Source: Candidatus Omnitrophota bacterium (GTDB lineage Bacteria > Omnitrophota > Gorgyraeia > Zapsychrales > Fredricksoniimonadaceae). From it: a stretch of 64,000 bases of DNA. The stretch is taken from NCBI GenBank assembly GCA_903836515.1, contig CAILQW010000003.1, forward strand, positions 33,529 through 97,528. The letters are read 5' to 3'. The notes below the pieces were generated by a model. It ran no database searches and was not told where the DNA came from. It saw nothing but the letters and a program-made list of their open reading frames with translations. Every line of letters begins with the position of its first letter. Position 1 is the first letter of the stretch. The position numbers and the translations under genes were made by a program. Shown one piece after another: positions 1-64,000 of the stretch.

Positions 1-228
1 GCACGCGCTGGGTCAGATCAGCCACCTGGGTCTGAATCGGACTCGACGCTGTTTTGGATGTCGTTGCACAACCGGAGAGAATCAAAGCAAACACCGCGAT
101 CATAAGGAACCGAATAGCCACGTGACCTGCCTCCCTTTATACGATTGAACACACAGGCCGCATGGCCTGTATTTGTCTTGAAAAGTAACTTAGTCTAGCA
201 AAAAGTCGGCTGAATGGGAAATTTATTT

Positions 229-262
229 ATAAAAAAAACAGGGGGCGAAACCGCCCCCTGAA
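229..262 (-). terminator. Rho-independent terminator downstream of the large exported protein gene
   Basis: GC hairpin cagggggcgaaaccgccccctg (~239-260), followed on the minus strand by a run of 8 T (plus-strand A-run 231-238). Confidence 0.6.
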
Positions 263-316
263 AAAACATGAAAAGGATTAAACGCACACAACACATCATG
301 GCTGTCCAAATTAAGC

Positions 317-374
317 GTAGGGGCCGACCTTGTGTCGGCCCGTTGCGCCGGGCGGACATAAAGTCCGCCCCTAC
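317..374. other. GC-rich nested stem-loop element in the 3' region of the large gene (possible REP-like element or small structured RNA)
   Basis: Outer stem gtaggg/ccctac encloses two hairpins (gccga..tcggc and gcggac ataaa gtccgc). It lies between the CDS stop (502) and the terminator (~240). Confidence 0.3.
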
Positions 375-501
375 ACCAAATTCATACCCCAAATAGCATT
401 GACCGACGACATATGCTGTCCCAATTGGACATATATGACAACACATGTTGTGTTACGGGAGGAAACCTGCCTACCGGCAGGCAGACAAGGTCCTCCCCTA
501 C

Positions 502-3500
502 TCAGCCACGATTCACGGCATCATCGGCATCGACCTTCGCCGGATCAAGCTGGCTGACCTGAAAATTATCATTGCCGCTATGCGCATCCAGACCCAACAA
601 CGGACGCAGGTTCACCGGCTGGGGACCGCCCACAGGTACCGGCACAATGCCACGCAGGTCTTTCTGCAGCTGCATGAGCTGGGCCGGATCGAACTGCGGC
701 ATGCCCGCCGCATCCGTGCCAACAACCTTAAGATAATCCCCCTGGCCCAGGTCGATACCACCCTTGACCTTCCCGGCATCATCAGCCGGGTTTGTAAGCC
801 CTTTTTTTTCTGCAATAGACTTTAGCTTAGGATCAATTGCTTGACTTAACGCCTCAGCCGCAAGCGTCTTTTGAACAACCTGAAAAAGATTTTCGTGTAT
901 AAGCTTCCAAGATTTCGTTCCCTTCTTCGCTTTTAACAATTCCTCTAATGTCCTTAAAAATACCGCCTGACTGTTACCGGACTTATTCTTCGAAACAACC
1001 TCCTCCAAAAGCGCTCGAACCCCTTCTGTACTGCTAAGCATCTGACCCAATTTTGTTCTTTCTTCCTTAGACATAACACTACGAATAATCACTTTTGTGA
1101 GACCCGTAGGATCAAACGTATCGCCTTCCTTCTTATCAACCGTCCCCGCCGCGTCGTAAGCCTTCAACAGCTCAACGACATCTGTAGGGGCAATGCCAGC
1201 CTTCTGAATCTGCTCGACCAGTGCTATCCTTGCAAGGAACAACTCTTTCAATCTTGCTCTCACCGCATCCCGAATAGCCGTAATTCGACCATAGTCAACA
1301 TTCTTTAAATATGAAAGCAACTCATCCAGATTTTGTGGTTTCAAACTATTAATATCTTCAACCATCCTATTAATATTTCCAACCATCTCCATAGTTTTTT
1401 CTGCCTGGTCCCACGCCGCCCTGACAACTTCTTTCTGTTTTAAAGGCAAATCGGAAAGCCTTAACAACGTCTCCAATATGGCTAGGGTAGGCGAAAAAAA
1501 ATGCAATCTGTCTTGAGCACGACCCTTTATATACGGATCATCATTAATCAAATAAGGCATCAAATCCGTCCACTTTGCTGCCGTTATCCCTTTAATTTCC
1601 CTTTGAATCTGCAAATAATGCTCCGGCGTCTCCGTTACTTCCGCCGCGTTATCTTTCACCAGTCTCGCGGCAATCCCTGCGAAATAGGGATCGACAGCCG
1701 TATTATTTGCTAAATCCTTCAATACACCCCAGGCTCCCATTTTCACTAAATCACCTAACGCCTGATTCCCTTTCACACGTAAAGAAACACTGCCTTCATT
1801 ACTGCTCAACACCTTATTTTTCGCTATCATTTGCTTGAAAAGATATATGGCACCCGCCAATGACGGGATGCCGGCAATAAACGCTTCAATTTTAAGTGTC
1901 AACGGCAAATAAATAGCCGTATCAGGCCCCCGCTCTAGACCGCTCGTCGCCGTATAATACCCGCCCCCCACAACAGCAACCGCCGCACCCGTTATAAATG
2001 CCAGTTTCCAAAGCTTTCGAACATTGTTTGAATTGATGACATCTACGGGAAGATTATCCTTATGAAATTGCTCCATATTCGCATCACTGGCTAACGCAAC
2101 CTTCTCCACCTGATCTGACGTTGACACAGCCTCTGCCTGATCTAATGACAAAAATAACCGAGCAACCACTATACCGTCAGGCGTTAAACGGTCTTTGATC
2201 CACATATCTGAAATCGTTCGGTTTGCACCGATTGTTTTAAGAATCCACAAGGCTCGAAATTGATCTATACGCGTGGCTCCGCCTTTCAACAACAGTCTTT
2301 TCGCGGCACTCTCGTAAAAAAGAAACAAAGAGGTGTAAATCGGGATCCCTACCCCCAGAACAGCAGATGCAACAATCGCACCATCTGGCACCGGAATATT
2401 AGTACCCACACTAAACATTGCCTCCCCCATTAAACTCGCCGCCCCTAACACCCAGGCCAAATACCCCAGGAACCCTGTCCTGAAACTTATTAACTTTGTC
2501 GTTACCCCTAAAGGACTACCCATCGCGACAAGAAGATCGCTCTTTGCCTCATCACTTAAGCCAGTGATACCACCGACTAACGTCTGTCCCATGTTGTCCG
2601 CCAATTGATCACGAACCTTGTCAACTTGCGTAAGAAAAAGTTTATAGGGTACAACAAGATATTTATCAAGATTCTTCTTAACCCCTCGCATTATTCTTGT
2701 CACAATGGGACGCATCATTTTCGCACAATCAAGACCGCCCGAGAAATACTTGCGGGGCAGGGTTTCCTGGGTGGTGCGGTCGAATTCTTCCTTCACATAG
2801 TTGTACACGCCCTTCTGATAGGCCTGCAGGTACTGCGCGTACACCTGGGCCTTGGCGTTCTTTTCCGCGATATCAATGCCCTCCACCTTGTTGGTGCCCG
2901 CATAGACCTGGTTCAACAGGCTGTTCTTCAAGGCATTCTTGTACCAGCCCGCGAGGATCAGGGAATGGAAGATCTGCCTCAAGGGGGCGAAATTCTTGCC
3001 TTCATTCACTTCTTTTTCAAGCACCGGCAGGATCACCTCCCGCACCACATCCCGCGCCAGTTCGACGGTCTGGGTATTATCCGCGTCCGTTACAGCGGCG
3101 GCAATCCCCTGCGCCGCATGATAATCCGCCTCCAGCATCACCTTCAGGTGCGCTTTGGTCACGAACGCATTGCCTTCGTGCTGATAGACTTCCGCCACAT
3201 CAGGTGTGATCCACACCTTATTGAAGGTGTCCACCGGAACTTGGGTATTACCGAACTTCGTATACACACGGCTGTAAATTTCATCCCAGAACTTGCGCCC
3301 CAGATCCTTTTCCGGGTACATGAGTGTGGAGGTGATCTGCTTGAGGATATAATCCTGGCCCAGCATGTCGCGCCCGGCATCGGTGTGGCTCAGCTGATCC
3401 GCCATGATCCGGTCTTTTTCGACCGGCGACAAGTTGACCCACAGCTCTTTCTCGGGTACCGCCAGCCCGGCCAGAAAATATTTGACGAGTTTGGTGGTCT

Positions 3501-3777
3501 CATCGGTCAAAGCCTGGCCCTTTAAATCCGAATTACCATTGTCCACAATGAAATCAAACAAAAGCGGGTCTTCAGGATGGATGGCCATGCCCTGCAGAAC
3601 AACCGGGGTGTAATTCCCGGACAGGCCGATCATCTCTCCCGGCTGGGGCAAATTGAACACCGCCTGGGCATAACTAGCCGGCACAAGGCTGGTCAGCATG
3701 AAGGCAGCCATGACGATCAGGCATAACGCCTTCCGGATAAATGATTTACAAGAGATCTCCATGCCTTGATCTACCAT
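502..3777 (-). CDS. large exported/membrane protein, function unknown (1091 aa from the ATG at 3777; the ORF track begins at a TTG at 3798)
   Basis: Single uninterrupted ORF. An AGGAGAG RBS sits 5 nt before the ATG at 3777. N-terminus MVDQGMEISCKSFIRKALCLIVMAAFMLTSLVPASYAQA resembles a signal peptide. Several predicted TM helices occur mid-protein and the C-terminal region is long and alpha-helical. No recognisable catalytic motif. The central ~830-2700 is AT-rich with distinct codon usage. Confidence 0.75.
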   Translation of the reverse strand: MVDQGMEISCKSFIRKALCLIVMAAFMLTSLVPASYAQAVFNLPQPGEMIGLSGNYTPVVLQGMAIHPEDPLLFDFIVDNGNSDLKGQALTDETTKLVKYFLAGLAVPEKELWVNLSPVEKDRIMADQLSHTDAGRDMLGQDYILKQITSTLMYPEKDLGRKFWDEIYSRVYTKFGNTQVPVDTFNKVWITPDVAEVYQHEGNAFVTKAHLKVMLEADYHAAQGIAAAVTDADNTQTVELARDVVREVILPVLEKEVNEGKNFAPLRQIFHSLILAGWYKNALKNSLLNQVYAGTNKVEGIDIAEKNAKAQVYAQYLQAYQKGVYNYVKEEFDRTTQETLPRKYFSGGLDCAKMMRPIVTRIMRGVKKNLDKYLVVPYKLFLTQVDKVRDQLADNMGQTLVGGITGLSDEAKSDLLVAMGSPLGVTTKLISFRTGFLGYLAWVLGAASLMGEAMFSVGTNIPVPDGAIVASAVLGVGIPIYTSLFLFYESAAKRLLLKGGATRIDQFRALWILKTIGANRTISDMWIKDRLTPDGIVVARLFLSLDQAEAVSTSDQVEKVALASDANMEQFHKDNLPVDVINSNNVRKLWKLAFITGAAVAVVGGGYYTATSGLERGPDTAIYLPLTLKIEAFIAGIPSLAGAIYLFKQMIAKNKVLSSNEGSVSLRVKGNQALGDLVKMGAWGVLKDLANNTAVDPYFAGIAARLVKDNAAEVTETPEHYLQIQREIKGITAAKWTDLMPYLINDDPYIKGRAQDRLHFFSPTLAILETLLRLSDLPLKQKEVVRAAWDQAEKTMEMVGNINRMVEDINSLKPQNLDELLSYLKNVDYGRITAIRDAVRARLKELFLARIALVEQIQKAGIAPTDVVELLKAYDAAGTVDKKEGDTFDPTGLTKVIIRSVMSKEERTKLGQMLSSTEGVRALLEEVVSKNKSGNSQAVFLRTLEELLKAKKGTKSWKLIHENLFQVVQKTLAAEALSQAIDPKLKSIAEKKGLTNPADDAGKVKGGIDLGQGDYLKVVGTDAAGMPQFDPAQLMQLQKDLRGIVPVPVGGPQPVNLRPLLGLDAHSGNDNFQVSQLDPAKVDADDAVNRG

Positions 3778-3842
3778 AACAACTCTCCTGTTCTGCAAGT
3801 TTCTTGTTATTTAGAATGTCAACGGATGTCTGACGATGCCAC

Positions 3843-3873
3843 AAATATATATTATAGATACCAGAAAGTCAAG
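3843..3873 (-). promoter_or_regulatory. putative sigma70-type promoter for the large exported protein gene
   Basis: On the minus strand: TTGACT, a 17-nt spacer, then TATATT, about 70-100 nt upstream of the ATG at 3777. Confidence 0.3.
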
Positions 3874-3904
3874 GGCAGGAGGGTTCCAATAGCAAAAGCC
3901 TGGC

Positions 3905-4258
3905 TCACGCCGCCACAGACGGCTTTTGGGAAGAAAGGAGCTGCGTCTTCCAGCTCATGAGGATGTTGAGGCTATGGCAATACCTTATCTGAAAAATGAA
4001 CCGGTTCTTTTTGATATAGATCACCCCCTTGACCTTGAAGACAAAGTGTTCTTGCTGGGCCGTAGTGTCAACCCGCTTCATCATGCGGATCTGCGGAGCC
4101 GGGAGCGCTGCCGGGAGGGCATCCACACGCGTAACAAGATAAATAAAATTTTTCACAACACGGCTATCGCAATCGTTTTCTGCGACTGTTTCCCCCACAG
4201 AAATGGCACGGCCGCGATAACGGGCAAGATCATGTTTGCGGTATGAAACCTGTTTCAT
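3905..4258 (-). CDS. small hypothetical protein (117 aa)
   Basis: Minus-strand ORF with a strong GAGGAG RBS 6 nt before the ATG. Preferred over the overlapping plus-strand ORF 3926..4246, which starts TTG and has no well-placed RBS. No recognisable domain. Confidence 0.5.
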   Translation of the reverse strand: MKQVSYRKHDLARYRGRAISVGETVAENDCDSRVVKNFIYLVTRVDALPAALPAPQIRMMKRVDTTAQQEHFVFKVKGVIYIKKNRFIFQIRYCHSLNILMSWKTQLLSSQKPSVAA

Positions 4259-4371
4259 GGTGTTCTCCTCTCAACTAATGTCTCAAGGATAACATCCGCT
4301 TTCCGCAGAAACAAGGCAGAGGCCCCGGTACCGGGAAAAGGTTTTCTCCAGACGGTAAAAGGCGAAAGGCT

Positions 4372-5022
4372 TCAGGAAGAACGGGGCTTGGAACGCCAGG
4401 GCAGGGGGACGCGCGGCTCCTGGCCGTTAAGAAGGCGGTGGATGTTGGGCCTGTGGCGCAGGACCACAAAGACACAAAAAAGGATGCTCAAAAGAACAAG
4501 GCTCAGGGGCGCGTTGAAAAAAACCATGAGGACCGGCAACAGCACGGCCGCCACCAGCGATGACAAAGAAACGATGGCGGTGATACCAAACGACACAAGC
4601 CAGCCCAGAACGCACAGACCCACGGCCGCGCGCGCTTCGGGGATCGCGATCGTGAACCCGATCAGGACGCCCAGCGTGGTAGCAATACCCTTCCCGCCCT
4701 TGAAATTCAGGAAACATGTCCAGTTATGCCCGCACACAGCAGCTAACGCCGCCGCCATGCGCCCCAGGGTGTAGGGCGCCAGAACCCCGGCCACCCCGGC
4801 CACGGCGATAATCCCTTTAATAATATCAATGATGAGCACCGCGGTCCCCGGCCCCTTGCCCAGGACACGGAAAGCATTGGTCGCGCCCACATTACCTGAA
4901 CCCTGCTGACGGATATCGATCCCTTTCAACACCCGTCCAAAAATATACGCGGTAGGGATGGACCCGATGAGATAACTCAAACTGAGGGTCGCGATAAATT
5001 TAACGGCTGTCATGGTGTCCAT
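4372..5022 (-). CDS. plsY: glycerol-3-phosphate acyltransferase PlsY
   Basis: SGNVGATNAFRVLG motif, multi-TM protein of 216 aa. A GGGAGG RBS sits 8 nt upstream. Neighbours pgsA. Confidence 0.9.
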   Translation of the reverse strand: MDTMTAVKFIATLSLSYLIGSIPTAYIFGRVLKGIDIRQQGSGNVGATNAFRVLGKGPGTAVLIIDIIKGIIAVAGVAGVLAPYTLGRMAAALAAVCGHNWTCFLNFKGGKGIATTLGVLIGFTIAIPEARAAVGLCVLGWLVSFGITAIVSLSSLVAAVLLPVLMVFFNAPLSLVLLSILFCVFVVLRHRPNIHRLLNGQEPRVPLPWRSKPRSS

Positions 5023-5572
5023 TATTAAGCCTCCCGATCCCTTCCTGCATATAGATGATGCCCGACACGATCGTCACCCCCAGCGCCACCCACCACAGCC
5101 ACAGCGCCATGGGCCATTGGAGAAAGACCGCCACCACGCAAACGGCCTGAAAGCAGGCGGTCATCTTGCCCCAGATGTTGGGCTTGATCTCAAGCGCCCC
5201 GGCATGAACCTGCAAAAGAAGCGCGCCCAGGACCAAGATCGCATCCCGCGCAATAAACGCCACCACCAGCCACAAGGGCAGCTGGACCGCCCACCCAAAG
5301 GCACTGCCCTGGCGATAAAGGCACAATAGCGCGCTGATAAAAAGCAATTTGTCAGCCAGCGGGTCCAGGATGGAACCGGCGCGTGTTTTCTGGCGATAAT
5401 GGCGTGCGATATAACCGTCGACCACATCCGATATCTCGGCCAGAAGGTAAACGGCAAAGGCCGCCCAGTGGAACTCCGGGCGTGCCGGCGTGGCGTAAAG
5501 CATCAGGGAAATAAAGAAGGGAACTGCAAGTATCCGCGCCAGGGTGATCTTGTTGGCCAGGGTCAATGCCAT
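5000..5572 (-). CDS. pgsA: CDP-diacylglycerol--glycerol-3-phosphate 3-phosphatidyltransferase
   Basis: CDP-alcohol phosphatidyltransferase motif DGYIAR...GSILDPLADK. About 190 aa, membrane protein. Confidence 0.88.
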   Translation of the reverse strand: MALTLANKITLARILAVPFFISLMLYATPARPEFHWAAFAVYLLAEISDVVDGYIARHYRQKTRAGSILDPLADKLLFISALLCLYRQGSAFGWAVQLPLWLVVAFIARDAILVLGALLLQVHAGALEIKPNIWGKMTACFQAVCVVAVFLQWPMALWLWWVALGVTIVSGIIYMQEGIGRLNNGHHDSR

Positions 5573-5574
5573 AG

Positions 5575-5835
5575 CTATTCCTCAACAGGGACAAGCCGGG
5601 CGCCCGTGCCTGGTTCAAATTCAATCGCACCGCTGTAATGGCGGCCTGTTACGGGCGAATATTTCTCGACAGGGCTCCGCGAGGGGGCCATGGCGCCCAC
5701 AATCTTCTTCGCCGCATCGATCTGCGCGGGGATTGTTTCTGTCCGGCCCGGTAAGGCTGCGTTGCGGCCCGCGGCGCATCCGGGCAGGAGCAGGCATAAC
5801 AAAAGGACAAGAGCAGCGTTTCTCATCTGATCCAT
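5575..5835 (-). CDS. small lipoprotein, hypothetical
   Basis: N-terminal signal with lipobox LLLPGC. 86 aa. Confidence 0.55.
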   Translation of the reverse strand: MDQMRNAALVLLLCLLLPGCAAGRNAALPGRTETIPAQIDAAKKIVGAMAPSRSPVEKYSPVTGRHYSGAIEFEPGTGARLVPVEE

Positions 5836-6413
5836 TTGAGACGGTTCAAGGGCCAGAAAATAACTTCCGCCTTGCCGACCACCAGTTCCTCGGGCACAAA
5901 CCCCCAGTAACGGCTGTCGTGGCTGGAGGCACTGTTATCCCCCATGACAAAATACTGGCCTGGCGGCACGGTGATCTTCTGGCCTGTCTTGGCATAATCG
6001 CCATAGTTGTAATAATGGATCCTGGCCATCGCCCCCTCGGCCACAGGCTTGTCATTGATATACACCACACCGTCCCTGATCTCCACGGTCTCGCCGCCGA
6101 CAGCAATGAGGCGCTTGATGAAATCCTTGTTGCGCTGGACCGGATATTTGAACACCAGGACATCGCCCCGGTGCGGGCGCGTAAAGCCCGGCAGGCGGTA
6201 CGTGGTCCACGGAAGAAGCGCCCCGTAGGCAAGCTTGTTCACAAAAAGCCGGTCGCCCTCCACGAGCGTCATGCGCATGGACCCCGAGGGGATCTTGAAG
6301 GGCTGGATCAAAAACGTGCGGATGGCCATGGCAAGCACGAATGCCACCACCAAAGATTCGGCCCATTCCCACGCGATTTTCTTATTGTTATCGGAAAACA
6401 GTTTGTCCAACAT
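5823..6413 (-). CDS. lepB: signal peptidase I
   Basis: Motifs GSMRMTL, GDNSASSHDSRYWGFVPEELVVGKA. Start chosen at MLDKLF..., which has an AGGAG RBS 8 nt upstream. The ORF track extends to 6626 but that overlaps lepA. Confidence 0.88.
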   Translation of the reverse strand: MLDKLFSDNNKKIAWEWAESLVVAFVLAMAIRTFLIQPFKIPSGSMRMTLVEGDRLFVNKLAYGALLPWTTYRLPGFTRPHRGDVLVFKYPVQRNKDFIKRLIAVGGETVEIRDGVVYINDKPVAEGAMARIHYYNYGDYAKTGQKITVPPGQYFVMGDNSASSHDSRYWGFVPEELVVGKAEVIFWPLNRLKWIR

Positions 6414-6433
6414 GTCAACTCCTGTCATTCGGA

Positions 6434-8224
6434 TTAAATTTTTAACGCCGCCAGGAACGCGGCCTGGGGAACTTCCACACGGCCGATCGATTTCATCTTC
6501 TTCTTGCCTTCCTTCTGCTTCTCCCAAAGTTTGCGCTTGCGCGAAATATCGCCGCCGTAACACTTGGCCGTGACATTCTTGCCCATGGACTTGATGCGCG
6601 AAGAGGCAATGACGCGCCCGTCGCACGTGGCCTGGATGCGGATCTCAAAGAGCTGGGCCGGGATGAGTTCCTTCAGCTTCTCGCAGAGCGCCGCCCCCTT
6701 TTCATACGCGCGGTCCTTGTGCACCAGGCACGCGAAAGCGTCGCAAGCTTCGTCGTTGATGAGGATATCGAGCTTGGCGATGGGCGCGGGCTTGTACCCG
6801 GTAAATTCGTAGTCGATCGACCCGTACCCGCGGGTGGCCGACTTGACCATGTCGTTAAAATCCACGATCACCTCCGCCAGCGGAATATCGTAAATGATGC
6901 GCATGCGGTCGGAGATGTACTCGCTCTTGATAAAAATACCGCGTTTGCGTTTGGCCAGTTCCATCACCGCGTCCATGGTGGTGACAGGGGTCATGACGGC
7001 GACCTTGAGATAAGGCTCCTCAACGGACTTAACATCGCTGGAACCCGGCAGCTGGGAGGGGTTCTCGATGTCGGTCATGACGCCGCTTTTGGTCACATAA
7101 CGGTACCCGACATTGGGTGTTGTCAACACAAGGCTCAGGTTATACTCGCGCTCCAGGCGCTCCTGCACCACTTCCATGTGCAAAAGGCCCAGAAAACCGC
7201 AGCGGAACCCGTGGCCGAAGGACTGGGATGTTTCAGGCTCGTAGGTGAAGCTGGGGTCGCTCAGGCGCAGTTTGTCGATGGCTTCGCGCAGTTCCATATA
7301 CTGGTCGGCCGTGACAGGATAGACCCCGCAAAAAACAAGAGGCTTGAGCAGACGGTACCCCTCCAGCGGCGCCTCACAAGGATTGGCCGCATCGGTGACC
7401 GTGTCGCCCACGCGCACTTCCTTGGGATCGCGCACATTGCAGGTGATATAACCGACCTCGCCCGCCCCAAAGCCCTTGGTCTTCACGTCAAAGGGGGTGA
7501 AATACCCCATCCCCTCGACCGTGTACTCACGGTTCATGTGCATAAGCCGGATGCGCGTCCCGATGCCGAGTTTGCCGTCGATGACGCGGATAAAAATGAT
7601 GATACCCTTGTAGACATCGTATTTCATGTCAAAAATGAGCGCCTTGAGCGGCCGGGCCTCCTCGCCGTAAGGCGCGGGAATAAACGCCACGATCTTCTCA
7701 AGGAGCTCGCCGATGAAAAGGCCCTCTTTCGCCGAAACCTTCTGGATGTCCTCTTCCCGGAACCCGAGCACCTCCTTGAACTGGCGCACGGCTTCATTCA
7801 GGTCGATGTTGGCGATGTCGATCTTGTTGATGACCGGCAGGATCTCGAGGTTGTTGTTGATGGCCAGGTAATAGTTCGCCACCGTCTGAGACTCGACCCC
7901 CTGCGACGCGTCGATGATGAGCAAAGCGCCCTCGCAGGCCTTGAGGGATTTCTCAACCTCGTAGGTGAAATCCACATGCCCAGGGGTATCGATGAGATTG
8001 AAAAGATACTCCTGGCCGTCTTTGGCCTTGTAGGTGAGGCGCACAGCCGATGCCTTGATGGTGATGCCGCGCTCGCGCTCCAGGTCCATGTCGTCCAAAA
8101 GCTGGTTCTTGAAACTGCGCTCGTCGATAGCGCCGCAGGAAAGCATGAGCCGGTCGGCAAGTGTGGACTTGCCGTGGTCAATGTGGGCGATGATGGAAAA
8201 ATTACGGATGCGTGACTGGTCCAT
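6434..8224 (-). CDS. lepA: elongation factor 4 (LepA)
   Basis: N-terminus MDQSRIRNFSIIAHIDHGKSTLADRL with GTPase motifs. 596 aa. Confidence 0.95.
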   Translation of the reverse strand: MDQSRIRNFSIIAHIDHGKSTLADRLMLSCGAIDERSFKNQLLDDMDLERERGITIKASAVRLTYKAKDGQEYLFNLIDTPGHVDFTYEVEKSLKACEGALLIIDASQGVESQTVANYYLAINNNLEILPVINKIDIANIDLNEAVRQFKEVLGFREEDIQKVSAKEGLFIGELLEKIVAFIPAPYGEEARPLKALIFDMKYDVYKGIIIFIRVIDGKLGIGTRIRLMHMNREYTVEGMGYFTPFDVKTKGFGAGEVGYITCNVRDPKEVRVGDTVTDAANPCEAPLEGYRLLKPLVFCGVYPVTADQYMELREAIDKLRLSDPSFTYEPETSQSFGHGFRCGFLGLLHMEVVQERLEREYNLSLVLTTPNVGYRYVTKSGVMTDIENPSQLPGSSDVKSVEEPYLKVAVMTPVTTMDAVMELAKRKRGIFIKSEYISDRMRIIYDIPLAEVIVDFNDMVKSATRGYGSIDYEFTGYKPAPIAKLDILINDEACDAFACLVHKDRAYEKGAALCEKLKELIPAQLFEIRIQATCDGRVIASSRIKSMGKNVTAKCYGGDISRKRKLWEKQKEGKKKMKSIGRVEVPQAAFLAALKI

Positions 8225-8225
8225 G

Positions 8226-8927
8226 CTAAACGCGGCCTGCCGGAGACCGGTCAGCCTCCTGTTTCCCTGTTATACGACGATAAAGTGCTTCCACGACCTG
8301 GTCAATATTCATGTGCGTTGAATCGATGAGCAAGGCATCATCCGCCCGGCGCAGGGGGCCAACGGCGCGGGTCATGTCCCTGTGGTCGCGCGCGGCCAGG
8401 TCTTCCCGGAGCGCTTTTTCGTCCACCGCCTGCCCTTTGGCCTTCAATTCATCGATGCGCCGCTGACAGCGGACGTCAAAATCAGCGTCAAGATAAAATT
8501 TGTACTTCGCCTGGGGGAACACCACGGTCCCCAGGTCCCGCCCGTCCCCCACCAAAGACCTCCTGGCGCCAAGCACGCGCTGCCACTCAACCATGATATG
8601 GCGGACCTCCGGCGTCCGGGCGGCGTAAAACGTATTGTTGGTGACATCCAGGGAACGTATCGCCTCGCTCACGTCCTCGCCGTCCAAGAGGACCTTGAGC
8701 TGTTGCCCGGGCTCATTGACAAGGTCGATCACGCTCATCCCGGCAAGCGCCGTGAGGGCCTGCGCGTCCTTAAGGTCGACGCCCTGGCGCAGGGCCTTGA
8801 GCGTGAGCGCCCTGTACATCGCCCCCGTGTCCATGAACGCGACACCGAGTTGCCTTGCCAGGACCCTGGCCACGGTGCTTTTCCCCGCACCCGCCGGCCC
8901 GTCAATCGTAACAACAAAATCAGGCAT
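8226..8927 (-). CDS. cmk: cytidylate kinase
   Basis: P-loop IDGPAGAGKSTVARVLA. 233 aa. Confidence 0.9.
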   Translation of the reverse strand: MPDFVVTIDGPAGAGKSTVARVLARQLGVAFMDTGAMYRALTLKALRQGVDLKDAQALTALAGMSVIDLVNEPGQQLKVLLDGEDVSEAIRSLDVTNNTFYAARTPEVRHIMVEWQRVLGARRSLVGDGRDLGTVVFPQAKYKFYLDADFDVRCQRRIDELKAKGQAVDEKALREDLAARDHRDMTRAVGPLRRADDALLIDSTHMNIDQVVEALYRRITGKQEADRSPAGRV

Positions 8928-9786
8928 GGCTCTTTTTCTCCAGCAACTCCCGTTTCGCCTTGGCCTGGTTGAAAAGTTGCACCAGAGCCGCTTCGTCCCG
9001 GTCGACGACCGCCTTGCGGATCTCGGCCAGGGATTTCACCGCCTCGTCAATGGCCTTGGCCACATGCCGATAATTGGAAGCACAGATATCCGCCCACATC
9101 TGGCTCGACGAACCCGCCACACGGGTGGTGTCCATCAAGCCGGCGGCGCCATAGACCAGAAAATCTTCGGGAATAGCCCGCACAAGGGCAAAAGCCATCA
9201 TGTGCGGCAAATGGCTCACATACGCCAGCGCCTCGTCATGCTGTAATGGTTCCATGGTCTTGACATGGGCGCCGAACAGTGTCCAGAGCTGTTTGACCTT
9301 GTCCCGGGCCGCGCGGCTGGTCTTGTCCGTGGGCGTCATGATGCAGACGGCCCCCTTGAAAAGGTCGGCATTCGCGTGGGCGACCCCGCTCTTTTCAGAA
9401 CCGGCCATCGGATGCGAACCGACAAAAAGCACATGCGGCGGAAAATGTTTCTGGGCCGCGTCAACGATTGCAGCCTTGGAACTGCCCACATCGGTCACCA
9501 CACAACCCCGGCGCAGGTGTTTGGAAATATCCTCGATATGCGCCAGGATCACCTTGACGGGCGCAGCCAGGATCACAAGGTCCGCGCCCTGGATGGCCTT
9601 GCGCGGATCCGTTGTGCCCTCGTCAATGATCTTCATGTCAACAGCCGTCTTGATCGAGGCTTCCTGGCGCGACATGCCAACAACCTGCGTGGCCAGCCCG
9701 TGTTTCTTGAGGGCCAGCGCGATGGACCCGCCGATCATGCCCGTCCCCAGAATGACCGCTTTTCTGAACATATGCCGATGGAACAT
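8920..9786 (-). CDS. tyrA: prephenate/arogenate dehydrogenase
   Basis: Rossmann motif [10 protein letters not shown]. 288 aa. Sits in an aromatic amino-acid gene cluster. Confidence 0.85.
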
Positions 9787-9815
9787 TATTTATCTCCTGT
9801 AAGATCCATGACGGA

Positions 9816-10832
9816 TCAAATTTCTCTGCCGACAGCCTGCGCCACGCGCGCAAGCTCCTGCATCAACGCTTCAAACTGCCCGGGACGCAGCGACTGCTCG
9901 CCGTCCGACCAGGCCTCCTCCGGATTGTCGTGCACCTCGATGATCAGGCCGTCCGCGCCCGCCGCGACACCGGCTTTGGCCACACTCCCCACGAGCGCAC
10001 AGCGCCCGGTCCCGTGGCTGGGGTCGACCATCACCGGCAGATGCGATTTGAGCTTTACCACCGCAACCGCGTTGATGTCAAGGGTGTTGCGGGTCTCAGT
10101 TTCAAAGGTGCGGATCCCCCGTTCGCAGAGGATCACATCATGATTCCCGTTGGCCATCACATATTCGGCGGACATGAGCCATTCCTTGATGGTGGCGCTG
10201 ATGCCCCGCTTGAGGAGCACCGGCTTGCGCGCCTTGCCCACTTCCTTGAGCAGTGAAAAATTCTGCATGTTGCGTGCCCCCAGCTGGAGCACATCGGCAT
10301 GACGGGCGACAAGCTCCACATCCCGCGGATCCATGACCTCGGTCACGGTGGCCAGCCCGGTCTCCTGCCCCACCGCGGCAAGCATCTTCAAGCCCTCGGC
10401 ACCCAGGCCCTGAAAATCGTAAGGCGACGTGCGGGGCTTGAACGCTCCCGCGCGCAGGGCGGTACAACCCGCGGCCTTGACCTTGCGGGCAATAGACAAA
10501 AGCATGTCATACCCTTCAATGGCACAGGGCCCGGCCATGACCAGGATCTTCTTTCCGCCGATGGTGATATCCCCTTTGACCGTGATGACGGAACCTTCTT
10601 TGCGGATCTCGCGCGACACAAGCTTGTAAGGCGCCAGGACCGGCATGACCTTCTCGACCCCCGGAAAGACCTCCAGAGGGACCACCTGCAGTTTGTCTTC
10701 GGGCCCGATCAGCCCGATGATAGTGCGCGCCACACCCCGCGACACATTGGCCCTCAGCCCCAGCGCCGCCGTCTTTTCCAGAATATGGGTGACGTTCTCC
10801 TCTGTGGCTTCCGGCTTTAACACGATGATCAT
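9816..10832 (-). CDS. 3-deoxy-7-phosphoheptulonate (DAHP) synthase, type I-beta with N-terminal regulatory domain
   Basis: KDSA/DAHP-synthase core ([34 protein letters not shown]) preceded by a ~70-aa ferredoxin-like N-terminal domain. Start [12 protein letters not shown]. The ORF track extends to 10964. Confidence 0.85.
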
Positions 10833-10974
10833 AAAATTCCTTTGAAAATTATTAATCGCACGTTTGAAACCCGTACATGTACGGGCGGGTCTAAGACCCG
10901 CCCCTACCCACCATGGAAGACATCCACCATGGAAAACATCCATCGTGGGTATCGGGCGACCCAACGGGTCGTCC

Positions 10975-12057
10975 CTACAAGAGCTCTTTCAACGACCTTA
11001 AGAATCTCTTATTCTCCGCGGGCGTGCCGACCGTCACGCGGATATAATCCTTAAGACCCCATGCGCTCATGTCGCGCACAATCACGCCTTTTTTCATCAG
11101 CTTCAGCGCCGCGTCAGTGCCGGACCCGGGCCAACGAACCTGGATAAAATTGGTTGCCCCCCGGCTGTAGGCAAGTCCCAGCCTCTCCAACCCCGCGCAA
11201 AGCCCATCACGCTCGCGCTTTAAGATCTTGAGTATCCTGGTGTAATACGCCTCATCCTTGAGCGCCGCCAACGCCGCTGCCTGGGCGATGGAGGTGACAT
11301 TAAACGGCTCACGGGCGCGGTTTAAAAGATCAGCCACAGGCGCGCTTGCCGCCGCATAGCCGATGCGCAGGCCGGCCAGGCCAAAAAGCTTGGAGAACGT
11401 CCGCGCCACGATGATATTGCCGCGGCCCTTGAGGAGCGTCATCGCGTCAAGGTAATCCTTTTCATCCCGGGCGAACTCAAAATAAGCTTCATCAAAAAAA
11501 ACGATCACGTCAGCCGGAAGCCCCTTGAGGAATGCCGCGATGGCGTCCCCGGAGGGAAACGTGCCCGCCGGATTGTCAGGATTGCCGATAAAAACGATCC
11601 GGGTTTTGGCGGTAACCGCCTTTTTCATGGCCGCAAGATCGTAGGAAAGGCCCTTGAGCGGCACTTCCACCAGCGTTGCGCCGACAGCCGTGGACGCGAT
11701 CGAATAGACGAGAAACGACGGCTTGGCCATCACAACCGCGTCGCCCTCATTGACAAAGGCGCGCAGGGCCATCACGATGATCTCGTCCGACCCGCAGCCA
11801 AAAACCAGCTGATCCGGCGCCACCTTCAGCCTCCGGGACAGTTCCTGGCGCAGGGCATAGCAGGACCCGTCCGGATAACGGTTCACATCCCTGGCCGCCG
11901 CAGCCATGGCTTTTAATACCCCGGGCGAAGGCGGGAAAGGATTCTCGTTGGACGCCAGCTTGATCACGCGCGCCAGGCCAAACTCACGCTTGACCTCCGC
12001 GATCGGCTTACCGCCGACATAGGGCTTGATCTTGAGGATATTCCTGTTTATTTTCAT
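10975..12057 (-). CDS. hisC: histidinol-phosphate/aromatic aminotransferase (class II PLP)
   Basis: Motifs IKLASNENPFPPSP, FSKLFGLAGLRIGY. 360 aa. Lies between the DAHP synthase and pheA. Confidence 0.85.
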   Translation of the reverse strand: MKINRNILKIKPYVGGKPIAEVKREFGLARVIKLASNENPFPPSPGVLKAMAAAARDVNRYPDGSCYALRQELSRRLKVAPDQLVFGCGSDEIIVMALRAFVNEGDAVVMAKPSFLVYSIASTAVGATLVEVPLKGLSYDLAAMKKAVTAKTRIVFIGNPDNPAGTFPSGDAIAAFLKGLPADVIVFFDEAYFEFARDEKDYLDAMTLLKGRGNIIVARTFSKLFGLAGLRIGYAAASAPVADLLNRAREPFNVTSIAQAAALAALKDEAYYTRILKILKRERDGLCAGLERLGLAYSRGATNFIQVRWPGSGTDAALKLMKKGVIVRDMSAWGLKDYIRVTVGTPAENKRFLRSLKELL

Positions 12058-12060
12058 ACG

Positions 12061-13134
12061 TCAAACATTCTCGGGGTACGACCCCAGGATCTTGAGAAAT
12101 TTGCACATGTTCTCGACTTCTTGAAGTGCTTTCTGGACTTTTTTGTCCTCGCGATGCCCCTTGAAGTCCACGAAGAAATAATAATCCCACGCCTTTTTCT
12201 TGATGGGCCGCGATTCAATCCGCGTAAGCGTAATGCCGTTGCGGGCAAAAGGTCCCAAAATGGAATAAAGCACCCCCACACGGTCCTTGATCGAGAAAAC
12301 AATGGAGGTCCGGTCCCTGCCGGTGGGCCGGGCATCCTGTCCGGCGATCACAAAGAAACGCGTCGAATTGTGGGCGATATCCTGCACATGGTTACGCAGG
12401 GGCGTGAGGCCGTAAATGCGCGCGCATTCCAGGGGTGCCAGGGCCGCCGCGCCTTTTTCCGCCGCCGCCGTCATGGCGCCGTCCGTTGTGGACGCCACGC
12501 TGATCTGGCGGACATTGCCGGGTGGCAGGTTCGCCATAAGCCAGTTACGGCACTGGGCCAGTACCTGCGGATTCGAATAAACTTTCCGGATCTTCTCGAA
12601 AGGCCCTTTCGCCATCAGGGCATAGGAAATCTTGAGCGTCAGCTGGGCGCACACCTGAAGTTCCGATTCCGCCAACAAGTCTGCTGTCGGAGTGACCGTC
12701 CCCTCGACCGAATTTTCGATAGGGACAACACCATGGTCGCAATCCCCCTGCGCCACGCGCTGGAACACCTCGGCAATGCTGGCACAGCCGACATAGGCCA
12801 GCTGGGACCCGAACTTCCTGACCGCCGCAGAATGGGAATTCGACCCCTCGGCCCCAAGATACGCGATGCGCAGGGGTTTCTCCAGCGAAAGGGACGAGGA
12901 CATGATCTCACGGTAAATGGCCTCGAAAGCGCCATCGGCCATGGGCCCCTTGTTGAGCGCCCGCACGCCGTCAAGGACCTGACGTTCCCGTTCGGGTGAA
13001 TAGATACCCTTGCCGGTCTTGACCTTGACCTTGCCGATCTCAAGCGACGCATGGGCGCGCTCGTTCAGCAGGGAAACAAGTTTTCCGTCAATCAGATCAA
13101 TTTTCTGGCGAAGTTGTTTCAGGTCCATCTCCAT
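12061..13134 (-). CDS. pheA: bifunctional chorismate mutase / prephenate dehydratase
   Basis: N-terminal CM domain (LRQKIDLIDGKLVSLLNERA), PDT domain, and C-terminal ACT domain. 357 aa. Confidence 0.9.
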   Translation of the reverse strand: MEMDLKQLRQKIDLIDGKLVSLLNERAHASLEIGKVKVKTGKGIYSPERERQVLDGVRALNKGPMADGAFEAIYREIMSSSLSLEKPLRIAYLGAEGSNSHSAAVRKFGSQLAYVGCASIAEVFQRVAQGDCDHGVVPIENSVEGTVTPTADLLAESELQVCAQLTLKISYALMAKGPFEKIRKVYSNPQVLAQCRNWLMANLPPGNVRQISVASTTDGAMTAAAEKGAAALAPLECARIYGLTPLRNHVQDIAHNSTRFFVIAGQDARPTGRDRTSIVFSIKDRVGVLYSILGPFARNGITLTRIESRPIKKKAWDYYFFVDFKGHREDKKVQKALQEVENMCKFLKILGSYPENV

Positions 13135-13774
13135 CCCCTTCCGGCATTATGTCCGACCCCATCAATCGCGCCTGGCCGCTCGATTCGCCCGGGATCCCGG
13201 GATCCTCCGCTGGCACACCGACTTCCTGCACATTCCCGGACATGAGCGACGGAAATTCTTCGAGCCGGGGCAAATCTTCCAGGGACCGCAGGCCGAAAAA
13301 TTCCAGAAACTGTGCGGTTGTGCCATACACATACGGCCGGCCGGGCACTTCCTTGCGCCCCGCCATCCGGACCAGACCCTTGTTGAGCAGATGCATGACG
13401 GTTCCGTCGGAGTTGACCCCGCGGATCACTTCCACATCCGTGCGGGACACCGGCTGTTTATAGGCAATGATCGCCAGGACTTCCAGCGCGGCGCGCGAGA
13501 GCTTTTCCTTATGGCGCGTCTTGTAGAACTCGCGGATATATTCCGCGAAAGCAGGGCTCGAGAGCATCTGCCAGCCGCCCGCGATCTCCACCACACTCAT
13601 CCCGCGGGGGTTATTGTCATAATCGGTCTTTAACTGGGCCAGGACAGCCTTGATATCCGCGCCGCCCGTCCCGGCAATGGCCTCCTTGAGCTGATCCACC
13701 GAAACCGGCTTCTCGCTCACGAACAACAAGGCTTCCACAGCACCCTTCACATGATCTAACGCATTCTGGTCCAT
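13097..13774 (-). CDS. scpB: segregation and condensation protein B
   Basis: Motifs EALLFVSEKPVSVDQL and tandem wHTH. 225 aa. No scpA is adjacent. Confidence 0.88.
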   Translation of the reverse strand: MDQNALDHVKGAVEALLFVSEKPVSVDQLKEAIAGTGGADIKAVLAQLKTDYDNNPRGMSVVEIAGGWQMLSSPAFAEYIREFYKTRHKEKLSRAALEVLAIIAYKQPVSRTDVEVIRGVNSDGTVMHLLNKGLVRMAGRKEVPGRPYVYGTTAQFLEFFGLRSLEDLPRLEEFPSLMSGNVQEVGVPAEDPGIPGESSGQARLMGSDIMPEGDGDGPETTSPEN

Positions 13775-13817
13775 CAGGTATCCATCCTCTCCAGGTCCTC
13801 ATCCCCCAAGACGCGCC

Positions 13818-14447
13818 TCATGTCCTGGTGGATCCGGCGTATATCTCATTCAACAGTTCTTCGACAGTAGCGATCGCGGCCTTGCGTGCCAGCGCGTGGG
13901 CGATCATATCCAACGCTTCCTGTTTCTTGTACTGAAGCTGGACCAGCACCGCGAGGGCTTCTTCCTTGAGGGCTTCCGTACCGGAAGGCACCGACGGCTT
14001 GACAGCTTTATCGGGGATGAGCGCAAAACGCCCCACCCGCCCCTGCAGTTTGGCGATGATATCCCTGGCCTTCTGCTGTCCGATACCCGGCAGGGTTTTA
14101 AGAAACGCGGCATCGCCCCCGTCAATGGCCTGGGCGATCTGGGCAATGGACCTGTTGAGCGCCCGGACCGCGGCCTTGGGGCCTATCCCGGAAACGGAGA
14201 TAAACTGTAAAAAGAATTCTTTTTCGAGCTCATTGAGAAACCCCACGAGGACCGGTGTGGCAGAGCTGGGTGTCATCAGGAAATAGTGGTAGGTGGTAAA
14301 GGAAATATGGCCGTCAGCACCAAGGGCGGCATCCAGGCGCTGGAAAACCGATGAGGGAACAAGCACCTCGTAGCCGACGCCGTTGGCCTCGACAACAACC
14401 GTGTTGTCTTTGCGTTCAACAACCTTTCCTGTGAGGCGGGAGATCAT
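13818..14447 (-). CDS. ruvA: Holliday junction DNA helicase RuvA
   Basis: N-terminus MISRLTGKVVE..ANGVGYEV, HhH motifs (GIGPKAA). 209 aa. Confidence 0.9.
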   Translation of the reverse strand: MISRLTGKVVERKDNTVVVEANGVGYEVLVPSSVFQRLDAALGADGHISFTTYHYFLMTPSSATPVLVGFLNELEKEFFLQFISVSGIGPKAAVRALNRSIAQIAQAIDGGDAAFLKTLPGIGQQKARDIIAKLQGRVGRFALIPDKAVKPSVPSGTEALKEEALAVLVQLQYKKQEALDMIAHALARKAAIATVEELLNEIYAGSTRT

Positions 14448-14478
14448 GGGCCTTCCCGACCGGCGGTCAAGCCGGTGC

Positions 14479-14976
14479 TTAACGTGAAAAACGTATCATC
14501 CCGGCGTAACCAAGCGCGAGGGCCAACGCATCGGAGGTATCGAGCGTAAGCTTTGCCGGATCAATTTTCAGAAAACTGGCGACCACACGGCGGGTCTGCT
14601 CTTTCGAGGCATTCCCGTTCCCGGACAACGCCTTGCGGATGCGTTTGGGGCTCTCTTCCACGACCGCGACAGCCTTCTGGGCGCAGACCAGGCAGATCAC
14701 GCCGCGCGCATGCCCCATCACCACCGCCGTCATCGGATGCGCCTGGTGCGCATACAATTTCTCAAGAACAACCACATCCGGCTTTTGCCTCTCCAGGATA
14801 TCGGCCAGATGCCCATGGATCTTCAAAAGTCTTTCGGCCAAAGACGCCCCTGCCTTGGGCTCGATCGACCCGGCTTCAACCGCCTGCGGGCGGCCGTCGG
14901 GGGCATACCCCACGACACCGTACCCCGTGGCCTTCAGCCCCGGGTCAATGCCCATCACGCGCCGCGTTGGCGTCAT
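14479..14976 (-). CDS. ruvC: crossover junction endodeoxyribonuclease RuvC
   Basis: Motif GIDPGLKATGYGVV. 165 aa. Confidence 0.9.
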   Translation of the reverse strand: MTPTRRVMGIDPGLKATGYGVVGYAPDGRPQAVEAGSIEPKAGASLAERLLKIHGHLADILERQKPDVVVLEKLYAHQAHPMTAVVMGHARGVICLVCAQKAVAVVEESPKRIRKALSGNGNASKEQTRRVVASFLKIDPAKLTLDTSDALALALGYAGMIRFSR

Positions 14977-15722
14977 TCGCCCAGCGCCGCCATATCTTCG
15001 TCGGAAATATCGAAATTGGCGTACACGTTCTGCACGTCCTCGTAATCCTCGATCGCCTCGATGAGGGCCAGCACATTTTTGGCCTCTGAGCCGGAAACCT
15101 TTTTGGTCGTGGTCGGGATCATGGTGACCTCGGCGGTCTTCATGGAGATCTTCTTGCCTTCCAGCGCCTTGCGGACCGGTTCCAGCTGGGAAGGTTCGGT
15201 CGTGATGGAATAAACATCGCCTTCGGTGACCATATCCTCGGCACCGGCCTCAAGGATAATGTCCATGAGGGAAGATTCGTCGATGCCCTTGGTCTCGACC
15301 TCGATCAGGCCTTTTTTACTGAAAATAAACGCGGTGGATCCCGGGGACGCCAGCGCACCGTTCTTGCGGTTCAAGATGGTGCGGATCTCCGCGGTCGTAC
15401 GATTCTTGTTGTCGGTCAGGCCCTCGATATACAGTGCGACACCGCCGGGAGCATACGCATCGAACGTGAAAGATTCATAAATCACGCCTTCAATGTCGCC
15501 CGTGCCTTTCTTGATAGCATTCTCGACGTTGGTGGAAGGCATCCCCAGTCCCCGGGCACGCAGCATGGCGGTACGCAGACGCGGATTGACATCAGGGTCC
15601 CCGCCGCCTTCCTTCGCCGCCGTAACGATCTCACGGGTGATCTTGGTGAACGCCGCGCCGCGCTTGGCGTCAGTGATACCTTTTTTATGTTTGATCTTGG
15701 CCCATTTTGAATGACCTGACAT
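14973..15722 (-). CDS. yebC: YebC/PmpR-family transcriptional regulator
   Basis: N-terminus MSGHSKWAKIKHKKG. 249 aa. Forms the conserved yebC-ruvC-ruvA arrangement. Confidence 0.9.
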   Translation of the reverse strand: MSGHSKWAKIKHKKGITDAKRGAAFTKITREIVTAAKEGGGDPDVNPRLRTAMLRARGLGMPSTNVENAIKKGTGDIEGVIYESFTFDAYAPGGVALYIEGLTDNKNRTTAEIRTILNRKNGALASPGSTAFIFSKKGLIEVETKGIDESSLMDIILEAGAEDMVTEGDVYSITTEPSQLEPVRKALEGKKISMKTAEVTMIPTTTKKVSGSEAKNVLALIEAIEDYEDVQNVYANFDISDEDMAALGE

Positions 15723-15809
15723 TGAATCTCTCCTGTTGACTACCTTTTAACTTTAAGTGCAATCTTTTTATCGTCAATGCCCCGTCTTATACGGAAGCAT
15801 GCTGATCAT

Positions 15810-16207
15810 ACAGAAAGCAGGCCACATAAGCCGAGTTCTGTGCCCGGACGGCACGTGCATGCCGTCAGAGGACGACCATCCAACTTACTCCCGGAGTCGC
15901 CTCCGGGACTCTTGCGGCCTACCCGAGAATAATAACAAGGCGGATCGCCTCGCCTTCCTTTAAGACCTTGCGGCCCACGGAAGATCTTCTCCTATTTGGC
16001 CTTGCTCCACGCAGAGATGCCTCGTTTCACTCCCCACTGAAGGGACTCGTCTCTGTGGCTCTTTTCGTCCACTCCGGATCTGCCCGCCGTGAAAGCGCGC
16101 GCACACGGAATGTCCCCAGCATTACCTGGGTGCGTTATCCTTGGGAGCTCGGACTTTCCTCCCCCATGATGAATACATCGGGGCGGTCGTCTATGGCCGC
16201 TTTCTGC
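15810..16207 (-). ncRNA. rnpB: RNase P RNA (bacterial type A)
   Basis: Minus strand carries GGGAGGAAAGUCCGAGCUCC (P4 5' strand), GGAGCAAGGCCAAAUAGG, GGGUAGGCCGCAAGAG and ACAGAACUCGGCUUAU (P4 3' strand). P1 is formed by CAGAAAGCGGCCAUA / UGUGGCCUGCUUUCUG. Confidence 0.85.
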
Positions 16208-16608
16208 GAAATTTTTGCCTTGAGCGCCGATGTGGCCAGGAGATCAGCGTCCTTGTTCTCCTCCCGTGGCACCACCTTGCACTCCACCTTGCTGAAACCT
16301 TTCAAGAGATCCAGGGCTTGCGCATGCAGAGGCTTCATGTTGGGGTGCTTGACCTTGTAATCGCCCTTGAGCTGATAAAACAACAACTGGCTGTCGGTGC
16401 GCAGGCGGACATGTTCGGCCCCCAGGGCTTTTGCCTCACAAAGACCGCGGATGAATGCCCGGTATTCCGCGATATTATTGGTGGCCTCGCCGATGGCCTG
16501 CGAAACTTCCAGGACCTTGACACCGTCTTTGCGGATGACAACGCCGATCCCGGCAGGGCCAGGATTCCCGCTGCAGGCGCCATCCGAGAATATTTCAAAA
16601 ACATGCAT
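16135..16608 (-). CDS. rnhA: ribonuclease H-like protein (RNase HI family)
   Basis: Motifs IFSDGACSGNPGPAGIGVV, TNNIAEYRA. Start MHVFEIF at 16608 overlaps the upstream stop (TGATG). The last ~24 codons run into the rnpB 5' region. Confidence 0.8.
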   Translation of the reverse strand: MHVFEIFSDGACSGNPGPAGIGVVIRKDGVKVLEVSQAIGEATNNIAEYRAFIRGLCEAKALGAEHVRLRTDSQLLFYQLKGDYKVKHPNMKPLHAQALDLLKGFSKVECKVVPREENKDADLLATSALKAKISQKAAIDDRPDVFIMGEESPSSQG

Positions 16609-17333
16609 CAGAGCTCGCCCGCAAGATACAGGATCCGGGCACAGGTCTCGCAACGGACAACTTCATCGCACATCTTGAGTTTATTAAGCATCTGCGAGGT
16701 CTGCTTCATGTAGCATCCGCCGCAGGCATCATTCAGGATCGGGACCATGGCCAGGCCCATGCGGTTTTCCACCAGGCGCTCGTACATCGCGAGCGTGACC
16801 GCATCGATCCCTTCACAGGCCACGTTACGCTCCGCCTCAAAGGTCGCCACCTTGTCCTGCAAATCCTTGAGCAGGGCATCTACTTTTTGCTTCTCGGCAA
16901 GGTATTTGCTTTCTTCCGCATCCACCACCGTTTTTTCACGGGACATTTCTTCCGTCACCTTGGTGGTCTCGTCAAAGAAACGCAGGATCTCATCTTCAAG
17001 GGCCGACTGGTCGGCTTTCATGTTCTCGATCTCAAAAAGCTTGGCCTGGTATTCCCTGTTGGTCTTGAGGGTCATCAAGACTGTATTGGCCTTGACGATC
17101 TCCTGCTCTTTGGACTTAAGGTCAAGTTCCTTGGCCTTGCGGGAACGTTCCAGGTCAAAAAGACGCGTTTCAAGCTCGCGGTAACGCGTCTGCTTCTTTT
17201 CAAACACGGACTTCACGTCATCCAGCAGAGCCGGTTTGGCCTTGATCTCGCGCTTGAACTCATAGACCTCAGCATCGATCTTCTGCAGTGCAACGAGTTT
17301 TCTTAAAAGGTCTTTCACATCCTTGCCAGCCAC
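16608..17333 (-). CDS. C4-type zinc-ribbon domain protein (COG1579/DUF164 family)
   Basis: Long coiled-coil region plus C-terminal CGGC...CETC zinc ribbon. A GTG start at 17333 has GAAAGG 7-8 nt upstream. The ORF-track GTG at 17384 lies inside the tRNA-Val trailer duplication, so it is probably not the start. Confidence 0.75.
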   Translation of the reverse strand: MAGKDVKDLLRKLVALQKIDAEVYEFKREIKAKPALLDDVKSVFEKKQTRYRELETRLFDLERSRKAKELDLKSKEQEIVKANTVLMTLKTNREYQAKLFEIENMKADQSALEDEILRFFDETTKVTEEMSREKTVVDAEESKYLAEKQKVDALLKDLQDKVATFEAERNVACEGIDAVTLAMYERLVENRMGLAMVPILNDACGGCYMKQTSQMLNKLKMCDEVVRCETCARILYLAGEL

Positions 17334-17371
17334 AACATGCCTTTCTATTAAGATCGAAAAACTTTTGAAGC

Positions 17372-17419
17372 CCTTCTGAATCACTTACTCAAAAAATCTG
17401 GTGGACGCAGAAGGACTTG
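17372..17419 (-). repeat. 48-nt direct-repeat copy of the tRNA-Val 3' end plus trailer
   Basis: Near-identical to 17511-17558 (tRNA-Val T-loop 3' half, acceptor 3' strand, CCA and 28 nt of trailer). Confidence 0.7.
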
Positions 17420-17510
17420 GCGCCCTCACGCCCTGCGGGCTTCGGGTCGGCCATTCGGCCCGCCTCAAGCATCCTCCTATGCGTCGGATGCAGCGGGCCT
17501 CAAATCAAGT
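17420..17510 (-). repeat. ~90-nt GC-rich structured element, copy 1 (tRNA-Val-associated)
   Basis: About 96% identical to copy 2 (17699-17788). Internal nested hairpins GGCCCGC/GCGGGCC and GCATCC/GGATGC. Flanked by the tRNA 3'-end direct repeat and preceded (minus strand) by an inverted T-arm fragment CAGAAGGACTT. Confidence 0.65.
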
Positions 17511-17537
17511 CCTTCTGAATCACTTACTCAAAAAATC

Positions 17538-17614
17538 TGGTGGACGCAGAAGGACTTGAACCTTCGACCTCTGCCATGTGAGGGCAGCGCTCTAACCAGC
17601 TGAGCTATGCGTCC
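17538..17614 (-). tRNA. tRNA-Val (anticodon CAC)
   Basis: GGACGCATAGCTCAGCTGGTTAGAGCGCTGCCCTCACATGGCAGAGGTCGAAGGTTCAAGTCCTTCTGCGTCCACCA. Cloverleaf fits, anticodon loop CTCACAT, CCA is encoded. Confidence 0.9.
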
Positions 17615-17680
17615 GTGATATATCAATCAATGCAGAGCCGTTGCACGCAACGGCTCTACCACACCAACCAAATAATAAAA

Positions 17681-17698
17681 CTGGGCCCGCCAGGACTC
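17681..17698 (-). repeat. 18-nt direct-repeat copy of the tRNA-Ile2 3' end
   Basis: ctgggcccgccaggactc is identical to 17818-17835 (tRNA-Ile2 T-loop 3' half, acceptor 3' strand and discriminator). Confidence 0.65.
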
Positions 17699-17788
17699 GG
17701 CGCCCTCACGCCCTGCGGGCTTCGGGTCGGCCACTCGGCCCGCCTCAAGCATCCTCCTATGCGTCGGATGCAGCGGGCCTCAAGTCTC
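17699..17788 (-). repeat. ~90-nt GC-rich structured element, copy 2 (tRNA-Ile2-associated)
   Basis: Same element as 17420-17510 with 2-3 substitutions. Preceded (minus strand) by a trailer and an inverted T-stem fragment GCCAGGAC. Confidence 0.65.
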
Positions 17789-17818
17789 GTCCTGGCAAAA
17801 ACTTATTTAAAAAATTAC

Positions 17819-17892
17819 TGGGCCCGCCAGGACTCGAACCCGGGACCAAGAGATTATGAGTCTCCTGCTCTAACCGACTGAGCTACAGGCCC
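17819..17892 (-). tRNA. tRNA with CAU anticodon, most like tRNA-Ile2 (lysidine), alternatively elongator Met
   Basis: GGGCCTGTAGCTCAGTCGGTTAGAGCAGGAGACTCATAATCTCTTGGTCCCGGGTTCGAGTCCTGGCGGGCCCA. Anticodon loop CTCATAA, variable loop TTGGTC as in ileX-type tRNAs. CCA is not encoded. Confidence 0.85.
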
Positions 17893-17922
17893 GGAAATCT
17901 GTACTCCTGATCCAGGTAAAAA

Positions 17923-17950
17923 TCCGAGATGAAAGAGAATATCACAAGGG
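17923..17950 (-). promoter_or_regulatory. putative sigma70 promoter for the tRNA-Ile2/tRNA-Val transcript
   Basis: On the minus strand: TTGAAA, a 17-nt spacer, then TATTCT, about 30 nt upstream of the tRNA 5' end. Confidence 0.3.
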
Positions 17951-17972
17951 ATAAATATTTTCAACTTATTAA

Positions 17973-18004
17973 TATATGATAAAGGGCCTGTTTGGGTAGC
18001 CCCA
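17973..18004 (-). terminator. putative terminator hairpin downstream of rpoD
   Basis: 14-bp perfect stem agggcctgtttggg / cccaaacaggccct, followed on the minus strand by TTATCATATATT. Confidence 0.5.
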
Positions 18005-18037
18005 AACAGGCCCTAACTATCGCCTCAATCCCGAAGA

Positions 18038-19621
18038 TCAAATGACATAATCTTCCTTGGATGACATATCCAGGAACATCTTGATCCGGCGCGAACGCGT
18101 GGGATGACGCAGCTTCCGCAGGGCCTTGGATTCAATCTGGCGTACACGTTCACGGGTCACATTGAATTCTGCACCGACCTCTTCCAGGGTCCGGCTGGTG
18201 CCGTCAACAATGCCGAAACGCAGCTCCAGGATCTTGCGCTCGCGCTCATCGAGGGTATCCAGGACCGCCTGGATCTCATCCTTGAGCATGGAATGCAGGG
18301 TGGCATTCGCCGGCGAAATAGCCTTCTTGTCCTCGATAAAATCCCCGAAATGCGTGTCCCCCTCATCGCCGATGGGCGTCTGCAGGGAGATGGGCACCTG
18401 GGATATCTTCATGATCTCCTTGACCTTGCTGACCGGGATCTTCATCTGCTTGGCGATCTCCTGGGCAGCCGGCTCGCGGCCGTTCTCCTGGACAAAAAGA
18501 CGGGAGATACGGATGATCTTGTTGATGGTCTCGGTCATATGCACCGGGATGCGGATCGTGCGCGCCTGGTCCGCGATAGAGCGGGTGATCGCCTGGCGGA
18601 TCCACCATGTGGCGTAGGTCGAGAACTTGTAACCGCGTTTGTATTCAAACTTCTCCACCGCGCGGATAAGGCCCATGTTGCCTTCCTGGATCAAATCCAG
18701 GAACGACAAACCGCGGTTGATGTATTTCTTGGCGATCGATACCACAAGACGCAGGTTGGCTTCCACAAGCTTCTTCTTGGTCTTGTTGAACTGCGACTGG
18801 CGCATCCGGATGACACGCAGCTGCTCGCGCACACGGTCCACCGGCTCGCCCAGCTCCTTGAGGAGCCTGCGGCGGTCTTCTTCCGTCTGCTTCTTGGGCA
18901 CATCGGTCTTTTTGGCCGCCAGCAGTCTGTCGGCGCGGTGCAGGCGGTAAAGGATCTCGTCGATACGGCCGATGATCTGTTCATTGACAGAAGCCGTCAA
19001 CTTGAAATCCGCCACACAGGCAATGGCGTCCTCGATCTTTTTGGCGTGACGGGCCTTGTCCAGGGTGCGCTTCAAGTCCTTTAAAAGCGTAGGCCGGCGT
19101 TCAAGCTCGTCCTTGACCACATCCTCGACGCTGATCTCTTCCTTGAGCGCCCGTTCAATGGTGTTCATGGCCTCCAGGCGGGCGTAAGCGTTCACAAAAA
19201 GCGCTTCGGCAAACTTGTTCTCCGCCTCTTCGATGCGTTTGGCCAGGAAGATCTCCTCTTCACGCGTCAACAGGGAGATCGACCCCATCTGTTTTAAATA
19301 CATCTTGACCGGGTCATCCAGCGGGATGAACTTCTCGGCATAGCCTTCTTCGTCGGCATTTTCGTCCGCGGGGCGCTTGACCTGGTCGCGGGCATCCTCC
19401 GCCGAAGCCTCGGCATCGACCTCTTCCTCTTCGCCGGAATCAACGACCCTGATCCCCTTGCCGTCAAGGATCTCGAACACCTGGTCGATATCTTCCGAGG
19501 AATCAAGGGAATCGGAAAGGGTGTCGTTGACCTCGTCGTAGGTCAAAAACCCTTTCTTCTTGCCGGACGCCACGAGCTTTTCAAGATCGTGCTGAAAATC
19601 CTTTTCCTTGTCTTCCTTCAT
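18038..19621 (-). CDS. rpoD: RNA polymerase sigma factor RpoD (sigma-70)
   Basis: Conserved regions 2-4 ([37 protein letters not shown]..). ATG at 19621 with a GGGTGAGG RBS. The ORF-track start at 19633 is GTG. Confidence 0.95.
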
Positions 19622-19629
19622 GCGCGGCC

Positions 19630-21414
19630 TCACCCTTTCAAAAGTTGATTGAATTCTTCCTGGGCGCGTCGGAGCGCCTCCTGATCATCTGTCTGTTCAG
19701 CCCTGCGGATGACACCCCGCAGTTCCTGGCGGCGCGCCTTGCGCGCACGGTCCCGGATGGCCTTGATACTGTCTGCAAACGCCCGTGACGCTGTCGCCGG
19801 GTCCAGAATCTCCGCACCCGCGCAGGACAATGCCGTCAACCTGCGCCTCAACGCCTCATCCTCAAACGCGACGGCCAGTGAAGCCGGGCCGGCATCACGC
19901 CCCTCATCGAGAAGGCGGTAGGCCGTTGCCAGAACCTGTCGGGCCGCTTTCCCGGAAAGTTCTTCCGGGCTGATCTGTGTTCTTGCTTTCTGCAGCCACT
20001 GGACATCCGCCATGACGAACCGGAGAAGCCATTCCTCATCAGAGGAGAATTCTGCAACAAGGGCAGATTCGACGGCTTCTTCCTGGGGCCGCACAGGCGC
20101 ACCGGGCTGTTTCTTCAAAATATTCTGCCGCTCGCGCAACACCACATCCTCGCTCACATTGAGGCGACTGGCGAGCTCTCGCAAATACCCGTTCTTGACG
20201 ATCTCGTTCTTGACCTTCTCGATGGTCGTCAGCATCTCCCGGCAAACCGCTCCCCGGCCTTCGGGTTTGTCCATCCCGAAAGCGGACACCAGGTATTCCA
20301 GCTTAAAATCAAAAAGGCTTTTGGCCCCCGCCACGCGCCGGCGAAAATCGTCCGCGCCATAAGCCCGGATGAAGGAATCGGGATCTTCCCCGTCGGCCAA
20401 TGCCGCCACCTTCACATCCATCTCCTCTTCCAGGAGAATGTCCAGGCTGCGCAACGCGGCGGACTGGCCGGCCTTGTCCATGTCGAAGAGCATGGTGACG
20501 TTATGCGTGTAGCGCCGGATCAACCGTATCTGGTCAGGCGTGAGCGCTGTGCCCTGCGACGCCGCCACATGCTCGACACCCGCCAGGAAAGGACGGATAA
20601 AATCCAGATACCCTTCCACAATAATCACGCGGTCTTCGCGGCCTGCGGCCTCTTTCGACCAGTTAAACCCGTAAAGATGCCGGCCTTTCGTGTAAACCGG
20701 CGTTTCCGGTGAATTGATGTACTTGGCCTTATCTTCTTGCCTGAGCGCGCGCGCGCCGAAAGCCACCGGGCGTCCACGGTAATCAAAGATCGGAAAGATC
20801 ACCCGGCCGCGAAACCGGTCATAGCAACCCTTATGGTCATCCCGCTGGACGACCAGTCCGGACTTCTCGATGATCCCGGCTTCAAACCCGTTGGTACGCA
20901 AATGCTTGATGAGACCGTCCCACGCATCCGGGGCGTATCCAAGCTGGAAACGCTTTACCGCCTCAAGATGCAGGTCGCGGCCCTTGAGATAATCCCTCGC
21001 CGCATCGAATGCCTGCCCGCGGCCTGCCAGCAGATTGTGGTGGAAGTATGCCACAGCCGCGGCATTCGCTGCAAATATTTTATCCCGTATGCTGTCCTCC
21101 GGCATGCCGTCCCTGCCACCGACGGGAATTTCGATGCCGGCTTTTTCCGCGAGGAACCGGACCGCTTCAGGGAATTCAAGCCGCTCCTGTTTCATCACAA
21201 ACGAAACGACGTTGCCGCCCGCCCCGCACCCGAAACAATGGAAGATCTGCTTGTCGGGCGTCACCGTGAACGAAGGCGTCTTCTCGTTATGAAAAGGACA
21301 CAGCCCCTTGAAGTTCCTGCCCGCACGTTTCAAGGGCGTATACGTACCTATCAACGCAACGATATCCGTCCGTTCAACGACGCGGGTGATAACATCTTCC
21401 GGGATCAGGCTCAC
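19630..21414 (-). CDS. dnaG: DNA primase
   Basis: Zinc finger [17 protein letters not shown] region. GTG start with a GAGGAG RBS 8 nt upstream. 594 aa. Confidence 0.93.
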
Positions 21415-21445
21415 GCGACGCGCTCCTCAACCTATGTGCGGGGAT

Positions 21446-22012
21446 TTACTGTTTCCCAGCCCCGTCGAGAACTTCACCTACCGCCGGATTGACTTTCTGT
21501 CCGGGAATGACCTTCGCGATAAACCCGCGGGTCACCTTCCGGTATGTGTCGGGCGCGGCAAAAAGAACATACTTACGGGCAAAAGAATCAAGCGTCATGC
21601 GCTGAAGGTAAGGATAACCTGTCGCCAGAAAAAAGAACATCAGCAGGCTGCCCGTCAAAAAGAATCTGACCAGCGACACAATGCCCGCCCCCCAGCAGTC
21701 GACCACAGAAACAGTCTGGACCGTAAAGACAAGCAGAAAGCCGTCGCGCATGAATTTGCACACCACCACCACAAAGATGCCGATGAGCGCCAGCGCGGCC
21801 GGCTCAAGCAGGTCCTTGGGGATAGATGTAAAATGGCTGGTGAATGCCGCCAACCGGGTATAAAAATGAAATGACGCCAGCACGGCCAGGAAAATGGCGG
21901 CCGTTTTCATGAACTCGATCACAAACCCCGTCTTGACGCTGATATAGACAATCCTCACCAGCAGCGCCAGCAGCAGCACGTCGACCCAGTTAAAATTTTT
22001 CAGGAATTCCAT
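21446..22012 (-). CDS. cvpA: CvpA-family membrane protein
   Basis: N-terminus MEFLKNFNWVDVLLLALLVRIVYISVKTGF is CvpA-like. Four TM helices. 188 aa. Confidence 0.7.
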   Translation of the reverse strand: MEFLKNFNWVDVLLLALLVRIVYISVKTGFVIEFMKTAAIFLAVLASFHFYTRLAAFTSHFTSIPKDLLEPAALALIGIFVVVVCKFMRDGFLLVFTVQTVSVVDCWGAGIVSLVRFFLTGSLLMFFFLATGYPYLQRMTLDSFARKYVLFAAPDTYRKVTRGFIAKVIPGQKVNPAVGEVLDGAGKQ

Positions 22013-22119
22013 AAGGTCACCTCAGCATCCCGCACCCGGTAAAAAGCACGGTATTTTTTGTAGAGAGGGTGAAGTATAACATATATTTTTTAAAAGTGTC
22101 AAGATGAACCGCGGCAGGC

Positions 22120-22156
22120 ATAAAAAAACGCCAAAGGAACAAAATCCTTTGGCGTT
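22120..22156 (-). terminator. Rho-independent terminator downstream of smc
   Basis: Hairpin acgccaaagga acaaaa tcctttggcgt followed by a T-run on the minus strand. Coordinates are approximate. Confidence 0.6.
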
Positions 22157-22186
22157 TCTAAGGTTACATCCCTTGACCTGTCAGAT

Positions 22187-25100
22187 TCAGACCCCGGCAA
22201 ATTCTTCGACCGCAGGCTCACTGGCCGCAGGAGGCTGTCCAGCCGCAGGCGCTTCCTGCCGGTCCCCGGAAAACTTGACGGAAACAACCTTGGATATGCC
22301 ACGCTGCTGCATCGTCACGCCATACATGACATTGGCATGAGCCATGGTCTTTTTATTATGCGTGATCACAATGAACTGGGATATTTTGGCAAACTCCTTG
22401 AGAACCGATGAAAAACGGTCCACGTTGGCTTCATCCAGCGCCGCATCGATCTCGTCCAGTACGCAAAAGGGGCTGGGGTTGACGCGGAACACGGCGAAGA
22501 TCAGTGCAATGGCGGTCATGGTCTTCTCGCCGCCCGAAAGAAGGCTGATGGTCTGCAGCTTTTTGCCCGGAGGCCGTGCCACGATCTCGATGCCGGATTC
22601 AAGGGCATTTTCAGGATCCAAGAGGACAAGCTGGGACTCGCCGCCGTTGAAAAGAAGCTTGAAGTACTCGCGGAACTGTTCATTAACTTTGGTAAAAGTG
22701 TCGATGAACAGGTCGCGGGTGGTCTTGTTGATCTTGCGGATAGTCTGCTCCAGGGAGGTCTTCGCCTCGAGCAGGTCGCTCTGCTGACGGGTCAGGAACT
22801 GAAAGCGCCCCTTGAGCTCTTCAAATTCCTCGATGGCCAAAAGATTGACCCCGCCGAAAGCATCGCAGCGCTTCGTGAGCGCCTGGATCTCCTGGCGGAG
22901 CACCTCGATGTCAGGCACAGACCGCGCCCCCTCGGGCGCATCCTGCCGTGCGCCGGCAACCGCCGCCGCCAGATCGATATTATATTTCTGGGCCATGCGC
23001 TCCCGGACAGCCTGCTCCTGGAAATCCAGCTGCTGGATACGCATCGCCATATCATGGGCATTATCACGGCCGTCGGCCAGCTCCTTCTCCATCCCCGCGA
23101 TCTGGGCACGAAGACTGTTCAAGCGCTGGGAAAGGTCTTTTTCCTCGGCTTCAAGGCGTCCGCGCGATTCCCTGAACCCTTCCTTCTCGCGGCGCAGGGA
23201 TACCAGCGATGTCTCGATCCGCAGGGTATCATCCTGAAGCTGCTGCCGGCGTTCTCCAAATGAAAGCGCCTCCTGGTCCAGACGGAACATCTCCTCCAGG
23301 TACCCGTTCATGGATGAACGGAACATATCCATGTTGGCCTGCCAGGATTTCTCGCGTTCACGCATCGCGGCGATCTCGGATTCGAACTGGGCCAGCGCCA
23401 CAGCGGCTTCCTCGCGCGCCACACGCTTCACGGCCAGCGCATCCTGCCGGGTGCGGGAGGCTTCCTGGGCCGCGCCAAGATCGCCTTCAAGCCCATGGAT
23501 TTCTCCGGTCAGGCGGATCTCGCCTTCACCCAGGCGCGCCAACCCGGCGTCGACTTCCACAATTTCTTCCGCCACAGCCTGCAGCTCCTGAAGGAGTTTC
23601 ATGGCTTCCGCGCCGATATCGGTCTGCTGGGCTTCACACACGGACAAACGGCGGTCCTCCGCATGCCCTTGCTGGGCCAGGCTCTCGCTGGTGCGTGTGT
23701 ACTGGGCGATCGTTGAAAGTTTAGCGGTGCGCTCCACGGCCAGTTCGGCAAGCCTGGCATCGATGGTCCCGATCTCGCCGGCGATGGCCAACGGGTCAAG
23801 CTCCACGAACTTGGTTTCGCACATGATCTCATAAAGGGCCGACGCGTCCATGCCGTCAAGATAACGGCGCAGGTCTTCCTGACGCTCAGGGGCAACCTGC
23901 TGAACCGACTTGAGTTTCCCGATAAACCCGGTATGCCGCTCCGCCGGAGGAATAGGCGAGAAAAAACGGCCGGTGATGACAGGGTCCGGCATGTCCTGAT
24001 ACTGCACATGGAGTTTTTCAATAAATTCTTTCTGGGACACCAAAAAAAGTCTGCGGTGTTCCAGCGTTTCAATACCGGTATCCAGGGCCGCAAGTTCTTC
24101 ATGGGCAAGGGCCAGGGCCGCCTTTTCACGGTCGAGCTCATCGAAGATCGACTGGCGTTTGGCCATGATGGCGCGAATCCCGTCGGAAAGGCCGCTGAGT
24201 TTACGCTCCGTCTCGGCGCGTTCCAAGGTAACCTTGGACTGCTCAAGGTCCAGGCGGCGGCGGCGCGCCAGATAACCCTCCCGCTCCTTCATGATCTCGG
24301 TAAGCCCGCCCTTGATCTCGGCCAGGCGCGAAGATATCTGGCGGATATGTTCCTCATCGGCGCGCATGGACTGTTCATATTCCTGGATAAGGGCGGCAAG
24401 GCCCGCAAAAGCCCGGCGCCGTTCATCGAGCTCGCCGGAGGCGGCGGCAATATTCTCAAGGGACGAGGCGAGCATGCCCTCCAGTTCCGTGATCTTCTCC
24501 TGCTGAAGCCGGCATTTCTCCTTCAGGCCTTCCTTTTGACTGGACACCCGCGTGACGTTCTGCTCCAGATTTTCAAGCCGCTCGTCATTAAAAGCCATAT
24601 GGCGGACCGCAAGTTCAACCTGGTTCTCGAGTTTCATATCCTGGGCGCGAACCTCCTGGACACTCTGCTCAAGTTCCTCCAGGGCGGACATCTCGCGCTC
24701 CAGCACGCCGCGAAATTCTCCCAGTTCCCGGTGGGCATTCTCTTCGGCCCCCTTCATGGCATCGATCCGCTCCTGGATGCCGGAACGCGCCTGGGCAAAC
24801 TCATCGCATTGACACAACGCCTGGACCTGCTCCAGGCTTTTTAATTTCTCGAACTCTTCCTTATAACGCCGGGCCTTCTGGGCCTGACGCTCCAGGGATG
24901 TGATCTGGCGTTTGACTTCCGTCACGATATCGTTCAGACGCAAGAGGTTATCGTCCGTCTCTTTGAGCTTATTCATGGCCTCGCGCTTCTTGGCCTTATA
25001 TTTGGTGATCCCCGCGGCCTCATCAAAGATCATGCGCCTGTCATCAGGCCGGGCGCTGACCACCAGATCAACCTTGCCTTGCTGGACCAGGGAATAAGAC

Positions 25101-25507
25101 TCCGCACCAACCCCCGTACCCATGAACGTTTCAACCACATCTTTCAGGCGCACCGTTTCTTTATTGATAAGATACTCGCTCTCGCCGGAACGGAACAAAC
25201 GCCGGGTTACCGTGATCTCGTCATGGTCGAAAGGAAGGGTTCTGGAGGCGTTATCAAAGGTCACGCTGACTTCCGCGAAACCAAGGGCAAGTTTCGTGTC
25301 GGTGCCGTTAAAGATGACGTCTTCCATGGCGCCGCCGCGCAGCTGCTTGACGCTCTGCTCGCCCAGCACCCAGCGGATGGCGTCAAACACATTGCTTTTG
25401 CCGCACCCGTTGGGCCCGACAACAGCCGTGATCCCCGGCTCGAAATGGAGGATGGTCTTTTCGGCGAACGATTTGAACCCGAAAATCTCAAGTTTTTTGA
25501 AATACAT
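22187..25507 (-). CDS. smc: chromosome partition protein Smc
   Basis: N-terminal Walker A FKSFAEKTILHFEPGITAVVGPNGCGKSN, long coiled coils, hinge, and C-terminal signature LSGGEKTMTAIALIFA and Walker B VLDEIDAALD. 1106 aa. Confidence 0.95.
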   Translation of the reverse strand: MYFKKLEIFGFKSFAEKTILHFEPGITAVVGPNGCGKSNVFDAIRWVLGEQSVKQLRGGAMEDVIFNGTDTKLALGFAEVSVTFDNASRTLPFDHDEITVTRRLFRSGESEYLINKETVRLKDVVETFMGTGVGAESYSLVQQGKVDLVVSARPDDRRMIFDEAAGITKYKAKKREAMNKLKETDDNLLRLNDIVTEVKRQITSLERQAQKARRYKEEFEKLKSLEQVQALCQCDEFAQARSGIQERIDAMKGAEENAHRELGEFRGVLEREMSALEELEQSVQEVRAQDMKLENQVELAVRHMAFNDERLENLEQNVTRVSSQKEGLKEKCRLQQEKITELEGMLASSLENIAAASGELDERRRAFAGLAALIQEYEQSMRADEEHIRQISSRLAEIKGGLTEIMKEREGYLARRRRLDLEQSKVTLERAETERKLSGLSDGIRAIMAKRQSIFDELDREKAALALAHEELAALDTGIETLEHRRLFLVSQKEFIEKLHVQYQDMPDPVITGRFFSPIPPAERHTGFIGKLKSVQQVAPERQEDLRRYLDGMDASALYEIMCETKFVELDPLAIAGEIGTIDARLAELAVERTAKLSTIAQYTRTSESLAQQGHAEDRRLSVCEAQQTDIGAEAMKLLQELQAVAEEIVEVDAGLARLGEGEIRLTGEIHGLEGDLGAAQEASRTRQDALAVKRVAREEAAVALAQFESEIAAMREREKSWQANMDMFRSSMNGYLEEMFRLDQEALSFGERRQQLQDDTLRIETSLVSLRREKEGFRESRGRLEAEEKDLSQRLNSLRAQIAGMEKELADGRDNAHDMAMRIQQLDFQEQAVRERMAQKYNIDLAAAVAGARQDAPEGARSVPDIEVLRQEIQALTKRCDAFGGVNLLAIEEFEELKGRFQFLTRQQSDLLEAKTSLEQTIRKINKTTRDLFIDTFTKVNEQFREYFKLLFNGGESQLVLLDPENALESGIEIVARPPGKKLQTISLLSGGEKTMTAIALIFAVFRVNPSPFCVLDEIDAALDEANVDRFSSVLKEFAKISQFIVITHNKKTMAHANVMYGVTMQQRGISKVVSVKFSGDRQEAPAAGQPPAASEPAVEEFAGV

Positions 25508-25545
25508 GCAACGGACTCCCCTGAATGAACCCTGACGTGATGGCG

Positions 25546-25761
25546 TTATAACGCGGCGGAACCCTGGCTTTTAACAGGCTGTTCTTCTTCGGCATCCTGG
25601 TCAAGCCATGAATCGATGCGGTCCTTGCGGAAACGCCACAGCCCGACCGTCTTGATCGCCGGGATCTTTCCCTTTTTGACCCAGTCGTAAACCGTGCGTT
25701 TTTTGACACGTAAATAATCAGCCACCTCATCGATGGTCATCAAATTGCCGAATTGTTCCAT
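25546..25761 (-). CDS. small helix-turn-helix DNA-binding protein (excisionase/HTH_17-like)
   Basis: 71 aa. Motif MTIDEVADYLRVKKRTVYDWVKKGKIPAIKTVGLWRF is typical of MerR-superfamily excisionase-type HTH. Sits directly upstream of smc. Confidence 0.6.
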   Translation of the reverse strand: MEQFGNLMTIDEVADYLRVKKRTVYDWVKKGKIPAIKTVGLWRFRKDRIDSWLDQDAEEEQPVKSQGSAAL

Positions 25762-26010
25762 AAAGCCTCCCGCCCAAATTTACAACATATTGAACCAATA
25801 GAAACAACAGACACAAAATATCGTGTCCAGACTCTTTTAATTTATCGGTCAAAAGCCGGAGTGTCAATAAAGGTTTGAAAAATATTTTTACGCAGGCCAG
25901 GGGCCGTCATCATGTTTGTTGATGTTTAAGTCCAGAGGGTGTTGTTCTTTGACATCCTGTAGCTTTAATAAACCAACACATACACCTTCACCGCGGAGCT
26001 TTCCCGGGGA

Positions 26011-27204
26011 TCAATCAGCCTTGATATCTATCTCGACATCCGCGTTATAATCAACATCCGGATAACCAAAACCGAACAATTTCAGGAATTCCTGGTTGTA
26101 CCCGGCCACATCCCCGTTGCGCAGGACGTTGTCGGTGCTTACATTTTTCCAGACATCGCTGACAGCCGCCTGAACATCATCACGGACCTCCCAGTCATCC
26201 ACGCGCACACGGCCCTTGCCATCGACCGGGATATCCTGGAGGGCGCGGCCGTTAAACAGGCGGTCGCGGAACAAGCGGTCCATTTGCTCAATGCACCCCT
26301 CATGGATCCCGCGTGCCTTCATCTCCTTCATCAACAAAACGATATAAAGGGAAATAAACGGAATGGCCGAACTGGCCTGTGTCACCAGCGCCTTGTTGAC
26401 GGAAACAAGGGCCCGCCCTCCCACCTGCCCCATGAACTTGTCCAGCTGGCGCGCGGTCGTTTCAAGATGGTCTTTGGCGGCACCGATGGTGCCGTTGCGA
26501 TAAATGGGCTGTGTCACATCCGGGCCGATATAAGAATACGCCACGGTGAGGCAGCCCGGGGCGAGCAATTTTTCAGCTTTCAAAAATTCCATCCACATCT
26601 GCCAATCTTCGCCGCCCATGACCTGGACGGTCTGCTGCACATCTTCAGGCGTGGCCTGCTCGAGGGTCACATTGATCACCTCGTTTTTTTCAAAATCCAT
26701 CGACTTGTTCGTATACGTCCCGCAGACAGGCTTAAGCGACGACTTGAACGTTTCCCCGGTCCTGGGATGGACGCGCCGCGGCGATGCCAGGCTGTAAACG
26801 ACCATATCCACCGGCCCCATATCCTTGCGGATGGCATCGGCGACCTGGCGTTTTGTCTCATCGGCAAACGCGTCGCCGCAGAGGCTTTTGGCGTAAAGCC
26901 CCCTGGCGCGGGCGGCCTTCTCGAAGGCGGCGGTATTGTACCATCCGGCCGTGGCGGTACGCTTCCCGTCAGAGGGGCGCTCGAAATAAACGCCGTAGGT
27001 CGCCGCACCGCCGGCAAACGCCGCGACGATGCGCGAAGCCAGACCAAACCCGGCCGAAGCGCCGATCACAAGGACTTTCTTGGGAGCGCTCGTCAGCGGC
27101 TCGTGACGCAGAACATAATCGATCTGCTCCTGGACATGGCGGGCACATCCCACAGGATGCGCGGTCGTACAGATAAATCCCCTGATCTTCGGCTGGACAA
27201 TCAT
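26011..27204 (-). CDS. fabV: trans-2-enoyl-CoA/ACP reductase FabV
   Basis: N-terminus MIVQPKIRGFICTTAHPVGC, GASAGFGLASRI. 397 aa, typical of the FabV/TER family. Confidence 0.85.
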   Translation of the reverse strand: MIVQPKIRGFICTTAHPVGCARHVQEQIDYVLRHEPLTSAPKKVLVIGASAGFGLASRIVAAFAGGAATYGVYFERPSDGKRTATAGWYNTAAFEKAARARGLYAKSLCGDAFADETKRQVADAIRKDMGPVDMVVYSLASPRRVHPRTGETFKSSLKPVCGTYTNKSMDFEKNEVINVTLEQATPEDVQQTVQVMGGEDWQMWMEFLKAEKLLAPGCLTVAYSYIGPDVTQPIYRNGTIGAAKDHLETTARQLDKFMGQVGGRALVSVNKALVTQASSAIPFISLYIVLLMKEMKARGIHEGCIEQMDRLFRDRLFNGRALQDIPVDGKGRVRVDDWEVRDDVQAAVSDVWKNVSTDNVLRNGDVAGYNQEFLKLFGFGYPDVDYNADVEIDIKAD

Positions 27205-27228
27205 TTTTCCCTCATAAGATATATAGGT

Positions 27229-28455
27229 TCAACTTAACTCGGCAATCGCGGTCTTCTTGGCCACAATGACGATCCCCGACGCGGTCACGGCAAACCGGGC
27301 ACGGTCGATCTCCAGGTCATACCCGATCTTCTCGCCGGCGGGAATGACCACGTGCTTGTCGATGATGGCGTTTCTGATCTGCGCCCCTTCACCGACGACA
27401 ACGCCCTCCATGATCACGGAATCCTGGATCAACGCGCCCTGGCGGACAGTGACCAGCGGCGAGAGGACGGAACGCTCCACGCGCGCGCCCTCGATGAAAC
27501 ATCCGGGGGAAATAATCGCATCAACGGCCGCCCCCGCCACATTCTTCCCGCCCTGATGGACCGTCTTGAGGCAGACGGGCGGATAATGCGAATGATGCGT
27601 GCGCAGCGGCCATGTCTTGTCGTAAAGGTCAAAGGGCGATTTTTCACGGACCAGGTCCATGTTAGCCTGATAATACGCGTCGCGTGTCCCGATATCGCGC
27701 CAGTAATTGGACTGCTCGCCGAAATTGTAGGCCAAAAGCTTCTTGCCGGCCGCCAGCATCTTGGGAATGATGTTCTTGCCAAAATCATGGTCGGAACGCA
27801 CGTCCACCGCGTCACGCTCAAGCTCGCTTACAAGGACCTTGGCATTGAAAAGATAAATGCCCATGGACGCATAAATAGCCTCGGGGTCGCCAGGGATCGT
27901 CTTGGGCGCCTGGGGTTTTTCCTGGAATCCGCAGATAAAATTGCGGTCGTCCACCTCAATGACACCGAAATGAGGCGCCTCTTCCCGCGGCATCCGGATA
28001 CAGGGGACCGTCACATCCGCCTGGTTGGCCAAATGGGCGTTGATCAGCTTCTGATAATCCATCTTGTAAAGATGGTCGCCCGCAAGGATCAGGACCAGCT
28101 CGGGAACATGGTCATTGATCGCGTAAATGTTCTGATAGATCGCGTCCGCTGTGCCCTTATACCAGTCCTGTCCCAGGCGCTGCTGGGCCGGGATAACATC
28201 AATGAACTCGCCCAGCTGGGTGGAAACAACATCCCATCCGGCCAGGATATGCTTCTGCAGGGAAAAAGACTTGTACTGGATCAGCACATAAATACGCCGC
28301 AGCCCCGAATTGATGCAGTTGGACAGCGTAAAATCAATGATCCGGTAATTGCCGCCAAAGGGAACCGCAGGCTTGGCACGATCTCGCGTCAGAGGGTTCA
28401 GCCGTTCTCCCTTGCCGCCGGCAAGGACAAACGTCAACACATTCCTTGACATCAT
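27229..28455 (-). CDS. glgC: glucose-1-phosphate adenylyltransferase
   Basis: Motifs LAGGKGERLNPLTRDRAKPAVPFGGNYRIIDFTLSNCINSG, YWRDIGT. 408 aa. Confidence 0.85.
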   Translation of the reverse strand: MMSRNVLTFVLAGGKGERLNPLTRDRAKPAVPFGGNYRIIDFTLSNCINSGLRRIYVLIQYKSFSLQKHILAGWDVVSTQLGEFIDVIPAQQRLGQDWYKGTADAIYQNIYAINDHVPELVLILAGDHLYKMDYQKLINAHLANQADVTVPCIRMPREEAPHFGVIEVDDRNFICGFQEKPQAPKTIPGDPEAIYASMGIYLFNAKVLVSELERDAVDVRSDHDFGKNIIPKMLAAGKKLLAYNFGEQSNYWRDIGTRDAYYQANMDLVREKSPFDLYDKTWPLRTHHSHYPPVCLKTVHQGGKNVAGAAVDAIISPGCFIEGARVERSVLSPLVTVRQGALIQDSVIMEGVVVGEGAQIRNAIIDKHVVIPAGEKIGYDLEIDRARFAVTASGIVIVAKKTAIAELS

Positions 28456-30692
28456 CTGTCTTTTCCTTTTCCTTCGCGCCGCCTGGCGGCAGCGTCCTTG
28501 AATTTTTTGAGGGCCTCCGCGTCACCGGTATTCTTTCTCAACGCGAGGCCATAGGCCTTGACCGCCCAGTCATCGGCACCGTCTTCCGCGTAAAAATCGC
28601 CGATGGCCGAGATCTCGGCGGCACCGCGTTCCAGCGGAAAAATCCGTTTGATTAATATATCATAAGCCTCGCGATATTGCTTTTTTTTCACGAACACTTT
28701 CGCATGGATATACGGCCCGGAAGGATTGCCGGCAACGCCATCCATGCGCGCGGCCTGTTCCAGCGCGCGCGGATAATCCCCCAGCCCGATATACGCCAGG
28801 GCCAGCCCCCGGCGCAATTTGATGTCGCCCGACGACTGCAGGAGCGCGTAGCGGTAATACTCAAAGGCTTTCGCGAAATCCTTGCGTTCCAGATAGATCC
28901 TCGCCTTGAGGAAAAGAGCCTCCTCGCATGCTGGCGCGATGAGCAGCGCCGCATCCGCCTCGGCCATGGCCTGGTCCATATACCCCATGTCGTACAGCGT
29001 GGTGGCGCGATTGACCTGGCGGTAAGGAAACGCCCGGGCCGTCCCCATCCTCAGAATATCGGGAGCTATGACCTTGAGGGATTTGACATCAATGGCAAAC
29101 TTCCCGATGAGCGCGGCATTTTCCGGAATATCGCGCAGAAAGACCACCCCGTCATGATCGAAATAAACGAGTTTCCAATCAGGCCGCCCGCTGAACAGTT
29201 TAAGCGCTTTCTCCGGGATACGCGCATAAGCCGACCCCAGCACAGCGGCCCTGAGCTTGTAACGCGCCACCGCTTCATCCAGGGCCTTGCCGCTGCCCTC
29301 TTCCCAAATCTTCCGGTAAAACGCAAAAAACGCCGCCCCATACACTTCCGTCCTGCCGTCGATGAAAACCCTGACCTGCGGGTACATGCGCCCGGCAAGA
29401 TACGCCCCTGTGTTGAAATCATTGAACACAGCCCCGCTGATCTTGTTAGCCGCGCAAAAATCCACGGCACCGGAGGGAAAGGTGCGCTGGGCCACACCGA
29501 AAAATTCGCTCTTGCGCGCATACGTGTCAAAATCGTAATATCCGTGCTGGGCAAAGTCACCGCCGTAATTGAGCAGGAAGCCGATGAACGCGATCTTGAC
29601 CAGCCATCCGGTCAACAGCTCCAGGTGTTCGGACACGAATTGCACCGGCACCAGCTTGCGCAAGTCCAGGCTCAGGAGATTCATCATGGTGGCCAGGTAG
29701 GCCACAAAAGCGAAATAGACCATATTACGCAGTGCCATGCATGAAAAAGCCAGAAAAACTCCCCATACCAGCAGCCAGCGCAAGTCGATCCGCCGGATGT
29801 TCAGCAGGAAACTTATGGCGGAAACCAGGATCGTGGCCTTAAACGGCGCCTGGTCGGTGAGGTCCCAAAATGGAGCGCCCCGGAAAGGCGACTGGAGTTC
29901 GGTAATGTATTTGAAGAAAATGCTGTTGTCTCCCGAGAGCGAAAAGAACACCTTGAAAGGGTAGGCCGCCCCCGTAAATCCGAGGGGGTTGATCAAGGCT
30001 GCTGCCGCCACAACCGCCAGCGCCAGCCAAAGCCTGCCGTACCCTTCATCCGTCGCACGGGATTCATCCCTCCAGGCAAAAGGAAGGGGCACCCAACGCT
30101 TGAGTGTTTCAGCGCCCAGGAACAAAACGACAAGGACCGGCCCCCAAAAAAAATAGCCGTGCATATTCGTCCATACCACCTGCAGGATAAAAAGCGCGGG
30201 CAGGGCCCAGCGGCGCTGGATGCATGCGGCAAGGATCATCAGAAAAAGGATGACAAAAAGCACACTGAAAAGATCGGGCCTGACGGTGAAACGTGTCTGA
30301 TACACCTGGAATACGGCAAACAACAGCGGGATGATCACCAGCTGACGGTCACGCCGGTACGTCCACAAGAGCACCACAAGAAATGTGAAGGCGACCAGCC
30401 CGGCCTGCATATAAAGAAGAGCATCCATGCCGAACACCGCGCGCACGGCATGCACCACCGTCTGGAAAAGCCACTCGTGATTGACCCATGCCCTGCCGGC
30501 GATCGTGGCGGAAAGCATATCCTGCGAAGGCACCCCGCCGGAGGACGTGATCACCTCGCCCATTTTCATGTGAAGCCACAGGTCCAGGTCCTTGATCTCG
30601 GTCATGGACGCGAACGTGATCAAGGCGAAAAGAACGCCCAGGGCCAGAAAACCGAAAACCTGCGTCAACCGGCGGTAGAAATCAAGGCTCAT
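28452..30692 (-). CDS. polytopic membrane protein with C-terminal TPR repeats (possible PMT/ArnT-like glycosyltransferase)
   Basis: About 11 predicted TM helices in the N-terminal 400 aa (DLWLHMKMGE loop motif), then a soluble domain and TPR-like repeats near the C-terminus. 746 aa. Confidence 0.55.
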   Translation of the reverse strand: MSLDFYRRLTQVFGFLALGVLFALITFASMTEIKDLDLWLHMKMGEVITSSGGVPSQDMLSATIAGRAWVNHEWLFQTVVHAVRAVFGMDALLYMQAGLVAFTFLVVLLWTYRRDRQLVIIPLLFAVFQVYQTRFTVRPDLFSVLFVILFLMILAACIQRRWALPALFILQVVWTNMHGYFFWGPVLVVLFLGAETLKRWVPLPFAWRDESRATDEGYGRLWLALAVVAAAALINPLGFTGAAYPFKVFFSLSGDNSIFFKYITELQSPFRGAPFWDLTDQAPFKATILVSAISFLLNIRRIDLRWLLVWGVFLAFSCMALRNMVYFAFVAYLATMMNLLSLDLRKLVPVQFVSEHLELLTGWLVKIAFIGFLLNYGGDFAQHGYYDFDTYARKSEFFGVAQRTFPSGAVDFCAANKISGAVFNDFNTGAYLAGRMYPQVRVFIDGRTEVYGAAFFAFYRKIWEEGSGKALDEAVARYKLRAAVLGSAYARIPEKALKLFSGRPDWKLVYFDHDGVVFLRDIPENAALIGKFAIDVKSLKVIAPDILRMGTARAFPYRQVNRATTLYDMGYMDQAMAEADAALLIAPACEEALFLKARIYLERKDFAKAFEYYRYALLQSSGDIKLRRGLALAYIGLGDYPRALEQAARMDGVAGNPSGPYIHAKVFVKKKQYREAYDILIKRIFPLERGAAEISAIGDFYAEDGADDWAVKAYGLALRKNTGDAEALKKFKDAAARRREGKGKDR

Positions 30693-31447
30693 ACACTCAC
30701 CTCATAGTTAAAAGCCGCTTTTAAGAGAGCCTGCGTATAGGGATGGGACGGGCTTGAAAAAAGCTCATCCCGTCCCGCACATTCGATGATGCGGCCCTGC
30801 CGCATCACCGCCACCCGGCGGCTGAGACGGCGGACCGCGCGCAAATTATGCGCGATGAAAAGATACGTCACCCCGGTGCGGCGCGGAAGTTCTTCAAGCA
30901 CGCTCAAGATATCCTGCTGGACCAGCACATCCAGCGACGAGAGCGCTTCATCCAGAATAAGCAGGGACGGCTGGCTCATCAGGGCGCGTGCCATAGCGAT
31001 GCGCTGGCGCTCCCCCCCGGAAAACTCATGAGGGTACCGCGCCAGGATATCGGGCGGCAGGCGCACAAGGGCCAGCACCCCGCGCATCCGCGCCAGTTCC
31101 TCCCCCCGCGTCATCCGCGGCTCCAGCCTGAGCGCCTCACCCAGGATCGCCCGGACAGAATAGCGCGGGTCCAGGCTCGTGAAGGGGTCCTGAAAAACCA
31201 TGCGCACCTTGCGGCAGAACATGCCCCGGCGCGCCCTGACCGAAGAAAATTCCCGGCCTTCAAAAAAAACCCGGCCCGCATCGGGCGCCACAAGCCCCAT
31301 CACCACACGCGCGAGCGTTGTCTTGCCGCACCCCGACTCGCCCACGAGGCTCACATGCTCGCCCGGCATAAGGTCAAGGCTCACATCGTCAAGTGCGGTC
31401 ACTCCGCCGGGATAGGACTTGCGCAATCCCTCAAGTTTCAACAGCAT
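30689..31447 (-). CDS. ABC transporter ATP-binding protein (OppF/DppF-like)
   Basis: Walker A GESGCGKTT, signature LSGGERQR, Walker B LLILDEALS. Start MLLKLEGL with a GGGGAG RBS. The ORF track extends to 31564. Confidence 0.85.
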   Translation of the reverse strand: MLLKLEGLRKSYPGGVTALDDVSLDLMPGEHVSLVGESGCGKTTLARVVMGLVAPDAGRVFFEGREFSSVRARRGMFCRKVRMVFQDPFTSLDPRYSVRAILGEALRLEPRMTRGEELARMRGVLALVRLPPDILARYPHEFSGGERQRIAMARALMSQPSLLILDEALSSLDVLVQQDILSVLEELPRRTGVTYLFIAHNLRAVRRLSRRVAVMRQGRIIECAGRDELFSSPSHPYTQALLKAAFNYEVSV

Positions 31448-31448
31448 T

Positions 31449-32210
31449 TCACATCTCCCCGGCGGACATAAGCGCCCGCGCATCCGGATGATCGGGCGCG
31501 ACCACTCGCCCGCGGGAAAGAATGACCAGCTCATCGGCCAGGCGCCGCACCATGCCCAGGTCATGGGCGATCAGGACGATCGACAGGTCAAGTTCACGCC
31601 GAAGTTTCCGGAAAAGTTCCATGAGGCGCGCCTGCAGGGTCACATCGAGGCTGCTGGTCGGCTCGTCCGCCACCAGCACCGAAGGCGTTGTGCACAGCGC
31701 CATGGCCAGCATCGCCCGCTGACGCAGGCCGCCGGACAATTCATGCGGATAACAGCGTTCCACCCGCCGCGGATCATCGATCCCGGCCAGGGACAAGAAG
31801 CTCAGGGCCCTTTCCCGGGCCCGCGCCCGGCCGCCGCCCTCATGCGCGCCATGCGCCATGATCGTCTCCACAATCTGATCACCAACGGTAAACACAGGAT
31901 CGAACGCGCTTGAAGCTTCCTGGAACGACAGGCTCACACACGCCCCCCGCCACCGGCGCAGGGCCAGCGCATCCATGGCGAGTATATCCTGCCCTTGCCA
32001 GAGAACCTGGCCGCGCTGCCGGCACATGGCATCCGGAATGAATCCCAACAGGGTGCAGGCCAGTGTTGTCTTGCCGCTTCCCGATCCACCCACCACACCG
32101 ACGATCTTGCCCCGTGCCAGCGACAACGAAACATCCTCCAGGATAAAAGTCCCGGGCTTTTCCCGCAGGGTCAGGGTGATCCCCCGGGCGGCAAGGATCG
32201 GGGCGCTCAT
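31449..32210 (-). CDS. ABC transporter ATP-binding protein (OppD/DppD-like)
   Basis: Walker A GGSGSGKTT, signature LSGGLRQR, Walker B LVADEPTSSLD. Confidence 0.85.
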   Translation of the reverse strand: MSAPILAARGITLTLREKPGTFILEDVSLSLARGKIVGVVGGSGSGKTTLACTLLGFIPDAMCRQRGQVLWQGQDILAMDALALRRWRGACVSLSFQEASSAFDPVFTVGDQIVETIMAHGAHEGGGRARARERALSFLSLAGIDDPRRVERCYPHELSGGLRQRAMLAMALCTTPSVLVADEPTSSLDVTLQARLMELFRKLRRELDLSIVLIAHDLGMVRRLADELVILSRGRVVAPDHPDARALMSAGEM

Positions 32211-33307
32211 GTGCTTTCCCCCCGCCCCTTGAGCAAGGGGTCCCAGGCGTCGCGCAGCGCGTCGCCGGCCACATTAAACGACAGGACCGTAATGCCGATA
32301 AAAAATGCCGGCCAGAGGATCCATGGCGCAAACTGTATCCTCACAATGCTCATGGCTTCGGCCAGCATGTTGCCCCAGCTGGCATACGGGTCCTGGATCC
32401 CCAGTCCGATGAGGCTCAGGGCCGATTCACCCAGGATATACCCCGGCACGGCCAGTGTCACAGCGGCCAGTGAATACGAAATCGTATGCGGCAGGACATG
32501 CCGCACGATGATCTCCATGTCAGTCAGGCCCATGGTCCGTGCCGCAAGTACATAATCGCGTTCTTTAAGCGAAAGGCACATCCCCCGGATGACGCGGGCC
32601 AGCCCTGCCCAGCCGATGAACGACAGGATGATGATGATCGCCGCATAGACCTGCAGGGGATCAAGGCTGTCAGGCACCGCGGCGCGCAAGGCGAGCAACA
32701 GATAAAACCCCGGCACCATCATCACCATCTCGCAGACGCGCATGAGCACATCATCCACCCGTCCGCCCCAATACCCCGCGATACCTCCCACAAGAAGTCC
32801 TATGCCGAATGAAATGATGACGCCAAAAAGCCCGATGGTCAACGAGACGCGCGCGCCGTGCAATATCCTCGAAAAAATATCACGCCCGCGGCTGTCAGCC
32901 CCCAACAGGTACACACGGCCCGGAGCGTCCACGATGAACAGGTGCCTGTCGAAAGGCAAAAACCCCAACAGCCTGTAAGGCTCTCCCTTCCCGAAGAATC
33001 GCAGGGGATAAACCTCAGGAGTCGCGCGGTAGACACGCCGCCGGAAGGTATCATACGCCATAGCCATCCCGCGCACATGCGGCCCGATCAAGCGCCCGTC
33101 CGGTGCCAGGAGATGGATCGCCGTCGGGGGACAATAAGGGTGTTCCCGGGATTCATCCTTTAGTGAATACGGCGCAGCCACATCCGCCAGCAGGGCTGCG
33201 GCATAAAGCGCCCCCAGAACCCAGAGCGCCGCCAGCGCCGCGCGGTCGCTGGTGAAGCGCTGCCAGGCCAGCCCTGTTTCACTCCGGGGTTTTTCCATCA
33301 ATGTCAC
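32207..33307 (-). CDS. ABC transporter permease (OppC/DppC-like)
   Basis: Six TM helices, EAA-like loop, N-terminal periplasmic extension typical of OppC. 366 aa. Confidence 0.8.
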   Translation of the reverse strand: MTLMEKPRSETGLAWQRFTSDRAALAALWVLGALYAAALLADVAAPYSLKDESREHPYCPPTAIHLLAPDGRLIGPHVRGMAMAYDTFRRRVYRATPEVYPLRFFGKGEPYRLLGFLPFDRHLFIVDAPGRVYLLGADSRGRDIFSRILHGARVSLTIGLFGVIISFGIGLLVGGIAGYWGGRVDDVLMRVCEMVMMVPGFYLLLALRAAVPDSLDPLQVYAAIIIILSFIGWAGLARVIRGMCLSLKERDYVLAARTMGLTDMEIIVRHVLPHTISYSLAAVTLAVPGYILGESALSLIGLGIQDPYASWGNMLAEAMSIVRIQFAPWILWPAFFIGITVLSFNVAGDALRDAWDPLLKGRGEST

Positions 33308-34269
33308 CTGATCCTTATCCGGGGATCGGCCTTGGCAAGCGCGATATCCGCCAGCAAATTTCCGGCCACGAACAATACACCACCCATCATCATGCTGGCC
33401 ATAACCAGATAAATGTCTTTGGAACGCACCGCGGTCAGCATCAGGCTGCCCAGCCCCGGCCAGCTGGTGACGATTTCCATGAGCGCCGCGCCGCTTAACA
33501 GCGCTGAAAATTCATACCCCAAAAGTGTGATCATGGGGTTGATGGCATTGCGCAGGGCATGCCCATAAATGACCCGGTTCTCGGGGAGCCCGCGGGCCCG
33601 GGCCGCGAAAATATACTGACGGCCCAGCACCTCGAGCATATTGCCGCGCATGATCTTTTGCAAGAGCGCGATCGACCCCAGCGAAAGGGCGGTCACCGGG
33701 ATCACCAGATGCCGGAGCATGTCCCCCGCACGGGCAAACCAGGGAAGGTCCGCGCTCCCCGGGCTTTCCATACCGCCCAGCGGCAGCCAGCCCGTGACAC
33801 TTGCCCCCCATAACAGCACCATGGCCACAAAAAAACCCGGCAAAGAAAGCACCGCATATGCCGTAAACTGGATCATCCGGTCCCTTAAGCCCCCGCGATG
33901 AAGCGCGGCCCAGATGCCCAGGGGGATCGCCACGGCCCACGTCAGCAAGAAAGCGGCCAAAGAAAGGATAAACGTATTACCCAGGCGCGACGCCAGGATC
34001 TTGACCACCGGCACATTATAATAGAATGAATATCCCAGTTCCCCGCGGGCCAGCCCGGCCAGCCAGTACAGATACTGCTGCCAGGCGGGTTTGTCCAGCT
34101 GGTAGAGTTTACCGTAATATGCCAGCGTGTCCTTGGAGATCTGGGGATCCAGGCGCAGGGTATCGAGAAAATTCCCCGGCGTCAGGCGCATGAGCATGAA
34201 CGTCACGAAACTCATGACAACAAGCAAAAGCAGGGCTGTTAAAATGCGTCTGAAAATATACGGGGCCAT
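33304..34269 (-). CDS. ABC transporter permease (OppB/DppB-like)
   Basis: N-terminus MAPYIFRRILTALLLLVVMSFVTFMLMRLTPGNF. The ORF-track start at 34347 is a TTG inside the upstream SBP gene. Confidence 0.8.
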   Translation of the reverse strand: MAPYIFRRILTALLLLVVMSFVTFMLMRLTPGNFLDTLRLDPQISKDTLAYYGKLYQLDKPAWQQYLYWLAGLARGELGYSFYYNVPVVKILASRLGNTFILSLAAFLLTWAVAIPLGIWAALHRGGLRDRMIQFTAYAVLSLPGFFVAMVLLWGASVTGWLPLGGMESPGSADLPWFARAGDMLRHLVIPVTALSLGSIALLQKIMRGNMLEVLGRQYIFAARARGLPENRVIYGHALRNAINPMITLLGYEFSALLSGAALMEIVTSWPGLGSLMLTAVRSKDIYLVMASMMMGGVLFVAGNLLADIALAKADPRIRIR

Positions 34270-34303
34270 GGTCGTGTCGGCGCGGCGTGCCGCGCGTCCC
34301 GGG

Positions 34304-36025
34304 TTACTTGATGTATATCTCTTCGAGATTATGAAACACACCGCCAAAGGGCGAAGGCTTCAGATTGCCAAAGCGATCCCTCACCGCGGTGAGGCGGGCG
34401 CCCAGCGCCGTATAGATCACAGGCAGTTCTTCGGCCACGATCTTCTGGTATTCATCGTAAAGAACTTTTCTTTTATCTTCGTCGAACTCCTGCACGGCCG
34501 CCGTAAAAATATCATCCACACGTTTTTCCCACGCTGTGGCCGGCGTTTTCTGGCGCGGATCCCACATATGGAGCTGGCCCGAAGAACGCCACACATTCTG
34601 CCCGAAATGAGGATCCACACCGCCGGTCAAGCCCAGCACGACCGCATCCCAGTCGCAGGTCGATGTCAGCTTGGCCACCAGGGTATTGAACTCGACGAGC
34701 TGCAGATTAACCTTCATACCCGCGCGTTCCAGATCGCTGCGGATGATGGCGGCGATATCCGCGCGTTCCGTATTGTCCGCGTTGGTGTACATATTGAATT
34801 CCAGCTTGCGCCCGGCACCATCCTCGAGAATACCGTCGCCGTCCTTGTCCGCAAACCCCATCTCCCCCAAAAGCGCGCGAGCGGCATCAAGGTCGTAGGT
34901 GTATGTCATGACATCCCCGCAATAAAAAAAACCTGCCGCCGGGCTTTCCGGTGAAATTTGCGGATACCCCAGGCCGTTCTTGACGATCTCGATGATGCGT
35001 TTTTTGTCCACCGCGTGGGCCACGGCACGCCGGAAACGGATATCCGTAAACCAGGCGCGCTTGTAAGGCAGAACATACGGCCTCCCGCTGACAGGATCCT
35101 GGCCCGGATTCTGGTTGAATGTGATAAAGCTGGTGCCCAGATCGGGCCCAAGGTCATACACCGTAAAACCTTTGGCCGCTTCCCGGGGCTTCAGCAAGGG
35201 ATAATCCATGCCGCGCATGGTATAGGCATCGATGCTCCCCTCAAGAAATTTCAGGAGTTCGACATCCATTCCCGGGACAATCGTATATTCGATCTTGGCG
35301 ATGTAAGGAAGGCGTCCTCCGCCGGGGGCCGTTTTCCAGTAATACGGGTTCGCGCGGAACACCACCCGCCGTCCAGGCTGATAATCCACCAGCATGTACG
35401 GCCCGGTGCCAATAATATCCGCGGGCCTGGCATCAATGCCCCAGGTGAAAGCGAATTTCTTGTCATGGACAGCCTGCGCCAGCACATGCCGGGGAAGGAT
35501 CTCCTGGCCCAGGCTCCTTAAAAAAGGCGCGAAACGGCCCGGCAGGATAAAACGGACTGTTGTGTCGTCGACAACCTCGACCCGTACCGGCTTGCCTTCG
35601 ATCGTAAAAATATCGCGCGCGGAATTGGGCACATCATCGTTAAAAATCAGGTCATTGAACGTGAAGGCCACATCCCCGGCGGTAAAAGGCTCCCCGTCCG
35701 ACCAGTGCAGGCCATGGCGCAGGTGAAATGTCCAGACGAGGCCGTCCTTGTCCGCTCCCCAGCTTTCGGCAAGGTTGGGGATCACTTTAAGCGTGAAAGG
35801 ATCCATGGTGGTCAGGCCTTCAAACATGTGCCCCGTCATCGCGGTGGTTGATGTTTCCTTGGCGAGGATGGGATTAAATGACTTGGGATCGGATGTGACA
35901 GCCAGGACGAGCGTCCCTCCGTAGCGCGGGGCTTGCGCGGCGGCGGCGGAAAAGGACAAAAAAAGTAAAATAAAAGAGCACAACAGGGCTGGCCCGGTTG
36001 TGCTCTTGAACATCCTTGAAACCAT
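34304..36025 (-). CDS. ABC transporter substrate-binding protein, family 5 (peptide/nickel type)
   Basis: Signal peptide MVSRMFKSTTGPALLCSFILLFLSFSAAAAQA, followed by an SBP_bac_5-like domain (~570 aa). The ORF track extends to 36211, overlapping secG. Confidence 0.8.
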   Translation of the reverse strand: MVSRMFKSTTGPALLCSFILLFLSFSAAAAQAPRYGGTLVLAVTSDPKSFNPILAKETSTTAMTGHMFEGLTTMDPFTLKVIPNLAESWGADKDGLVWTFHLRHGLHWSDGEPFTAGDVAFTFNDLIFNDDVPNSARDIFTIEGKPVRVEVVDDTTVRFILPGRFAPFLRSLGQEILPRHVLAQAVHDKKFAFTWGIDARPADIIGTGPYMLVDYQPGRRVVFRANPYYWKTAPGGGRLPYIAKIEYTIVPGMDVELLKFLEGSIDAYTMRGMDYPLLKPREAAKGFTVYDLGPDLGTSFITFNQNPGQDPVSGRPYVLPYKRAWFTDIRFRRAVAHAVDKKRIIEIVKNGLGYPQISPESPAAGFFYCGDVMTYTYDLDAARALLGEMGFADKDGDGILEDGAGRKLEFNMYTNADNTERADIAAIIRSDLERAGMKVNLQLVEFNTLVAKLTSTCDWDAVVLGLTGGVDPHFGQNVWRSSGQLHMWDPRQKTPATAWEKRVDDIFTAAVQEFDEDKRKVLYDEYQKIVAEELPVIYTALGARLTAVRDRFGNLKPSPFGGVFHNLEEIYIK

Positions 36026-36027
36026 CT

Positions 36028-36378
36028 TCACTTCGCGCTGTTGGTCGCCGCGTTGATCACGATCGTCTGCGCGGGAGCCTGGTCGAACAACTGTTCGACG
36101 TTCACAACGGCGGGAGCCTTGCGGGTATCGGGCAGATCCTCCAGCAGGGAACGCTGCTTCTTGGATGTCATGACCGCGAGCCCCAGGCAGGTGATCAAAA
36201 AGATCACGCACAACACCGTGGTCACCTTGAGCATGAACTGGTTGGTCTGGGCCCCTAAAAGATTTTCCGCCGAATCAAATCCCTGCGCCAGTCCGCCCCC
36301 TTTACCCGATTGCATGAGGATAGAAACAATGAGGAGGACACAGGTGATGACATGAATGACTGTAACGAAAGTGCTCAC
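36028..36378 (-). CDS. secG: preprotein translocase subunit SecG
   Basis: N-terminus MSTFVTVIHVITCVLLIVSILMQSGKGGGL. 116 aa. Confidence 0.85.
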   Translation of the reverse strand: MSTFVTVIHVITCVLLIVSILMQSGKGGGLAQGFDSAENLLGAQTNQFMLKVTTVLCVIFLITCLGLAVMTSKKQRSLLEDLPDTRKAPAVVNVEQLFDQAPAQTIVINAATNSAK

Positions 36379-36392
36379 AGAGGCTCCTTAAA

Positions 36393-37148
36393 TTAAGCAA
36401 TGTTCTTGATAATGGCCGCGAAAGAATCCGCCTTCAGGCTCGCTCCGCCGACCAGCGCGCCGTCAATATCCGGCTGGGACATGAGTTCCGCCGCATTTTC
36501 AGGCTTCACGCTGCCGCCGTACTGGATCCTCAGGGCATCGGCCGTTGCCTGGTCGAAAAGTTTGGCGACTATACCGCGTATAAACTTGTGCACTTCCTGG
36601 GCCTGGGCCGCTGTGGCGGTCTTCCCCGTGCCAATGGCCCATACAGGTTCATAGGCAATGACCACCGTATTCATATCTTCCTTGCCAAGACCCGCGAGCG
36701 AACCTGTCACATGGTCTTTGACCACATCAAAGGTCTTCCCCGCTTCGCGCTCGGCCAGGTTTTCGCCGACGCATACGATCGGCTTGAGCCCGTAGCTGAA
36801 GGCGGCCTTAAGGCGGCGGTTAACGGTCGCATTGGTCTCGCCGAAGAACTGACGCCGCTCGGAATGCCCGATGATGACATATTCCGCGCCTGCGGCCTTG
36901 ATCATGGGACCGGAAATTTCACCCGTAAACGCCCCCTCCGCTTCCCAAAAAAGATTCTGCGCCCCCAGCGCAATCCCTGAACCCGCCAGGACCCGGGAGA
37001 CTTCCGTCAGGCTCACAAACGGAGGGCAGACCACCGCATCGACCGCCGTCTGTCCGCCAAGCGCCTTCTTCAGACCATCCACCAGCGCCACCGCTTCCGC
37101 CGGAGTCTTGTACATTTTCCAGTTGCCCGCAATGATCTTCTTACGCAT
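36393..37148 (-). CDS. tpiA: triosephosphate isomerase
   Basis: Motifs [31 protein letters not shown]. An alternative ATG lies at 37166. Confidence 0.9.
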
Positions 37149-37169
37149 AAAACCCGCTTTCGTCATAAT

Positions 37170-38387
37170 TTAACGGCAGCCGCAGCAGCAGCCGGAAGCC
37201 TTTTTCTTGTCGTTGAGCGCCGTGATCCCCGGGAGTTCTTTGCCTTCAAGGTACTCGAGCGCCGCGCCGCCGCCCGTGGAAATATGCGTCATTTTGTCAT
37301 CCAGTCCGAACTTGGAAACCGCGGCCGCCGAATCGCCGCCGCCGATGATCGTCTTCACACCCTTGTCCTTGAGAGACGCCAGATGAAGCGCGATCTCCTT
37401 GGTCCCGTTCTCGAACGCCGCCCGCTCGAACACGCCCAGCGGACCGTTCCAGATGACCGTCCTGGCGCCCGAAAGGATGGTCTTGAACTTGGCGCGGGTC
37501 TTGGGCCCGATATCGAGCGACTCAAACCCGTCGGGGATGACATCGGAAATCCTGGCATCGTCAGAATCGAAATTCGGAACGATCACAAAATCCTCGGTCA
37601 TTTCGATCCGGACACCCGCGGCCTTGGCCTTGGCCAGGATCTCTGCCGCGAGGCCGATCCTGTCTTTTTCAAGCTTGGAATTCCCGATATTGATCCCGCG
37701 CGCCTTGAGGAACGTGTACGCCATCCCTCCGCCGATCAAAATGGTGTCGGCCTTCTTGAGAAGGTTCTCGATCAGGAGGATCTTGTCGGAAACTTTCTTG
37801 CCGCCAAGAATAACGACAAAGGGACGCTCGGGGTCATTGATAGCCTTGCCGAGGTACTCGATCTCTTTCTCGATCAGAAAACCGCTCACGGCGGGAAGAT
37901 ACGCCGCGAGGCCCGCGGTCGAGGCATGCGCGCGGTGCGCGGTGCCGAAAGCGTCATTGACATAAATATCCGCCAGGGACGCGAGCTCCTTGGCAAACAC
38001 AGGATCGTTCTTTTCTTCCTCTTTATGGAACCTGAGATTCTCGAGCAAAATGACCTTGGCCGGAGCCGCGCCCGCTTCCTTCCTGACCGCTTCGCCCACG
38101 CAGTCGGAAAGAAGTGTCACCGGCTGGCCCAAAAGTTCGGCCAGGCGCTTTGCCGCCGGCGCGAGCGAAAATTCTTTTTCAAAACCGGTACCGGCCGGGC
38201 GCCCGAGATGGCTCATCAGGATCACCCTGGAGGCACCATGCTCAATGACATATTTAATGGTCGGAACGGCCGCGCGGATACGGATATCGTCGGTGATCCT
38301 TTCGCCGTCCAGGGGAACATTGAAATCTACGCGGATAATGACCCTTTTGCCCTTCAGGTCAACATCACGCACGGTCATTTTGTTCAT
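37170..38387 (-). CDS. pgk: phosphoglycerate kinase
   Basis: Start [27 protein letters not shown] with a GGAGG RBS. Motifs ILMSHLGRP and GGGMAYTFL present. Unusual C-terminal tail [12 protein letters not shown]. Confidence 0.9.
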
Positions 38388-38501
38388 AACAGCCTCCGGG
38401 AACAATAACGGTTAAAAAACTTTTTTCCATCCCGGCCCTGATCCAGGCGCGGTAGGAAGGAATTTAAAATTTTAAGTATTATATATAGGGAAACAGGTTT
38501 G

Positions 38502-39812
38502 TCAAATATCAGGATCCGTTTCCGTTACGGGCCTGTCTTTCGCCATCATCACCGCCGCGGCCAAGAGAAGCCCCATAACCAGCCACAACATCCGGCTCAA
38601 TTGGACCGAATAGAATGTTGTATCCAATCCGCTCTGGACCATAATCCCGGCCCACCCGGCCAAAAAACCCACGGCCAACGCCCCCGCGGCATCATGGTTT
38701 GACCGCGCGATCCTGCGGGCCGTCACCTGCACAAAACTCCAGATGAACCACAAAAAGACGATCAGGCCCGCCATGCCGATCTCGGCCGCCATCTGAAGAT
38801 ATGAATTGTGCGGGTAAGCGTGCCAGGTGGTGACATATTTCCGGATAACGACCGTATAGGTATTCAGCCCTGTCCCCAGCGGATAATCACTGATGATATG
38901 TACGGCATCCTTCCAGAAGCCTATCCTTCCGGAACCTACAACATCCAGACTCTGGGTAAACAAGGGATTATTGGAAAACAAGGCTGCATGACGAAAAGAA
39001 ATGATCAATGGCAAGAAAATAACCAGAAACAGAACAACAACCAGCACGAGTGGCACCAGATACCTGCGCCGCAGGGCAACCAGGACTCCCCCTCCTACCA
39101 AAAAACCGACCCAAGCCCCGCGCGAAAAAGTAAATCCCAGAACCACGCATAAGACCACCGTTAACCCGGTGATAAGCGATCGTACTGAGATCAAGCTAAA
39201 CACACCCTGCGCCTCTTTGGTCCATGACCATAACATCAGCGAAAGGGCGGGAAGAAGCGCAAAGATCAAATAGGCTCCCAACCCGTTGGGATGGTTCATC
39301 GACGCGCTGACACAGCCCCTGAGAAGTGCCTCGCCCCTCAAGAGGTCATGGCCCTGCCACAACTGCCAGCCCCCATCCATCGCCACCACAAAAGCAGACG
39401 CCAGCAGGCACAGGGAAAAACGCAGGATCCTGTCACGCGATGTGAGCGTGCCTGCCGCTGTGACCAGCAGAAGAGCCGCGCCGATCGATTTCCCTCCAAA
39501 CGCCCGAAGGCTAAGCTTGGGATCAACGCTCCAAAGAATGGACAAGCCGCAGATCCCCAGAAAGAACACCAGCGGGATAACGAGCCTCAGCGGGACCGCG
39601 CCCATCGCGCCTGCCGCGCCTCCCTGCCGGCATCCCGTGATCCCCCGGTTAATAAGGAACAGGAAAATCGCGGCAGCACCGCAAATCTCAACCCCGGCCG
39701 TAGACACAGGCAAAACAACCGCCAGCGCACACAGCAAAACAAAAACAGCACGATCAAGGCGCGCCCGTACAACATCAACGCCCATGCTTCCCTGGATATC
39801 AAGTGTAGCCAC
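38502..39812 (-). CDS. O-antigen ligase/polymerase-family membrane protein (Wzy_C-like)
   Basis: About 10 TM helices, Wzy_C-type loop FSRGAWVGFLVGG. 436 aa. Last gene of the glycan operon. Confidence 0.65.
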   Translation of the reverse strand: MATLDIQGSMGVDVVRARLDRAVFVLLCALAVVLPVSTAGVEICGAAAIFLFLINRGITGCRQGGAAGAMGAVPLRLVIPLVFFLGICGLSILWSVDPKLSLRAFGGKSIGAALLLVTAAGTLTSRDRILRFSLCLLASAFVVAMDGGWQLWQGHDLLRGEALLRGCVSASMNHPNGLGAYLIFALLPALSLMLWSWTKEAQGVFSLISVRSLITGLTVVLCVVLGFTFSRGAWVGFLVGGGVLVALRRRYLVPLVLVVVLFLVIFLPLIISFRHAALFSNNPLFTQSLDVVGSGRIGFWKDAVHIISDYPLGTGLNTYTVVIRKYVTTWHAYPHNSYLQMAAEIGMAGLIVFLWFIWSFVQVTARRIARSNHDAAGALAVGFLAGWAGIMVQSGLDTTFYSVQLSRMLWLVMGLLLAAAVMMAKDRPVTETDPDI

Positions 39813-41230
39813 TAATATGCCCCCTTCCCCTTCAAGACCACGGGAATAGTAGCCAGAAGGATCTCGAGATCCAGGGTGAACGACCAGTTATTGATATACC
39901 AGGTGTCCCACTTGACCAGCTGACCAAATGTCAGATCACTGCGGCCCCGGACCTGCCACAGGCCCGTGATCCCCGGACGGACTTCCAGACGCTTGAGCTG
40001 TTTGGGATCTTCCTGTTCGACCTGGTCGATGGGCAGGGGCCTGGGCCCGACAAGGCTCATGTCACCTAAAAGTACATTGACGATCTGCGGCAGTTCATCC
40101 AGGCTGTATTTGCGCAGGAAACGCCCGATGCGTGTGACACGCGGGTCGCGGCGGATCTTGAAAATAGGCCCGTCCACCTCATTCTTTTCCTTGAGCGCGG
40201 CGAGTTTGCCATCCGCATCCGCTGTCATACTGCGAAACTTCCACATCCTAAAACCCTGGCTGCCGCGGCCGTAACGCATGGAAAAATAAAAAACCGGCCC
40301 CGGACTGTCGAGTTTGATCAACACCGCGATCAACGCAAAGAGCGGCGCCAGCGCCGCCAGGCCGAGCAGTGAAAGCGTCACATCAAAAAAACGCTTGCCG
40401 GCTTGACGGCGGGTATGGCCGATATCGCAATACTCCAGCACAGGAATATACCCGATGTTATACCTGAAAAGTTCGCCCGTGGCCTTGTCAAACGCCTGCG
40501 GCACCACACGCACCCCCATCCCCAGCGCATTGGCCGTCTCCAGCATGTCATGAAAAATACCGCCGTCCGGATGGATCGTGATCAGGATCTTGTCCACGAA
40601 ACACCGGGCCGCGACCTCCCGCAGGTCGGACAAACGTCCGAGCACCCGGTAACGCCCGCCCAACGATGCCGTTGTTTTGGCGTCATCCAGAAAGCCGATG
40701 ATGCGAAACCCCATCCCCGGCCGCCGCTCGATCTCGGCGGCCAGCATCATCCCCACCTTCCCCGCACCAATGATAACGATGTTGAAATTGTTATACCCGC
40801 GCGCGACAATGAACTCGACGAACCACCGCTTGGCCACACGCCAGAGCGTTAAGAACACGGCTGTCAGCGCCATCATGATCAAAAACGCCGAACGCGGAAA
40901 ATTGTGGGCCTTGACGGTGTACACAAAAGCCATGACAACGATGCCCGCAGAAAGAACCGAACGGAGGATTTGCCCGATCTCATGCCCTTCCAGAAGCTCA
41001 CGGTGCGTCGCGTAAAGCTTGTGCATGCCGTTAAAAAAAAGCACCGCGATCAGCCAGCTCAAAAAGACAATATAAAAAGGATTCGTCGTATCCAGAATAA
41101 GGGCGCGCAAATTCACAGGGAAAGCCGTCTGACGCAGCCAGCAGGCAAGAATGATCGCCATAAAAACACTGGCCACATCGAACAGAATATAAATGCCGCG
41201 GATAAAAAGACCGGACAGACGCTTGATCAT
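39812..41230 (-). CDS. undecaprenyl-phosphate sugar phosphotransferase (WbaP/PssY-like bacterial sugar transferase)
   Basis: C-terminal catalytic domain DELPQIVNVLLGDMSLVGPRP...PGITGLWQV, N-terminal TM helices plus Rossmann domain. Start MIKRLSGLF with a GGGGGGTGAG RBS. Confidence 0.85.
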   Translation of the reverse strand: MIKRLSGLFIRGIYILFDVASVFMAIILACWLRQTAFPVNLRALILDTTNPFYIVFLSWLIAVLFFNGMHKLYATHRELLEGHEIGQILRSVLSAGIVVMAFVYTVKAHNFPRSAFLIMMALTAVFLTLWRVAKRWFVEFIVARGYNNFNIVIIGAGKVGMMLAAEIERRPGMGFRIIGFLDDAKTTASLGGRYRVLGRLSDLREVAARCFVDKILITIHPDGGIFHDMLETANALGMGVRVVPQAFDKATGELFRYNIGYIPVLEYCDIGHTRRQAGKRFFDVTLSLLGLAALAPLFALIAVLIKLDSPGPVFYFSMRYGRGSQGFRMWKFRSMTADADGKLAALKEKNEVDGPIFKIRRDPRVTRIGRFLRKYSLDELPQIVNVLLGDMSLVGPRPLPIDQVEQEDPKQLKRLEVRPGITGLWQVRGRSDLTFGQLVKWDTWYINNWSFTLDLEILLATIPVVLKGKGAY

Positions 41231-41985
41231 CTCACCCCCCCAAAGCGTTCCTTGACAAGAAGCCAGACAAACAATGTGTTGCCCAGAAGATACCTGCGCC
41301 AAAGCCGGCGCGGCTCACAGCACAGGCGAAACAGCCATTCCAACCCGGCCCCCTGCATCCAGCGCGGGGCCTGGGGCTTCATCCCGGACAAGAAATCGAA
41401 CGCGGCACCGATCCCGATCAGGACCGGGGCGTCCAGGGCGTCGCGGTTGATGGCGCTCCAGAAATCCTGTTTGGGAGCACCCAGCCCCACCCAGATAATG
41501 TCCGGTCTGGCCGCATTGATAAAACGCACCACGTCCGCCTCCGCATGGCCGGCCCTGGCCATATAGGGCGGCGATAATTTGCCGACAATATCAAGGCCGG
41601 GGAATTTGGCCTTCAAAACCCGCTCCAATTTATCACACGCCTGGGTTGTTCCGCCATAAAAAAAATGCCGCCATCCAAAGGCCCTGCCGCGGTCGCACAA
41701 ACGCTCCATCAAATCCGGGCCATACGTCCGCCGGACATCCTTGTGCCCGGCCATCCGGCCCAGCCAGGCCACAGGCGCACCGTCGGGCGTGACCAGGCTG
41801 GCCTTGCCGACGATCTCCCGGTAAGCCGGGTCCTTCCGGCAATCCATGACCGTGGATACCGGTGCCACGCACACATACCCCTTTTCCCGGCCGGCGATCA
41901 TCGATGCAACCGCCTGCTCGGCCTTGTCGAGATTCAAAGCCGAGATCTTTACGCCCAGGACATCGTAGGTTTCAATACAATGCAT
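41227..41985 (-). CDS. WecB/TagA/CpsF-family glycosyltransferase
   Basis: Start MHCIETYDVLGVKISAL with an AAGGAAG RBS. Family-typical motifs (VTPDGAPV, GVGAAFDF). Confidence 0.8.
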   Translation of the reverse strand: MHCIETYDVLGVKISALNLDKAEQAVASMIAGREKGYVCVAPVSTVMDCRKDPAYREIVGKASLVTPDGAPVAWLGRMAGHKDVRRTYGPDLMERLCDRGRAFGWRHFFYGGTTQACDKLERVLKAKFPGLDIVGKLSPPYMARAGHAEADVVRFINAARPDIIWVGLGAPKQDFWSAINRDALDAPVLIGIGAAFDFLSGMKPQAPRWMQGAGLEWLFRLCCEPRRLWRRYLLGNTLFVWLLVKERFGGVR

Positions 41986-41998
41986 AAACTTCCTTACA

Positions 41999-42703
41999 TT
42001 ACGCAGCAATAGCGTAGCGGATGATCGAAAAGACCGCCTTCACCCCATCCACCCATGTAATCTTCTTGCCTTGCGCATAGGTGCGGCCGTTATAGCTGAT
42101 CCCCACTTCGTACATACGGCAGTGCCGGCGCGCCGCTTTCGCGGTGATCTCGGGTTCGAAACCGAATCGCTCGGACTTGATCGGGATATTTTTAATCACA
42201 TCGGCACGGAAAGCCTTGAAGCCCGTTTCCATGTCCGTTAAATTCAAGTTCGTCAGGATATTGCTGAACAGTGTCAACAACCGGTTCCCCGCATAATGCC
42301 AGAAATAAAGGACACGCTTGGCCTGCTGGCCGGAAAAACGGGAACCATAAACCACATCGGCCCGCCCCGCGATGATGGGTTCCAGCATGAGGGGATAGTC
42401 TGCCGGAGAATATTCAAGGTCCGCGTCCTGAATGATCACCGCATCCCCCGTAACCTTGGCCAGCGCGGAACGCACCGCAGCCCCCTTGCCGCGATTGCGC
42501 GGATGGCGCAGCAACACAAGCTCGGCGGGGAATTCAGGGGCCAGGGCTGTCAGGACGCGCGCGGTCGTATCCGTCGAACCGTCATCAACCACCACAACCT
42601 CCCGCCGGGCGATCCCGGGTACGGCCTGGGCCAGGCAGGAGCGGACCACCGCCTCGATCGTGGCGGTTTCATTGTAAACGGGTATAAGGATGGAAAGTTT
42701 CAT
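41999..42703 (-). CDS. glycosyltransferase family 2
   Basis: N-terminus MKLSILIPVYNETATIE...VVVVDDGSTDTT, DAD motif (IQDADLE). Confidence 0.85.
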   Translation of the reverse strand: MKLSILIPVYNETATIEAVVRSCLAQAVPGIARREVVVVDDGSTDTTARVLTALAPEFPAELVLLRHPRNRGKGAAVRSALAKVTGDAVIIQDADLEYSPADYPLMLEPIIAGRADVVYGSRFSGQQAKRVLYFWHYAGNRLLTLFSNILTNLNLTDMETGFKAFRADVIKNIPIKSERFGFEPEITAKAARRHCRMYEVGISYNGRTYAQGKKITWVDGVKAVFSIIRYAIAA

Positions 42704-42743
42704 AAGCCAGGTTTTAACCTCACACTAAAACACCGTTCAACGC

Positions 42744-43586
42744 TCAGGCTTTTACCGCGCGGCGCCTGCAAAAGATATGTCCTTCTTTGGCTAAAGAAGA
42801 ATTGCCGGACGCAATATCCTGGTGTGTCTCAACATGACGCAGTCCGTAACCCCAGGATTCAAACAACGCCGTGACCCGGCGGATGTTTTCGCATTTGCCC
42901 GCGTCATCGGCCCCATGGATCTCGATATAGAATTGCGGTGAAAAATGCTTTACGATTTGGGGCATCCCCAGCAACGCCTGGTATTCCATCCCTTCGATGT
43001 CGATCTTGATGAAATCCGGTTCAGGCAGGCCATGGGCCGCCATGGCCCCGTCCAGGGTATCAATGCTGACCTTGAGCTGCTTGAATTTCTTTTCCTTGAT
43101 GATCTGGGATTGAAGCGTTTCACTCATGCTGCCCGTACCCGTGGAACCCTGCCGGACAATGAACGTTTGATCTTCCTTCTTGGTGTCGGCGATCCCCAGG
43201 CGCAGCAGTTTCACATTGGTCAGCGCATTCAACCGGATGTGTCCTTCGATCCTGGAACAATTTTCTTCATTGGGCTCAAACACAACAACCTTGCCTGCCG
43301 GGCCCACAGCCTTGGCAAAAACAACGCTTAAGACACCGATATGCCCGCCAATGTCATAAACCGTCTTCCCCCGCAGATTCAGTGAGGTCAAAAACTCCTC
43401 TTCCTGCGTGGGTCTTCCGAAAGCTTTTTTAAGAAACCCCAACCCGCCTTTACGCTTGATCCTGATGCGTCCATAATCCATCTCGTAAATAAAATTGGCC
43501 GAAATCTGCTGGCACACCGGCAGCAGCTTCTCCTTTAAATTAGAAAGCATCGACATCATCTCCGCGTTCCTTTCTGGAAAGATCAT
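42744..43586 (-). CDS. FkbM-family methyltransferase
   Basis: Motif YDIGGHIGVLSVVFAKAVGPAGKVVVFEPNEEN. Typical of sugar O-methyltransferases in O-antigen loci. Confidence 0.75.
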   Translation of the reverse strand: MIFPERNAEMMSMLSNLKEKLLPVCQQISANFIYEMDYGRIRIKRKGGLGFLKKAFGRPTQEEEFLTSLNLRGKTVYDIGGHIGVLSVVFAKAVGPAGKVVVFEPNEENCSRIEGHIRLNALTNVKLLRLGIADTKKEDQTFIVRQGSTGTGSMSETLQSQIIKEKKFKQLKVSIDTLDGAMAAHGLPEPDFIKIDIEGMEYQALLGMPQIVKHFSPQFYIEIHGADDAGKCENIRRVTALFESWGYGLRHVETHQDIASGNSSLAKEGHIFCRRRAVKA

Positions 43587-44575
43587 TACACTTTCTTTTC
43601 AACAACCCGCCATACATCATCCAAAGAAACAGCATCCAGGCAGTCCATTTTAACGGCCTGACGGCACCTGTCAAAACAGGGACGATGCGCGCAGGGACGG
43701 ATCACCACGGCACCATGATCCCGCGGGCCGATGAAGGAGGGGTCTCCCGGCCCGAACACAGCCACCAGGGGCACGCCCAGACCATGGGCCATATGCATCA
43801 CGCCCGTGTCATTACAAACCAAAAGATCCAGTTGCGCTACAACAGCCATCAGCGCACGCAGAGAACCTTTTAGATATGGAATCCCCAGGCGCAAGGCCGC
43901 ATCTTCCCCGCAGCCATCCGGATCGACAAGCATAAGCACATCCGCGCCGGCGTGCTGGCGCAGCCTTGATGCCAGCGCTTCAAAACGCGCCAGGGACCAG
44001 CGCCGCACAGGTTGCGCCGCGCCGGGATGGATCCCGACAAGCTTCCCGGCCCGGCGCGGGAATTTATCCCCGATGAATTCCCTGGCCTGGGCCGATTCTT
44101 CCTGTCCGATCACCAGATGCGGCTGCAAGCCCGCATCCCGGGCATCCAGCATGTTCAATAAACGGCCCCAATCATCCAGTCGATGCCTCCCGGCCCTGGG
44201 ACCGCCGGGGCGCCGCACATACCGCCGGGGTGCGATCAGCCAGGACAAGACATCGTTGCGCGGATCTCCGCGGGCATCGAGAACAAGATCGAATTTCTCC
44301 CGGCGCAGCGTCCTGACCATCGCCAGCAGCCCCTTGCCATCCCAGCGCCACAGGCAATACTTCCGCTGAAATGCCGTCCATGGGAATTTGTAAACAAAAA
44401 CCCGCGACACATCCTTGTCGTGTAAAAGGACCTGCCGCCCGTGCTCCTGCGCCAGAATGCATATCTCCGCCACAGGAAATTTCTCCCGAAGAGGCTTAAG
44501 CACCGCGGACATCATCACCACGTCCCCGATGCCCCATAACTCGACCACAAGGATCTTGCGCACGGGTTCATTCAT
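43586..44575 (-). CDS. glycosyltransferase family 9 (heptosyltransferase-like)
   Basis: Motifs ILVVELWGIGDVVMMSAVLKPL, VGIHPGAA, NDTGVMHMAHGLGVPLVAVFGP. Confidence 0.8.
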   Translation of the reverse strand: MNEPVRKILVVELWGIGDVVMMSAVLKPLREKFPVAEICILAQEHGRQVLLHDKDVSRVFVYKFPWTAFQRKYCLWRWDGKGLLAMVRTLRREKFDLVLDARGDPRNDVLSWLIAPRRYVRRPGGPRAGRHRLDDWGRLLNMLDARDAGLQPHLVIGQEESAQAREFIGDKFPRRAGKLVGIHPGAAQPVRRWSLARFEALASRLRQHAGADVLMLVDPDGCGEDAALRLGIPYLKGSLRALMAVVAQLDLLVCNDTGVMHMAHGLGVPLVAVFGPGDPSFIGPRDHGAVVIRPCAHRPCFDRCRQAVKMDCLDAVSLDDVWRVVEKKV

Positions 44576-45954
44576 GCCCCACGCTCCTCAGGGACAGCCT
44601 TCTGCCCATAAACAAGCACCAGCACAAACCCCAGCAATACCCAGAGAAAAATATTTGTCGGCGGGGAATCGATGACATCAAAGGATTGGGCCATGGCATG
44701 CCACGCGACAAGACTGCCCAATGCTCCGGCAAGATACACGCGCCGGGAGGCATGCCCGGATCGCTCGAGGGCTTTCACCCCCTGCACGAACACAAAGCCG
44801 TTGATCCATAAAAATAATGCCAGGCCCAAAAAGCCCATCTTGTAAAAAATCGTCATGAACTCATTGTGCGGCGGCGTTATCCCAGAATTTTCAGCAAAGC
44901 CGCGCACCGGGGACGTCCTCCCGATAGCCGAAGGATCATAGATCAGGACATCCCGGAACCCGTGCCCCCAGATGAGCGAAGTTTTTCCGGCCTGCCATGT
45001 CGCTTTCCATATCTTCAGCCGCCAGGTAATATTGCCATACGCCACGCGCCGCTCCGGCGGGATTTGTTCCGGCGGATGGTTTGACGTCAGAACCTCATCA
45101 AGGAACAACACCGTCCCGGCCGCGCGCTCGATATAAGCCGGTTTTTGGGCTCTGCCGGACTCCCAAAAACTCTGGGCCAGCAAAAAACCAAGGATAAAAA
45201 TAAAAATGACAACGAGCGCCGTCAATAATTTTTTTATTCTCCCTCTGAAAACAAAGAAAAAGAAAACCACAAGGCAGATCACCTCAACCCAGGCGGTGCG
45301 AAGGCCGCTCATGACGATCAAGGCTATGTTGAGCCCGCAAAGGGCGCCTAACGCCCATCGGGAAAAGCCCTTGGCTTTTTCCATCCCGTAGGACAGAAAA
45401 AATGCGATGGCGATCCCGCTATAGAGCAGGATATTGAACGTACGCATCTGGGCAAAATGAAAGGGCAACCCGTCCCAGGGCACGGGCCAATGATTGATAA
45501 TGATCGCCCCGTTAACCAAGGCGATCAGATTGCACACGCCTAATATCACACAGAATATCCTGCCGTTAAAATGACGTTCCACGACAACCCATATCAAAGG
45601 CAGAAACAATAAATACGTCGAAAGGACAACCCCCCGCAGCGCAAACTCACTGCGGTAAACCAGAACCCCCAGGATCAGATAAAACATCCCGAAAAAAAAC
45701 ATCGCCAGAAATGGCCCGCGGAACATCATCGGGACCCTTGGCTCCATAGCCTTGATCCCCTCCCAGGCCAGCGGCAAGGCGAAAAGAATAAAAACATCCG
45801 TGATATACAACGGCACACCAAAGATCACGGCTAATTTTTGAAGGGAAAACGCGCGCGCAAAACAGAACGTGCCGCACAGGATGATCATCAAGGCGATGAA
45901 CACCGATCGGCGATACCCTGCCCCCAGCCTGCCGGAACATATTGTGGAAATCAT
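44572..45954 (-). CDS. second O-antigen ligase/polymerase-like membrane protein
   Basis: Polytopic, Wzy_C-type loop MSGLRTAWVEVICLVVFFFFVF. 460 aa. Confidence 0.65.
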   Translation of the reverse strand: MISTICSGRLGAGYRRSVFIALMIILCGTFCFARAFSLQKLAVIFGVPLYITDVFILFALPLAWEGIKAMEPRVPMMFRGPFLAMFFFGMFYLILGVLVYRSEFALRGVVLSTYLLFLPLIWVVVERHFNGRIFCVILGVCNLIALVNGAIIINHWPVPWDGLPFHFAQMRTFNILLYSGIAIAFFLSYGMEKAKGFSRWALGALCGLNIALIVMSGLRTAWVEVICLVVFFFFVFRGRIKKLLTALVVIFIFILGFLLAQSFWESGRAQKPAYIERAAGTVLFLDEVLTSNHPPEQIPPERRVAYGNITWRLKIWKATWQAGKTSLIWGHGFRDVLIYDPSAIGRTSPVRGFAENSGITPPHNEFMTIFYKMGFLGLALFLWINGFVFVQGVKALERSGHASRRVYLAGALGSLVAWHAMAQSFDVIDSPPTNIFLWVLLGFVLVLVYGQKAVPEERGA

Positions 45955-47129
45955 ACACCCCCTCCGCAGGCAATCTCGCCATAAATCTCGCGCAGGCGCG
46001 CCATTTCACGCTCAACATGGAACGCGGTGTGGACCTTCTGCAGCCCCCGGCGTCCCATGTCAACGGCCCCGGGGATATTCCGGCACAGCTTGATGATGGC
46101 CTGGGCAAATGCCTGTGGATCCGCCGTATCGACCAAAACACCGTCGACCCCGTTGTCGATCACCTCGCGAACCCCTTCAATATCAGAAGCGATCGAGGGC
46201 CTGCCCATGGACATGGCCTCCAAAAGCGTGATCGGGAGGCCTTCTCTCAACGAAGGGAAGGCGTAAATATCATAGGTCTTAAAAACATCCCTGATATCCG
46301 CCGTAAAAGGCAGCGATCGGAATTCAACCCTGTCCTCCACCCCCAACTCTTTGGCCAGGGCCCTGAGCCGAAGCGCATCGGGGCCATACCCGCAGATCAC
46401 AAAACGGACCGCCGGGACCTCGCCGATGACCAGGGGCGCGGCCCTGATAAAACGGTCAATTCCTTTTTCAACGCTCAGCCGGGACAATGTCCCGACCACC
46501 GGAGCGCCTGAAGAAAAACCCGGATACGTCAGGCTCGCGGGATCGCCCCCGTCAAGCGGCGTGATGCCCAGGTGCAGGACTTCAACCTTGCGCGCAGGCC
46601 TGAACCCTCCCCGGATCAATTCATCGGCCAACCCGCGGGATACCGCCAACGATCGGATGAAATAATCCTTCAGGAAAAAATTGATCACCCTGTACAACAG
46701 CCTTTTGGGCCAGGATACCGTTGTCGCCAGGAACTGACCCTCGCAATGACAGAGCACCTTGAGACCTTTGATACGGTACGCCGCCAACCCGGCCAGGACA
46801 TGGCTCTGGACATCAAAGGCATGGACAATATCAAATTGCCCCCCTACAAAGATCTTTTCTAATTCCATAATAAAAGGAATAAAGAATTTCTTGGTGATGT
46901 TGGGGATAAAGATCATGTCCCTGGGGTCACACCCCCCGGCGATCATGTAATCACGCAAGGCCTTTTCCTGCAGGGAACAGAAGATCAGCGTCAAACGGAC
47001 ACCGCGCCCCTGCAAATGAGAATAAATATGGCGGACATGCGTTGACGTCCCGCCGAGCTGGTTCATGGTGCATACCAGCGCAACGCGCACAGGCCTGCCG
47101 GCCGGGACAAGATCCGCCGGGTTACTCAC
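45951..47129 (-). CDS. glycosyltransferase family 4 (GT-B)
   Basis: C-terminal GT1/GT4 motif FPSLREGLPITLLEAMSMGRPSIASD. Confidence 0.85.
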   Translation of the reverse strand: MSNPADLVPAGRPVRVALVCTMNQLGGTSTHVRHIYSHLQGRGVRLTLIFCSLQEKALRDYMIAGGCDPRDMIFIPNITKKFFIPFIMELEKIFVGGQFDIVHAFDVQSHVLAGLAAYRIKGLKVLCHCEGQFLATTVSWPKRLLYRVINFFLKDYFIRSLAVSRGLADELIRGGFRPARKVEVLHLGITPLDGGDPASLTYPGFSSGAPVVGTLSRLSVEKGIDRFIRAAPLVIGEVPAVRFVICGYGPDALRLRALAKELGVEDRVEFRSLPFTADIRDVFKTYDIYAFPSLREGLPITLLEAMSMGRPSIASDIEGVREVIDNGVDGVLVDTADPQAFAQAIIKLCRNIPGAVDMGRRGLQKVHTAFHVEREMARLREIYGEIACGGGV

Positions 47130-48055
47130 GGGCCAGCCTTAACGATCGCGCGGTAATATCCCAATGTCGCCTCCACGCTCTGGCGCCATGTATAGTGCGG
47201 CCGCCAGCCGGTATCGCGGCGCAATTTCGCGTTGGATCCCACCGCGCACGGGATGCCGCAGCCGCCGCGCTTGTCTTCCCGAACCTTAAGCCCTCTCCGG
47301 CGGGAAAGATGGATCATGTGTGCCAGGAGCATCTTCATGGGCACCCCCTTGCGGGAACAAATATTATAAATCTCGCCGGCGAGCCCCTTGTGCGCCACAG
47401 CAAGAAGGGCGCCGCACACATCGCGGATGTCGAGAAAATCCCTGACAGCACCCAGATGCCCGGTAGCGATACAGCCGGCCCCGGGCTTGTCCTCAAGCCC
47501 GGCGATCTGCAGGGCAAACCGTCCCCCGGCTGTGGCCGCGGGGATCCCCGGACCCAGGATATTGAATGGCCGCGCGATCACGACATCCGCCCCGGCTTGC
47601 CCGAAACAAAGTGCCGCCTGGGTCTGCGCCCGTTTGCACTGGCCATACGCCGTATCGATAACACCCAGCCTGTCTTCGGTGATGGGCTCCGGCCCGAGAC
47701 CGCAGCCGTATTCAGCCGCCGACCCCATGACAACCACCCGCGGCCGATACCTGCCGATCCCCGCCAGCGCATCAAAAAGTGCGACCGTCGTCCTGACGTT
47801 GGCGGCAAACATGGCCGCAGCATCCAAAGACCTTCCTCCTGCCAGATGAAAAATGATCCCGGGACGCCGTTGGCACAGCGCCCGCGCCGCTTTTGTGTGA
47901 TCGAAAAGATCAATGTTCAACAATTCAAGACCCGGGACATCTTTGCCCTGAACATCCATGCCCCACAGCTCATGCGACGTGTGTGAACGCAAATAAAGGG
48001 CCAAGGCCCGCCCGATGAAACCGGCGGCACCGGTGATCAGGATGTTTTTTTTCAT
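47126..48055 (-). CDS. NAD-dependent epimerase/dehydratase (extended SDR)
   Basis: N-terminus MKKNILITGAAGFIGRALALYL. 309 aa. Confidence 0.8.
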   Translation of the reverse strand: MKKNILITGAAGFIGRALALYLRSHTSHELWGMDVQGKDVPGLELLNIDLFDHTKAARALCQRRPGIIFHLAGGRSLDAAAMFAANVRTTVALFDALAGIGRYRPRVVVMGSAAEYGCGLGPEPITEDRLGVIDTAYGQCKRAQTQAALCFGQAGADVVIARPFNILGPGIPAATAGGRFALQIAGLEDKPGAGCIATGHLGAVRDFLDIRDVCGALLAVAHKGLAGEIYNICSRKGVPMKMLLAHMIHLSRRRGLKVREDKRGGCGIPCAVGSNAKLRRDTGWRPHYTWRQSVEATLGYYRAIVKAGP

Positions 48056-48777
48056 ACCGGACCCGCTGGCAGGAACCTTGCCTTATGCGGCACGAAAATT
48101 TCCTGTGCCCGTTCCAGATCTTCCAGTCGGCCCAGGTCCAGCCACTCGTCGCGCACCTTGTAACAGGAAACTTTTTTGGACAAAGATTTCAGGCGGAGCA
48201 TCAGATCCGGCATGCCGATAGACTCTCCCTTGCCAATGAATGTTTTGGCCTCCGCGCGGAACGCATTCACCCCCATGCTGACAAAAGACTGGTGTTCAGG
48301 CTTCTCATGATACGCCTCAAGCCTGTCATCCGCCCCCACTTCGATCACGCCAAAATCGCTCCTGATCCTGCGCTCCTTCACGGCAAGGCTGGCCATGGCC
48401 CCCTGGCGCACATGCCAGCGCAAGAAAGCAGAAAAATCCATATCCGTGAGGATATCGCCGTTAAGGACAAGAAAATTCGGGGCCGTATCCTTGACAAGTT
48501 TCAGGGCCCCGGCGGTTCCCAGGGGTTTGTCTTCCCGCACATAGCGGATCTCCACCCCCCACTTGGCGCCTTTGCCGAAATACGCCTCGATCAATGCCGC
48601 CATGTATCCCGTCGATATGACGATATGCCGCAACCCGGCGTGCCGCAGCTGGCAGACAAGGATCTCCAGGATGGGTTTGTCGCCAATCGGCAAAAGCGGT
48701 TTGGGCAGGACCGTGGTATAGGGCCTCAGGCGGGATCCCTGCCCGCCGGCCAGAATAATGACGTGGGCCTTAGACAT
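48052..48777 (-). CDS. sugar-1-phosphate nucleotidyltransferase
   Basis: N-terminus MSKAHVIILAGGQGSRLRPYTTVLPKPLLPIGDKPILE. 241 aa. Confidence 0.85.
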   Translation of the reverse strand: MSKAHVIILAGGQGSRLRPYTTVLPKPLLPIGDKPILEILVCQLRHAGLRHIVISTGYMAALIEAYFGKGAKWGVEIRYVREDKPLGTAGALKLVKDTAPNFLVLNGDILTDMDFSAFLRWHVRQGAMASLAVKERRIRSDFGVIEVGADDRLEAYHEKPEHQSFVSMGVNAFRAEAKTFIGKGESIGMPDLMLRLKSLSKKVSCYKVRDEWLDLGRLEDLERAQEIFVPHKARFLPAGPV

Positions 48778-49762
48778 TGTAGATGTCCGTTTTAAAATGG
48801 TTTAAATGTTCTTTAACCCAGGCGCATGTGGCCCGCAGCCCTTGCTCGAGCGGGATCCCGGGTGACCATCCGGTCAGGGCGGTTAACTTGCGCGCGTCGC
48901 AGACAAGGCGCTCCACTTCGCTCTTGGCCGGACGGATCCTGGCCGGATCAACCTCGACACGGACCTTTGAGCGCAGAATATGCTGGATGATCCCCACCAC
49001 CTCCCGGACAGAAACCTCGACGCCGCTGCCGGTATTATAAACCTCTCCCAGCCCTTGATCCACCTGCGCCAGGCGCATGAACGCCTCCACCGTATTGCCG
49101 ACATAATTCAGGTCGCGTGTGGCCTCAAGATTGCCGAGGCGGATGGTCTTCTTCCGTGCCAGGATCTGGGAAATGATCGTCGGGATGACCGCGCGTGCCG
49201 ACTGACGCGGCCCAAAGGTGTTAAACGGGCGCAGGACCGCCACAGGCAGGTCAAAGGAACGATAGAAAGAAACGGCAAAACTGTCCGCGGCCGACTTGGA
49301 CGCGGCGTAAGGCGACTGCGGGTTCAGCGGATGATCTTCGCCGATAGGAACTTTCTGCGCGGTGCCATACACCTCGCTCGTGGAGGTATGAATGACCTTT
49401 CGCACCCCCTGCAGGCGCGCCGCCTGGAGGATATTGACCGTGCCATTGATGTTCGTGGCCACATAACTTTCAGGGGCCTGGTAACTGTAGGGAATGCTGA
49501 TCAAGGCGGCCAGATGGAACACCACATCCACCCCGCGGCAGGCGGTATGGACACAGCCCTGATCGCGCACATCGCCCGCGACCACCTCTATCTTTTTCAA
49601 CACCGCCGCCGGCAACGTATCCAGCCAGCCCCAGGTATTGAACGAATTATAGTACACAAAAGCCCGTACGCCGGCCCCTTCGCGGACACAGCGCTCGACC
49701 AAATGACTGCCGATAAAACCATCCGCTCCCGTCACAAGGACTTTCCTGCCTTTTAACTTCAT
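48770..49762 (-). CDS. NDP-sugar 4,6-dehydratase-like extended SDR
   Basis: Motifs VLVTGADGFIGSHLVE, TSTSEVYG, YAASKSAAD. Start MKLKGRKVLVTG with an AGGAAGG RBS. The ORF track extends to 49780. Confidence 0.8.
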   Translation of the reverse strand: MKLKGRKVLVTGADGFIGSHLVERCVREGAGVRAFVYYNSFNTWGWLDTLPAAVLKKIEVVAGDVRDQGCVHTACRGVDVVFHLAALISIPYSYQAPESYVATNINGTVNILQAARLQGVRKVIHTSTSEVYGTAQKVPIGEDHPLNPQSPYAASKSAADSFAVSFYRSFDLPVAVLRPFNTFGPRQSARAVIPTIISQILARKKTIRLGNLEATRDLNYVGNTVEAFMRLAQVDQGLGEVYNTGSGVEVSVREVVGIIQHILRSKVRVEVDPARIRPAKSEVERLVCDARKLTALTGWSPGIPLEQGLRATCAWVKEHLNHFKTDIYNV

Positions 49763-49776
49763 ATGCACCTTCCTGG

Positions 49777-50664
49777 TCATCGTGCCGTGCTGTTAACATT
49801 CCCCTGCGTCAGAAAATGCACCATCCCGAGCGCCATCGTGCCCAGGCCATCCCAAACCTTCCCATGCCAAAAAATCTCGCGGCCATGCCTGAACTCACAC
49901 CTGGCGGCGGCGCCACGATTCATCGCCACCCCGCGGATGCTCAACGGTAACACCTTGCCGGCGCGGCGGATCAGCTCGAATTCCTCGGCCACAACCGCCA
50001 GGCGATACGTTCGGGAGCGCGTCATGCTGCCCTCTAAAAAACGCAGGGCGCCTAGGTACTCCGGGATCATGGCGATCTCCCCTCGTCCTGCCAACGCCAG
50101 AATCAGGGCAAAATCCTGGGCATACTGATACGGCTGCGCATATCCCCCGGCGTCCTCGGCCGCTTTTCTGCGGTACATGACCGATGAATGCACGATCACA
50201 TTCCTGGCGCCCAGCTGATCGTAGAGCCCATCAGGCGGCGGCGTCCACGCGCCTGCCGGTTCCCCGTGGCGGTCAATATAACGCACCCAGCTTCCCACCA
50301 GCACGACCCGGGAATGTGCATCCATAAACTCGGTTTCCCGCCGGAGGCGGTCAGGATAAGCGATGTCATCGGCATCCAGGACCGCAATATATTCACCGCG
50401 CGCATGCGCCAAAGCATGGCGCAACGCTGGCGTCCGCCCGGTGTTCCGTGCAAAAGTAAACACATGCAGCCGGGGATCCGTATACCCGGACAGCATCGCC
50501 GCGGAAGCATCCGTTGAACCATCATCGACAATGACCAGCTCCCAGTCACCGAAAGTCTGCGCCAGGATGCTCTCGATGCTCTCCCGTAAGAACGGAGCCG
50601 CATTATAAACAGTCATGAGAACCGATACGCGGGGGGCAGCAGCCAGGTGCATGTCAGCAACCAT
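49777..50664 (-). CDS. glycosyltransferase family 2
   Basis: Motifs VSVLMTVYNAAPFLRESIESILAQTF..LVIVDDGSTD, LDADDIAY. Confidence 0.85.
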   Translation of the reverse strand: MVADMHLAAAPRVSVLMTVYNAAPFLRESIESILAQTFGDWELVIVDDGSTDASAAMLSGYTDPRLHVFTFARNTGRTPALRHALAHARGEYIAVLDADDIAYPDRLRRETEFMDAHSRVVLVGSWVRYIDRHGEPAGAWTPPPDGLYDQLGARNVIVHSSVMYRRKAAEDAGGYAQPYQYAQDFALILALAGRGEIAMIPEYLGALRFLEGSMTRSRTYRLAVVAEEFELIRRAGKVLPLSIRGVAMNRGAAARCEFRHGREIFWHGKVWDGLGTMALGMVHFLTQGNVNSTAR

Positions 50665-52474
50665 ATGTTAAACGCCCGCCCCTTTCAACGCCCTTGGCAC
50701 CATGGTCCCAAAAAGCTTTAAAGTCCGGATGGCTGAAATACGCCGCCACATCCCAGTCCACAACGCCCGTGTCGTTAACGGCGTCGATGAATCTTTCGGA
50801 AAAATCATCCTCATACGCCAGGAAGATATGGTCTTTGATAAAATATTCGACTTCCCACGATACTGATTCAGGCACATACACCAGTGTTTTAACCCCCATG
50901 GCCAAGGACTCAAAGACAACGGTAGATGCCGCTGTGACCAACAAAGAACAATCGGCAAGCAACAAAGGAATATTATCATGAACAAACACACAATTTTTAT
51001 ATTTCAGGAACAATGGCGTCAGCACGGCATCCGCCGGCAAATATGGATGCGCCTTGATCTTCACACAAAAACCATCCAGCTTGCCCTCACGCGCCAGCGC
51101 GAGCAAGCGGACCTGCAGCGAAAAAGCGATCAGCGGATCCAAGGGCAAGGCCACGACAACAGATTGAGGGTGCCTTATCGCCGGCCTGATGCCCTTGGAC
51201 CCGATCAAATGGGTATAACGTATCGCGCCGGCGACTTCGACAGGAATATTCGGATAAAAAGGACGAAGGAAATCTGCCCACCGCTGGCCTGCCGTTAATA
51301 TGACATCAGGGCACGGCGCGGAACGCTCAAGGGCCGATGTCCGGTAATCCAGCCAATTATACGGGATTGCGGCATGGGCATAACCGATTTTCCGGATTTT
51401 CTCGGGCAGCGCCAACATCAGCATTTTCTCCCAGGGCTGATTCTCAAACGGATAGATCACGGCCGCCGTATCCTTTAACCGCTCAAACAGGCCGCGATAA
51501 CCATGGAATAACAACAAATTTCCCATGTAAACATTTTCGCAGTTTTCCCGCCAGGCCTCGTTGATCACCAGCTCCCGCAAAACCACGCCATCCTCACGGC
51601 CATCCTCAAGGATCGTGATGGTGAATCGACGGCCAAGAACCCGCCAAAGATCCCTGAACGATACGGAACGCAACGGATAAATGATCGACCTGAAACGCCG
51701 CCGCAAGGCTCCCATGTGCCGCAACGGGATCATGAGCGGGGCCATTCTCCGCACAACCAGATCTTGCTTTTTGAACCACGCTTCCAGGCCGCCAAAGTAA
51801 GGATCGTGGAATCCCGCGAGATCATTGAATGTCCGTTGATCGATCCAGCTATGGATCACCACATCACACGCACCTGAGGGCGCCGGCGTTAACAGCCGGC
51901 CCAACAACCAGAAAAAACCATACCTCACAAGCTGAATATATCCTTGCAGGCATCGCCTCACCCGCGACATACAAAAGGTACGGGCTGGGGCAACATCCAT
52001 ATTTTTGCCGCCGACCTTCCCCATGACCTTTAAAAAATCATGGTCATCTGTAACAACAAGGATGTCGTCCTTTTCACGGGAAGCCAATGCCTCCAGCAGC
52101 TTGAAATAAACATAATGGTCAAAGATCAACGTCTGACTGTTGGATTTCGAGGCCATCCGCGAAGAATACCACAGGACTTTATCCTGTTGGAGCTCCGCCA
52201 TGGCCCCGATATAATCGACAAATCTGTCCCGCACAGCCGCGGTGACCTCTTCGATCATCCTGCCGATAAAAATACGTTTCTCATCCGGCAAATAACCTGA
52301 GGCCGATGTTAACCCCTTGTAACTGCCGATATACAGCCAGGCCGATCGACAACGGTCTTTTAATCCTGGTAACGCCTGTGTTGAAACGACGCGGATCATG
52401 AACCATGCCCCCTGGAATACGGTGTATCGTTCAAGAACTGGCCAACAAAGAAAAATCCCGCACAACATCCACAT
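50654..52474 (-). CDS. large hypothetical protein, possibly GT-B-like surface carbohydrate biosynthesis protein
   Basis: No recognised catalytic motif. The C-terminal half has an alternating beta-alpha pattern. Alternative start MIRVVSTQ at 52399 with an AGGGGG RBS. Confidence 0.55.
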   Translation of the reverse strand: MWMLCGIFLCWPVLERYTVFQGAWFMIRVVSTQALPGLKDRCRSAWLYIGSYKGLTSASGYLPDEKRIFIGRMIEEVTAAVRDRFVDYIGAMAELQQDKVLWYSSRMASKSNSQTLIFDHYVYFKLLEALASREKDDILVVTDDHDFLKVMGKVGGKNMDVAPARTFCMSRVRRCLQGYIQLVRYGFFWLLGRLLTPAPSGACDVVIHSWIDQRTFNDLAGFHDPYFGGLEAWFKKQDLVVRRMAPLMIPLRHMGALRRRFRSIIYPLRSVSFRDLWRVLGRRFTITILEDGREDGVVLRELVINEAWRENCENVYMGNLLLFHGYRGLFERLKDTAAVIYPFENQPWEKMLMLALPEKIRKIGYAHAAIPYNWLDYRTSALERSAPCPDVILTAGQRWADFLRPFYPNIPVEVAGAIRYTHLIGSKGIRPAIRHPQSVVVALPLDPLIAFSLQVRLLALAREGKLDGFCVKIKAHPYLPADAVLTPLFLKYKNCVFVHDNIPLLLADCSLLVTAASTVVFESLAMGVKTLVYVPESVSWEVEYFIKDHIFLAYEDDFSERFIDAVNDTGVVDWDVAAYFSHPDFKAFWDHGAKGVERGGRLTYGC

Positions 52475-53087
52475 GGGTGCCGCTGGTGATGCCGCCGGGA
52501 TCCGTGACCTCGGAATACCGGCTCATAAAAACAAAATCAAAACCGAAGAGGCCGGCGACATGCTGGTCGTAACGGCTGTCCCCGAAAAAAACCGCAGGTG
52601 TCAGGATGCGGCCACCCGCCACCTCGGCGGAAAGGATTTCTTCCTTGGAGCGCGGGCTGCCATAAATGGCGTGAAAATACTGTGCCAGCCCCCGGCGCTT
52701 GAAAACATCCCGCAACTCCGTCTCCAGGCCCCCTGAAACAACGATCTTCACGCTTTCAGGCGGCAATCGGCGCAGAAAATCTTCGCAGGCATGTGTTAAC
52801 GGGCACGCCAGAAGGGCCTCGAACACAAGCCGCCCATACTGCGCCACGGATCCCGCGACCTGGTCCTGCGGGTCCTTTTGCCCCAGAATCTCGTTATAAA
52901 GATATTCGATCTTGCGGAAACGGGAAATCCCGCCGTTATGTTGATGGTATGCCACCAGCCGTTCTGCCGCGGCTTTGCCGTAAGCAATGGCCAGGTCATA
53001 AAAAGCTTTTGTCTTGATCGCGTTGGAATCCAGGATCACCCCGTCGCAATCAAACAAAAAAGTCCTGTACGCGGAAAGCTCAAGCAT
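52431..53087 (-). CDS. HAD-superfamily phosphatase
   Basis: Start MLELSAYRTFLFDCDGVILDS (DxDGV motif I). Later motifs SGG and GDSRYD. The ORF-track N-terminal extension to 53288 would overlap the upstream gene. Confidence 0.7.
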   Translation of the reverse strand: MLELSAYRTFLFDCDGVILDSNAIKTKAFYDLAIAYGKAAAERLVAYHQHNGGISRFRKIEYLYNEILGQKDPQDQVAGSVAQYGRLVFEALLACPLTHACEDFLRRLPPESVKIVVSGGLETELRDVFKRRGLAQYFHAIYGSPRSKEEILSAEVAGGRILTPAVFFGDSRYDQHVAGLFGFDFVFMSRYSEVTDPGGITSGTHVDVVRDFSLLASS

Positions 53088-53820
53088 CCCTTGCCTTTCG
53101 CAGCACCGCGTCAACCGCAGCGACATCTCCCGGGACATCCACGGCCAGAGACCCGCCGGCCACTTCACACATACGGACAACAATCCCCAGGTCCAGGAAT
53201 CTGAGGATCTCGATGTCCTCGATCTTCTCCAGGGCGCTCTTGCGGCCGAAGCCTTTAAATCTTTGCAACTGCTCACGGTCAAAGGCATAAATACAGACCT
53301 GCTTATAGCGCGTTATGCCATCGTTAACACCCTTTTTGCTCCCCGGAACGGGCAAGCGTGACATGTAAACGAGTTCGCCGCGTTCATTGAAAACAACCTT
53401 GGGAAGGTTCACACTGGCCACATCTTCCCCGGGCAGTACCCGGGCCATGGCGTTAACCACCACCCCGGGAAAATTTTTCTTTTCAGCGGCCACTTTAAGG
53501 ATGCTCGCCGGATCCAGGAGCGGCTCATCGCCCTGGATATCCAGATAAATATCCGCCGGGATCTGCTCTGCCGCGCACGCCACCCGGTCCGTACCGGTCA
53601 AAAGGTCTCCGGGGGTCATCACCACCTCAAACCCGTGGCTCTGGACCGCCTCACGGATGCGTTCATCATCTGTCGCCACATAAACATTTTCTTTCCCCAG
53701 CGCGCGCTCCACCGCCTGAGCCACCCATATGATCATCGGGTGGCCGGCAAGATTTACCAGCGGCTTCCCGGGGAACCTTGAGGAGGCATAACGCGCAGGA
53801 ATAACACCGACCGTCCTCAT
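53080..53820 (-). CDS. acylneuraminate/3-deoxy-octulosonate-type cytidylyltransferase (KdsB/NeuA family)
   Basis: N-terminus MRTVGVIPARYASSRFPGKPL, a KdsB/CMP-sugar synthetase hallmark. The ATG overlaps the upstream stop (TGATG) and has an AAGGA RBS. Confidence 0.85.
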   Translation of the reverse strand: MRTVGVIPARYASSRFPGKPLVNLAGHPMIIWVAQAVERALGKENVYVATDDERIREAVQSHGFEVVMTPGDLLTGTDRVACAAEQIPADIYLDIQGDEPLLDPASILKVAAEKKNFPGVVVNAMARVLPGEDVASVNLPKVVFNERGELVYMSRLPVPGSKKGVNDGITRYKQVCIYAFDREQLQRFKGFGRKSALEKIEDIEILRFLDLGIVVRMCEVAGGSLAVDVPGDVAAVDAVLRKARDA

Positions 53821-55412
53821 CAAGAACCATCCTTGAAGAGCGAAGGTGTCAAAAATTCAACCTGGATCTTCGGTGCCAGCTGCCGGAGCGCCTTGGCAAT
53901 GGCGCCGTTCTGCTCCGCCAGCGCCTTCTTATCGATCACACGCCCCATTTCCGGATAACTGTAATTTTCATGCGCGGACATGCTGTAACCATCCAGGCCC
54001 GCCACCGCCACACGAGCCACCCGCAGCTGCACCAGAATATTCAGCAAAAGGACCGCCACATTGTCGCATCGGTCTGCTGTTTTATTGACCAACGCATCGT
54101 AATCGACGACAAAACAGCCCTGGTGCCGGGGCTGAAGCTCAATGTTGCTCGTAACAATCAGGGCTGCCTTATCCAGCTGCTCATGAAACTCGTCGTACCG
54201 TTTTTGATTCGAAAAAAAGAACAAACCGGCCGGGATCAACGCAGGGACATGATTGAGGGCAACCGGAAGTTCTCCCTTCCTGCGGATACGCTCCAGGATA
54301 TTACCGGCCTCGGCCTTGATGCTTGGCCCTGAAGCGATCGCCACGATCTCCCTGGAAACAAGCATCTCATCCGGACTTTTTCCTGTGGCCCGTTTGACCG
54401 ATCGGGAGGCGATATACAGCTCTTCGATGCATTCCTGGCTGAAAATACGGCGCCGCGCGTCAGGGATGGAGGCGAGGACTTTCTCAATATCCACCACCGA
54501 AAGCGTCTTCTTGTCCAGCAGGTAACTGGCATAATTGGGATGACAGTTCAGCGTCGCCGAGAGAAAGTAAGCGATCGAATAACCCCACGCATTTTCCCGG
54601 TAAATGGCCTCAATGGGATTATCGATACATTCCAGGAGCGGCACAATGTCATAATTTTTGGCATGCTTGACATTCAGATAATGCATCAAAAGCTCGGTAT
54701 TCAAATTCCCCGCGCCACGCCCCATGCCAAAGATCGACGCATCAATGAGAAGTTCACGCGCAGGCCCGACCGCCTCGATCATGTCAATGGCATTGGCATA
54801 GGCTAACTGCAAATTATTATGGGCATGATACCCCAGCGCCAGGTTCGGGCGCAAATATTGATCCAGATTTTTCCAGAGTTGAACGAGTTCCTTGGTGAAC
54901 AAAAGCCCGAAACTGTCAACAATGTAGACAGCCACGACATCGATCGGATTGAACGTATCGGCCAACGCCTTGAGGTCAGCATCCGTGTAGGCGGTTGTCA
55001 CCATCGGCTGAACGTAGACATGATATCCTTTGGCCGCCATCTTGCGCGCCTCTTCAGCCGCCTGAGCCATCTGCTCTTTATGAAACGCGAGCCGGATACC
55101 GGAAATATGCTGTCCCTGGTAAGGCGGCAGATCACCCGCCGAGAATTTGCCAAGGTCAACCATCAGGCAAAATCGGGCCTTGACGCCTGCAGGGGCAAGA
55201 TCGCCAAGGATCTTCTCCGGCGCTTGAAGATCACAAAAAATCGAACTGTCCGCGCCGCCCTGGCTTTTGCGGTCCAGATACCCCAGCTCAATGATATCAA
55301 CACCACTGGTCATGAGCGCCTTGACAATATTCTGCCAGCTCTTGCGGTCAAATTGCCAGTCATTGACATAACCGCCATCCCGCAGTGTGCAATCAAGAAT
55401 TTTCACCATCAT
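53820..55412 (-). CDS. HMGL-like (DRE-TIM metallolyase) aldolase/synthase domain fused to a C-terminal domain of unknown function
   Basis: Motifs ILDCTLRDGGY, YHAHNNLQLAYANAI and GMGRGAGN match the IPMS/4-hydroxy-2-oxovalerate aldolase family. About 200 C-terminal residues have no recognisable motif. Start MMVKIL with an AAAGG RBS. Confidence 0.75.
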   Translation of the reverse strand: MMVKILDCTLRDGGYVNDWQFDRKSWQNIVKALMTSGVDIIELGYLDRKSQGGADSSIFCDLQAPEKILGDLAPAGVKARFCLMVDLGKFSAGDLPPYQGQHISGIRLAFHKEQMAQAAEEARKMAAKGYHVYVQPMVTTAYTDADLKALADTFNPIDVVAVYIVDSFGLLFTKELVQLWKNLDQYLRPNLALGYHAHNNLQLAYANAIDMIEAVGPARELLIDASIFGMGRGAGNLNTELLMHYLNVKHAKNYDIVPLLECIDNPIEAIYRENAWGYSIAYFLSATLNCHPNYASYLLDKKTLSVVDIEKVLASIPDARRRIFSQECIEELYIASRSVKRATGKSPDEMLVSREIVAIASGPSIKAEAGNILERIRRKGELPVALNHVPALIPAGLFFFSNQKRYDEFHEQLDKAALIVTSNIELQPRHQGCFVVDYDALVNKTADRCDNVAVLLLNILVQLRVARVAVAGLDGYSMSAHENYSYPEMGRVIDKKALAEQNGAIAKALRQLAPKIQVEFLTPSLFKDGS

Positions 55413-56521
55413 CAACCTTTCTTCATCTGATGCCGATTCCGGCTCATCCGCCCCATGGCACGCTCGAATTCTTTCATGAACTGCATCATGACCGGCTTGG
55501 GCCCCAGGGTAAGCCGGACACAATTTTCCACAGGAAATTCGAATGACCCCCTGATATAGATCTTCTTTTTCTTGAGCGCCTCGAGCAATTCATGCGTTTC
55601 TTGCGTGTCACGTAAAAAGATCAACATCCCGTTGGAGAAATTACCGCCGGACCAGCGGATACCCAGCTGCGAGAGCCTGTGCTGGACATAATCTTTCCCC
55701 TGCTTGAGGCCTTTAACATATTGCCGCATCAGCCCGGCGTGCTTCAACATGTATTCCCCCACAGCCATGGAAAGCGCATTACATTCGACAAGCGAGCGTG
55801 TTTTGGAAAGATACTCAATATTATCCTTCGAGCTGATCATATACCCCAAACGCACACCCGCCAGGCCAAACGCCTTGGAAAATGTCTGAAAAATAATGAT
55901 ATTGTCATACGCATGAAGCAACGGCAGGGCGCTCTCTGCCCCGAAAAAAGCATACGCTTCATCCACCACAAGAAAAGCATCGCACGCCCGGCATTTATCG
56001 GCGATCCGGCGGATATCGGCAAGGCCGAAGACACTCTCAATGGGCAGATTGGGATTGGGCAGACAAACCAGGACCGTACGCTCGTTGATGGCATCACAGA
56101 TAGACTGCACGTCCAGCGCAAGGTCCTTGTTGAAGGCCACTTCCCGGATCTTGGCCTGATAAATCTGCGCATAGATCCTGTACATGGGATAGGTGGGCTG
56201 AAGCATGACCACCTCATCCCCGGGTGAAACAAGCGTCTCAAAAATAATGCGGATCCCTTCGGTGATCGCATTGGTCACATAAAGCTGTTCCACAGGAACT
56301 TTCACCCATCGGGACAAAGCCGCATAAAAACGGTCCGTATCCGGATAGGCGTTCAAAAGATATGCGGGCAAAAGTTTGTGCAGGTCCTGCATGACCTTTT
56401 TGGGAAATTCGGTAACGCGTTCATTCCTGTCCAGGCGCAGGCCTTCCTTCAAATTCCGCCCGACGGATGTCCTTTTTCTCTCGATAGCGGCCAAATGGCC
56501 CTTGAATCTTCGTTTGATCAT
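55412..56521 (-). CDS. class I/II PLP-dependent enzyme, HisC/CobD-like (aminotransferase or decarboxylase)
   Basis: Motifs LRLDRNE (cf. HisC LSSNENP) and FQTFSKAFGLAGVRLGY (PLP-lysine region). 369 aa. Confidence 0.8.
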   Translation of the reverse strand: MIKRRFKGHLAAIERKRTSVGRNLKEGLRLDRNERVTEFPKKVMQDLHKLLPAYLLNAYPDTDRFYAALSRWVKVPVEQLYVTNAITEGIRIIFETLVSPGDEVVMLQPTYPMYRIYAQIYQAKIREVAFNKDLALDVQSICDAINERTVLVCLPNPNLPIESVFGLADIRRIADKCRACDAFLVVDEAYAFFGAESALPLLHAYDNIIIFQTFSKAFGLAGVRLGYMISSKDNIEYLSKTRSLVECNALSMAVGEYMLKHAGLMRQYVKGLKQGKDYVQHRLSQLGIRWSGGNFSNGMLIFLRDTQETHELLEALKKKKIYIRGSFEFPVENCVRLTLGPKPVMMQFMKEFERAMGRMSRNRHQMKKG

Positions 56522-57513
56522 GTCTTCCCTTGCCCCTCTCTTTTAATCTTGGGTTCTTTGGCCAGCGCAGGATCCAGGGGTTCTGCCGGCATATCGCAAT
56601 TGTTCAGGCAATTATGGCATACCGTCCCCAAAAGATTGCCCGCCGCATGCCTCCGGCGCAAGGCAACATACGCCTCATGATGCCAGGCATCCTTGATATT
56701 CGTTTTATGCAGATCCGCGACGACCAGGTAATTCTGATAATCGACAACACACGCCGAAAGATAGCCCTCGGGAGTCACCGTGCATCGGGAAAAAACATCC
56801 GGACACTTGCCGGAGTGATGTCCCTGCCGCAAGCTTCCCAGGAGGTTGCCCTTGTCGATCTTTTCTGTCTTGTTATTCTCGAGCATGTTCCCGCCCTGAT
56901 TACTGCACCCCCGGCCATCGATCTCGTCCACAAAATCATTGAGCAATCCCGCCAATAACGGGAATTCACCCTCTGTCAACGTCGTCGGAACCATGCTCAC
57001 ATAGATACGGAAAGACAGGCCGCTTTTGATCCTGTACCCATGCAGCCATTGAATATTCTCGATCACCTGGTCAAAACGATCCACCCCGTGCACCTTCTTG
57101 TATGACGCGCGCGTGCCGGCATTCACGGAAAACTTGATGCTGTCCAGGCCGGCTTCCAGGACCGGCATGACCCGCTGCGGTGTCGCGGCGATGCCATTGG
57201 AATTCAGAAAAACATATTCATACCCTATGGCTTTGGCTTCCCGGACGAATGCCGCGAGGTCCTGACGCAAAAAAGGCTCTCCGGTCGCAAAGAACGCCAC
57301 CTCCCGTGCCCCGCAGGCAAAGAAATCCCTCAACAGCTTAAACCCGAACGCTTGGTCAAGGTATGCGGGCTTTCCCACCTTGGAATTGCTGCAAAAGAAA
57401 CATTTGGAATTGCAGGTGTTATTCAGGTCAAAGAATACTTCCCGCGGGAAAGGCGGATAAAGGTTATTGAAATCGACATCCATCCTTTTTGATTTCTTGG
57501 CCGACAAACTCAT
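56518..57513 (-). CDS. radical SAM protein with C-terminal SPASM-like cysteine cluster
   Basis: Radical SAM motif CNSKCFFCS (CxxxCxxC). C-terminal cysteines CPDVFSRC...C...CHNCLNNC. Confidence 0.8.
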   Translation of the reverse strand: MSLSAKKSKRMDVDFNNLYPPFPREVFFDLNNTCNSKCFFCSNSKVGKPAYLDQAFGFKLLRDFFACGAREVAFFATGEPFLRQDLAAFVREAKAIGYEYVFLNSNGIAATPQRVMPVLEAGLDSIKFSVNAGTRASYKKVHGVDRFDQVIENIQWLHGYRIKSGLSFRIYVSMVPTTLTEGEFPLLAGLLNDFVDEIDGRGCSNQGGNMLENNKTEKIDKGNLLGSLRQGHHSGKCPDVFSRCTVTPEGYLSACVVDYQNYLVVADLHKTNIKDAWHHEAYVALRRRHAAGNLLGTVCHNCLNNCDMPAEPLDPALAKEPKIKREGQGKT

Positions 57514-57523
57514 CTGAAGTCCT

Positions 57524-58495
57524 TTATTGATGTTTTACGGATGACGGCCGCTTGATCGTCAGGATGATCTGGTTGCCGGAAGATCTTTTTTCAATGGCCT
57601 CCCGATAATGGCGGTCAAACGCCCGGATCAGCCCGGCGAGTTCGCGCCCCAGCCCTGTCGCAGACGCCGCCAATCGCTGGGCCGCATCCAGGGCATAACG
57701 ATCTCCGCCCACAATCCCGGTGGTCCTGGGTTTTCCGTCAAGATGCCATAACAGGTGATTCAAGGGGCCATACCCCTGGCGCGTTGTCACCTGAAAAGCG
57801 ACCCCGTGAGAGCGTTTGAATATTTTCCCCAATTGAGCCGCCGCCTGTACGGAATAATAGGCGCTGGTCATTTTTTCATGGAAAAAATCCTTGTAGGCCT
57901 TGATGTTCCAGACATCGTTTAGCACATCGTGATAATTCGGGGTGATGATATAGATCTGCCCGCCGGGTTCCAGCAGCTCAATTAACCGCTGGCCATACGT
58001 TACCGGATCCTTGATATACTGGATCACATAAAAAAGGAATATCTTCCGGAAACGCAAGCCGTCCTGCTCTACCGCATCCAATGTTTGATGGCACGGGATC
58101 CCCAGCTGCCGCCGTACAAATCCCGCCCGCACGGGATTGATCTCAAGCCCTACAGGCTTTATCCCGGCATCCTGCAATGCCTTCAAGAAATAACCCCACG
58201 AACAGCCGGCCTCCAGCACACGCTTGCCCCGGTCGGCGGGACCGGTATATTCTTTCCGGTACTCCAAGGCCTGCCTGAATCCGTTATCAAAATCAGTCTT
58301 GATATCCGGCACATCTAAAGCGGCGGTACGCAGCCGCGCCTGCTCGAATTTATCCTCCACGATCAATCGTGTATGATCCGTGTTGAGAAAGGCAAAGTCG
58401 CACGACGGGCAGTGAAAAAGCCGCTCTGTTTCCCCCCCGCGGGCCTTGACAGGCCGCGCCCTGGGAACAAGCTTTCCGCAAATACTACATGTCAT
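57524..58495 (-). CDS. class I SAM-dependent methyltransferase with N-terminal zinc ribbon (sugar C-methyltransferase-like architecture)
   Basis: Start MTCSICGKL...CPSCDF (Cys4 ribbon) with a GGAGG RBS. SAM motif VLEAGCSWGYF. The ORF track extends to 58642. Confidence 0.75.
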   Translation of the reverse strand: MTCSICGKLVPRARPVKARGGETERLFHCPSCDFAFLNTDHTRLIVEDKFEQARLRTAALDVPDIKTDFDNGFRQALEYRKEYTGPADRGKRVLEAGCSWGYFLKALQDAGIKPVGLEINPVRAGFVRRQLGIPCHQTLDAVEQDGLRFRKIFLFYVIQYIKDPVTYGQRLIELLEPGGQIYIITPNYHDVLNDVWNIKAYKDFFHEKMTSAYYSVQAAAQLGKIFKRSHGVAFQVTTRQGYGPLNHLLWHLDGKPRTTGIVGGDRYALDAAQRLAASATGLGRELAGLIRAFDRHYREAIEKRSSGNQIILTIKRPSSVKHQ

Positions 58496-59570
58496 CCCTG
58501 CTCCTCCCATCAAGGGGCCTGGGCCGGTCCAATTCAGCCGCGAGCCTTTCCGCCAACGCATTCTCGGTTCTTTCCCCGATAAAATGAGCCGCATCAAAAA
58601 AGTCATCCATGAAATAACACCCGGCAATATCCTTCGCTTCAAGGAAACTTATGCCGCCATAAGATTCCTTCCTGAAAAATTCCCGCCATTGCGCGTTAAG
58701 CTGCTGCAACAAAGGATCCGTATCGATCATCCGCTGATAATCAGGGGTCTTCACCGTTTCAAACAAAACCGTCCGTATCTTGCGTGCACGCAGCTCCTGG
58801 AACATCCTGATATAAACACGCTGGGCTTGAGCTGAAAGTCTTTTGTTTTTTAAGAACGTCGCTTCACTGTCTTCCCTGTCGAAATACGCCTGCGCATCAC
58901 GGTTCTTGACAAAATCATACGCACCCGCCTTGATCTGCCGGCGTATCTCCTGATACTCCTTGTTCCCGTATAGATCGTTGAGGCGCGGGATTTCCTGATG
59001 AAGCGCCTGTTTGATGCCATAAAGAGCCATGGCCCGGAAACGGCTTTTAGCGGCGTCGCACATAAACCACGTTATGGCCTTGGCCTGACGCAGCCTGTTC
59101 ATGATACCATGCGCCGGAGATAATTCCTGCTTCAATCCCCATAAATCACCGATCCTGGGATCTGTGAATGGAACAGACTGGACATACCTCGCGTAGGAAA
59201 AGACTTTGGTCATGGCCATGGATTCGAAACTGACACCCAGCACAACACGCTTGATGTCCCCATAAAGCAGGGCATGGTTGAGCTGCAGGGCCGCATCCAC
59301 AGGATCCACCCCGGACAAGCTCCAGTTAAAAGGGGCCCAGTGCCTTTTCAGGAAAGGGGTCAATGCCATCCTTTGAGCACGGGAATCCCCGCAAATGACC
59401 GTATCAACCCGCGGCTTTCTCATAAAATCGAAATGTTTTAACTGCGGCTCCGCCAGCCAGTCCATTCCCAGAACCTGCTCATTGGAAATGAAAGGGCCTG
59501 CGAGGTTGATGCCCGCGACCAGCACGATGGGCGTCACAACAAATAATATAAGGCCGATTTTCTTCATCAT
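58485..59570 (-). CDS. SGNH/DltD-like extracytoplasmic acyl-transfer protein (AlgX/DltD analog)
   Basis: Start MMKKIGLILFVV (signal anchor) with an AAGGT RBS. Motif VICGDSRAQ (GDS) and C-terminal DFFDAAHF (DxxH). Directly downstream of an MBOAT gene. Confidence 0.55.
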   Translation of the reverse strand: MMKKIGLILFVVTPIVLVAGINLAGPFISNEQVLGMDWLAEPQLKHFDFMRKPRVDTVICGDSRAQRMALTPFLKRHWAPFNWSLSGVDPVDAALQLNHALLYGDIKRVVLGVSFESMAMTKVFSYARYVQSVPFTDPRIGDLWGLKQELSPAHGIMNRLRQAKAITWFMCDAAKSRFRAMALYGIKQALHQEIPRLNDLYGNKEYQEIRRQIKAGAYDFVKNRDAQAYFDREDSEATFLKNKRLSAQAQRVYIRMFQELRARKIRTVLFETVKTPDYQRMIDTDPLLQQLNAQWREFFRKESYGGISFLEAKDIAGCYFMDDFFDAAHFIGERTENALAERLAAELDRPRPLDGRSRDDM

Positions 59571-59712
59571 AAAGAAATACCTTAGAACTGCTGGTATGCA
59601 ATAAATTGAGATTTGGTCTCCATCCCCAAGAGGCACAACCAATAAATGACCAGCTGCAGCACAAGGACAACGAGCAGTACCTTTTTATTATCCGCAAGGA
59701 CCTTGACGATCT

Positions 59713-60924
59713 TCATACGGAGCGCCCTCCGATCACCGCCATCACCTGATACAGGTCATGGAACGAATACTGGAAGACCAGGAACGTGGCCATCACATAA
59801 CATTGGCACACCACGATCGCAGCGGCCCTGACCGCACCATTATTCTTATAGGCTTTCAGGGCTGGCTTGGGCAGCAGCGCCTTCAATAATTCACCATAAA
59901 GAAGGGTGATGACCACTCCCAACCCCTGAAGCACCCCGAAAAGGACAAAACGGATCTCATTGCCATGCCATATCCCCATTAAAAAGAAGGAAATAAAAGT
60001 AACGCCAACCAGGGACAATAACGGATTAAAACGCCTTGATGCGGCCACCATCATCGGGTAATACAGATAATCACGGAAGAATTCCGAGAGAGAAATATGC
60101 CACCGGTTCCAGAAATCGACCATGTTCCTGGCGATAAAAGGAACCCTGAAATTTTCAGGGACCCTGAACCCGACAGCCCTTCCCACGCCGATCACCGTAT
60201 CGCAATACCCGGAAAAGTTCAGATACAAATAGAGCGGAAAAGATATGAAAAAAAGCGCGAACGCGGCCGCCGACGGTGCGGCGGTAAATGTCGTTATCAC
60301 CGCATACTGCTGAAAGAAAGGAGCGATGACCGCCATTTTGATCAGCCCCCAGACGATCCGGTTGAACGCTTTCAATGAATCCTGGAGCGGCACGTCTTCT
60401 GTTTCGAAACGCCGCATGTGTTCGATAAAGTCATCGTAGCGCTGGATGGGCCCGGCCAGGAACGTCCAGAACGCCAGATTATAGTTAAGGTAATCCAGGG
60501 GGCGGACCGATTTGATCATGCCATCGCGCACATGCACGCTCAGATGGATCTGGCGGAACAAGATGAACGAATACCCCAGCACCGACCACCAAATCGCAAA
60601 GGCATGCCCCCCCAGGAAACTCCCCGTGATCCAGTGATATTCTTTAACCGTCACGAACCACACCAGGTCAAGGATCAGCCAAAGGATGAAAACGAGCCTC
60701 TTCGCCTCCACGCGCAGCATGAGCTGCAACGACAGGTAATGGCTCAGCATCCACGCAAGCAAGATGAGACCTGAAAACAGCCGCGGCTGAGGGATGACCA
60801 GCAGGATAAATATGATATTAAGGGCCAGAAAAACATGGCGTTTCACCCGGTTCAGCGACGCCATCCCCAGCAGCAGCAAGGCCGACGAGAGAAAAATATA
60901 CATTCCCGGTGATTGGAACGTCAT
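59713..60924 (-). CDS. MBOAT-family membrane O-acyltransferase (DltB/AlgI-like)
   Basis: Polytopic. Conserved histidine region FWNRWHISLSEFFRDYLYYP. Start MTFQSPG at 60924 overlaps the ACP stop (ATGA) and has a GGAGA RBS. Confidence 0.85.
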   Translation of the reverse strand: MTFQSPGMYIFLSSALLLLGMASLNRVKRHVFLALNIIFILLVIPQPRLFSGLILLAWMLSHYLSLQLMLRVEAKRLVFILWLILDLVWFVTVKEYHWITGSFLGGHAFAIWWSVLGYSFILFRQIHLSVHVRDGMIKSVRPLDYLNYNLAFWTFLAGPIQRYDDFIEHMRRFETEDVPLQDSLKAFNRIVWGLIKMAVIAPFFQQYAVITTFTAAPSAAAFALFFISFPLYLYLNFSGYCDTVIGVGRAVGFRVPENFRVPFIARNMVDFWNRWHISLSEFFRDYLYYPMMVAASRRFNPLLSLVGVTFISFFLMGIWHGNEIRFVLFGVLQGLGVVITLLYGELLKALLPKPALKAYKNNGAVRAAAIVVCQCYVMATFLVFQYSFHDLYQVMAVIGGRSV

Positions 60925-61187
60925 GCGCCGTGATCTCCGCATTTTTGCTGGATCATCCTGGCGAAACTTCCGACATTCTGACCCGGCTTTTTCGTTTCAG
61001 CGATCTCCGCGGTCGTAAAACGGATCTTGAATGATTTTTCCACGGCCAGCATCAGGGTGATATGCCCCAGCGAATCCCATTCATCAATCGCCTCTGCCGT
61101 GGTTGCCGGGCCGATCACCAGGCTGTCATCATCAAAAACCTCGCCAAAAACAACGTTCAACTGCCTGATCACATCCTGCATATCCAT
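60921..61187 (-). CDS. acyl/peptidyl carrier protein (DltC-like)
   Basis: 88 aa. Phosphopantetheine-attachment motif DEWDSLGHITLM. Confidence 0.8.
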   Translation of the reverse strand: MDMQDVIRQLNVVFGEVFDDDSLVIGPATTAEAIDEWDSLGHITLMLAVEKSFKIRFTTAEIAETKKPGQNVGSFARMIQQKCGDHGA

Positions 61188-61199
61188 CGCGTTAACCTT

Positions 61200-63074
61200 T
61201 CATGTCTTGGACGTTCCAATGTAGGTCTCATACTTGCCGGGCAGCCTGTCCAGGTCCAGCTGCCAGCGCATCGTCCCGCCGGCAACCGGTGCGATGGGGG
61301 TAAATCCAAGCCTCGGGTAAAGGTCAGCCACCAGACCGTTCTTGGCTGTGGGAATATAAACCCCGATAATACGCCTGATCCCCCGCTCCAACCCGAGGTC
61401 GATCATGGTGCGGCAAATATACTCTTCCATCCCGCGGGCCAGCACACGGCAGCTCATGCACCATGTATCCACAACATACTCCAGGTCACCGGCCCTCTTG
61501 AGGATCACCACGGCGATCAGGCCATTGTCGCCGAACTTGTCCTTTAAAGAAAAATGCCGGCAGATCACATCCTGGTCCCCCGCCAGTTCCTTGACCACAC
61601 TTTCGCCATAGCGTGTCGTTGTCAGGTGGAACTGATTGCTCTTATTGATCAACTGCACCACCCGCGGCAAATGAAAATCATCAACAATGCCGACGGAAGC
61701 TTCCATCTCCAGGCTTTGCAGATAACCTGCCAGGTCACATGAATCCTGCCTGGCACTGTCCCTGGCCATATTGCTGCGGTAATACTCCGTCCGCTTCCCA
61801 TCTTCAGCCGATATCCCGATGGTCTCAAAATAGCGGCCATGATCCAGCGTTTGCCTGTAGCGCGAAGGGTCATCGGGCATCACCGGCACAACCACCTGGG
61901 GCAGAAACCTTGCCACCAGCTCACGCTCGGCGGGATTGTCATCCACGAAAACGATCGCATCAAGGCCGATATTCAGCTGGTGCGCGATATCTTTGATGTT
62001 GTCCGCCTTATTGCCCCAGTTGGCTTTAAACACACTGATATCCTCAAGTTTGAGCCGCATGTCAGGGTGCTTCAGAAAAGGCTCCCGGGCTTTCTCTTCG
62101 TCGTTCTTGCTGCAAACAGCAAGGATGACCCCCCGTTCTTTCAGCTCAAGGATATAACGTTGAAAGTCGACAAAAGCCTCGCCGACCGGCCCGTCCCCCA
62201 GGGCGATCCCCCCCAGGCCGTCATCTGCGATCACCCCGCCCCAAAGGGTGTTGTCAAGATCAAGGACCAGGCATTTTTGGGCCTGCCCTTTGATCGCCGC
62301 GATCAGCCGTGCGGCCTGATGCGCCACCTCGCCCACCGCATCCAGGCTGAAAGGGATCTTGGAGTTGTACCAATGCGTGAATTCAAACCATTTCTCTTTG
62401 CCAAAAAATGCGGAAATATACTCCAGATCAAAGATCATGACACCGTCTTTCAGCGCCTCCGTGAGCCTGGAATTATACCGCCTGAGGATGCTGGAATGAC
62501 TCCAGGAAGCCACACTGTCATAATTCCCCAGAGTCCGGTACGGCGGCAGGTCCGCATTGTTCTGGATAATATACGCCCGGCAGCGCTCTTGCAGGACACC
62601 CCACAACGAAGAATACCCGCGGATGACCTCATCGACATCCTCACAGGTTTCCTCCCGAGAGCGCCCCCATTGCCGGGGGATCTGCACATCCCTGAAGGTC
62701 GTGAAAATCCATACAATATCCGGATCGAACGCATACAATTTACTGTCCGGGGCCAGGATCGTCTGCGCGATCGTGTCATAGGCGGCCTCGAAAAATACGG
62801 CGTTGAATCCCGCCAGGGCAAGCCAGAACCCAAGCACATCGCGCAGGAATTTATCCGTTGAGGAGGCAAGGACCGCAACCCTGATCGGAGTCATCGCCTT
62901 GAATACACCCTGATCCAGGGTTGAAAGAATCCTGGCATAACGCGCCTGAAGGACCGCATTGTCCTCCCGTTGCGCAAGGCGGACAAGCGCCTGAAATGCC
63001 TCGGCATGGCGGCCTTCTTTACGCAAAGCGGCCACATGGGCGATGCCCGACAGCTTGGCCTCATGGTCGCTCAT
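61200..63074 (-). CDS. FkbH-like (HAD-IIIC) domain protein fused to a C-terminal GNAT acyltransferase domain
   Basis: HAD-IIIC core LVLDLDNTLWGGVIADDG...VCSKNDE...VFVDDNP. The C-terminal ~150 aa are GNAT-like (GLIAVVIL...RVLARGMEE). Confidence 0.75.
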   Translation of the reverse strand: MSDHEAKLSGIAHVAALRKEGRHAEAFQALVRLAQREDNAVLQARYARILSTLDQGVFKAMTPIRVAVLASSTDKFLRDVLGFWLALAGFNAVFFEAAYDTIAQTILAPDSKLYAFDPDIVWIFTTFRDVQIPRQWGRSREETCEDVDEVIRGYSSLWGVLQERCRAYIIQNNADLPPYRTLGNYDSVASWSHSSILRRYNSRLTEALKDGVMIFDLEYISAFFGKEKWFEFTHWYNSKIPFSLDAVGEVAHQAARLIAAIKGQAQKCLVLDLDNTLWGGVIADDGLGGIALGDGPVGEAFVDFQRYILELKERGVILAVCSKNDEEKAREPFLKHPDMRLKLEDISVFKANWGNKADNIKDIAHQLNIGLDAIVFVDDNPAERELVARFLPQVVVPVMPDDPSRYRQTLDHGRYFETIGISAEDGKRTEYYRSNMARDSARQDSCDLAGYLQSLEMEASVGIVDDFHLPRVVQLINKSNQFHLTTTRYGESVVKELAGDQDVICRHFSLKDKFGDNGLIAVVILKRAGDLEYVVDTWCMSCRVLARGMEEYICRTMIDLGLERGIRRIIGVYIPTAKNGLVADLYPRLGFTPIAPVAGGTMRWQLDLDRLPGKYETYIGTSKT

Positions 63075-64000
63075 GGCTGAACACTCCTTACGATACGGTT
63101 GATCTGGGCAAAAGCCGGGTGGACCGGATCAAACTTCCCGTCCAGCTGATCGCCGATGATGGTGTTGATCGCCGTCTGGATACCTTTGACCTGGGCCATC
63201 GAATAGCCCTGATCGTTCAAATAGGCGACATACCACATGCTCGTATCCGGATCGACGGCAGTCGCCCCCTTGATCTGCCGGAACATGGACAGTTTCAGGT
63301 CTGAGGCCTGACGGTAATTCATCGTGGCATGTTCCCAGTTGGCACCAAGCCCGGTCAGTTGATAGCGTTGCCGGTTTTCATGAACAGGGGCATGTTTCAT
63401 ATAATAGAATTCTTTAAGCGTGTAAAAATCGATCCCGTTACTCTCGATGAAATCAATATTTTCCATGGCCGTCTTTTCCGTCTCACCCGGAAAACCGATG
63501 ACAAAACCCGCCAGCATGGGGATGCCGTACTTCTTCAACAGGCGGACCCCCTTTTCAAACTCATGGCGGGTCGCCTTTTTATTCATGTTGCCAAGGATCG
63601 TGTCATTGGCAGACTCAATGCCCATATACACCATGGCGCATCCGGAATCTTTCATAAGCCGGACGATCTCTTCATCAACGAATTGCACCCGCAAAAACGA
63701 ATACCACGCAACCTTCATTTTGGAGAGGGTGGCGCAGATCTTCTTGAACCTTTCTTTGGGCACATTGAACGTGTCATCAATGAAGATGATCCTGTCGGCG
63801 GATGACTGCTTGAGCATCCGCTTAAGATCCTCTTCAAACATGCCCAGTCCGGAGGGATGAAAACCCTTCGTGGTCACAGGATACGAACAAAAAGCACAGC
63901 TGAACGGGCAACCGGATGAAACGCGCAGCTGGATGGTGTGATTGATAAAAGACAGGTTCAGCTTGTCCCAGTTGACCGCAACACCCTCCAGCACCGGCAC
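63071..64000 (-). CDS. radical SAM enzyme (B12-binding radical SAM-like), 5'-truncated by the window edge
   Basis: Motif CPFSCAFCS (CxxxCxxC) and Fe-S/TIM half-barrel features. The N-terminus lies beyond 64000. Confidence 0.7.
   Translation of the reverse strand: MPVLEGVAVNWDKLNLSFINHTIQLRVSSGCPFSCAFCSYPVTTKGFHPSGLGMFEEDLKRMLKQSSADRIIFIDDTFNVPKERFKKICATLSKMKVAWYSFLRVQFVDEEIVRLMKDSGCAMVYMGIESANDTILGNMNKKATRHEFEKGVRLLKKYGIPMLAGFVIGFPGETEKTAMENIDFIESNGIDFYTLKEFYYMKHAPVHENRQRYQLTGLGANWEHATMNYRQASDLKLSMFRQIKGATAVDPDTSMWYVAYLNDQGYSMAQVKGIQTAINTIIGDQLDGKFDPVHPAFAQINRIVRSVQP

What the first reader, a model, noticed from the sequence alone, without database searches (positions are those of the whole stretch)
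502..3777. Compositionally mosaic 1091-aa exported/membrane protein with an AT-rich central 1.9 kb and different codon usage
Within one uninterrupted ORF, the N-terminal ~345 codons (about 2750-3777) and the last ~100 codons (502-~820) have host-like GC (~55-60%, GC-rich third positions). The central ~640 codons (about 830-2700) are markedly AT-rich and use AAG/AAA, TTA/CTT, GAA-type codons. An in-frame, stop-free AT-rich block of this length is unlikely to be noise. It suggests a horizontally acquired or recombined central module (TM segments plus a long helical region) grafted into a resident gene, as seen for variable surface proteins and phage-receptor-type proteins. Its function is unknown.
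Basis: seen in the sequence. Interest (0 to 1): 0.55.

Follow-up and report, generated by a model that had tools for sequence, protein, structure and literature searches.

The report
Swappable cargo between two conserved ends
The AT-rich middle of this gene is a replaceable cargo cassette held between two strictly conserved end domains. Those ends define a very large, unnamed family of signal-peptide-bearing proteins in the poorly known phylum Omnitrophota, and a sister strain carries largely different cargo in the same gene.

Summary
In ORF 3777-502 (minus strand, 1091 aa), GC3 is about 0.70 in codons 1-348, 0.44 in codons 349-1003 and about 0.63 at the end. Background codon preferences applied to the middle's own amino acids predict 0.70. 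No 200-codon window in 39 neighbouring genes falls below 0.555.

The steps coincide with domain boundaries. The ends are a signal peptide plus a roughly 310-aa N-domain (ending PRKYFSGG) and a roughly 60-aa C-domain (GGIDL...PLLGL). The N-domain defines an unannotated family of at least 8,000 clusters, seen here almost only in Omnitrophota. Members carry unrelated middles: PGM, PGI, PGK, ankyrin, TPR, or orphan sequence as here.

A sister strain shares the flanks, N-domain and C-domain at 93-94% nucleotide identity. Most of its middle is non-homologous, apart from one fast-evolving island.

N-domain DNA has unusually low synonymous divergence and a mosaic history against another family copy, which points to recombination through the conserved ends.

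Family-wide, middles have lower GC3 than neighbouring genes (median -0.07, p=4e-8).

No donor was found, and biochemical function is unknown. The best guess is an exported carrier that anchors or delivers variable cargo. No fold or family match exists.

The parts
3844..3872 (-). Promoter-like site (TTGACT-17-TATATT) upstream of the gene
   Evidence: Consensus scan, 10 of 12 matches. Only 1 mismatch with the sister strain across window 3923-3774. This is a consensus match only and function is not shown.
3784..3789 (-). Shine-Dalgarno AGGAGA, 6 nt upstream of the ATG at 3777
   Evidence: Read directly from the sequence printed.
3667..3777 (-). Signal peptide (aa 1-37): basic n-region, hydrophobic core ALCLIVMAAFMLTSLV, then PASYA|QA
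   Evidence: Kyte-Doolittle peak of 2.13 at aa 17-35. The ..YAQ motif is conserved in the family consensus. Cleavage is inferred from sequence features; no SignalP was available.
2734..3666 (-). Conserved N-domain (aa 38-348, ending LPRKYFSGG), with genome-like GC3 of about 0.70
   Evidence: 50 invariant columns across 47 homologues. 8048 representative clusters match it, always at the protein N-terminus. AF2 pLDDT is 75, up to 95 locally, with a mixed alpha/beta fold and no PDB or BFVD match. dS against the sister strain is 0.119, vs 0.27-0.37 in flanking genes.
2698..2733 (-). Left junction: identity with the sister-strain allele decays within about 25-35 nt after the FSGGLD codons, and GC3 steps down here
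   Evidence: blastn breakpoint at window 2698, junction alignment and GC3 profile.
2116..2697 (-). Cargo module A (aa about 361-554): linker plus first pair of hydrophobic helices (aa 436-456, 466-488). It is absent from the sister strain and distantly related (about 35% identity) to the same region of P0003/P0004
   Evidence: No blastn match in L001, which has only 135 nt here. BLASTP and phmmer against P0003. Helices come from AF2 secondary structure and hydropathy.
1641..2115 (-). Cargo module B, the 'island' (aa about 555-712): second pair of hydrophobic helices (aa 588-610, 625-648). It is shared with the sister strain at 81% nt and 65% aa identity
   Evidence: blastn and BLASTP. dS 0.329, similar to the flanks, but dN/dS 0.585.
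771..1640 (-). Cargo module C (aa about 713-1003): orphan all-alpha region, replaced by 1.6 kb of unrelated sequence in the sister strain
   Evidence: No blastn or BLASTP match in L001. No match among 199 family proteins or 80 genome loci. AF2 predicts all helices at low confidence, with only insignificant alpha-solenoid resemblance.
589..762 (-). Conserved C-domain (aa 1006-1063: GGIDLGQGDYLKVVGTDAAGMPQFDPAQLMQLQKDLRGIVPVPVGGPQPVNLRPLLGL). GC3 returns to about 0.63
   Evidence: Identity with the sister strain resumes exactly at the GGTGGTATCGAC codons. A C-domain HMM finds one copy at the extreme C-terminus of family genes, and the domain was never seen uncoupled from an N-domain gene.
502..588 (-). 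Variable acidic tail (aa 1064-1091) and stop codon
   Evidence: Sequence. The tail after LLGL varies across the family.
239..260 (-). Intrinsic-terminator-like hairpin (CAGGGGGCGGTTTCGCCCCCTG followed by T8) ending the transcription unit
   Evidence: Consensus scan: 9-bp stem, 8 GC pairs.

Best explanation
The gene belongs to a very large, un-annotated protein family seen here almost only in Omnitrophota. Its architecture is Sec-type signal peptide, conserved ~310-aa N-domain, unrelated variable cargo, then a conserved ~60-aa C-terminal domain.

The compositional mosaic exists because the two end domains and the cargo have different evolutionary regimes.

- The ends are shared by many copies per genome. 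They recombine with one another by gene conversion, stay at genome-like GC3 and serve as homology arms.
- The cargo is a cassette made of sub-modules. It is replaced or reshuffled between those arms and otherwise evolves quickly under weak constraint, so it sits about 0.25 lower in GC3.

In this allele the cargo is an orphan all-alpha segment with two pairs of hydrophobic helices.

What is shown:
- the architecture;
- strict N/C coupling;
- cassette replacement between sister strains, with breakpoints at the GC3 steps;
- mosaic history and low dS of the N-domain;
- a family-wide AT shift of cargos.

What is inferred:
- The protein is exported by Sec.
- It is held in a membrane by the two helical hairpins, with the N-domain, most of the cargo and the C-domain on the non-cytoplasmic side.
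- The N- and C-domains act together as sorting, anchoring or delivery modules for whatever cargo lies between them, in a phylum of putatively host-dependent nanobacteria.
For: Composition step. It is real and codon-based.

Family.
- More than 3385 hits cover only about 31% of the query, namely the N-domain. Their other parts carry PGM, PGI, hexokinase, enolase, PGK, adenylate kinase, methyltransferase, ankyrin, HEAT, TPR and REC domains.
- 8048 clusters at 50% identity match the N-domain, always at the protein N-terminus, in proteins of 376-4199 aa.
- At least 583 copies occur in GTDB species genomes. Nearly all are Omnitrophota MAGs, with several per genome and frequent tandem arrays.

C-domain.
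- The GGI[DN] motif lies within the last 140 aa in 59 of 69 complete genes.
- The HMM finds one copy per gene at the extreme C-terminus. Every hit is either in an N-domain ORF or in an ORF truncated by the locus edge or a frameshift.

Cassette replacement.
- The syntenic sister-strain locus L001 is 93-98% identical in the flanks, N-domain and C-domain.
- Its centre is non-homologous apart from one 81% island, and the junctions are sharp.

Recombination in the ends.
- N-domain dS is 0.119 vs 0.27-0.37 in neighbouring genes. Synonymous codon differences are 26 of 350 vs 94 of 526, Fisher p=8e-6.
- Against another family copy, P0005, N-domain dS is 0.32 in codons 88-215 (dN=0) but 1.3-2.3 in adjacent segments.

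Weak constraint on cargo. The island has dN/dS of 0.585, vs 0.04-0.15 elsewhere.

Generality.
- Cargo GC3 minus flanking-gene GC3 has a median of -0.07 (Wilcoxon p=4e-8, n=60). N-domain minus flank is not significant.
- L001 and P0005 show the same profile.

Not a chimera. Independent assemblies are identical across both junctions.
Against: - No source for this cargo was found, so the direction and mechanism of replacement (another family copy, another strain or another species) are unknown.
- One protein search did not even return the query's own protein. Negative results from that tool are therefore weak.
- The -0.25 GC3 drop here is much larger than the family median of -0.07. Weak constraint alone may not explain it.
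- Whether P0005 lies in the same genome as the query is unknown. The mosaic dS shows recombination among N-domain copies, but not strictly intragenomic conversion.
- The functional part has no direct support:
  - No fold or family match exists for either end domain.
  - No conserved partner gene was seen within +/-8 kb.
  - The N-C contact could not be inspected.
  - A crude count of hydrophobic segments gave no clear even-number rule.
- ATP-dependent cytosolic enzymes placed behind a signal peptide are hard to rationalise if the proteins stay in the periplasm.
Confidence: 0.72

Rival explanations
1. The central 1.9 kb was acquired horizontally from an AT-richer donor, such as a lower-GC Omnitrophota lineage or a mobile element. 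It still carries the donor's codon usage because amelioration is slow. The conserved ends only provided the integration site.
For: GC1/GC2/GC3 of the middle (about 0.51/0.38/0.44) and its higher Lys-to-Arg ratio look like a sequence equilibrated in a roughly 45% GC genome. Omnitrophota genomes in the sample span flank GC3 of 0.29-0.74, so suitable donors exist. Cargos with recognisable enzymes, such as PGK in L062, can be just as AT-shifted, which argues against decay being the only cause. Most of the cargo differs between sister strains.
Against: No donor or close relative was found in 5.8 billion proteins, JGI metagenomes or 80 family loci. The island has flank-like dS, so at least that AT-rich module predates the strain split. 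Cargos are AT-shifted even in low-GC genomes (mean -0.046), where import from a common pool should raise GC3. There are no mobility genes, tRNA or repeats at the junctions, and the junctions lie inside the reading frame.
Confidence: 0.3
2. There was no import. The contrast arises in place. Unique cargo evolves under relaxed or diversifying selection and accumulates AT-biased mutations. The multi-copy ends undergo frequent gene conversion, which is GC-biased and keeps their GC3 high.
For: The AT shift of cargos is family-wide and significant. In low-GC genomes the N-domain's GC3 exceeds that of neighbouring genes (+0.063), as expected for GC-biased conversion. The N-domain has low dS and a mosaic history. 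The island's dN/dS is 0.585. Strongly shifted cargos are more often orphans, 5 of 8 vs 1 of 5.
Against: Relaxed protein-level constraint does not by itself change synonymous-site equilibrium. A 0.25 drop is large. In this genome the N-domain equals the background rather than exceeding it, so the anomaly is in the cargo. Most of the cargo is non-alignable at a flank dS of about 0.3, which requires replacement rather than point-mutational drift.
Confidence: 0.35
3. The gene is a polymorphic toxin or effector locus of a known type (Rhs/CDI-like, or T9SS/T5SS cargo), in which a conserved trafficking domain carries exchangeable toxic tips.
For: It has a signal peptide, a conserved N-terminal domain, exchangeable downstream sequence, many copies per genome and strain-level variation.
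Against: The extreme C-terminus is conserved rather than variable. No toxin, Rhs/YD, haemagglutinin, autotransporter barrel or T9SS CTD model matches. There is no small immunity-like gene downstream; a terminator and a conserved PG_binding_1 gene follow. Cargos are housekeeping-type enzymes and repeat scaffolds.
Confidence: 0.07
4. The mosaic is an assembly or binning artefact that joined two family genes through their conserved ends.
For: Multi-copy conserved ends are exactly where short-read assemblers create chimeras. The source is a MAG.
Against: An independent JGI metagenome contig is 100% identical over window 1-3330, spanning both junctions. Identical full-length proteins are present on at least 9 contigs from NCBI, JGI and ENA. 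The sister-strain allele has the same intact architecture.
Confidence: 0.02

Closest known systems
Cassette-type variable surface proteins (e.g. Borrelia VlsE, Neisseria PilE/pilS), cited from general knowledge
   Same: Conserved N- and C-terminal parts flank a central region that is replaced by recombination using the conserved parts as homology. Alleles differ between close strains.
   Different: Here the exchanged segments are non-homologous modules (enzymes, repeats, orphan helices), not variants of one sequence. No silent cassette array is present in the 64-kb window. Both ends are large folded domains shared by thousands of family members.
Modular effector and polymorphic-toxin families with a conserved trafficking head and swappable tail (oomycete CRN effectors, PMC5289972; Rhs/CDI toxins, from general knowledge)
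   Same: A secretion signal plus a conserved N-terminal domain, followed after a conserved junction motif (here PRKYFSGG) by highly diverse downstream domains. The families are large and recombining.
   Different: A second conserved domain closes the C-terminus. There are no toxin domains or immunity genes. Cargos include complete glycolytic and sugar-metabolism enzymes.
Two-signal bacterial cargo sorting (T9SS C-terminal domain cargo; sortase or exosortase substrates), from general knowledge
   Same: An N-terminal Sec signal combined with a short conserved C-terminal domain or tag on otherwise unrelated proteins.
   Different: There is no sequence match to those tags. No TM-plus-basic tail or LPXTG/PEP motif is present. 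An additional 310-aa conserved N-domain is obligatory. No dedicated sorting gene was seen nearby.
Omnitrophota giant proteins ('Archaeovorins' and other proteins above 10 kaa; bioRxiv 10.1101/2023.11.21.568195 and 10.64898/2026.06.07.730766)
   Same: Same phylum. They have a signal peptide and/or TM helices combined with 'cytoplasmic-type' domains (PGM, starch synthase, methyltransferase, NUDIX, REC, HEAT/TPR), and are proposed to have an extracytoplasmic or host-directed role.
   Different: Those papers classify proteins by size and by C39 peptidase, SecA-like and dockerin content. Term searches within them returned no passage describing this family. This protein is 1091 aa and lacks those domains.

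Membership tests
Unnamed Omnitrophota N-domain/C-domain family (defined here) | Signal peptide followed by the ~310-aa N-domain, with invariant WVNLSPxE, QDYxLKQ, FNKVWI, ExEVNxG..F..LRQ and KYF.GG motifs | tested here: met
   The query carries all 50 invariant columns of alignment A1. Identity to members is 49-99%.
Unnamed Omnitrophota N-domain/C-domain family (defined here) | A single ~60-aa C-domain (GGIDL...P...LLG) at the extreme C-terminus | tested here: met
   Query aa 1006-1063. Family survey.
Unnamed Omnitrophota N-domain/C-domain family (defined here) | Non-homologous, variable-length sequence between the two domains | tested here: met
   Hits cover only about 31% of the query. Middles range from about 250 to more than 3800 aa with unrelated Pfam content.
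Horizontally transferred (xenologous) segment | Composition and codon usage atypical for the host genome | tested here: met
   GC3 of 0.443 vs 0.699 +/- 0.052 in the background.
Horizontally transferred (xenologous) segment | Identifiable donor lineage or phylogenetic incongruence | tested here: inconclusive
   No relatives of the middle were found beyond sub-modules in P0002 and P0003/4. The search tool missed known matches.
Horizontally transferred (xenologous) segment | Mobility signatures at the borders (integrase, tRNA, direct repeats) | tested here: not met
   The borders lie inside the reading frame at domain boundaries, and no such genes are adjacent.
Polymorphic toxin systems (Rhs/CDI-type) | Variable C-terminal toxin tip followed by a cognate immunity gene | tested here: not met
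   The C-terminus is conserved. Downstream are a terminator and a conserved PG_binding_1 gene. There are no toxin Pfam hits.
T9SS cargo | C-terminal Por_Secre_tail-type beta-sandwich CTD recognised by Pfam or NCBIfam models | tested here: not met
   No hit at E<=1 in Pfam or NCBIfam. The modelled C-domain has one strand and one helix.
Type V autotransporters (classical or inverse) | A 12-16-strand beta-barrel translocator at one terminus | tested here: not met
   The N-domain model is mixed alpha/beta, with three hairpins and long helices. No barrel and no Pfam autotransporter hit.
Omnitrophota giant proteins (Archaeovorin or dockerin type) | Length above 10 kaa with C39 peptidase, SecA DEAD-like or dockerin/TSP3 domains | tested here: not met
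   1091 aa with none of these domains.
Anti-phage defence or phage proteins | Match to PADLOC or PHROGs models | tested here: not met
   No families at E<=0.1. No BFVD fold match.

The most novel reading that the evidence does not exclude
The obligatory pairing of a ~310-aa N-domain (behind a Sec signal) with a ~60-aa C-terminal domain marks a previously unrecognised, phylum-wide cargo system of Omnitrophota. It would be a sorting, display or host-delivery pathway that carries arbitrary passengers, including whole glycolytic and sugar-metabolism enzymes, kinases, ankyrin/TPR/HEAT scaffolds and membrane-hairpin modules, out of the cytoplasm of these host-dependent nanobacteria. Cargo cassettes would be shuffled between family copies and strains through the conserved ends.
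Probability: 0.25. Interest if true: 0.85.

Novelty: new variant of a known kind. Interest (0 to 1): 0.68.

Why it matters
**Method.** A within-gene GC3 step, read from raw sequence, located the domain boundaries and recombination breakpoints of a modular gene to within about 50 nt. This makes it a cheap detector for cassette-bearing genes.

**Biology.**
- It exposes a family of at least 8,000 clusters at 50% identity, with several copies per genome. The family has no Pfam, NCBIfam, PDB or BFVD match, and the literature searches run here found no description of it.
- The phylum has no cultured representative, and its members are thought to live on or off other cells.
- Ordinary cytoplasmic enzymes sit between a signal peptide-linked domain and a conserved C-terminal domain. 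This is unexpected.
- If the ends are a carrier system, the family would give a direct handle on how Omnitrophota interact with hosts or prey. It would also supply a ready-made list of their cargo.

**Evolution.** Low dS and mosaic history in the conserved ends, and fast, AT-drifting cargo between them, make this a clean natural example of how recombination arms and payload diverge in composition.

Tried and rejected
- **Family and sequence-to-structure searches of the whole protein.** Pfam, NCBIfam, PADLOC, PHROGs and PDB sequence searches (single sequence and profile) gave only noise.
- **Searches for relatives of the middle.** The whole middle returned only itself. The distal 281 aa returned nothing, not even its own protein, so that negative result is unreliable. 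The metagenome scan found only an identical copy. tblastn and phmmer against 80 loci and 199 family proteins found only P0002 and P0003 sub-modules.
- **Other copies or silent cassettes in the window.** None were found.
- **Even-number rule for hydrophobic helices between the N- and C-domains,** which would place both ends on the same side of the membrane. My hydropathy counter is too crude and the result depends on the threshold.
- **Conserved neighbour genes around 79 family loci.** The only recurrent clusters were antisense artefacts of the N-domain and generic two-component proteins.
- **Literature.** Three keyword searches, motif-string searches and three Omnitrophota papers gave no description of this family.
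- **Rejected explanations.** These were amino-acid bias, assembly chimera, polymorphic toxin, T9SS or autotransporter membership (see the membership tests), and the antisense ORF 2605-3525(+) as a real gene. That ORF lies entirely in the high-GC3 N-domain and is the usual shadow ORF.


Full report
**1. The observation**

The ORF is real. It occupies 502..3798 on the minus strand. The ATG at 3777 is preceded by AGGAGA and gives 1091 aa, the length of the database protein P0001.

GC3 in 60-codon windows:
- Codons 1-345: 0.62-0.88.
- Codons about 346-1000: 0.37-0.55.
- Last 90 codons: 0.62-0.65.
- GC2 is flat and GC1 falls only slightly.

The 39 other long genes of the window all lie on the minus strand and have GC3 of 0.59-0.79.

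The shift is one of codon choice. Background codon preferences applied to the middle's own amino acids predict a GC3 of 0.702, and the observed value is 0.443. Of 400 background 200-codon windows (mean 0.699, sd 0.052), none is below 0.555, whereas every window in the middle is 0.425-0.470.

**2. What the three segments are**

A protein search returned more than 3385 hits, and nearly all cover only about 31% of the query, namely the first 345 residues.

*N-domain.*
- An alignment of 47 homologues shows an exceptionally conserved domain with 50 invariant columns, ending in PRKYFSGG.
- It follows a classical signal sequence: a basic n-region, a hydrophobic core with a hydropathy peak of 2.13, and PASYA|QA.
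- An exhaustive HMMER scan of 1.84 billion representatives found 8048 clusters, 6192 of them at E<=1e-30. The domain is always at the protein N-terminus, in proteins of 376-4199 aa.
Nearly all are in Omnitrophota MAGs, with a few labelled Planctomycetales or Elusimicrobia. Several occur per genome and they are often in tandem.

*C-domain.*
- The last about 85 residues contain a second conserved element: GGIDL..., then FDP or KRDG.G.PLP, then G..PVI..I.P...LLGL.
- 59 of 69 complete genes have it within the last 140 aa. Most exceptions contain runs of N or are truncated.
- An HMM of this element finds exactly one copy per gene at the extreme C-terminus.
- All 83 hits in the fetched loci are either in an N-domain ORF (67) or in an ORF cut by the locus start or by a frameshift after an N-domain ORF. 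The two ends are therefore strictly coupled.

*Middles.*
- Between the ends lies unrelated sequence. Examples are phosphoglucomutase, PGI, PGK, hexokinase, enolase, adenylate kinase, starch synthase, NUDIX, methyltransferases, PLP enzymes, response-regulator, ankyrin, HEAT, TPR and LysM domains, or nothing recognisable.
- The query's middle is an orphan. It has two pairs of hydrophobic helices (aa 436-456 and 466-488; aa 588-610 and 625-648), followed by about 350 aa of low-confidence helices.

*Annotation status.*
- Neither end domain has any Pfam, NCBIfam, PADLOC, PHROGs or PDB-sequence match.
- The N-domain model (pLDDT 75; three beta-hairpins plus long helices) has no PDB or BFVD fold match.
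- Motif strings and keyword searches found no description of the family. Term searches within the two papers on Omnitrophota giant proteins returned no passage on it.

**3. The GC3 steps are recombination breakpoints**

Protein P0002 (93% identical, but over only 36% of the query) comes from a 7.7-kb contig, L001. Its gene order is the same as at the query's locus: pgsA, plsY, a 117-aa ORF, this gene, then a PG_binding_1 gene.

DNA comparison of the window with L001:

| Window | L001 | Result |
|---|---|---|
| 6173-2698 (flanks and N-domain) | 1-3476 | 93.2% identity |
| 770-501 (C-domain) | 5686-5955 | 94.4% identity |
| 237-1 (downstream) | 6154-6390 | 97.9% identity |
| 2697-771 (centre, 1927 bp) | 3477-5685 (2209 bp) | not alignable, apart from the island |
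| 2115-1641 (the island within the centre) | 3612-4086 | 80.8% identity |

The junction alignments are sharp. Identity is perfect through the FSGGLD codons and decays within about 25-35 nt. It resumes exactly at GGTGGTATCGAC, which encodes GGID.

The sister allele shows the same GC3 profile: 0.7 at the N end, 0.45 in the middle and 0.7 at the C end. So does the related protein P0005 at another locus.

The middle is itself modular:
- Module A (aa about 361-554) is missing from the sister strain but distantly resembles P0003 and P0004.
- Module B, the island, is shared with the sister strain.
- Module C (aa about 713-1003) has no relative anywhere that I could search.

An assembly chimera is excluded. 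An independent JGI contig is 100% identical over window 1-3330, and identical proteins sit on at least 9 other contigs.

**4. Different evolutionary regimes in ends and cargo**

Nei-Gojobori estimates between the two strains:

| Region | dS | dN/dS |
|---|---|---|
| N-domain | 0.119 | 0.04 |
| C-domain | 0.216 | 0.07 |
| plsY, pgsA, orf117 | 0.27-0.37 | 0.04-0.15 |
| Island | 0.329 | 0.585 |

- The N-domain has far fewer synonymous differences than its neighbours: 26 of 350 codons vs 94 of 526, Fisher p=8e-6.
- Against P0005, the N-domain's dS is 0.32 over codons 88-215 with no amino-acid change, but 1.3-2.3 in adjacent segments.
- Together these indicate gene conversion or recombination among N-domain copies. 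This would both homogenise the ends and provide arms for exchanging what lies between them.
- The island's flank-like dS but high dN/dS shows that at least this cargo module was inherited since the strain split and evolves under weak or diversifying constraint.
- The non-alignable remainder cannot be explained by point substitution at a dS of about 0.3. It must have been replaced.

**5. Why the cargo is AT-rich**

This step is inferred rather than shown.

- Across 60 complete family genes with usable flanks, cargo GC3 is lower than that of neighbouring genes (median -0.07, Wilcoxon p=4e-8). The N-domain equals the neighbours.
- 11 of 60 show drops of at least 0.12. The query, at -0.25, is an extreme case.
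- In low-GC genomes the cargo is still slightly lower than the flanks (-0.046), while the N-domain is higher (+0.063).
- That pattern fits in-situ processes better than import from a common pool. The in-situ processes would be AT-biased mutation in weakly constrained unique cargo, and GC-biased conversion in the multi-copy ends.
- In favour of import from an AT-richer Omnitrophota lineage are the size of the drop here, the Lys/Arg shift and the equally AT-shifted PGK cargo of L062.
- I regard the two explanations as complementary and unresolved.

**6. How it probably works**

This is inference. The unit looks monocistronic, with a promoter-like site at 3872-3844, an SD sequence and a strong terminator at 260-239.

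- The signal peptide predicts Sec export.
- With two helical hairpins, the N-domain, most of the cargo and the C-domain would all lie on the non-cytoplasmic side, tethered to a membrane.
- At a stringent hydropathy cut-off, about half or more of the family members have no hydrophobic segment in the cargo (92 of 202 at threshold 1.4; 138 of 202 at 1.6). These would be fully soluble exported proteins.
- The strict N/C coupling and the indifference to cargo identity suggest that the ends are carrier modules for sorting, anchoring, display or delivery.
- Such a role would fit the host-dependent or predatory lifestyle proposed for Omnitrophota. It would also fit reports that their giant proteins combine signal peptides and TM helices with 'cytoplasmic-type' domains.
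- There is no direct evidence. No partner genes are conserved nearby, and the N-C contact could not be examined.

**7. Comparison with known systems and verdict**

- The closest analogies are cassette-type variable surface proteins, modular effector or polymorphic-toxin families, and two-signal cargo sorting such as T9SS.
- Membership of each of these was tested and not met: the C-terminus is conserved, there are no toxin or immunity genes, and there is no CTD or barrel.
- The mechanism of variation is a known kind. The family, its two end domains and its cargo spectrum have no match in the domain, structure and literature resources searched here.
- I rate the finding as a new variant of a known kind, with interest of about 0.68.
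- I give about a one-in-four chance that it marks a genuinely new cargo export or display system.

Noticed in passing
window 285-500: The 216 bp immediately after the stop codon have no counterpart in sister strain L001, which instead has about 145 bp of its own with a called 76-aa ORF. The window segment contains several GC-rich hairpins (e.g. GGGGCGGACTTTATGTCCGCCC, GGCCGACACAAGGTCGGCC). Homology resumes just before the terminator at 260-239.
   Followed up: partly
window 1-64000: Essentially every long ORF in the 64-kb window is on the minus strand (about 45 consecutive genes). The only plus-strand ORFs in the non-overlapping set were 5544-6437 and 55679-56227, and the first looks like a shadow ORF. 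This is an unusually long co-directional run.
   Followed up: no
window 2605-3525 (+) and 2697-3209 (+): Long antisense ORFs (306 and 170 aa) lie exactly under the high-GC3 N-domain and stop where GC3 drops. The equivalent antisense ORFs formed the largest 'neighbour' cluster across 44 family loci, so they are shadow ORFs rather than genes.
   Followed up: yes
window 36393-38405 (-): Stand-alone tpiA-like (36393-37166) and pgk-like (37170-38405) genes are present in this genome. Family members in other Omnitrophota carry a complete PGK as cargo (P0092; L062:401-4018). Enzyme cargos therefore appear to be extra copies rather than the housekeeping enzyme.
   Followed up: partly
L039, L049, L051 (also L013, L016, L017, L037, L075): Family genes often sit in head-to-tail tandem arrays of two or three, each with its own N-domain, different cargo and C-domain. 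This arrangement would favour unequal exchange.
   Followed up: partly
loci with flank GC3 below 0.45 (e.g. L007, L025, L049, L058, L079, L080): In low-GC Omnitrophota the N-domain's GC3 (0.42-0.52) is clearly higher than that of neighbouring genes (0.31-0.39). The N-domain seems to resist the genome's AT drift. GC-biased gene conversion or nucleotide-level constraint could explain this, but neither was tested.
   Followed up: partly
window 5724-5873 and 4074-4223: Two local hot spots of divergence from the sister strain (28 and 26 mismatches per 150 nt, vs 4-20 elsewhere in the flanks). One falls in the small ORF region between pgsA and lepB, the other in the conserved 117-aa ORF upstream of the gene.
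   Followed up: no
tool behaviour: The word-indexed protein search with the middle alone missed P0002, which BLASTP aligns at 65% identity over 178 aa. With the distal 281 aa it did not return even the query's own protein. Negative results from that tool for this compositionally unusual segment are therefore weak.
   Followed up: yes

Follow-up and report, generated by a model that had tools for sequence, protein, structure and literature searches.

Introduction

What is the ~90-nt element that stands directly behind two different tRNA genes of a Candidatus Omnitrophota bacterium, and why is it followed, in each case, by a second copy of the 3' end of the very tRNA that precedes it? The initial annotation of the window (the whole stretch of 64,000 nucleotides analysed here) offered two answers, i.e., a miniature element that targets tRNA T-loops and duplicates its target, as integrases do, or a conserved small RNA or processing module linked to tRNAs. 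Repeats linked to tRNA genes have been described in Escherichia coli as tRNA-linked repeats (TLR), including the RtT RNA of the tyrT operon (Egan & Landy 1978; Rudd 1999; summarised in PMC8144298), and processing of RtT-type RNAs out of the operon transcript has been reported (PMC8144298).

Results

Two tRNA-linked units in the window

Each unit consists of four parts: an AU-rich linker, an inverted T-arm segment (anti-T), a three-way-junction core, and a duplicate of the 3' portion of the upstream tRNA, beginning at C56 (Table 1). Both units of the window are located on the tRNA strand and begin 1 nt past the tRNA; an Ile2 identity is plausible for the tRNA with the CAT anticodon. What the initial annotation had read from the letters was confirmed, namely the tRNA-adjacent element of ~90 nt, the direct repeats of the own tRNA, and the inverted T-arm segments, which measure 12-13 nt for tRNA-Val and 8 nt for tRNA-Ile2. 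The shared T-loop start of the duplicated segments corresponds to C56 in both copies, and the nested hairpins are predicted as part of a three-way junction into which both units are expected to fold (z = -4.6 and -3.6).

Table 1. Coordinates of the two tRNA genes, the parts of their linked units and the candidate promoter in the window.
Feature	Position	Strand	Remarks
Candidate promoter (TTGAAA-17-TATTCT, with TG), 5' of tRNA-CAT	17936..17964	-	Consensus scan
tRNA, CAT anticodon, without encoded CCA	17819..17892	-	ARAGORN label 'Met'; Ile2-type in the initial annotation
AU-rich linker, Ile2-linked unit	17797..17818	-	Homologous to the Val linker and the L021 linker
Anti-T GCCAGGAC, Ile2-linked unit	17789..17796	-	Complements the T-stem 3' strand of tRNA-CAT and of the copy
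Core, Ile2-linked unit: junction, H1 17737-17779, junction GAGU, P3 17700-17733	17700..17788	-	
tRNA-CAT 3'-end copy (C56 to discriminator, +2 nt)	17680..17699	-	Direct repeat
tRNA-Val (CAC), CCA encoded	17538..17614	-	
AU-rich linker, Val-linked unit	17518..17537	-	
Anti-T CAGAAGGACUUGA, Val-linked unit	17505..17517	-	Inverted repeats
Core, Val-linked unit: H1 17457-17499, P3 17420-17453	17420..17504	-	
tRNA-Val 3'-end copy, C56 to CCA, 21 nt	17399..17419	-	Direct repeat
Second Val linker copy and degenerate anti-T, start of a truncated second unit	17368..17398	-	Direct and inverted repeat

The direct repeat of the Ile2-linked unit is exact over 20 nt (17680-17699 and 17817-17836), and that of the Val-linked unit extends over 52 nt with 1 mismatch (17368-17419 and 17507-17558), comprising 21 nt of the tRNA 3' end, the 20-nt linker and 11 nt of degenerate anti-T; the same layout of linker and degenerate anti-T behind the copy is displayed by contig L016. 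The Val anti-T is complementary to 13 nt of the real tRNA-Val (U55-G67) and to 12 nt of the copy. The two cores differ at 1 position across the 87 nt common to both (99% identity), and they are part of a 102-nt repeat of 95% identity, including an identical stretch of 49 nt, that had no equal in 100 shuffles. A scan for intrinsic terminators detected none except a weak match overlapping the 3' end of tRNA-CAT, which, together with the promoter-like site, suggests that a single transcription unit may span both tRNAs and both modules.

The initial annotation had also assigned the first codons of the downstream zinc-ribbon gene to the duplicated tRNA-Val trailer. The longest open reading frame does start in the trailer (GTG 17384), but gene callers choose GTG 17333, and full-length homologues are mostly 241 aa long (few 236-275), as expected from the latter start, so that the duplicated trailer supplies no real codons.

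A large RNA family in Candidatus Omnitrophota

Exact core patterns of 21-27 nt, each of which spanned a variable loop base, had no match in viral, genome and metagenome collections, and a degenerate motif scan of metagenomes yielded at least 119 stretches. The exact core pattern is contained in the JGI contigs L007 and L008, both of which are absent from the scanned metagenome collection. A covariance model (R1) detected 132 matches at E < 1e-3, including the Ile2-linked unit (17687-17798, 72.1 bits) and the Val-linked unit (17407-17518, 80.4 bits). In 79 of these 132, representing 15 isotypes, the match starts 4-60 nt past a tRNA on the same strand, while 19 come after another unit in tandem arrays, 15 are located at contig edges, and for ~10 no tRNA is in reach. 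Hence, the check on copy number and tRNA association proposed earlier returned 132 mostly tRNA-linked copies, i.e., neither a single local pair nor a sequence unlinked from tRNA genes. The named contigs bearing the family belong to Candidatus Omnitrophota.

Tandem arrays were encountered in L033, L041, L053, L104, L114, L144 and others, and in the tRNA operon of L033 a unit follows every tRNA, and one of these units (E3) is a mosaic of two others (E2 and E1). The family also includes partial units and decayed copies. The length of the repeat equals the tRNA tail (18-22 nt), and amounts to 52-79 nt in partial arrays.

The family was not recognised by existing resources: Rfam 15, including its ribozyme and guide families, gave nothing over the window cores up to E = 10, and in the window the threshold was reached by tRNA and RNase P RNA only; none of 2.9 million viral contigs matched; six-frame core peptides had no match in a set of 5.8 billion proteins; and a literature search, motif string included, retrieved no description of this Omnitrophota family. 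The elements of the window belong to a large, previously uncatalogued Omnitrophota RNA family for which there is no matching Rfam family.

Architecture, fold and covariation

The family core comprises a variable hairpin (H1), the hairpin P3 (UGGCCGACCCGA...GAGGGCGCC) and near-invariant junction bases. The copies mostly run from C56 to ~2 nt from the end of the tRNA gene, and they are devoid of CCA wherever the tRNA gene lacks it. According to the structural model, positions 56-65 of the copy pair with the anti-T and thereby close the junction, and the acceptor 3' strand of the copy (plus CCA if gene-encoded) is predicted to be a single-stranded, tRNA-like tail.

In model-based alignments, which are biased toward the modelled structure, 89-92% of the cells are paired, versus 76% in shuffles and ~42% in slid controls, and double-change cells number 199-275 versus 72-94 in shuffles. 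Insertions are confined to hairpin tips, and ~30 junction and P3 positions are invariant across diverse Omnitrophota contigs while the stems covary, although the outer pairs of P3 carry no structural information because their invariance is partly imposed by the search pattern. Moreover, the excess of G-U pairs (54) over A-C pairs (31) favours the tRNA strand as the RNA strand.

The anti-T is matched to the tRNA that it follows, with an exact complement of at least 7 nt to the own tRNA in 25 of 69 elements, versus 4.0 for permuted partners (maximum 11). For example, the anti-T of the orthologous element in L021 (GCCTGGAC) co-varies with both the tRNA and the copy of that species, a three-way covariation relative to the window. 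This orthologue differs from the window element at a few loop or compensated positions only, and is 96% conserved between the species, whereas the identity of the neighbouring protein is 68% and the flanks cannot be aligned.

Close relatives and genomic neighbourhood

The close relatives L009/L015, L014, L022 and L025 have the same sites without the element, and the spacer of L018 equals the trailer that follows the copy in the window. The 'empty' sites of L009 lie off the repeat borders and resemble deletions between T-runs rather than clean excisions. L004 was discarded as an 'empty allele' as it is probably a chimeric contig, its first 60 nt being equal to the spacer of the L018 species. 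A gene table of 10 kb on either side of the window units lists HTH_17, SMC, CvpA, DnaG, RpoD, zinc ribbon, RNase H, YebC, RuvC, RuvA and others, and contains no recombinase, transposase or reverse transcriptase.

Candidate origins and motifs that were discarded

Several explanations of the core were considered and dropped. The tRNA model finds no match in the core up to E = 10, which argues against a degenerate tRNA pseudogene. Resemblance of the H1 loop AUAGGAGG to AAUAGAAAGG, and identity of GACGCAUAG to nt 2-10 of tRNA-Val, had prompted the idea of a tandem duplication reaching from the tRNA-Val T-loop into the zinc-ribbon 5' UTR; this idea was abandoned because the family sits behind 15 tRNA types. 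A hammerhead-like junction and a T-box-like UGGN motif did not fit upon sequence inspection and frame analysis. A small open reading frame (M-A-D-P...) was rejected since the P3 insert lengths vary by non-multiples of three and the motif spans 22 and 30-42 nt. Finally, copying from the mature tRNA, as in tRNA-primed reverse transcription, is incompatible with the lack of CCA in copies of genes that have none.

Discussion

On balance, the elements of the window are probably conserved, tRNA-linked structured RNA modules that occur across Candidatus Omnitrophota and evolve by recombination. The small RNA or processing module suggested by the initial annotation fits well with the 132 members, nearly all behind a same-strand tRNA, and with the covariation, the invariant junction and the tip insertions. 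The unit is most likely co-transcribed with the upstream tRNA, and the enzymes responsible for tRNA 3' ends would then release it from the pre-tRNA as a compact and stable RNA. Within the shared transcript the anti-T could pair either with the 3' half of the real tRNA or with the copy, which would create two competing folds. A module that assists the processing or folding of tRNA transcripts is the best guess as to its cellular role. The family could spread, expand, shrink and homogenise without a dedicated recombinase, through unequal crossing-over, deletion and gene conversion among the duplicated tRNA ends and among cores. Gene conversion between copies is apparent from mosaic units and can explain the 99% identity of the window cores, so that the recent insertion proposed earlier is not needed. 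The same identity, and the presence or absence of the element in close relatives, would also fit recent mobility, and simple recombination leaves unexplained how a new tRNA gains both the anti-T and the copy.

A non-autonomous miniature DNA element, mobilised by an integrase or transposase encoded elsewhere that cuts the T-loop and leaves the tRNA 3' end as target-site or att repeat, would account for a repeat that, like integrase att sites, stretches from the T-loop to the end of the tRNA, for the unoccupied sites in the closest relatives, for the L018 spacer, which is what an empty site should look like, for two near-identical cores in one genome and for tandem arrays. Yet one core type is combined with the 3' ends of 15 tRNA isotypes, which no single attP can explain; an inverted anti-T matched to each tRNA cannot arise by target duplication; covarying stems and tip insertions are unexpected in double-stranded recombination sites; and the deletion-like L009 sites, the viral contigs and the 10-kb neighbourhood offer neither clean excision, nor a match, nor a recombinase. 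Unlike a MITE or transposon, whose own terminal inverted repeats would be identical in all copies and whose short target duplication would have a fixed length, the family has inverted arms that derive from each tRNA and differ between copies, and a repeat of variable length. A mobile element of this kind is quite improbable: of the T-loop-targeting proposal, the T-loop starts and the presence/absence pattern stand, while the tailored anti-T, the 15 isotypes and the lack of a recombinase within 10 kb argue against target duplication and an integrase-like origin. Nor does the family need any benefit to the cell in order to persist, if it is a selfish or neutral by-product of tRNA-operon recombination seeded at the conserved T-loop, with a fold kept because it is harmless to tRNA maturation. 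Arrays, partial units, decayed copies, mosaic units and frequent loss among relatives are in agreement with this, and the E. coli TLRs are still without demonstrated function (PMC8144298). It is considered unlikely in view of the ~30 junction and P3 positions that stay invariant in diverse Omnitrophota while the stems covary, the conservation of the L021 orthologue far above that of its surroundings, and the anti-T complementarity that is kept up.

The competing folds might also be the very function of the unit. As a cis-acting conformational switch, or an RNA that binds its cognate tRNA, it would set the anti-T and the distal copy in competition with the 3' half of the tRNA, resulting either in a normal tRNA and a closed junction or in a tRNA body trapped on the distal copy, and a junction-binding factor would set the balance and thus control tRNA maturation or capture unstable tRNA. 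Folding prediction favours the second, swapped arrangement in all 57 tRNA-plus-unit transcripts (mean difference -6.15 kcal/mol), in 54 of which it is the unconstrained minimum, but the energy model omits tRNA tertiary contacts, base modifications and the earlier folding of the tRNA. Both window units, and E. coli tyrV plus RtT, are likewise predicted to be more stable in the swapped arrangement. The A-A after the anti-T complements U55-U54 of the real tRNA only, although it may be kept for the junction itself, and only the tRNA 5' end is available as a partner for the acceptor strand of the copy. There is no known ligand or protein, and the switch appears rather unlikely at present. Very improbable, finally, is a catalytic or guide RNA, be it a new self-cleaving ribozyme acting on tRNA operon transcripts or a scaffold with a 3' guide that reads the tRNA gene beside GGTT. 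The three-way junction with invariant bases and variable arms, the tandem units typical of ribozyme-bearing repeats, and a variable 3' segment that comes after GGTT in the target tRNA are compatible with it; against it count the Rfam 15 ribozyme and guide families, none of which matches up to E = 10, a junction that misfits the hammerhead core upon sequence inspection, the lack of an adjacent nuclease gene, the sequestration of half of the would-be guide by the anti-T, and the consequence that all tRNA genes of the host would become targets.

The structured RNA module preferred here closely resembles the E. coli TLRs in its layout. In both, the units are found directly behind tRNA (in E. coli also behind rRNA) within the same operon, end in 18-21 nt copied from the 3' end of the gene in front, occur as one to several tandem units, and belong to one repeat family serving different tRNAs. 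The E. coli tyrT units share the anti-T clamp (GGGGAAGGAU / AUCCUUCCCC) and the free tail (CACCACCA), the unit span is 111 nt in both, folding prediction gives the swapped arrangement for tyrT as well, and the motif GACCCGAAGGGCG / CGAAGCNCGCAG is common to both. In contrast, the E. coli copy begins at A58 and the Omnitrophota copy at C56, small hairpins are more numerous in the E. coli interior, where the invariant UGGCCGACCCGA...GAGGGCGCC hairpin beside the copy is missing, and the hosts belong to separate phyla. Moreover, the Rfam model RF00391, which scores 133-138 bits on four E. coli units, has no window match at E of 10 or below and none at E of 1 or below on 13 family loci. Of two measures of local similarity between RtT and the new family, one exceeds shuffles (1/200 for the top-10 mean, against 13/200 for the best score), and the new model reaches 8-9 bits on RtT (E about 0.1-0.2) through the clamp alone, which leaves homology to RtT unproven. 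The E. coli metT operon, which has no RtT match, was rejected as a second TLR example.

Other known systems share fewer traits with the family. The att sites of islands and prophages that integrate into tRNA genes by tyrosine integrases of the T-loop class likewise display a direct repeat of the tRNA 3' end from the T-loop and presence or absence among relatives, whereas the Omnitrophota units come without integrase or cargo and have a core shared by 15 isotypes, an inverted anti-T and RNA-type stem covariation. The 3'ETS RNAs of tRNA operons (e.g., 3'ETS-leuZ, PMC8144298) are stable or functional RNAs from a tRNA trailer, a mode of production that may apply here, but the known examples are short, lineage-specific sponges without a copy of the tRNA end and without a conserved junction.

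The tRNA-linked repeats of E. coli have been unexplained since 1978 and seemed an enterobacterial curiosity; a TLR-like architecture now emerges as an abundant family of a distant, uncultured phylum. This family provides a structural model and many natural variants for testing whether such units act as processing signal, stable RNA or switch. It also illustrates that the spacers of tRNA operons can hold conserved RNA machinery missed by standard annotation and Rfam, and that a T-loop-anchored repeat behind a tRNA need not be the scar of an integrase. A bolder and unlikely proposition is that the tRNA's own 3' half, the anti-T and a distal copy able to stand in for that 3' end form a three-part RNA switch that gates tRNA maturation, or capture of an unstable tRNA, via a junction binder, the TLR/RtT units of E. 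coli being the same device; if this switch reading were true, an old and widespread tRNA-specific layer of control would reside inside tRNA operons.

Results

Organization of the two units in the window

The window carries two units, one behind tRNA-CAT (tRNA-Ile2 in the initial annotation) and one behind tRNA-Val, each composed of an AU-rich linker of 20-22 nt, an anti-T segment reverse-complementary to the T-loop/T-stem 3' strand of its own tRNA (13 nt in the Val unit, 8 nt in the Ile2 unit), a GC-rich core, and a second copy of the tRNA 3' portion, beginning at C56 in the T-loop. The copies are exact over 21 nt (Val) and 20 nt (Ile2), and the repeat of the Val unit additionally spans the linker and a degenerate anti-T, to a total of 52 nt. 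An identical stretch of 49 nt is shared by the two cores, within a surrounding 102-nt repeat that is 95% identical, and no further copies were found in the window by repeat comparison or by search with R1, the covariance model of the family. Both units fold as a three-way junction closed by the pairing of anti-T with the copy (z = -4.6 and -3.6). Comparisons of repeats, inverted segments, cores and folding upheld all that had initially been stated on the sequence of these elements. The proposal that the duplicated tRNA-Val trailer provides the first codons of the zinc-ribbon gene was not retained: the gene start is the GTG at 17333, outside the trailer, because gene callers place it there on identical contigs and because most full-length homologues measure 241 aa (a few 236-275), the length that this start predicts.

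Features of the locus in gene order
Feature	Position in window	Strand	Remarks
dnaG		minus	first in gene order
rpoD	18038-19621	minus	after dnaG
tRNA-CAT	17819-17892	minus	after rpoD; followed by a unit
tRNA-Val	17538-17614	minus	followed by the second unit
CT398-type zinc-ribbon gene	16608-17333	minus	after the Val unit
RNase HI-like gene		minus	between zinc-ribbon gene and RNase P RNA
Class A RNase P RNA (143 bits)	15810-16203	minus	followed by yebC and ruvC

The RNase P RNA lies approximately 1.2 kb downstream of the tRNA-unit cluster in the same orientation, past the zinc-ribbon and RNase HI-like genes, and this synteny is preserved in relatives, irrespective of the presence of the units. 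The H1 hairpin loop of the Val core (17480-17488, minus strand) has the sequence GACGCAUAG, which is also that of nucleotides 2-10 of tRNA-Val; it could pair with the complementary acceptor 3' strand of the Val copy (17399-17410, minus strand) in a possible pseudoknot. The Ile2 unit lacks such a loop match, although its H1 outer stem strand GCGGGCC has the same sequence as part of the Ile2 copy.

Units at the same locus in related genomes

The window sequence is identical in ENA and JGI metagenome contigs (L001, L007 and L008), and homologues of the zinc-ribbon protein carry the name Candidatus Omnitrophota. Among the syntenic loci of 11 related genomes, presence of the unit is patchy. Neither site is occupied in the closest relative (L009/L015, 81% protein identity), nor in L014, L022 and L025, and R1 gave no match in those related loci where the unit seems to be missing. 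Behind tRNA-Val in L016 (77%) a short-core variant is encountered, of which the H1 stems are entirely different from those of the window, and which retains the window's loop GACGAAUAGGA, the base of hairpin P3 and the 13-nt anti-T, with a repeat of 79 nt. L021 (68%) carries the long core behind tRNA-CAT, differing by only a small number of loop changes and flanked by spacer DNA that cannot be aligned with that of the window; the T-stem of its tRNA-CAT reads CCAGG versus CCUGG in the window, and both copy and anti-T track this change (GCCUGGAC versus GCCAGGAC). The first 10 nt of the L018 spacer equal the window trailer past the copy, as expected if unit loss (or gain) fell exactly at the repeats, and the L009 borders sit in T-runs, which suggests imprecise deletion. 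L004 was rejected as an empty allele, since its first 60 nt are L018-type spacer and the contig is probably a chimeric assembly; starting with tRNA-Val its sequence agrees with the window at 100% identity, and it was probably joined at the shared tRNA gene. Contigs L003 and L010-L012 break within the repeat region.

Other sequences are also found at this locus. In L018 (9705-10000), as well as in L017, L019, L021 and L023, tRNA-Val has a trailer of another kind, "type B"; it forms a long stem of CCACCAUUUUG with CAAAAUGGUG, the CCA end of the tRNA, has an inner hairpin, and continues with a 49-nt unit that includes CUGGCCGAGCUCCGCGAGGGCAG, repeated 3.9 times (TRF). R1 gave no match on this trailer. 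L013 holds a GC-rich insert with three hairpins between tRNA-CAT and tRNA-Val (9713-9875), of which the GUCCUG...CCAGGAC segments fit the T-stem of the window tRNA and not that of L013 itself; the insert may be a decayed or an unrelated unit. Two open reading frames of 573 and 124 aa, without Pfam match, lie between rpoD and the tRNA pair in L017 (75% identity; approximately 7339-9450).

A large family of tRNA-linked units

Exact core patterns gave no match in initial scans, each pattern covering a variable loop base; negatives from the metagenome-contig collection are not conclusive, as L007 and L008 hold exact 21-nt patterns that were absent according to its scan. A degenerate pattern of the positions that the two core types, short and long, have in common, TGGCCGACCCGA-N(0-20)-AGGGCGCCRA, matched at least 119 stretches in metagenome contigs. 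A minority are chance matches within coding DNA; all others keep one order of elements, namely anti-T, junction AA-NN-GAGC, H1, GCGRN, P3 (UGGCCGACCCGA, a variable hairpin and GAGGGCGCC), and the tRNA 3' end from C56. R1 was built from 49 of these sequences; with it, the two copies in the window reach 80.4 and 72.1 bits.

On the fetched contigs, R1 yielded 132 matches at E < 1e-3, some without the exact motif. Of these, 79 begin 4-60 nt (median about 13) past a same-strand tRNA, representing 15 isotypes, 19 follow another unit in tandem arrays, 15 are located where a contig begins, and 19 are classed as other, about half of the latter being 63-166 nt from a tRNA. In the four-tRNA operon of contig L033, a unit is present behind each tRNA, and two behind the last (E1-E5); a repeated promoter-like sequence, TTGACACTCTGACAATG...GTAAAGTT, lies behind the first and last units of this operon (approximately 4700-4840 and 3760-3870, minus strand). 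Where proteins of unit-bearing contigs fall in named clusters, these are Omnitrophota (L033, L058, L075). One contig that carries the commonest subtype has Omnitrophica and Ratteibacteria as its best named relatives, with identities of about 65-70%. No family match was found in viral contigs.

In most units the copy is identical to the upstream tRNA over a stretch that begins at C56 and stops no more than about 2 nt from the gene 3' end. CCA occurs in the copy only where the tRNA gene encodes it, which implies that the source of the copy is the gene or primary transcript and not the mature tRNA. Decay is seen in some copies (two transitions in L033 E3), and a few units carry a hairpin in place of the acceptor part of the copy; in L057, L074 and L132 this hairpin, downstream of the closing pairing P1, is CCUGUCGGUGCGAAGAAUAACGAGCACCGUAUGACAGG, a variant of the tRNA-tail rule.

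Evidence for a structured RNA

Over the 25 pairs of the seed alignment, 89% of cells are paired; shuffling the columns lowers this to 76%, and sliding the partners to about 42%. In 199 cells both sides are changed, versus 72 in shuffles. The model-derived alignment agrees, with a few compensatory changes even in P3, although such alignments favour the modelled structure. Length varies only at the tips of H1 and P3 (e.g., L033 E5 and L092), and the bases of the junction show little or no variation. The excess of G-U over A-C pairs (54 versus 31) favours the tRNA-sense strand, and the element is not coding, since the lengths of the motif span differ by numbers not divisible by three. A test of the anti-T clamp was kept free of sequence-selection bias by picking 69 elements on two criteria alone, the P3 motif and the presence of a tRNA upstream: in 25 of them the tRNA-specific part of the copy had an exact complement of at least 7 nt in its own upstream segment, compared with a mean of 4.0 and a maximum of 11 for permuted partners (200 permutations). 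H1 is flanked by G-A-G-C and G-C-G-R (columns 22-25 and 82-85 of alignment A2), bases that could form two Watson-Crick pairs and tandem G-A pairs beside a 4-nt bulge. Such an arrangement would resemble a three-way junction of the kink-turn type; G occupies position 85 in 20 of 49 sequences.

Probable co-transcription and predicted competing folds

A sequence scan revealed a promoter-like site upstream of tRNA-CAT, and no intrinsic terminator except one weak match that overlaps the 3' end of tRNA-CAT, so that the units are probably within the tRNA transcript. The anti-T pairing ends at the border of T-stem and acceptor stem, which leaves the acceptor 3' strand of the copy unpaired inside the unit, with the tRNA 5' end as its sole complement. 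The closed form would be a compact three-way junction with a single-stranded tRNA-like tail. In nearest-neighbour folding of tRNA-plus-unit transcripts, a swapped fold was, unexpectedly, preferred in 57 of 57 cases, and both window units showed the same preference. In this fold the distal copy pairs with the 5' strands of the tRNA acceptor and T-stem, and the anti-T holds the tRNA's own 3' half. The mean difference was -6.15 kcal/mol, and the swapped fold was the unconstrained minimum in 54 of 57; it is a prediction of an energy model that omits tRNA tertiary contacts, base modifications and transcription order. This bias arises largely because the A-A following anti-T complements U55-U54 of the real tRNA and not the GC preceding the copy. 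Within this model, the unit shows an inherently bistable design.

Discussion

Two readings of the element had been proposed initially. A tRNA-linked small RNA or processing module is supported by the present analysis. Integrase-like targeting with target duplication finds a superficial resemblance in the repeat and is otherwise unsupported; genes for recombinases, transposases or reverse transcriptases were not found within 10 kb of the window units. Nor need a recent insertion be assumed, as the two window cores lie only 280 nt apart and their 99% identity can be explained by gene conversion. Judged from sequence, the family points to recombination between repeated tRNA ends and between cores, by unequal crossing-over, repeat-mediated deletion and gene conversion, because tandem arrays share identical linkers, partial terminal units occur (window and L016), relatives display precise as well as imprecise losses, and L033 E3 is a mosaic whose H1 corresponds to that of E2 and whose P3 corresponds to that of E1.

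The tRNA-linked repeats (TLRs) of Escherichia coli, of unknown function, are the closest known system; they comprise 22 units at ten loci, and the last 18-19 bp of every unit are a perfect match to the 3' end of the preceding tRNA or rRNA gene (PMC8144298). The E. coli RtT/RrB RNAs are processed from operon transcripts near the repeated end (PMC8144298), and by analogy the units described here would be released by the tRNA 3'-end machinery. Like the new family, the tyrT units have an anti-T clamp (10 bp in tyrT), a free acceptor-CCA tail, a 111-nt span and a predicted swapped fold, and they have the motif GACCCGAAGGGCG in common with it. The Rfam RtT model did not match the new family, and R1 scored only 8-9 bits on E. 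coli RtT; in local alignment against shuffles, the top-10 mean ranked 1/200, which is suggestive, and the best score 13/200, which is not. The element is therefore filed as of the TLR kind and new by sequence, the likeness being one of architecture, with homology to TLRs not established. No Rfam 15 family matched the cores at gathering or relaxed thresholds, and full-text literature searches, including the motif string, did not retrieve a description of the family. The element is ordinary insofar as its family has a precedent in E. coli; its interest lies in a large, strongly conserved and uncatalogued family that is structurally informative on a long-unexplained class.

Follow-up and report, generated by a model that had tools for sequence, protein, structure and literature searches.

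In animals, the route to sialic acid employs a ManNAc kinase, a Neu5Ac-9-P synthase, a HAD phosphatase, and a CMP-Neu5Ac synthetase, and Bacteroides thetaiotaomicron possesses a Kdn-9-P synthase together with a phosphatase. Maf proteins serve as flagellin nonulosonic-acid glycosyltransferases, and Kdo8N offers a precedent for the amination of an ulosonic acid. Here, we consider an Omnitrophota locus within a 64,000-nucleotide stretch of DNA (the window), where six tightly packed genes occupy the minus strand from 52431 to 58495. Judging from sequence, we consider it somewhat more probable than the contrary that these six genes, together with the gene for a 581-aa protein, form a branch that makes a tailored, CMP-activated 3-deoxy-2-ulosonic acid, akin to Kdo or sialic acid, that would enter a surface polysaccharide.

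All six genes are genuine long open reading frames at the positions claimed by the initial annotation, and their listed content agrees with both the reading frames and the Pfam profile matches (Table 1); gene calls on the identical public contig (L001) match as well. The extent of the module needed one addition, as the 581-aa gene, which lies downstream, outside the six-gene range, belongs to the conserved module. Neighbors among the six overlap by 1–11 nt or are separated by a 10-nt gap, and a scan of this stretch for intrinsic terminators and promoters gave no signal above background. Thus, the six genes lie within one long operon-like polysaccharide cluster, which spans from ~38.5 kb to past 64 kb. 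Neither kdsA, kdsC, neuB, nor pepM was found in the 64-kb window or 10 kb upstream. The proposed branch therefore survives the check for a canonical kdsA/kdsC pair elsewhere at the locus, and the previously noted absence of PEP mutase was upheld by a negative motif search.

Table 1. Features of the module in the window, with the profile matches and assignments on which the text draws.
Feature	Coordinates	Strand	Evidence and assignment
Zn-ribbon SAM methyltransferase, 323 aa	57524..58495	-	Methyltransf_23 2e-13 (Pfam); first gene of the methyltransferase/radical SAM/PLP cassette
Radical SAM/SPASM enzyme, 331 aa	56518..57513	-	Radical_SAM 1.8e-18 and SPASM 9e-8 (Pfam)
HisC-like class I/II PLP aminotransferase, 369 aa	55412..56521	-	Aminotran_1_2 7e-44 (Pfam)
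Aldolase fusion gene, 530 aa	53820-55412	-	HMGL-like 3.7e-21 on residues ~1-290 (Pfam)
Aldolase N-terminal part, aa 1-335	54408..55412	-	DRE-TIM (HMGL-like) metal-dependent barrel and helical linker; predicted ulosonate(-phosphate) synthase
Aldolase C-terminal domain, aa 336-530	53820..54407	-	MptE/Maf/sialyltransferase-like nucleotide-binding fold
KdsB/KpsU-type cytidylyltransferase, 246 aa	53080-53820/53823	-	CTP_transf_3 6e-39 (Pfam); predicted CMP-ulosonate synthetase
HAD-IA (beta-phosphoglucomutase-type) phosphatase, 218 aa	52431..53087	-	Pfam Hydrolase/HAD_2; FDCDG motif; predicted ulosonate-phosphate phosphatase
LIC13510-like "surface carbohydrate biosynthesis protein", 581 aa	50654..52399	-	TIGR04326 below cut-off; synteny with the module

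The condensing enzyme had been described as an HMGL-like aldolase fusion; its HMGL-like part is confirmed, and the fusion partner can now be identified as an MptE/Maf-like domain. In profile comparisons, the aldolase scores nearer to DmpG-type aldolases than to the Claisen-type IPMS/citramalate synthases. Its metal ligands and Arg-Asp pair are invariant, while an invariant Tyr occupies the position of DmpG His21. The C-terminal domain, which carries the motifs ASGPS, NH, FFSNQKRY, AGxDGY, and NYSY among many invariant polar residues, adopts a fold found in CMP-sugar-binding enzymes and also in pyrophosphokinases. An alignment to Cst-II, itself not significant, offered no alignable counterpart of the catalytic His188. 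The domain may serve as a transferase, as a sensor of CMP-sugars, or as a (pyro)phosphokinase.

The idea that the module is peculiar to this locus did not hold, as the aldolase family has at least 7790 database matches and occurs in at least 582 species genomes of many phyla. A literature search found no publication on the family and no characterization of the gene module. The aldolase, its C-terminal domain, and a KdsB-like enzyme form a single polypeptide in half (60/120) of the best aldolase homologs. Of 84 genome loci, 62 have a CTP_transf_3 gene of the KdsB or NeuA type in the vicinity of the aldolase, mostly right next to it; a phosphatase gene is usually nearby too, and sialyltransferase-type genes (PF07388, GT52, MptE-like) are present in 46. 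NeuB/KdsA-type synthases are nearly always absent from such loci, with NeuB-like genes in only 4 of 89. The trio built on the aldolase and cytidylyltransferase also occurs in Firmicutes, Melainabacteria, and one archaeon, a distribution that points away from a role in LPS-Kdo.

Four unrelated kinds of phosphatase alternate beside the aldolase: HAD-IA, KdsC/Kdn-9-P-phosphatase-like (which passes the TIGR01670 cut-off), HAD-IIA, and IMPase-like. Occasional neighbors are of types acting on 2-keto-3-deoxy sugar acids, namely a KDG-kinase-like PfkB protein and a DHQ-synthase-like enzyme. Both the alternating phosphatases and these neighbors favor a 2-keto-3-deoxy sugar acid phosphate as what the aldolase makes. 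The KDG-kinase-like gene takes the usual place of the phosphatase in four related loci, which the logic of a required phosphatase does not explain. At about 20% of the loci, the aldolase is instead accompanied by a YerE-like TPP enzyme and CDP-hexose genes (E1 dehydrase, nucleotidyltransferase) with no CTP_transf_3; hence, not every family member goes with CMP activation. The CMP-transferase and TPP-enzyme contexts are almost mutually exclusive, which fits a 2-oxo-acid product usable by either enzyme class.

The methyltransferase, radical SAM, and PLP genes are a portable cassette, which recurs in loci L088 and L090-L094 and stands with an aldolase and CTP_transf_3 module in six of seven loci, the window included; the partner aldolase is either HMGL-like or of the HpcH/HpaI type. 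In three of these loci, an N-acetyltransferase gene adjoins the PLP gene or sits two genes off. The N-terminus of the methyltransferase carries a CxxC...CxxC zinc ribbon, read directly from the sequence. The sugar C-methyltransferase-like architecture first attributed to it was not borne out, since Pfam returned no Methyltransf_13/14 match at E<=0.01 and Methyltransf_23 instead; an NCBIfam search gave no match, and the best PDB matches are weak and UbiG-type. The radical SAM enzyme has about 400 homologs at E<=1e-20, with BtrN (2e-12) and BlsE (5.5e-5) as its best solved relatives, and at every locus sampled its gene adjoins a HisC-like gene. Alcohol oxidation or diol dehydration by this enzyme is predicted to yield a keto intermediate, which would be aminated by the HisC-like aminotransferase. 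The latter carries the lysine motif SKAFGLAGVRLGY, scores 221.7 bits against TIGR01141 hisC (below the cut-off of 276.55) and 132 bits against CobD, and finds HisC (1.5e-29) and CobD (5e-13) as its best PDB matches. To our knowledge, sugar amination is not the typical role of HisC-like enzymes, and they could make a small amino-alcohol phosphate instead, which counts against the ulosonic acid reading. Furthermore, a free 5- or 6-amino-2-keto acid cyclizes spontaneously, limiting where amination can occur.

The HAD enzyme shows weak NCBIfam matches to beta-PGM-family and 6-phosphogluconate phosphatases, and the same subfamily (cluster c25) follows fused aldolase-KdsB genes in Campylobacterales. 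The 581-aa protein reaches 61.5 bits against TIGR04326 (cut-off 250) and weakly matches DUF6716. Its homologs come after the module in L004, L006, L088, L089, and L092, and it probably acts on the activated sugar as a GT-B-type transferase.

In the pathway that we propose, the DRE-TIM domain would act as a metal-dependent, DmpG-type pyruvate aldolase in the synthetic direction, joining pyruvate (or oxaloacetate) to an aldose phosphate, with a 2-keto-3-deoxy sugar acid phosphate as the product, and so standing in for the PEP-dependent KdsA/NeuB synthases. In what is the least certain step, which may come before or after the condensation or the dephosphorylation, the BtrN-like radical SAM/SPASM enzyme may create a keto group, which the HisC-like aminotransferase would turn into an amine before methylation by the Zn-ribbon methyltransferase. 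The HAD enzyme would strip the phosphate, and the KdsB-like enzyme, on account of its homology and conserved catalytic residues, would join the anomeric hydroxyl to CMP. Lastly, the LIC13510-like protein and/or the Maf/sialyltransferase-like domain of the aldolase may handle the CMP-sugar. The initial annotation of a Kdo-like branch with a non-canonical condensing enzyme thus stands in its core logic, with glycosyltransferases supplied by an aldolase, a phosphatase, and a CMP-transferase, as supported by fusions, synteny, sialyltransferase-type neighbors, and the absence of NeuB-type genes; the identity of the sugar itself we infer. New here are the MptE/Maf/sialyltransferase-like fusion partner, the closeness of the radical SAM enzyme to BtrN, and the occurrence of the portable cassette also with an HpcH/HpaI aldolase and a cytidylyltransferase.

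The cytidylyltransferase, which contains the previously quoted motif IPARYASSRFPGKPL, passes the NCBIfam "CMP-Kdo synthetase" subfamily NF009905 (263 bits vs a cut-off of 255) and could therefore simply make CMP-Kdo. It would then be an ordinary capsule-type paralog of KpsU, fed by housekeeping KdsA/KdsC elsewhere, and the aldolase, HAD, radical SAM, PLP, and methyltransferase proteins would make something else, such as a non-sugar substituent. The closest PDB relative, E. coli K5 KpsU (4.5e-43), is in keeping with this account, as is the retention of all catalytic residues; Omnitrophota belong to the Gram-negative-type bacteria and are probable Kdo producers, and the search for kdsA and kdsC covered no more of the genome than the 64-kb window and 10 kb upstream. 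However, the protein does not reach the TIGR00466 kdsB equivalog (127.8 vs 155.2 bits), and it departs from KpsU and V. cholerae KdsB at positions that those two share, with KpsU H172 replaced by Q and Q202 by I. The fusions to the aldolase in half of the closest relatives and the phyletic spread of the trio also speak against it, and no KpsF/KdsD-type isomerase was noticed among the part of the recurrent neighbor families scanned at the 84 loci. On balance, we regard a plain CMP-Kdo synthetase as unlikely. It is quite unlikely, too, that the aldolase acts on a cytidine-nucleotide-linked keto-sugar rather than a free sugar phosphate, with the C-terminal domain holding the CMP/CDP moiety while the barrel attaches pyruvate at a keto group, possibly from the radical SAM enzyme, to yield a branched or chain-extended sugar. 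The fold and invariant polar residues of that domain, its near-exclusive attachment to this aldolase, the CDP-hexose/TPP-enzyme loci, and a BtrN-like enzyme that could supply the ketone would all suit such a substrate, but the recurrent, interchangeable phosphatases would go unexplained, the fold, which also includes pyrophosphokinases, need not denote nucleotide-sugar binding, and no DRE-TIM aldolase is known to us to work on a nucleotide sugar.

Chemistry of another kind would follow if the cluster made a small, cytidylyl-activated head group, either a phospho-amine or a phospho-amino acid (serinol-, threonine-, or phosphonate-like), transferred as a phosphodiester by a TagF-like protein, which would presumably resemble Clostridioides difficile CD0241-0244, Campylobacter Cj1435-1437, or a phosphonate pathway. 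The HisC/CobD-like, HAD, and methyltransferase genes could serve this end, as could the LIC13510-family protein with its weak Glyphos_transf match (7e-4), and an upstream B12-radical SAM protein finds its best NCBIfam match in the PhpK family. This protein, however, scores 353 bits where the cut-off is 600, and its gene belongs to a separate FkbH/MBOAT module; the cytidylyltransferase is of the KdsB type, not the LicC/TagD/PntC type; no PEP mutase motif was detected; and related loci have sialyltransferase-type neighbors, all of which makes a head group improbable. Least probable by far is an isopropylmalate, citramalate, or homocitrate synthase whose amino-acid-type metabolism lies in a glycan locus by chance. 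This assignment is effectively refuted by scores far under the cut-offs, by the MptE-like C-terminus, and by a Pfam search that detected no LeuA_dimer domain in the protein, so that, with its DmpG-type affinity, the aldolase reading withstands this check; moreover, synteny with cytidylyltransferases and glycosyltransferases is kept across phyla.

The favored ulosonic acid branch can be set beside several characterized systems. As in the Kdo pathway (KdsA, KdsC, KdsB/KpsU), a condensing enzyme would form a 2-keto-3-deoxy sugar acid phosphate, a phosphatase would follow, and a CTP_transf_3 enzyme would generate the CMP-sugar; the window cytidylyltransferase is a true homolog, and some related loci have a KdsC-type phosphatase. 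Unlike that pathway, the locus lacks KdsA (DAHP_synth_1) and KdsC, uses a HAD-IA phosphatase and a divergent cytidylyltransferase, and carries extra amination and methylation genes; its DRE-TIM metal-dependent aldolase presumably takes pyruvate, not PEP, as substrate. The phosphorylated sialic acid and Kdn routes likewise combine a synthase, a HAD phosphatase, and a CMP-synthetase, and related loci include NeuA-type cytidylyltransferases, Kdn-9-P-phosphatase-like enzymes, and GT38/GT52/Maf-type transferases. If the C-terminal domain were a kinase, the parallel to the kinase-containing animal route would be closer still. In contrast to these routes, the synthase is not NeuB/NANS-like, and 85 of 89 loci are without NeuB-like genes.

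The best characterized sequence relatives of the aldolase are the DmpG/BphI 4-hydroxy-2-oxovalerate aldolases (class II pyruvate aldolases of the DRE-TIM metallolyase superfamily) and RhiG; fold, Arg-Asp pair, and H-x-H metal site are common to it and them. It differs from DmpG/BphI in scoring far below the equivalog cut-offs, in the Tyr at the His21 position, in lacking a DmpG_comm domain and a partner dehydrogenase, and in its biosynthetic context and MptE-like fusion. The fused domain departs from Maf, the GT42 sialyltransferases (Cst-I/II), and the archaeal pyrophosphokinase MptE in measuring only ~195 aa, in occurring essentially only behind this aldolase, and in having no direct match to Pfam PF01973. 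Finally, the radical SAM and PLP pair recalls BtrN/BtrS (butirosin), BlsE/BlsH (blasticidin S), and KdnB/KdnA (Shewanella 8-amino-Kdo), in which a radical SAM enzyme or dehydrogenase provides a ketone or aldehyde for a PLP enzyme to aminate; BtrN and BlsE are also the closest solved relatives, whereas the window aminotransferase is HisC-like rather than DegT-/BtrS-like and its radical SAM partner has a full SPASM domain.

The window is chromosomal DNA, and the LepA protein that it encodes shares 97% identity with the LepA of an Omnitrophota MAG. Housekeeping genes fill positions 1 to 38 kb (an aromatic amino acid operon, cmk, lepA, plsY, smc, dnaG, rpoD, an opp-type transporter, pgk and tpi). 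From ~38.5 kb to beyond 64 kb runs a surface-polysaccharide locus, with nearly all genes on the minus strand, that encodes an initiating sugar transferase, WecG, GT2, GT4 and GT9 transferases, two Wzy_C proteins, an FkbM methyltransferase and sugar-nucleotide enzymes. An identical public contig that extends the window upstream (L001) adds 10 kb to this locus, comprising a flippase, HisH/HisF, a LIC12162-type protein and more transferases. Within the polysaccharide locus, the six genes that the initial annotation had read as a Kdo-like branch were recovered as open reading frames at precisely the coordinates it gave, with strong Pfam matches, which confirms the initial observation. Their frames overlap or almost abut, and a promoter and terminator scan of this module gave no signal above background. 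The two Wzy_C genes of the locus lie apart from one another, and two long reading frames in the first 7 kb gave no Pfam match at E≤0.001.

Features of the window, in whole-stretch positions
Feature	Position	Strand	Remarks
ORF, 1098 aa	502-3798	-	no Pfam match at E≤0.001
ORF, 297 aa	5544-6437	+	no Pfam match at E≤0.001
DAHP_synth_1 protein	9816-10964		aromatic amino acid operon
Aminotran_1_2 protein	10975-12057		aromatic amino acid operon
Wzy_C protein	38502-39812		O-antigen ligase/polymerase-type
Wzy_C protein	44572-45954		O-antigen ligase/polymerase-type
LegB-type gene set	47126-49780		
LIC13510-like protein, 581 aa	50654-52399		downstream of the six genes
HAD phosphatase	52431-53087	-	strong Pfam match
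KdsB-type cytidylyltransferase	53080-53820	-	strong Pfam match
HMGL-like aldolase, 530 aa	53820-55412	-	strong Pfam match
HisC-like PLP enzyme	55412-56521	-	strong Pfam match
Radical SAM/SPASM enzyme	56518-57513	-	strong Pfam match
Methyltransferase	57524-58495	-	strong Pfam match
Dlt-like acyl-export set	58485-64000		continues upstream in L001:7898-14590
Membrane-anchored protein, 360 aa	58485-59567		Dlt-like set; CGDS motif, no family match
Single-pass membrane ORF, 44 aa	59582-59716		Dlt-like set; ends FIAYQQF
MBOAT	59713-60924		Dlt-like set
Carrier protein, 88 aa	60921-61187		Dlt-like set; DSL motif
FkbH	61200-63074		Dlt-like set

Residues 1 to ~290 of the aldolase form a DRE-TIM metallolyase barrel, with a PF00682 match above the Pfam gathering score and a TIM-barrel fold; a fold search with the full-length protein returned TIM barrels only. 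The best solved relative is PDB 3dxi (5e-31), which covers the N-terminal domain of BVU_2661, an uncharacterised protein of Bacteroides vulgatus. DmpG-type 4-hydroxy-2-oxovalerate aldolases follow (1e-13), and the synthases for citramalate, homocitrate and isopropylmalate come far below these. Four residues invariant among 35 homologues, namely R11 and D12 (the Arg-Asp pair at the end of strand 1) and H196 and H198 (the H-x-H metal ligands), align to R17, D18, H200 and H202 of DmpG, whose roles are known from work on DmpG and BphI. Unlike DmpG/BphI, in which His21 is catalytic, the family has an invariant tyrosine (Tyr15) at that position in the 35 homologues, and the aldolase scores well under the DmpG/BphI equivalog cut-offs (86.4 bits vs 286 for TIGR03217; 95.5 vs 229 for NF006049). 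The DmpG_comm communication domain gave no Pfam match in the protein, and no aldehyde dehydrogenase gene adjoins it in the window or L001.

The initial annotation described the aldolase as a fusion; this stands, and profile comparison defines the C-terminal ~195 residues as a distinct domain. Against Pfam-verified MptE-like (DUF115) proteins of related loci, the comparison gave 96.9% probability (E 1.5e-10). On account of this profile similarity and of a fold read from a separate domain model, the domain is placed in the MptE-like/DUF115 (Maf, GT42-like) superfamily. A direct search with PF01973 gave no Pfam match at E≤1, and the alignment with Cst-II is non-significant and places no His opposite the GT42-type catalytic His188. 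When 1.84 billion representative proteins were searched exhaustively, the domain matched 820 clusters at E≤1e-10, and among the matches listed it either follows the aldolase or ends apparent gene fragments. Because of this occurrence with the aldolase and its ~14 invariant, mostly polar residues, N53, N68, R71, D140 and Y150 among them, the domain appears to be a dedicated ligand-binding or catalytic partner, and it may serve in sugar transfer, in CMP-sugar sensing or as a (pyro)phosphokinase.

The cytidylyltransferase is truly homologous to KdsB and KpsU (PF02348, CTP_transf_3, 6e-39; Escherichia coli K5 KpsU, 4.5e-43). The catalytic and CTP-binding residues R10, R15, K19, D98 and D225 of KpsU are kept in the window protein and in 34–35 of 35 aldolase-associated homologues. 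It passes the subfamily model NF009905 (263.1 vs a cut-off of 255) and scores below the kdsB equivalog models (127.8 vs 155.2 for TIGR00466; 146 vs 281 for NF003948). Positions H172, Q202 and Q96, which we take to be sugar-pocket residues, are common to the two canonical sequences compared, KpsU and Vibrio cholerae KdsB, and vary in the aldolase-associated group; in the window enzyme, H172 is replaced by Q and Q202 by I. The HAD phosphatase belongs to the same subfamily as that encoded downstream of fused aldolase-KdsB genes in Campylobacterales.

The aldolase family is widespread, with at least 7790 matches among the candidates scored and at least 582 species-level genomes. Its range includes Clostridia, Bacteroidales, Bacilli, Campylobacterales, Treponema, Fusobacterium, Melainabacteria/Cyanobacteria and one Methanomassiliicoccaceae archaeon. 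Half of the best 120 homologues (60) are single proteins of ~780 aa that join the aldolase, the C-terminal domain and a KdsB-like CTP_transf_3 domain. Genes were called and clustered in 84 loci, and in 62 of these a KdsB- or NeuA-type cytidylyltransferase lies near the aldolase, mostly directly beside it; the window's own locus is a 63rd, outside this ORF-based count. Sialyltransferase-type genes (alpha-2,8-polysialyltransferase family, GT52 and MptE-like) occur in 46 of the 84 loci, and NeuB-like synthases in only 4 of 89. The gene after the aldolase usually encodes a phosphatase of one of several unrelated, interchangeable kinds (HAD-IA, HAD-IIIA, HAD-IIA or IMPase-like), the HAD-IIIA kind being KdsC/Kdn-9-P-phosphatase-like and passing the KdsC-family cut-off. 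KDG-kinase-like PfkB and DHQ-synthase-like proteins are occasional neighbours. These recurrent neighbours all act on 2-keto-3-deoxy sugar acid phosphates; with regard to the aldehyde substrate, the KDG-kinase-like, KdsC/Kdn9P-phosphatase-like and DHQ-synthase-like proteins fit thematically and name no sugar.

A second context was found in 17 loci, where the aldolase is accompanied by a YerE-like TPP enzyme and CDP-hexose genes, almost mutually exclusively with the cytidylyltransferase. Here the 2-oxo-acid product of the aldolase may be put to another use, e.g., in branched or carbocyclic sugars, and both contexts are compatible with such a product. Taken together, the fusions, the synteny, the sialyltransferase-type neighbours, the rarity of NeuB, the phosphatases and the two contexts indicate that the acid to be activated by the cytidylyltransferase comes from the aldolase, which was the central idea of the initial annotation.

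Several variations on this arrangement were observed. About 20% of the aldolase loci lack CTP_transf_3 (e.g., L051, L053, L058, L059, L062, L063, L066 and L084–L086). In the TPP-context loci, the aldolase and HAD are found with a nucleotidyltransferase and an E1-type dehydrase as well as an SDR, and a DHQ-synthase-like protein is present in some of them. In four loci (L011, L013, L034 and L041), the KDG-kinase-like PfkB directly follows the aldolase in the usual phosphatase position, an arrangement that the simple model leaves unexplained; this PfkB matches the kinase part of a "KHG/KDPG aldolase/sugar kinase fusion" model with 552 bits. Three further loci (L004, L006 and L089) share the order HMGL-type aldolase, HpcH/HpaI aldolase, ferredoxin-like (LdpA-like) protein, HAD, KdsB-like enzyme and ~565-aa LIC13510-like protein, and thus carry two different class II aldolases per module. 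The LIC13510-like gene is syntenic with the module in these three and in L088 and L092. Comparison of its product with polysialyltransferase and GT52 profiles gave no significant relationship; therefore, a transferase role rests on weak matches and synteny.

Upstream of the aldolase, the methyltransferase, radical SAM and PLP genes form a cassette. The radical SAM enzyme has Radical_SAM and SPASM Pfam matches and a CNSKCFFC motif with the CxxxCxxC core. Its nearest solved relatives are BtrN (2e-12) and BlsE (5.5e-5), and it groups with BtrN/BlsE-type dehydrogenases/dehydratases, from which its activity is predicted. In their own pathways, BtrN and BlsE each make a ketone that is then aminated by a PLP aminotransferase. 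The PLP enzyme of the cassette is HisC-like and falls under the HisC equivalog cut-off (TIGR01141, 221.7 bits vs 276.55); a separate Aminotran_1_2 gene lies within the aromatic amino acid operon. The methyltransferase contains a zinc ribbon. The C-methyltransferase-like architecture initially ascribed to it was not upheld, as only generic class I methyltransferase models match at E≤0.01, and neither the Methyltransf_13 zinc domain nor the Methyltransf_14 C-terminal domain of TylC3/NovU-type sugar C-methyltransferases gave a Pfam match.

In L088, a relative with 69% identity, the same cassette adjoins the aldolase, KdsB and HAD genes, and in L094 it directly follows a triple-fused aldolase-MptE-KdsB gene. 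In L091–L093 (Campylobacterales, a Brocadiaceae MAG and another metagenomic contig), it lies beside an HpcH/HpaI-type aldolase and CTP_transf_3, in many cases together with an N-acetyltransferase gene and in one case with a gene of DUF386 (PF04074), a family linked to sialic-acid metabolism. L090 is the only sampled cassette locus without a nearby aldolase and cytidylyltransferase. Owing to the gene identities and this recurrence beside aldolase/cytidylyltransferase modules, the cassette can be read as an oxygen-independent "oxidise or dehydrate, transaminate, methylate" unit. It would act on the ulosonic acid or a precursor, the position and order of the steps being inferred. Across L090–L093, the cassette was also seen with sets comprising HpcH/HpaI aldolase, CTP_transf_3, HAD, a 2-hydroxyacid dehydrogenase and a PF04199 "cyclase", and in one Omnitrophota locus with ATP sulfurylase, APS kinase and a sulfotransferase-like gene. 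B12-radical SAM proteins beside the cassette in L088 and L092 are not orthologous to the window enzyme and were rejected as part of the module.

Two neighbouring gene sets were also noted. Next to the module lies a Dlt-like acyl-export set with FkbH in place of DltA, in the order MaoC dehydratase, B12-binding radical SAM, FkbH, carrier protein, MBOAT, 44-aa ORF and 360-aa protein, which suggests O-acylation of a surface polymer, perhaps with a glyceryl-derived group. On the other side, a LegB-type NAD-dependent 4,6-dehydratase (TIGR04180, 476.9 bits vs a cut-off of 475) is encoded with a sugar-1-phosphate nucleotidyltransferase and an SDR epimerase/reductase. Together with HisH/HisF and the LIC12162 (WbuX-like) protein upstream in L001, these resemble a biosynthetic branch that leads to an acetamidino or 6-deoxy-HexNAc sugar.

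Several other explanations of the module were weighed. An amino-acid-type synthase is effectively refuted: the best aldolase score on the isopropylmalate, citramalate and homocitrate synthase models is 53 bits vs a cut-off of 413, the LeuA_dimer regulatory domain of the IPMS/CMS type gave no Pfam match, and the C-terminus is MptE-like. In a plainer account, the cytidylyltransferase is a CMP-Kdo synthetase beside unrelated neighbours. Its homology to KdsB/KpsU fits this account; against it stand the fusions and the scores below the kdsB equivalog cut-offs. No kdsA, kdsC or kdsD was found in the window, and no KdsA or NeuB/PseI/LegI PEP-dependent synthase in 34–64 kb or the 10 kb upstream, so that the non-canonical character initially claimed for the branch withstood the search. 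The sole DAHP_synth_1 protein in the window carries a DAHP-synthase ferredoxin-like domain and is, by its sequence, a DAHP synthase and not KdsA.

The aldolase might instead act on a nucleotide-linked keto-sugar; the CDP-hexose genes of the second context could be accommodated by this rival. A cytidylyl-activated phospho-amine or phosphonate head group would recall FrbC/RhiG-type chemistry, but no PEP mutase is present, as the initial annotation had remarked. The EDKxxxxxKxNS-type motif, characteristic of PEP mutase, occurs in no frame of the window or L001, and the Pfam scans returned no PEP_mutase/Ppd domain. The upstream B12-radical SAM protein (546 aa), whose best match is the PhpK family, scores 353 bits vs a cut-off of 600 and belongs to the separate FkbH/MBOAT module. 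The phosphonate reading was thus rejected.

We modestly favour the reading of the module as a CMP-ulosonic-acid branch, at slightly better than an even chance. A 3-deoxy-2-ulosonate phosphate would arise when the aldolase joins an aldose phosphate to pyruvate (or oxaloacetate); the radical SAM enzyme, aminotransferase and methyltransferase would tailor this product, the HAD phosphatase would dephosphorylate it, and the KdsB-like enzyme would activate it with CMP. Transfer of the sugar could then fall to the LIC13510-like protein and/or the Maf-like domain. Considerably less confidence attaches to the tailoring details. A broader proposal, which we put forward tentatively and judge somewhat short of even, is that aldolase-MptE fusions constitute a third, evolutionarily unrelated class of ulosonic-acid synthase. 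Such enzymes would use pyruvate-dependent class II chemistry, as opposed to the PEP-dependent chemistry of KdsA/NeuB, would be hard-wired to a nucleotide-binding domain and often to a CMP-synthetase, and would be spread over hundreds of species and many phyla. With portable cassettes, they would provide the surfaces of anaerobes, gut bacteria and uncultivated lineages with a hidden range of CMP-activated sugars that resemble sialic acids, possibly with shorter chains and with amino and N-methyl substituents.

We know of no publication on the aldolase family. A full-text search of the accessible literature likewise found none, the only match being a phosphonate inventory concerned with PEP-mutase neighbourhoods (PMC8942020). 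Gut anaerobes commonly carry the same module, so it is shared well beyond the window; this raises its general importance and lowers the uniqueness of this locus. Ulosonic acids, among them sialic acids and Kdo, are of key importance on the cell surface for immune evasion, as phage receptors and in host mimicry, and their prediction from genomes now rests almost entirely on NeuB/KdsA homologues. If CMP-ulosonic acids are the products of the aldolase module, a large class of producers, common gut Bacteroidales and Clostridia among them, escapes such surveys. The module would then also offer a new enzyme type for the chemo-enzymatic synthesis of sialic-acid analogues from pyruvate, an oxygen-independent route to the amination of ulosonic sugars, and a testable function for the structural-genomics orphan PDB 3dxi. 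The pathway logic itself is already known from Kdo, Kdn and sialic acid; new relative to these systems are the predicted type of synthase, its fusion to a Maf/MptE-like domain and the putative radical-SAM-based tailoring.
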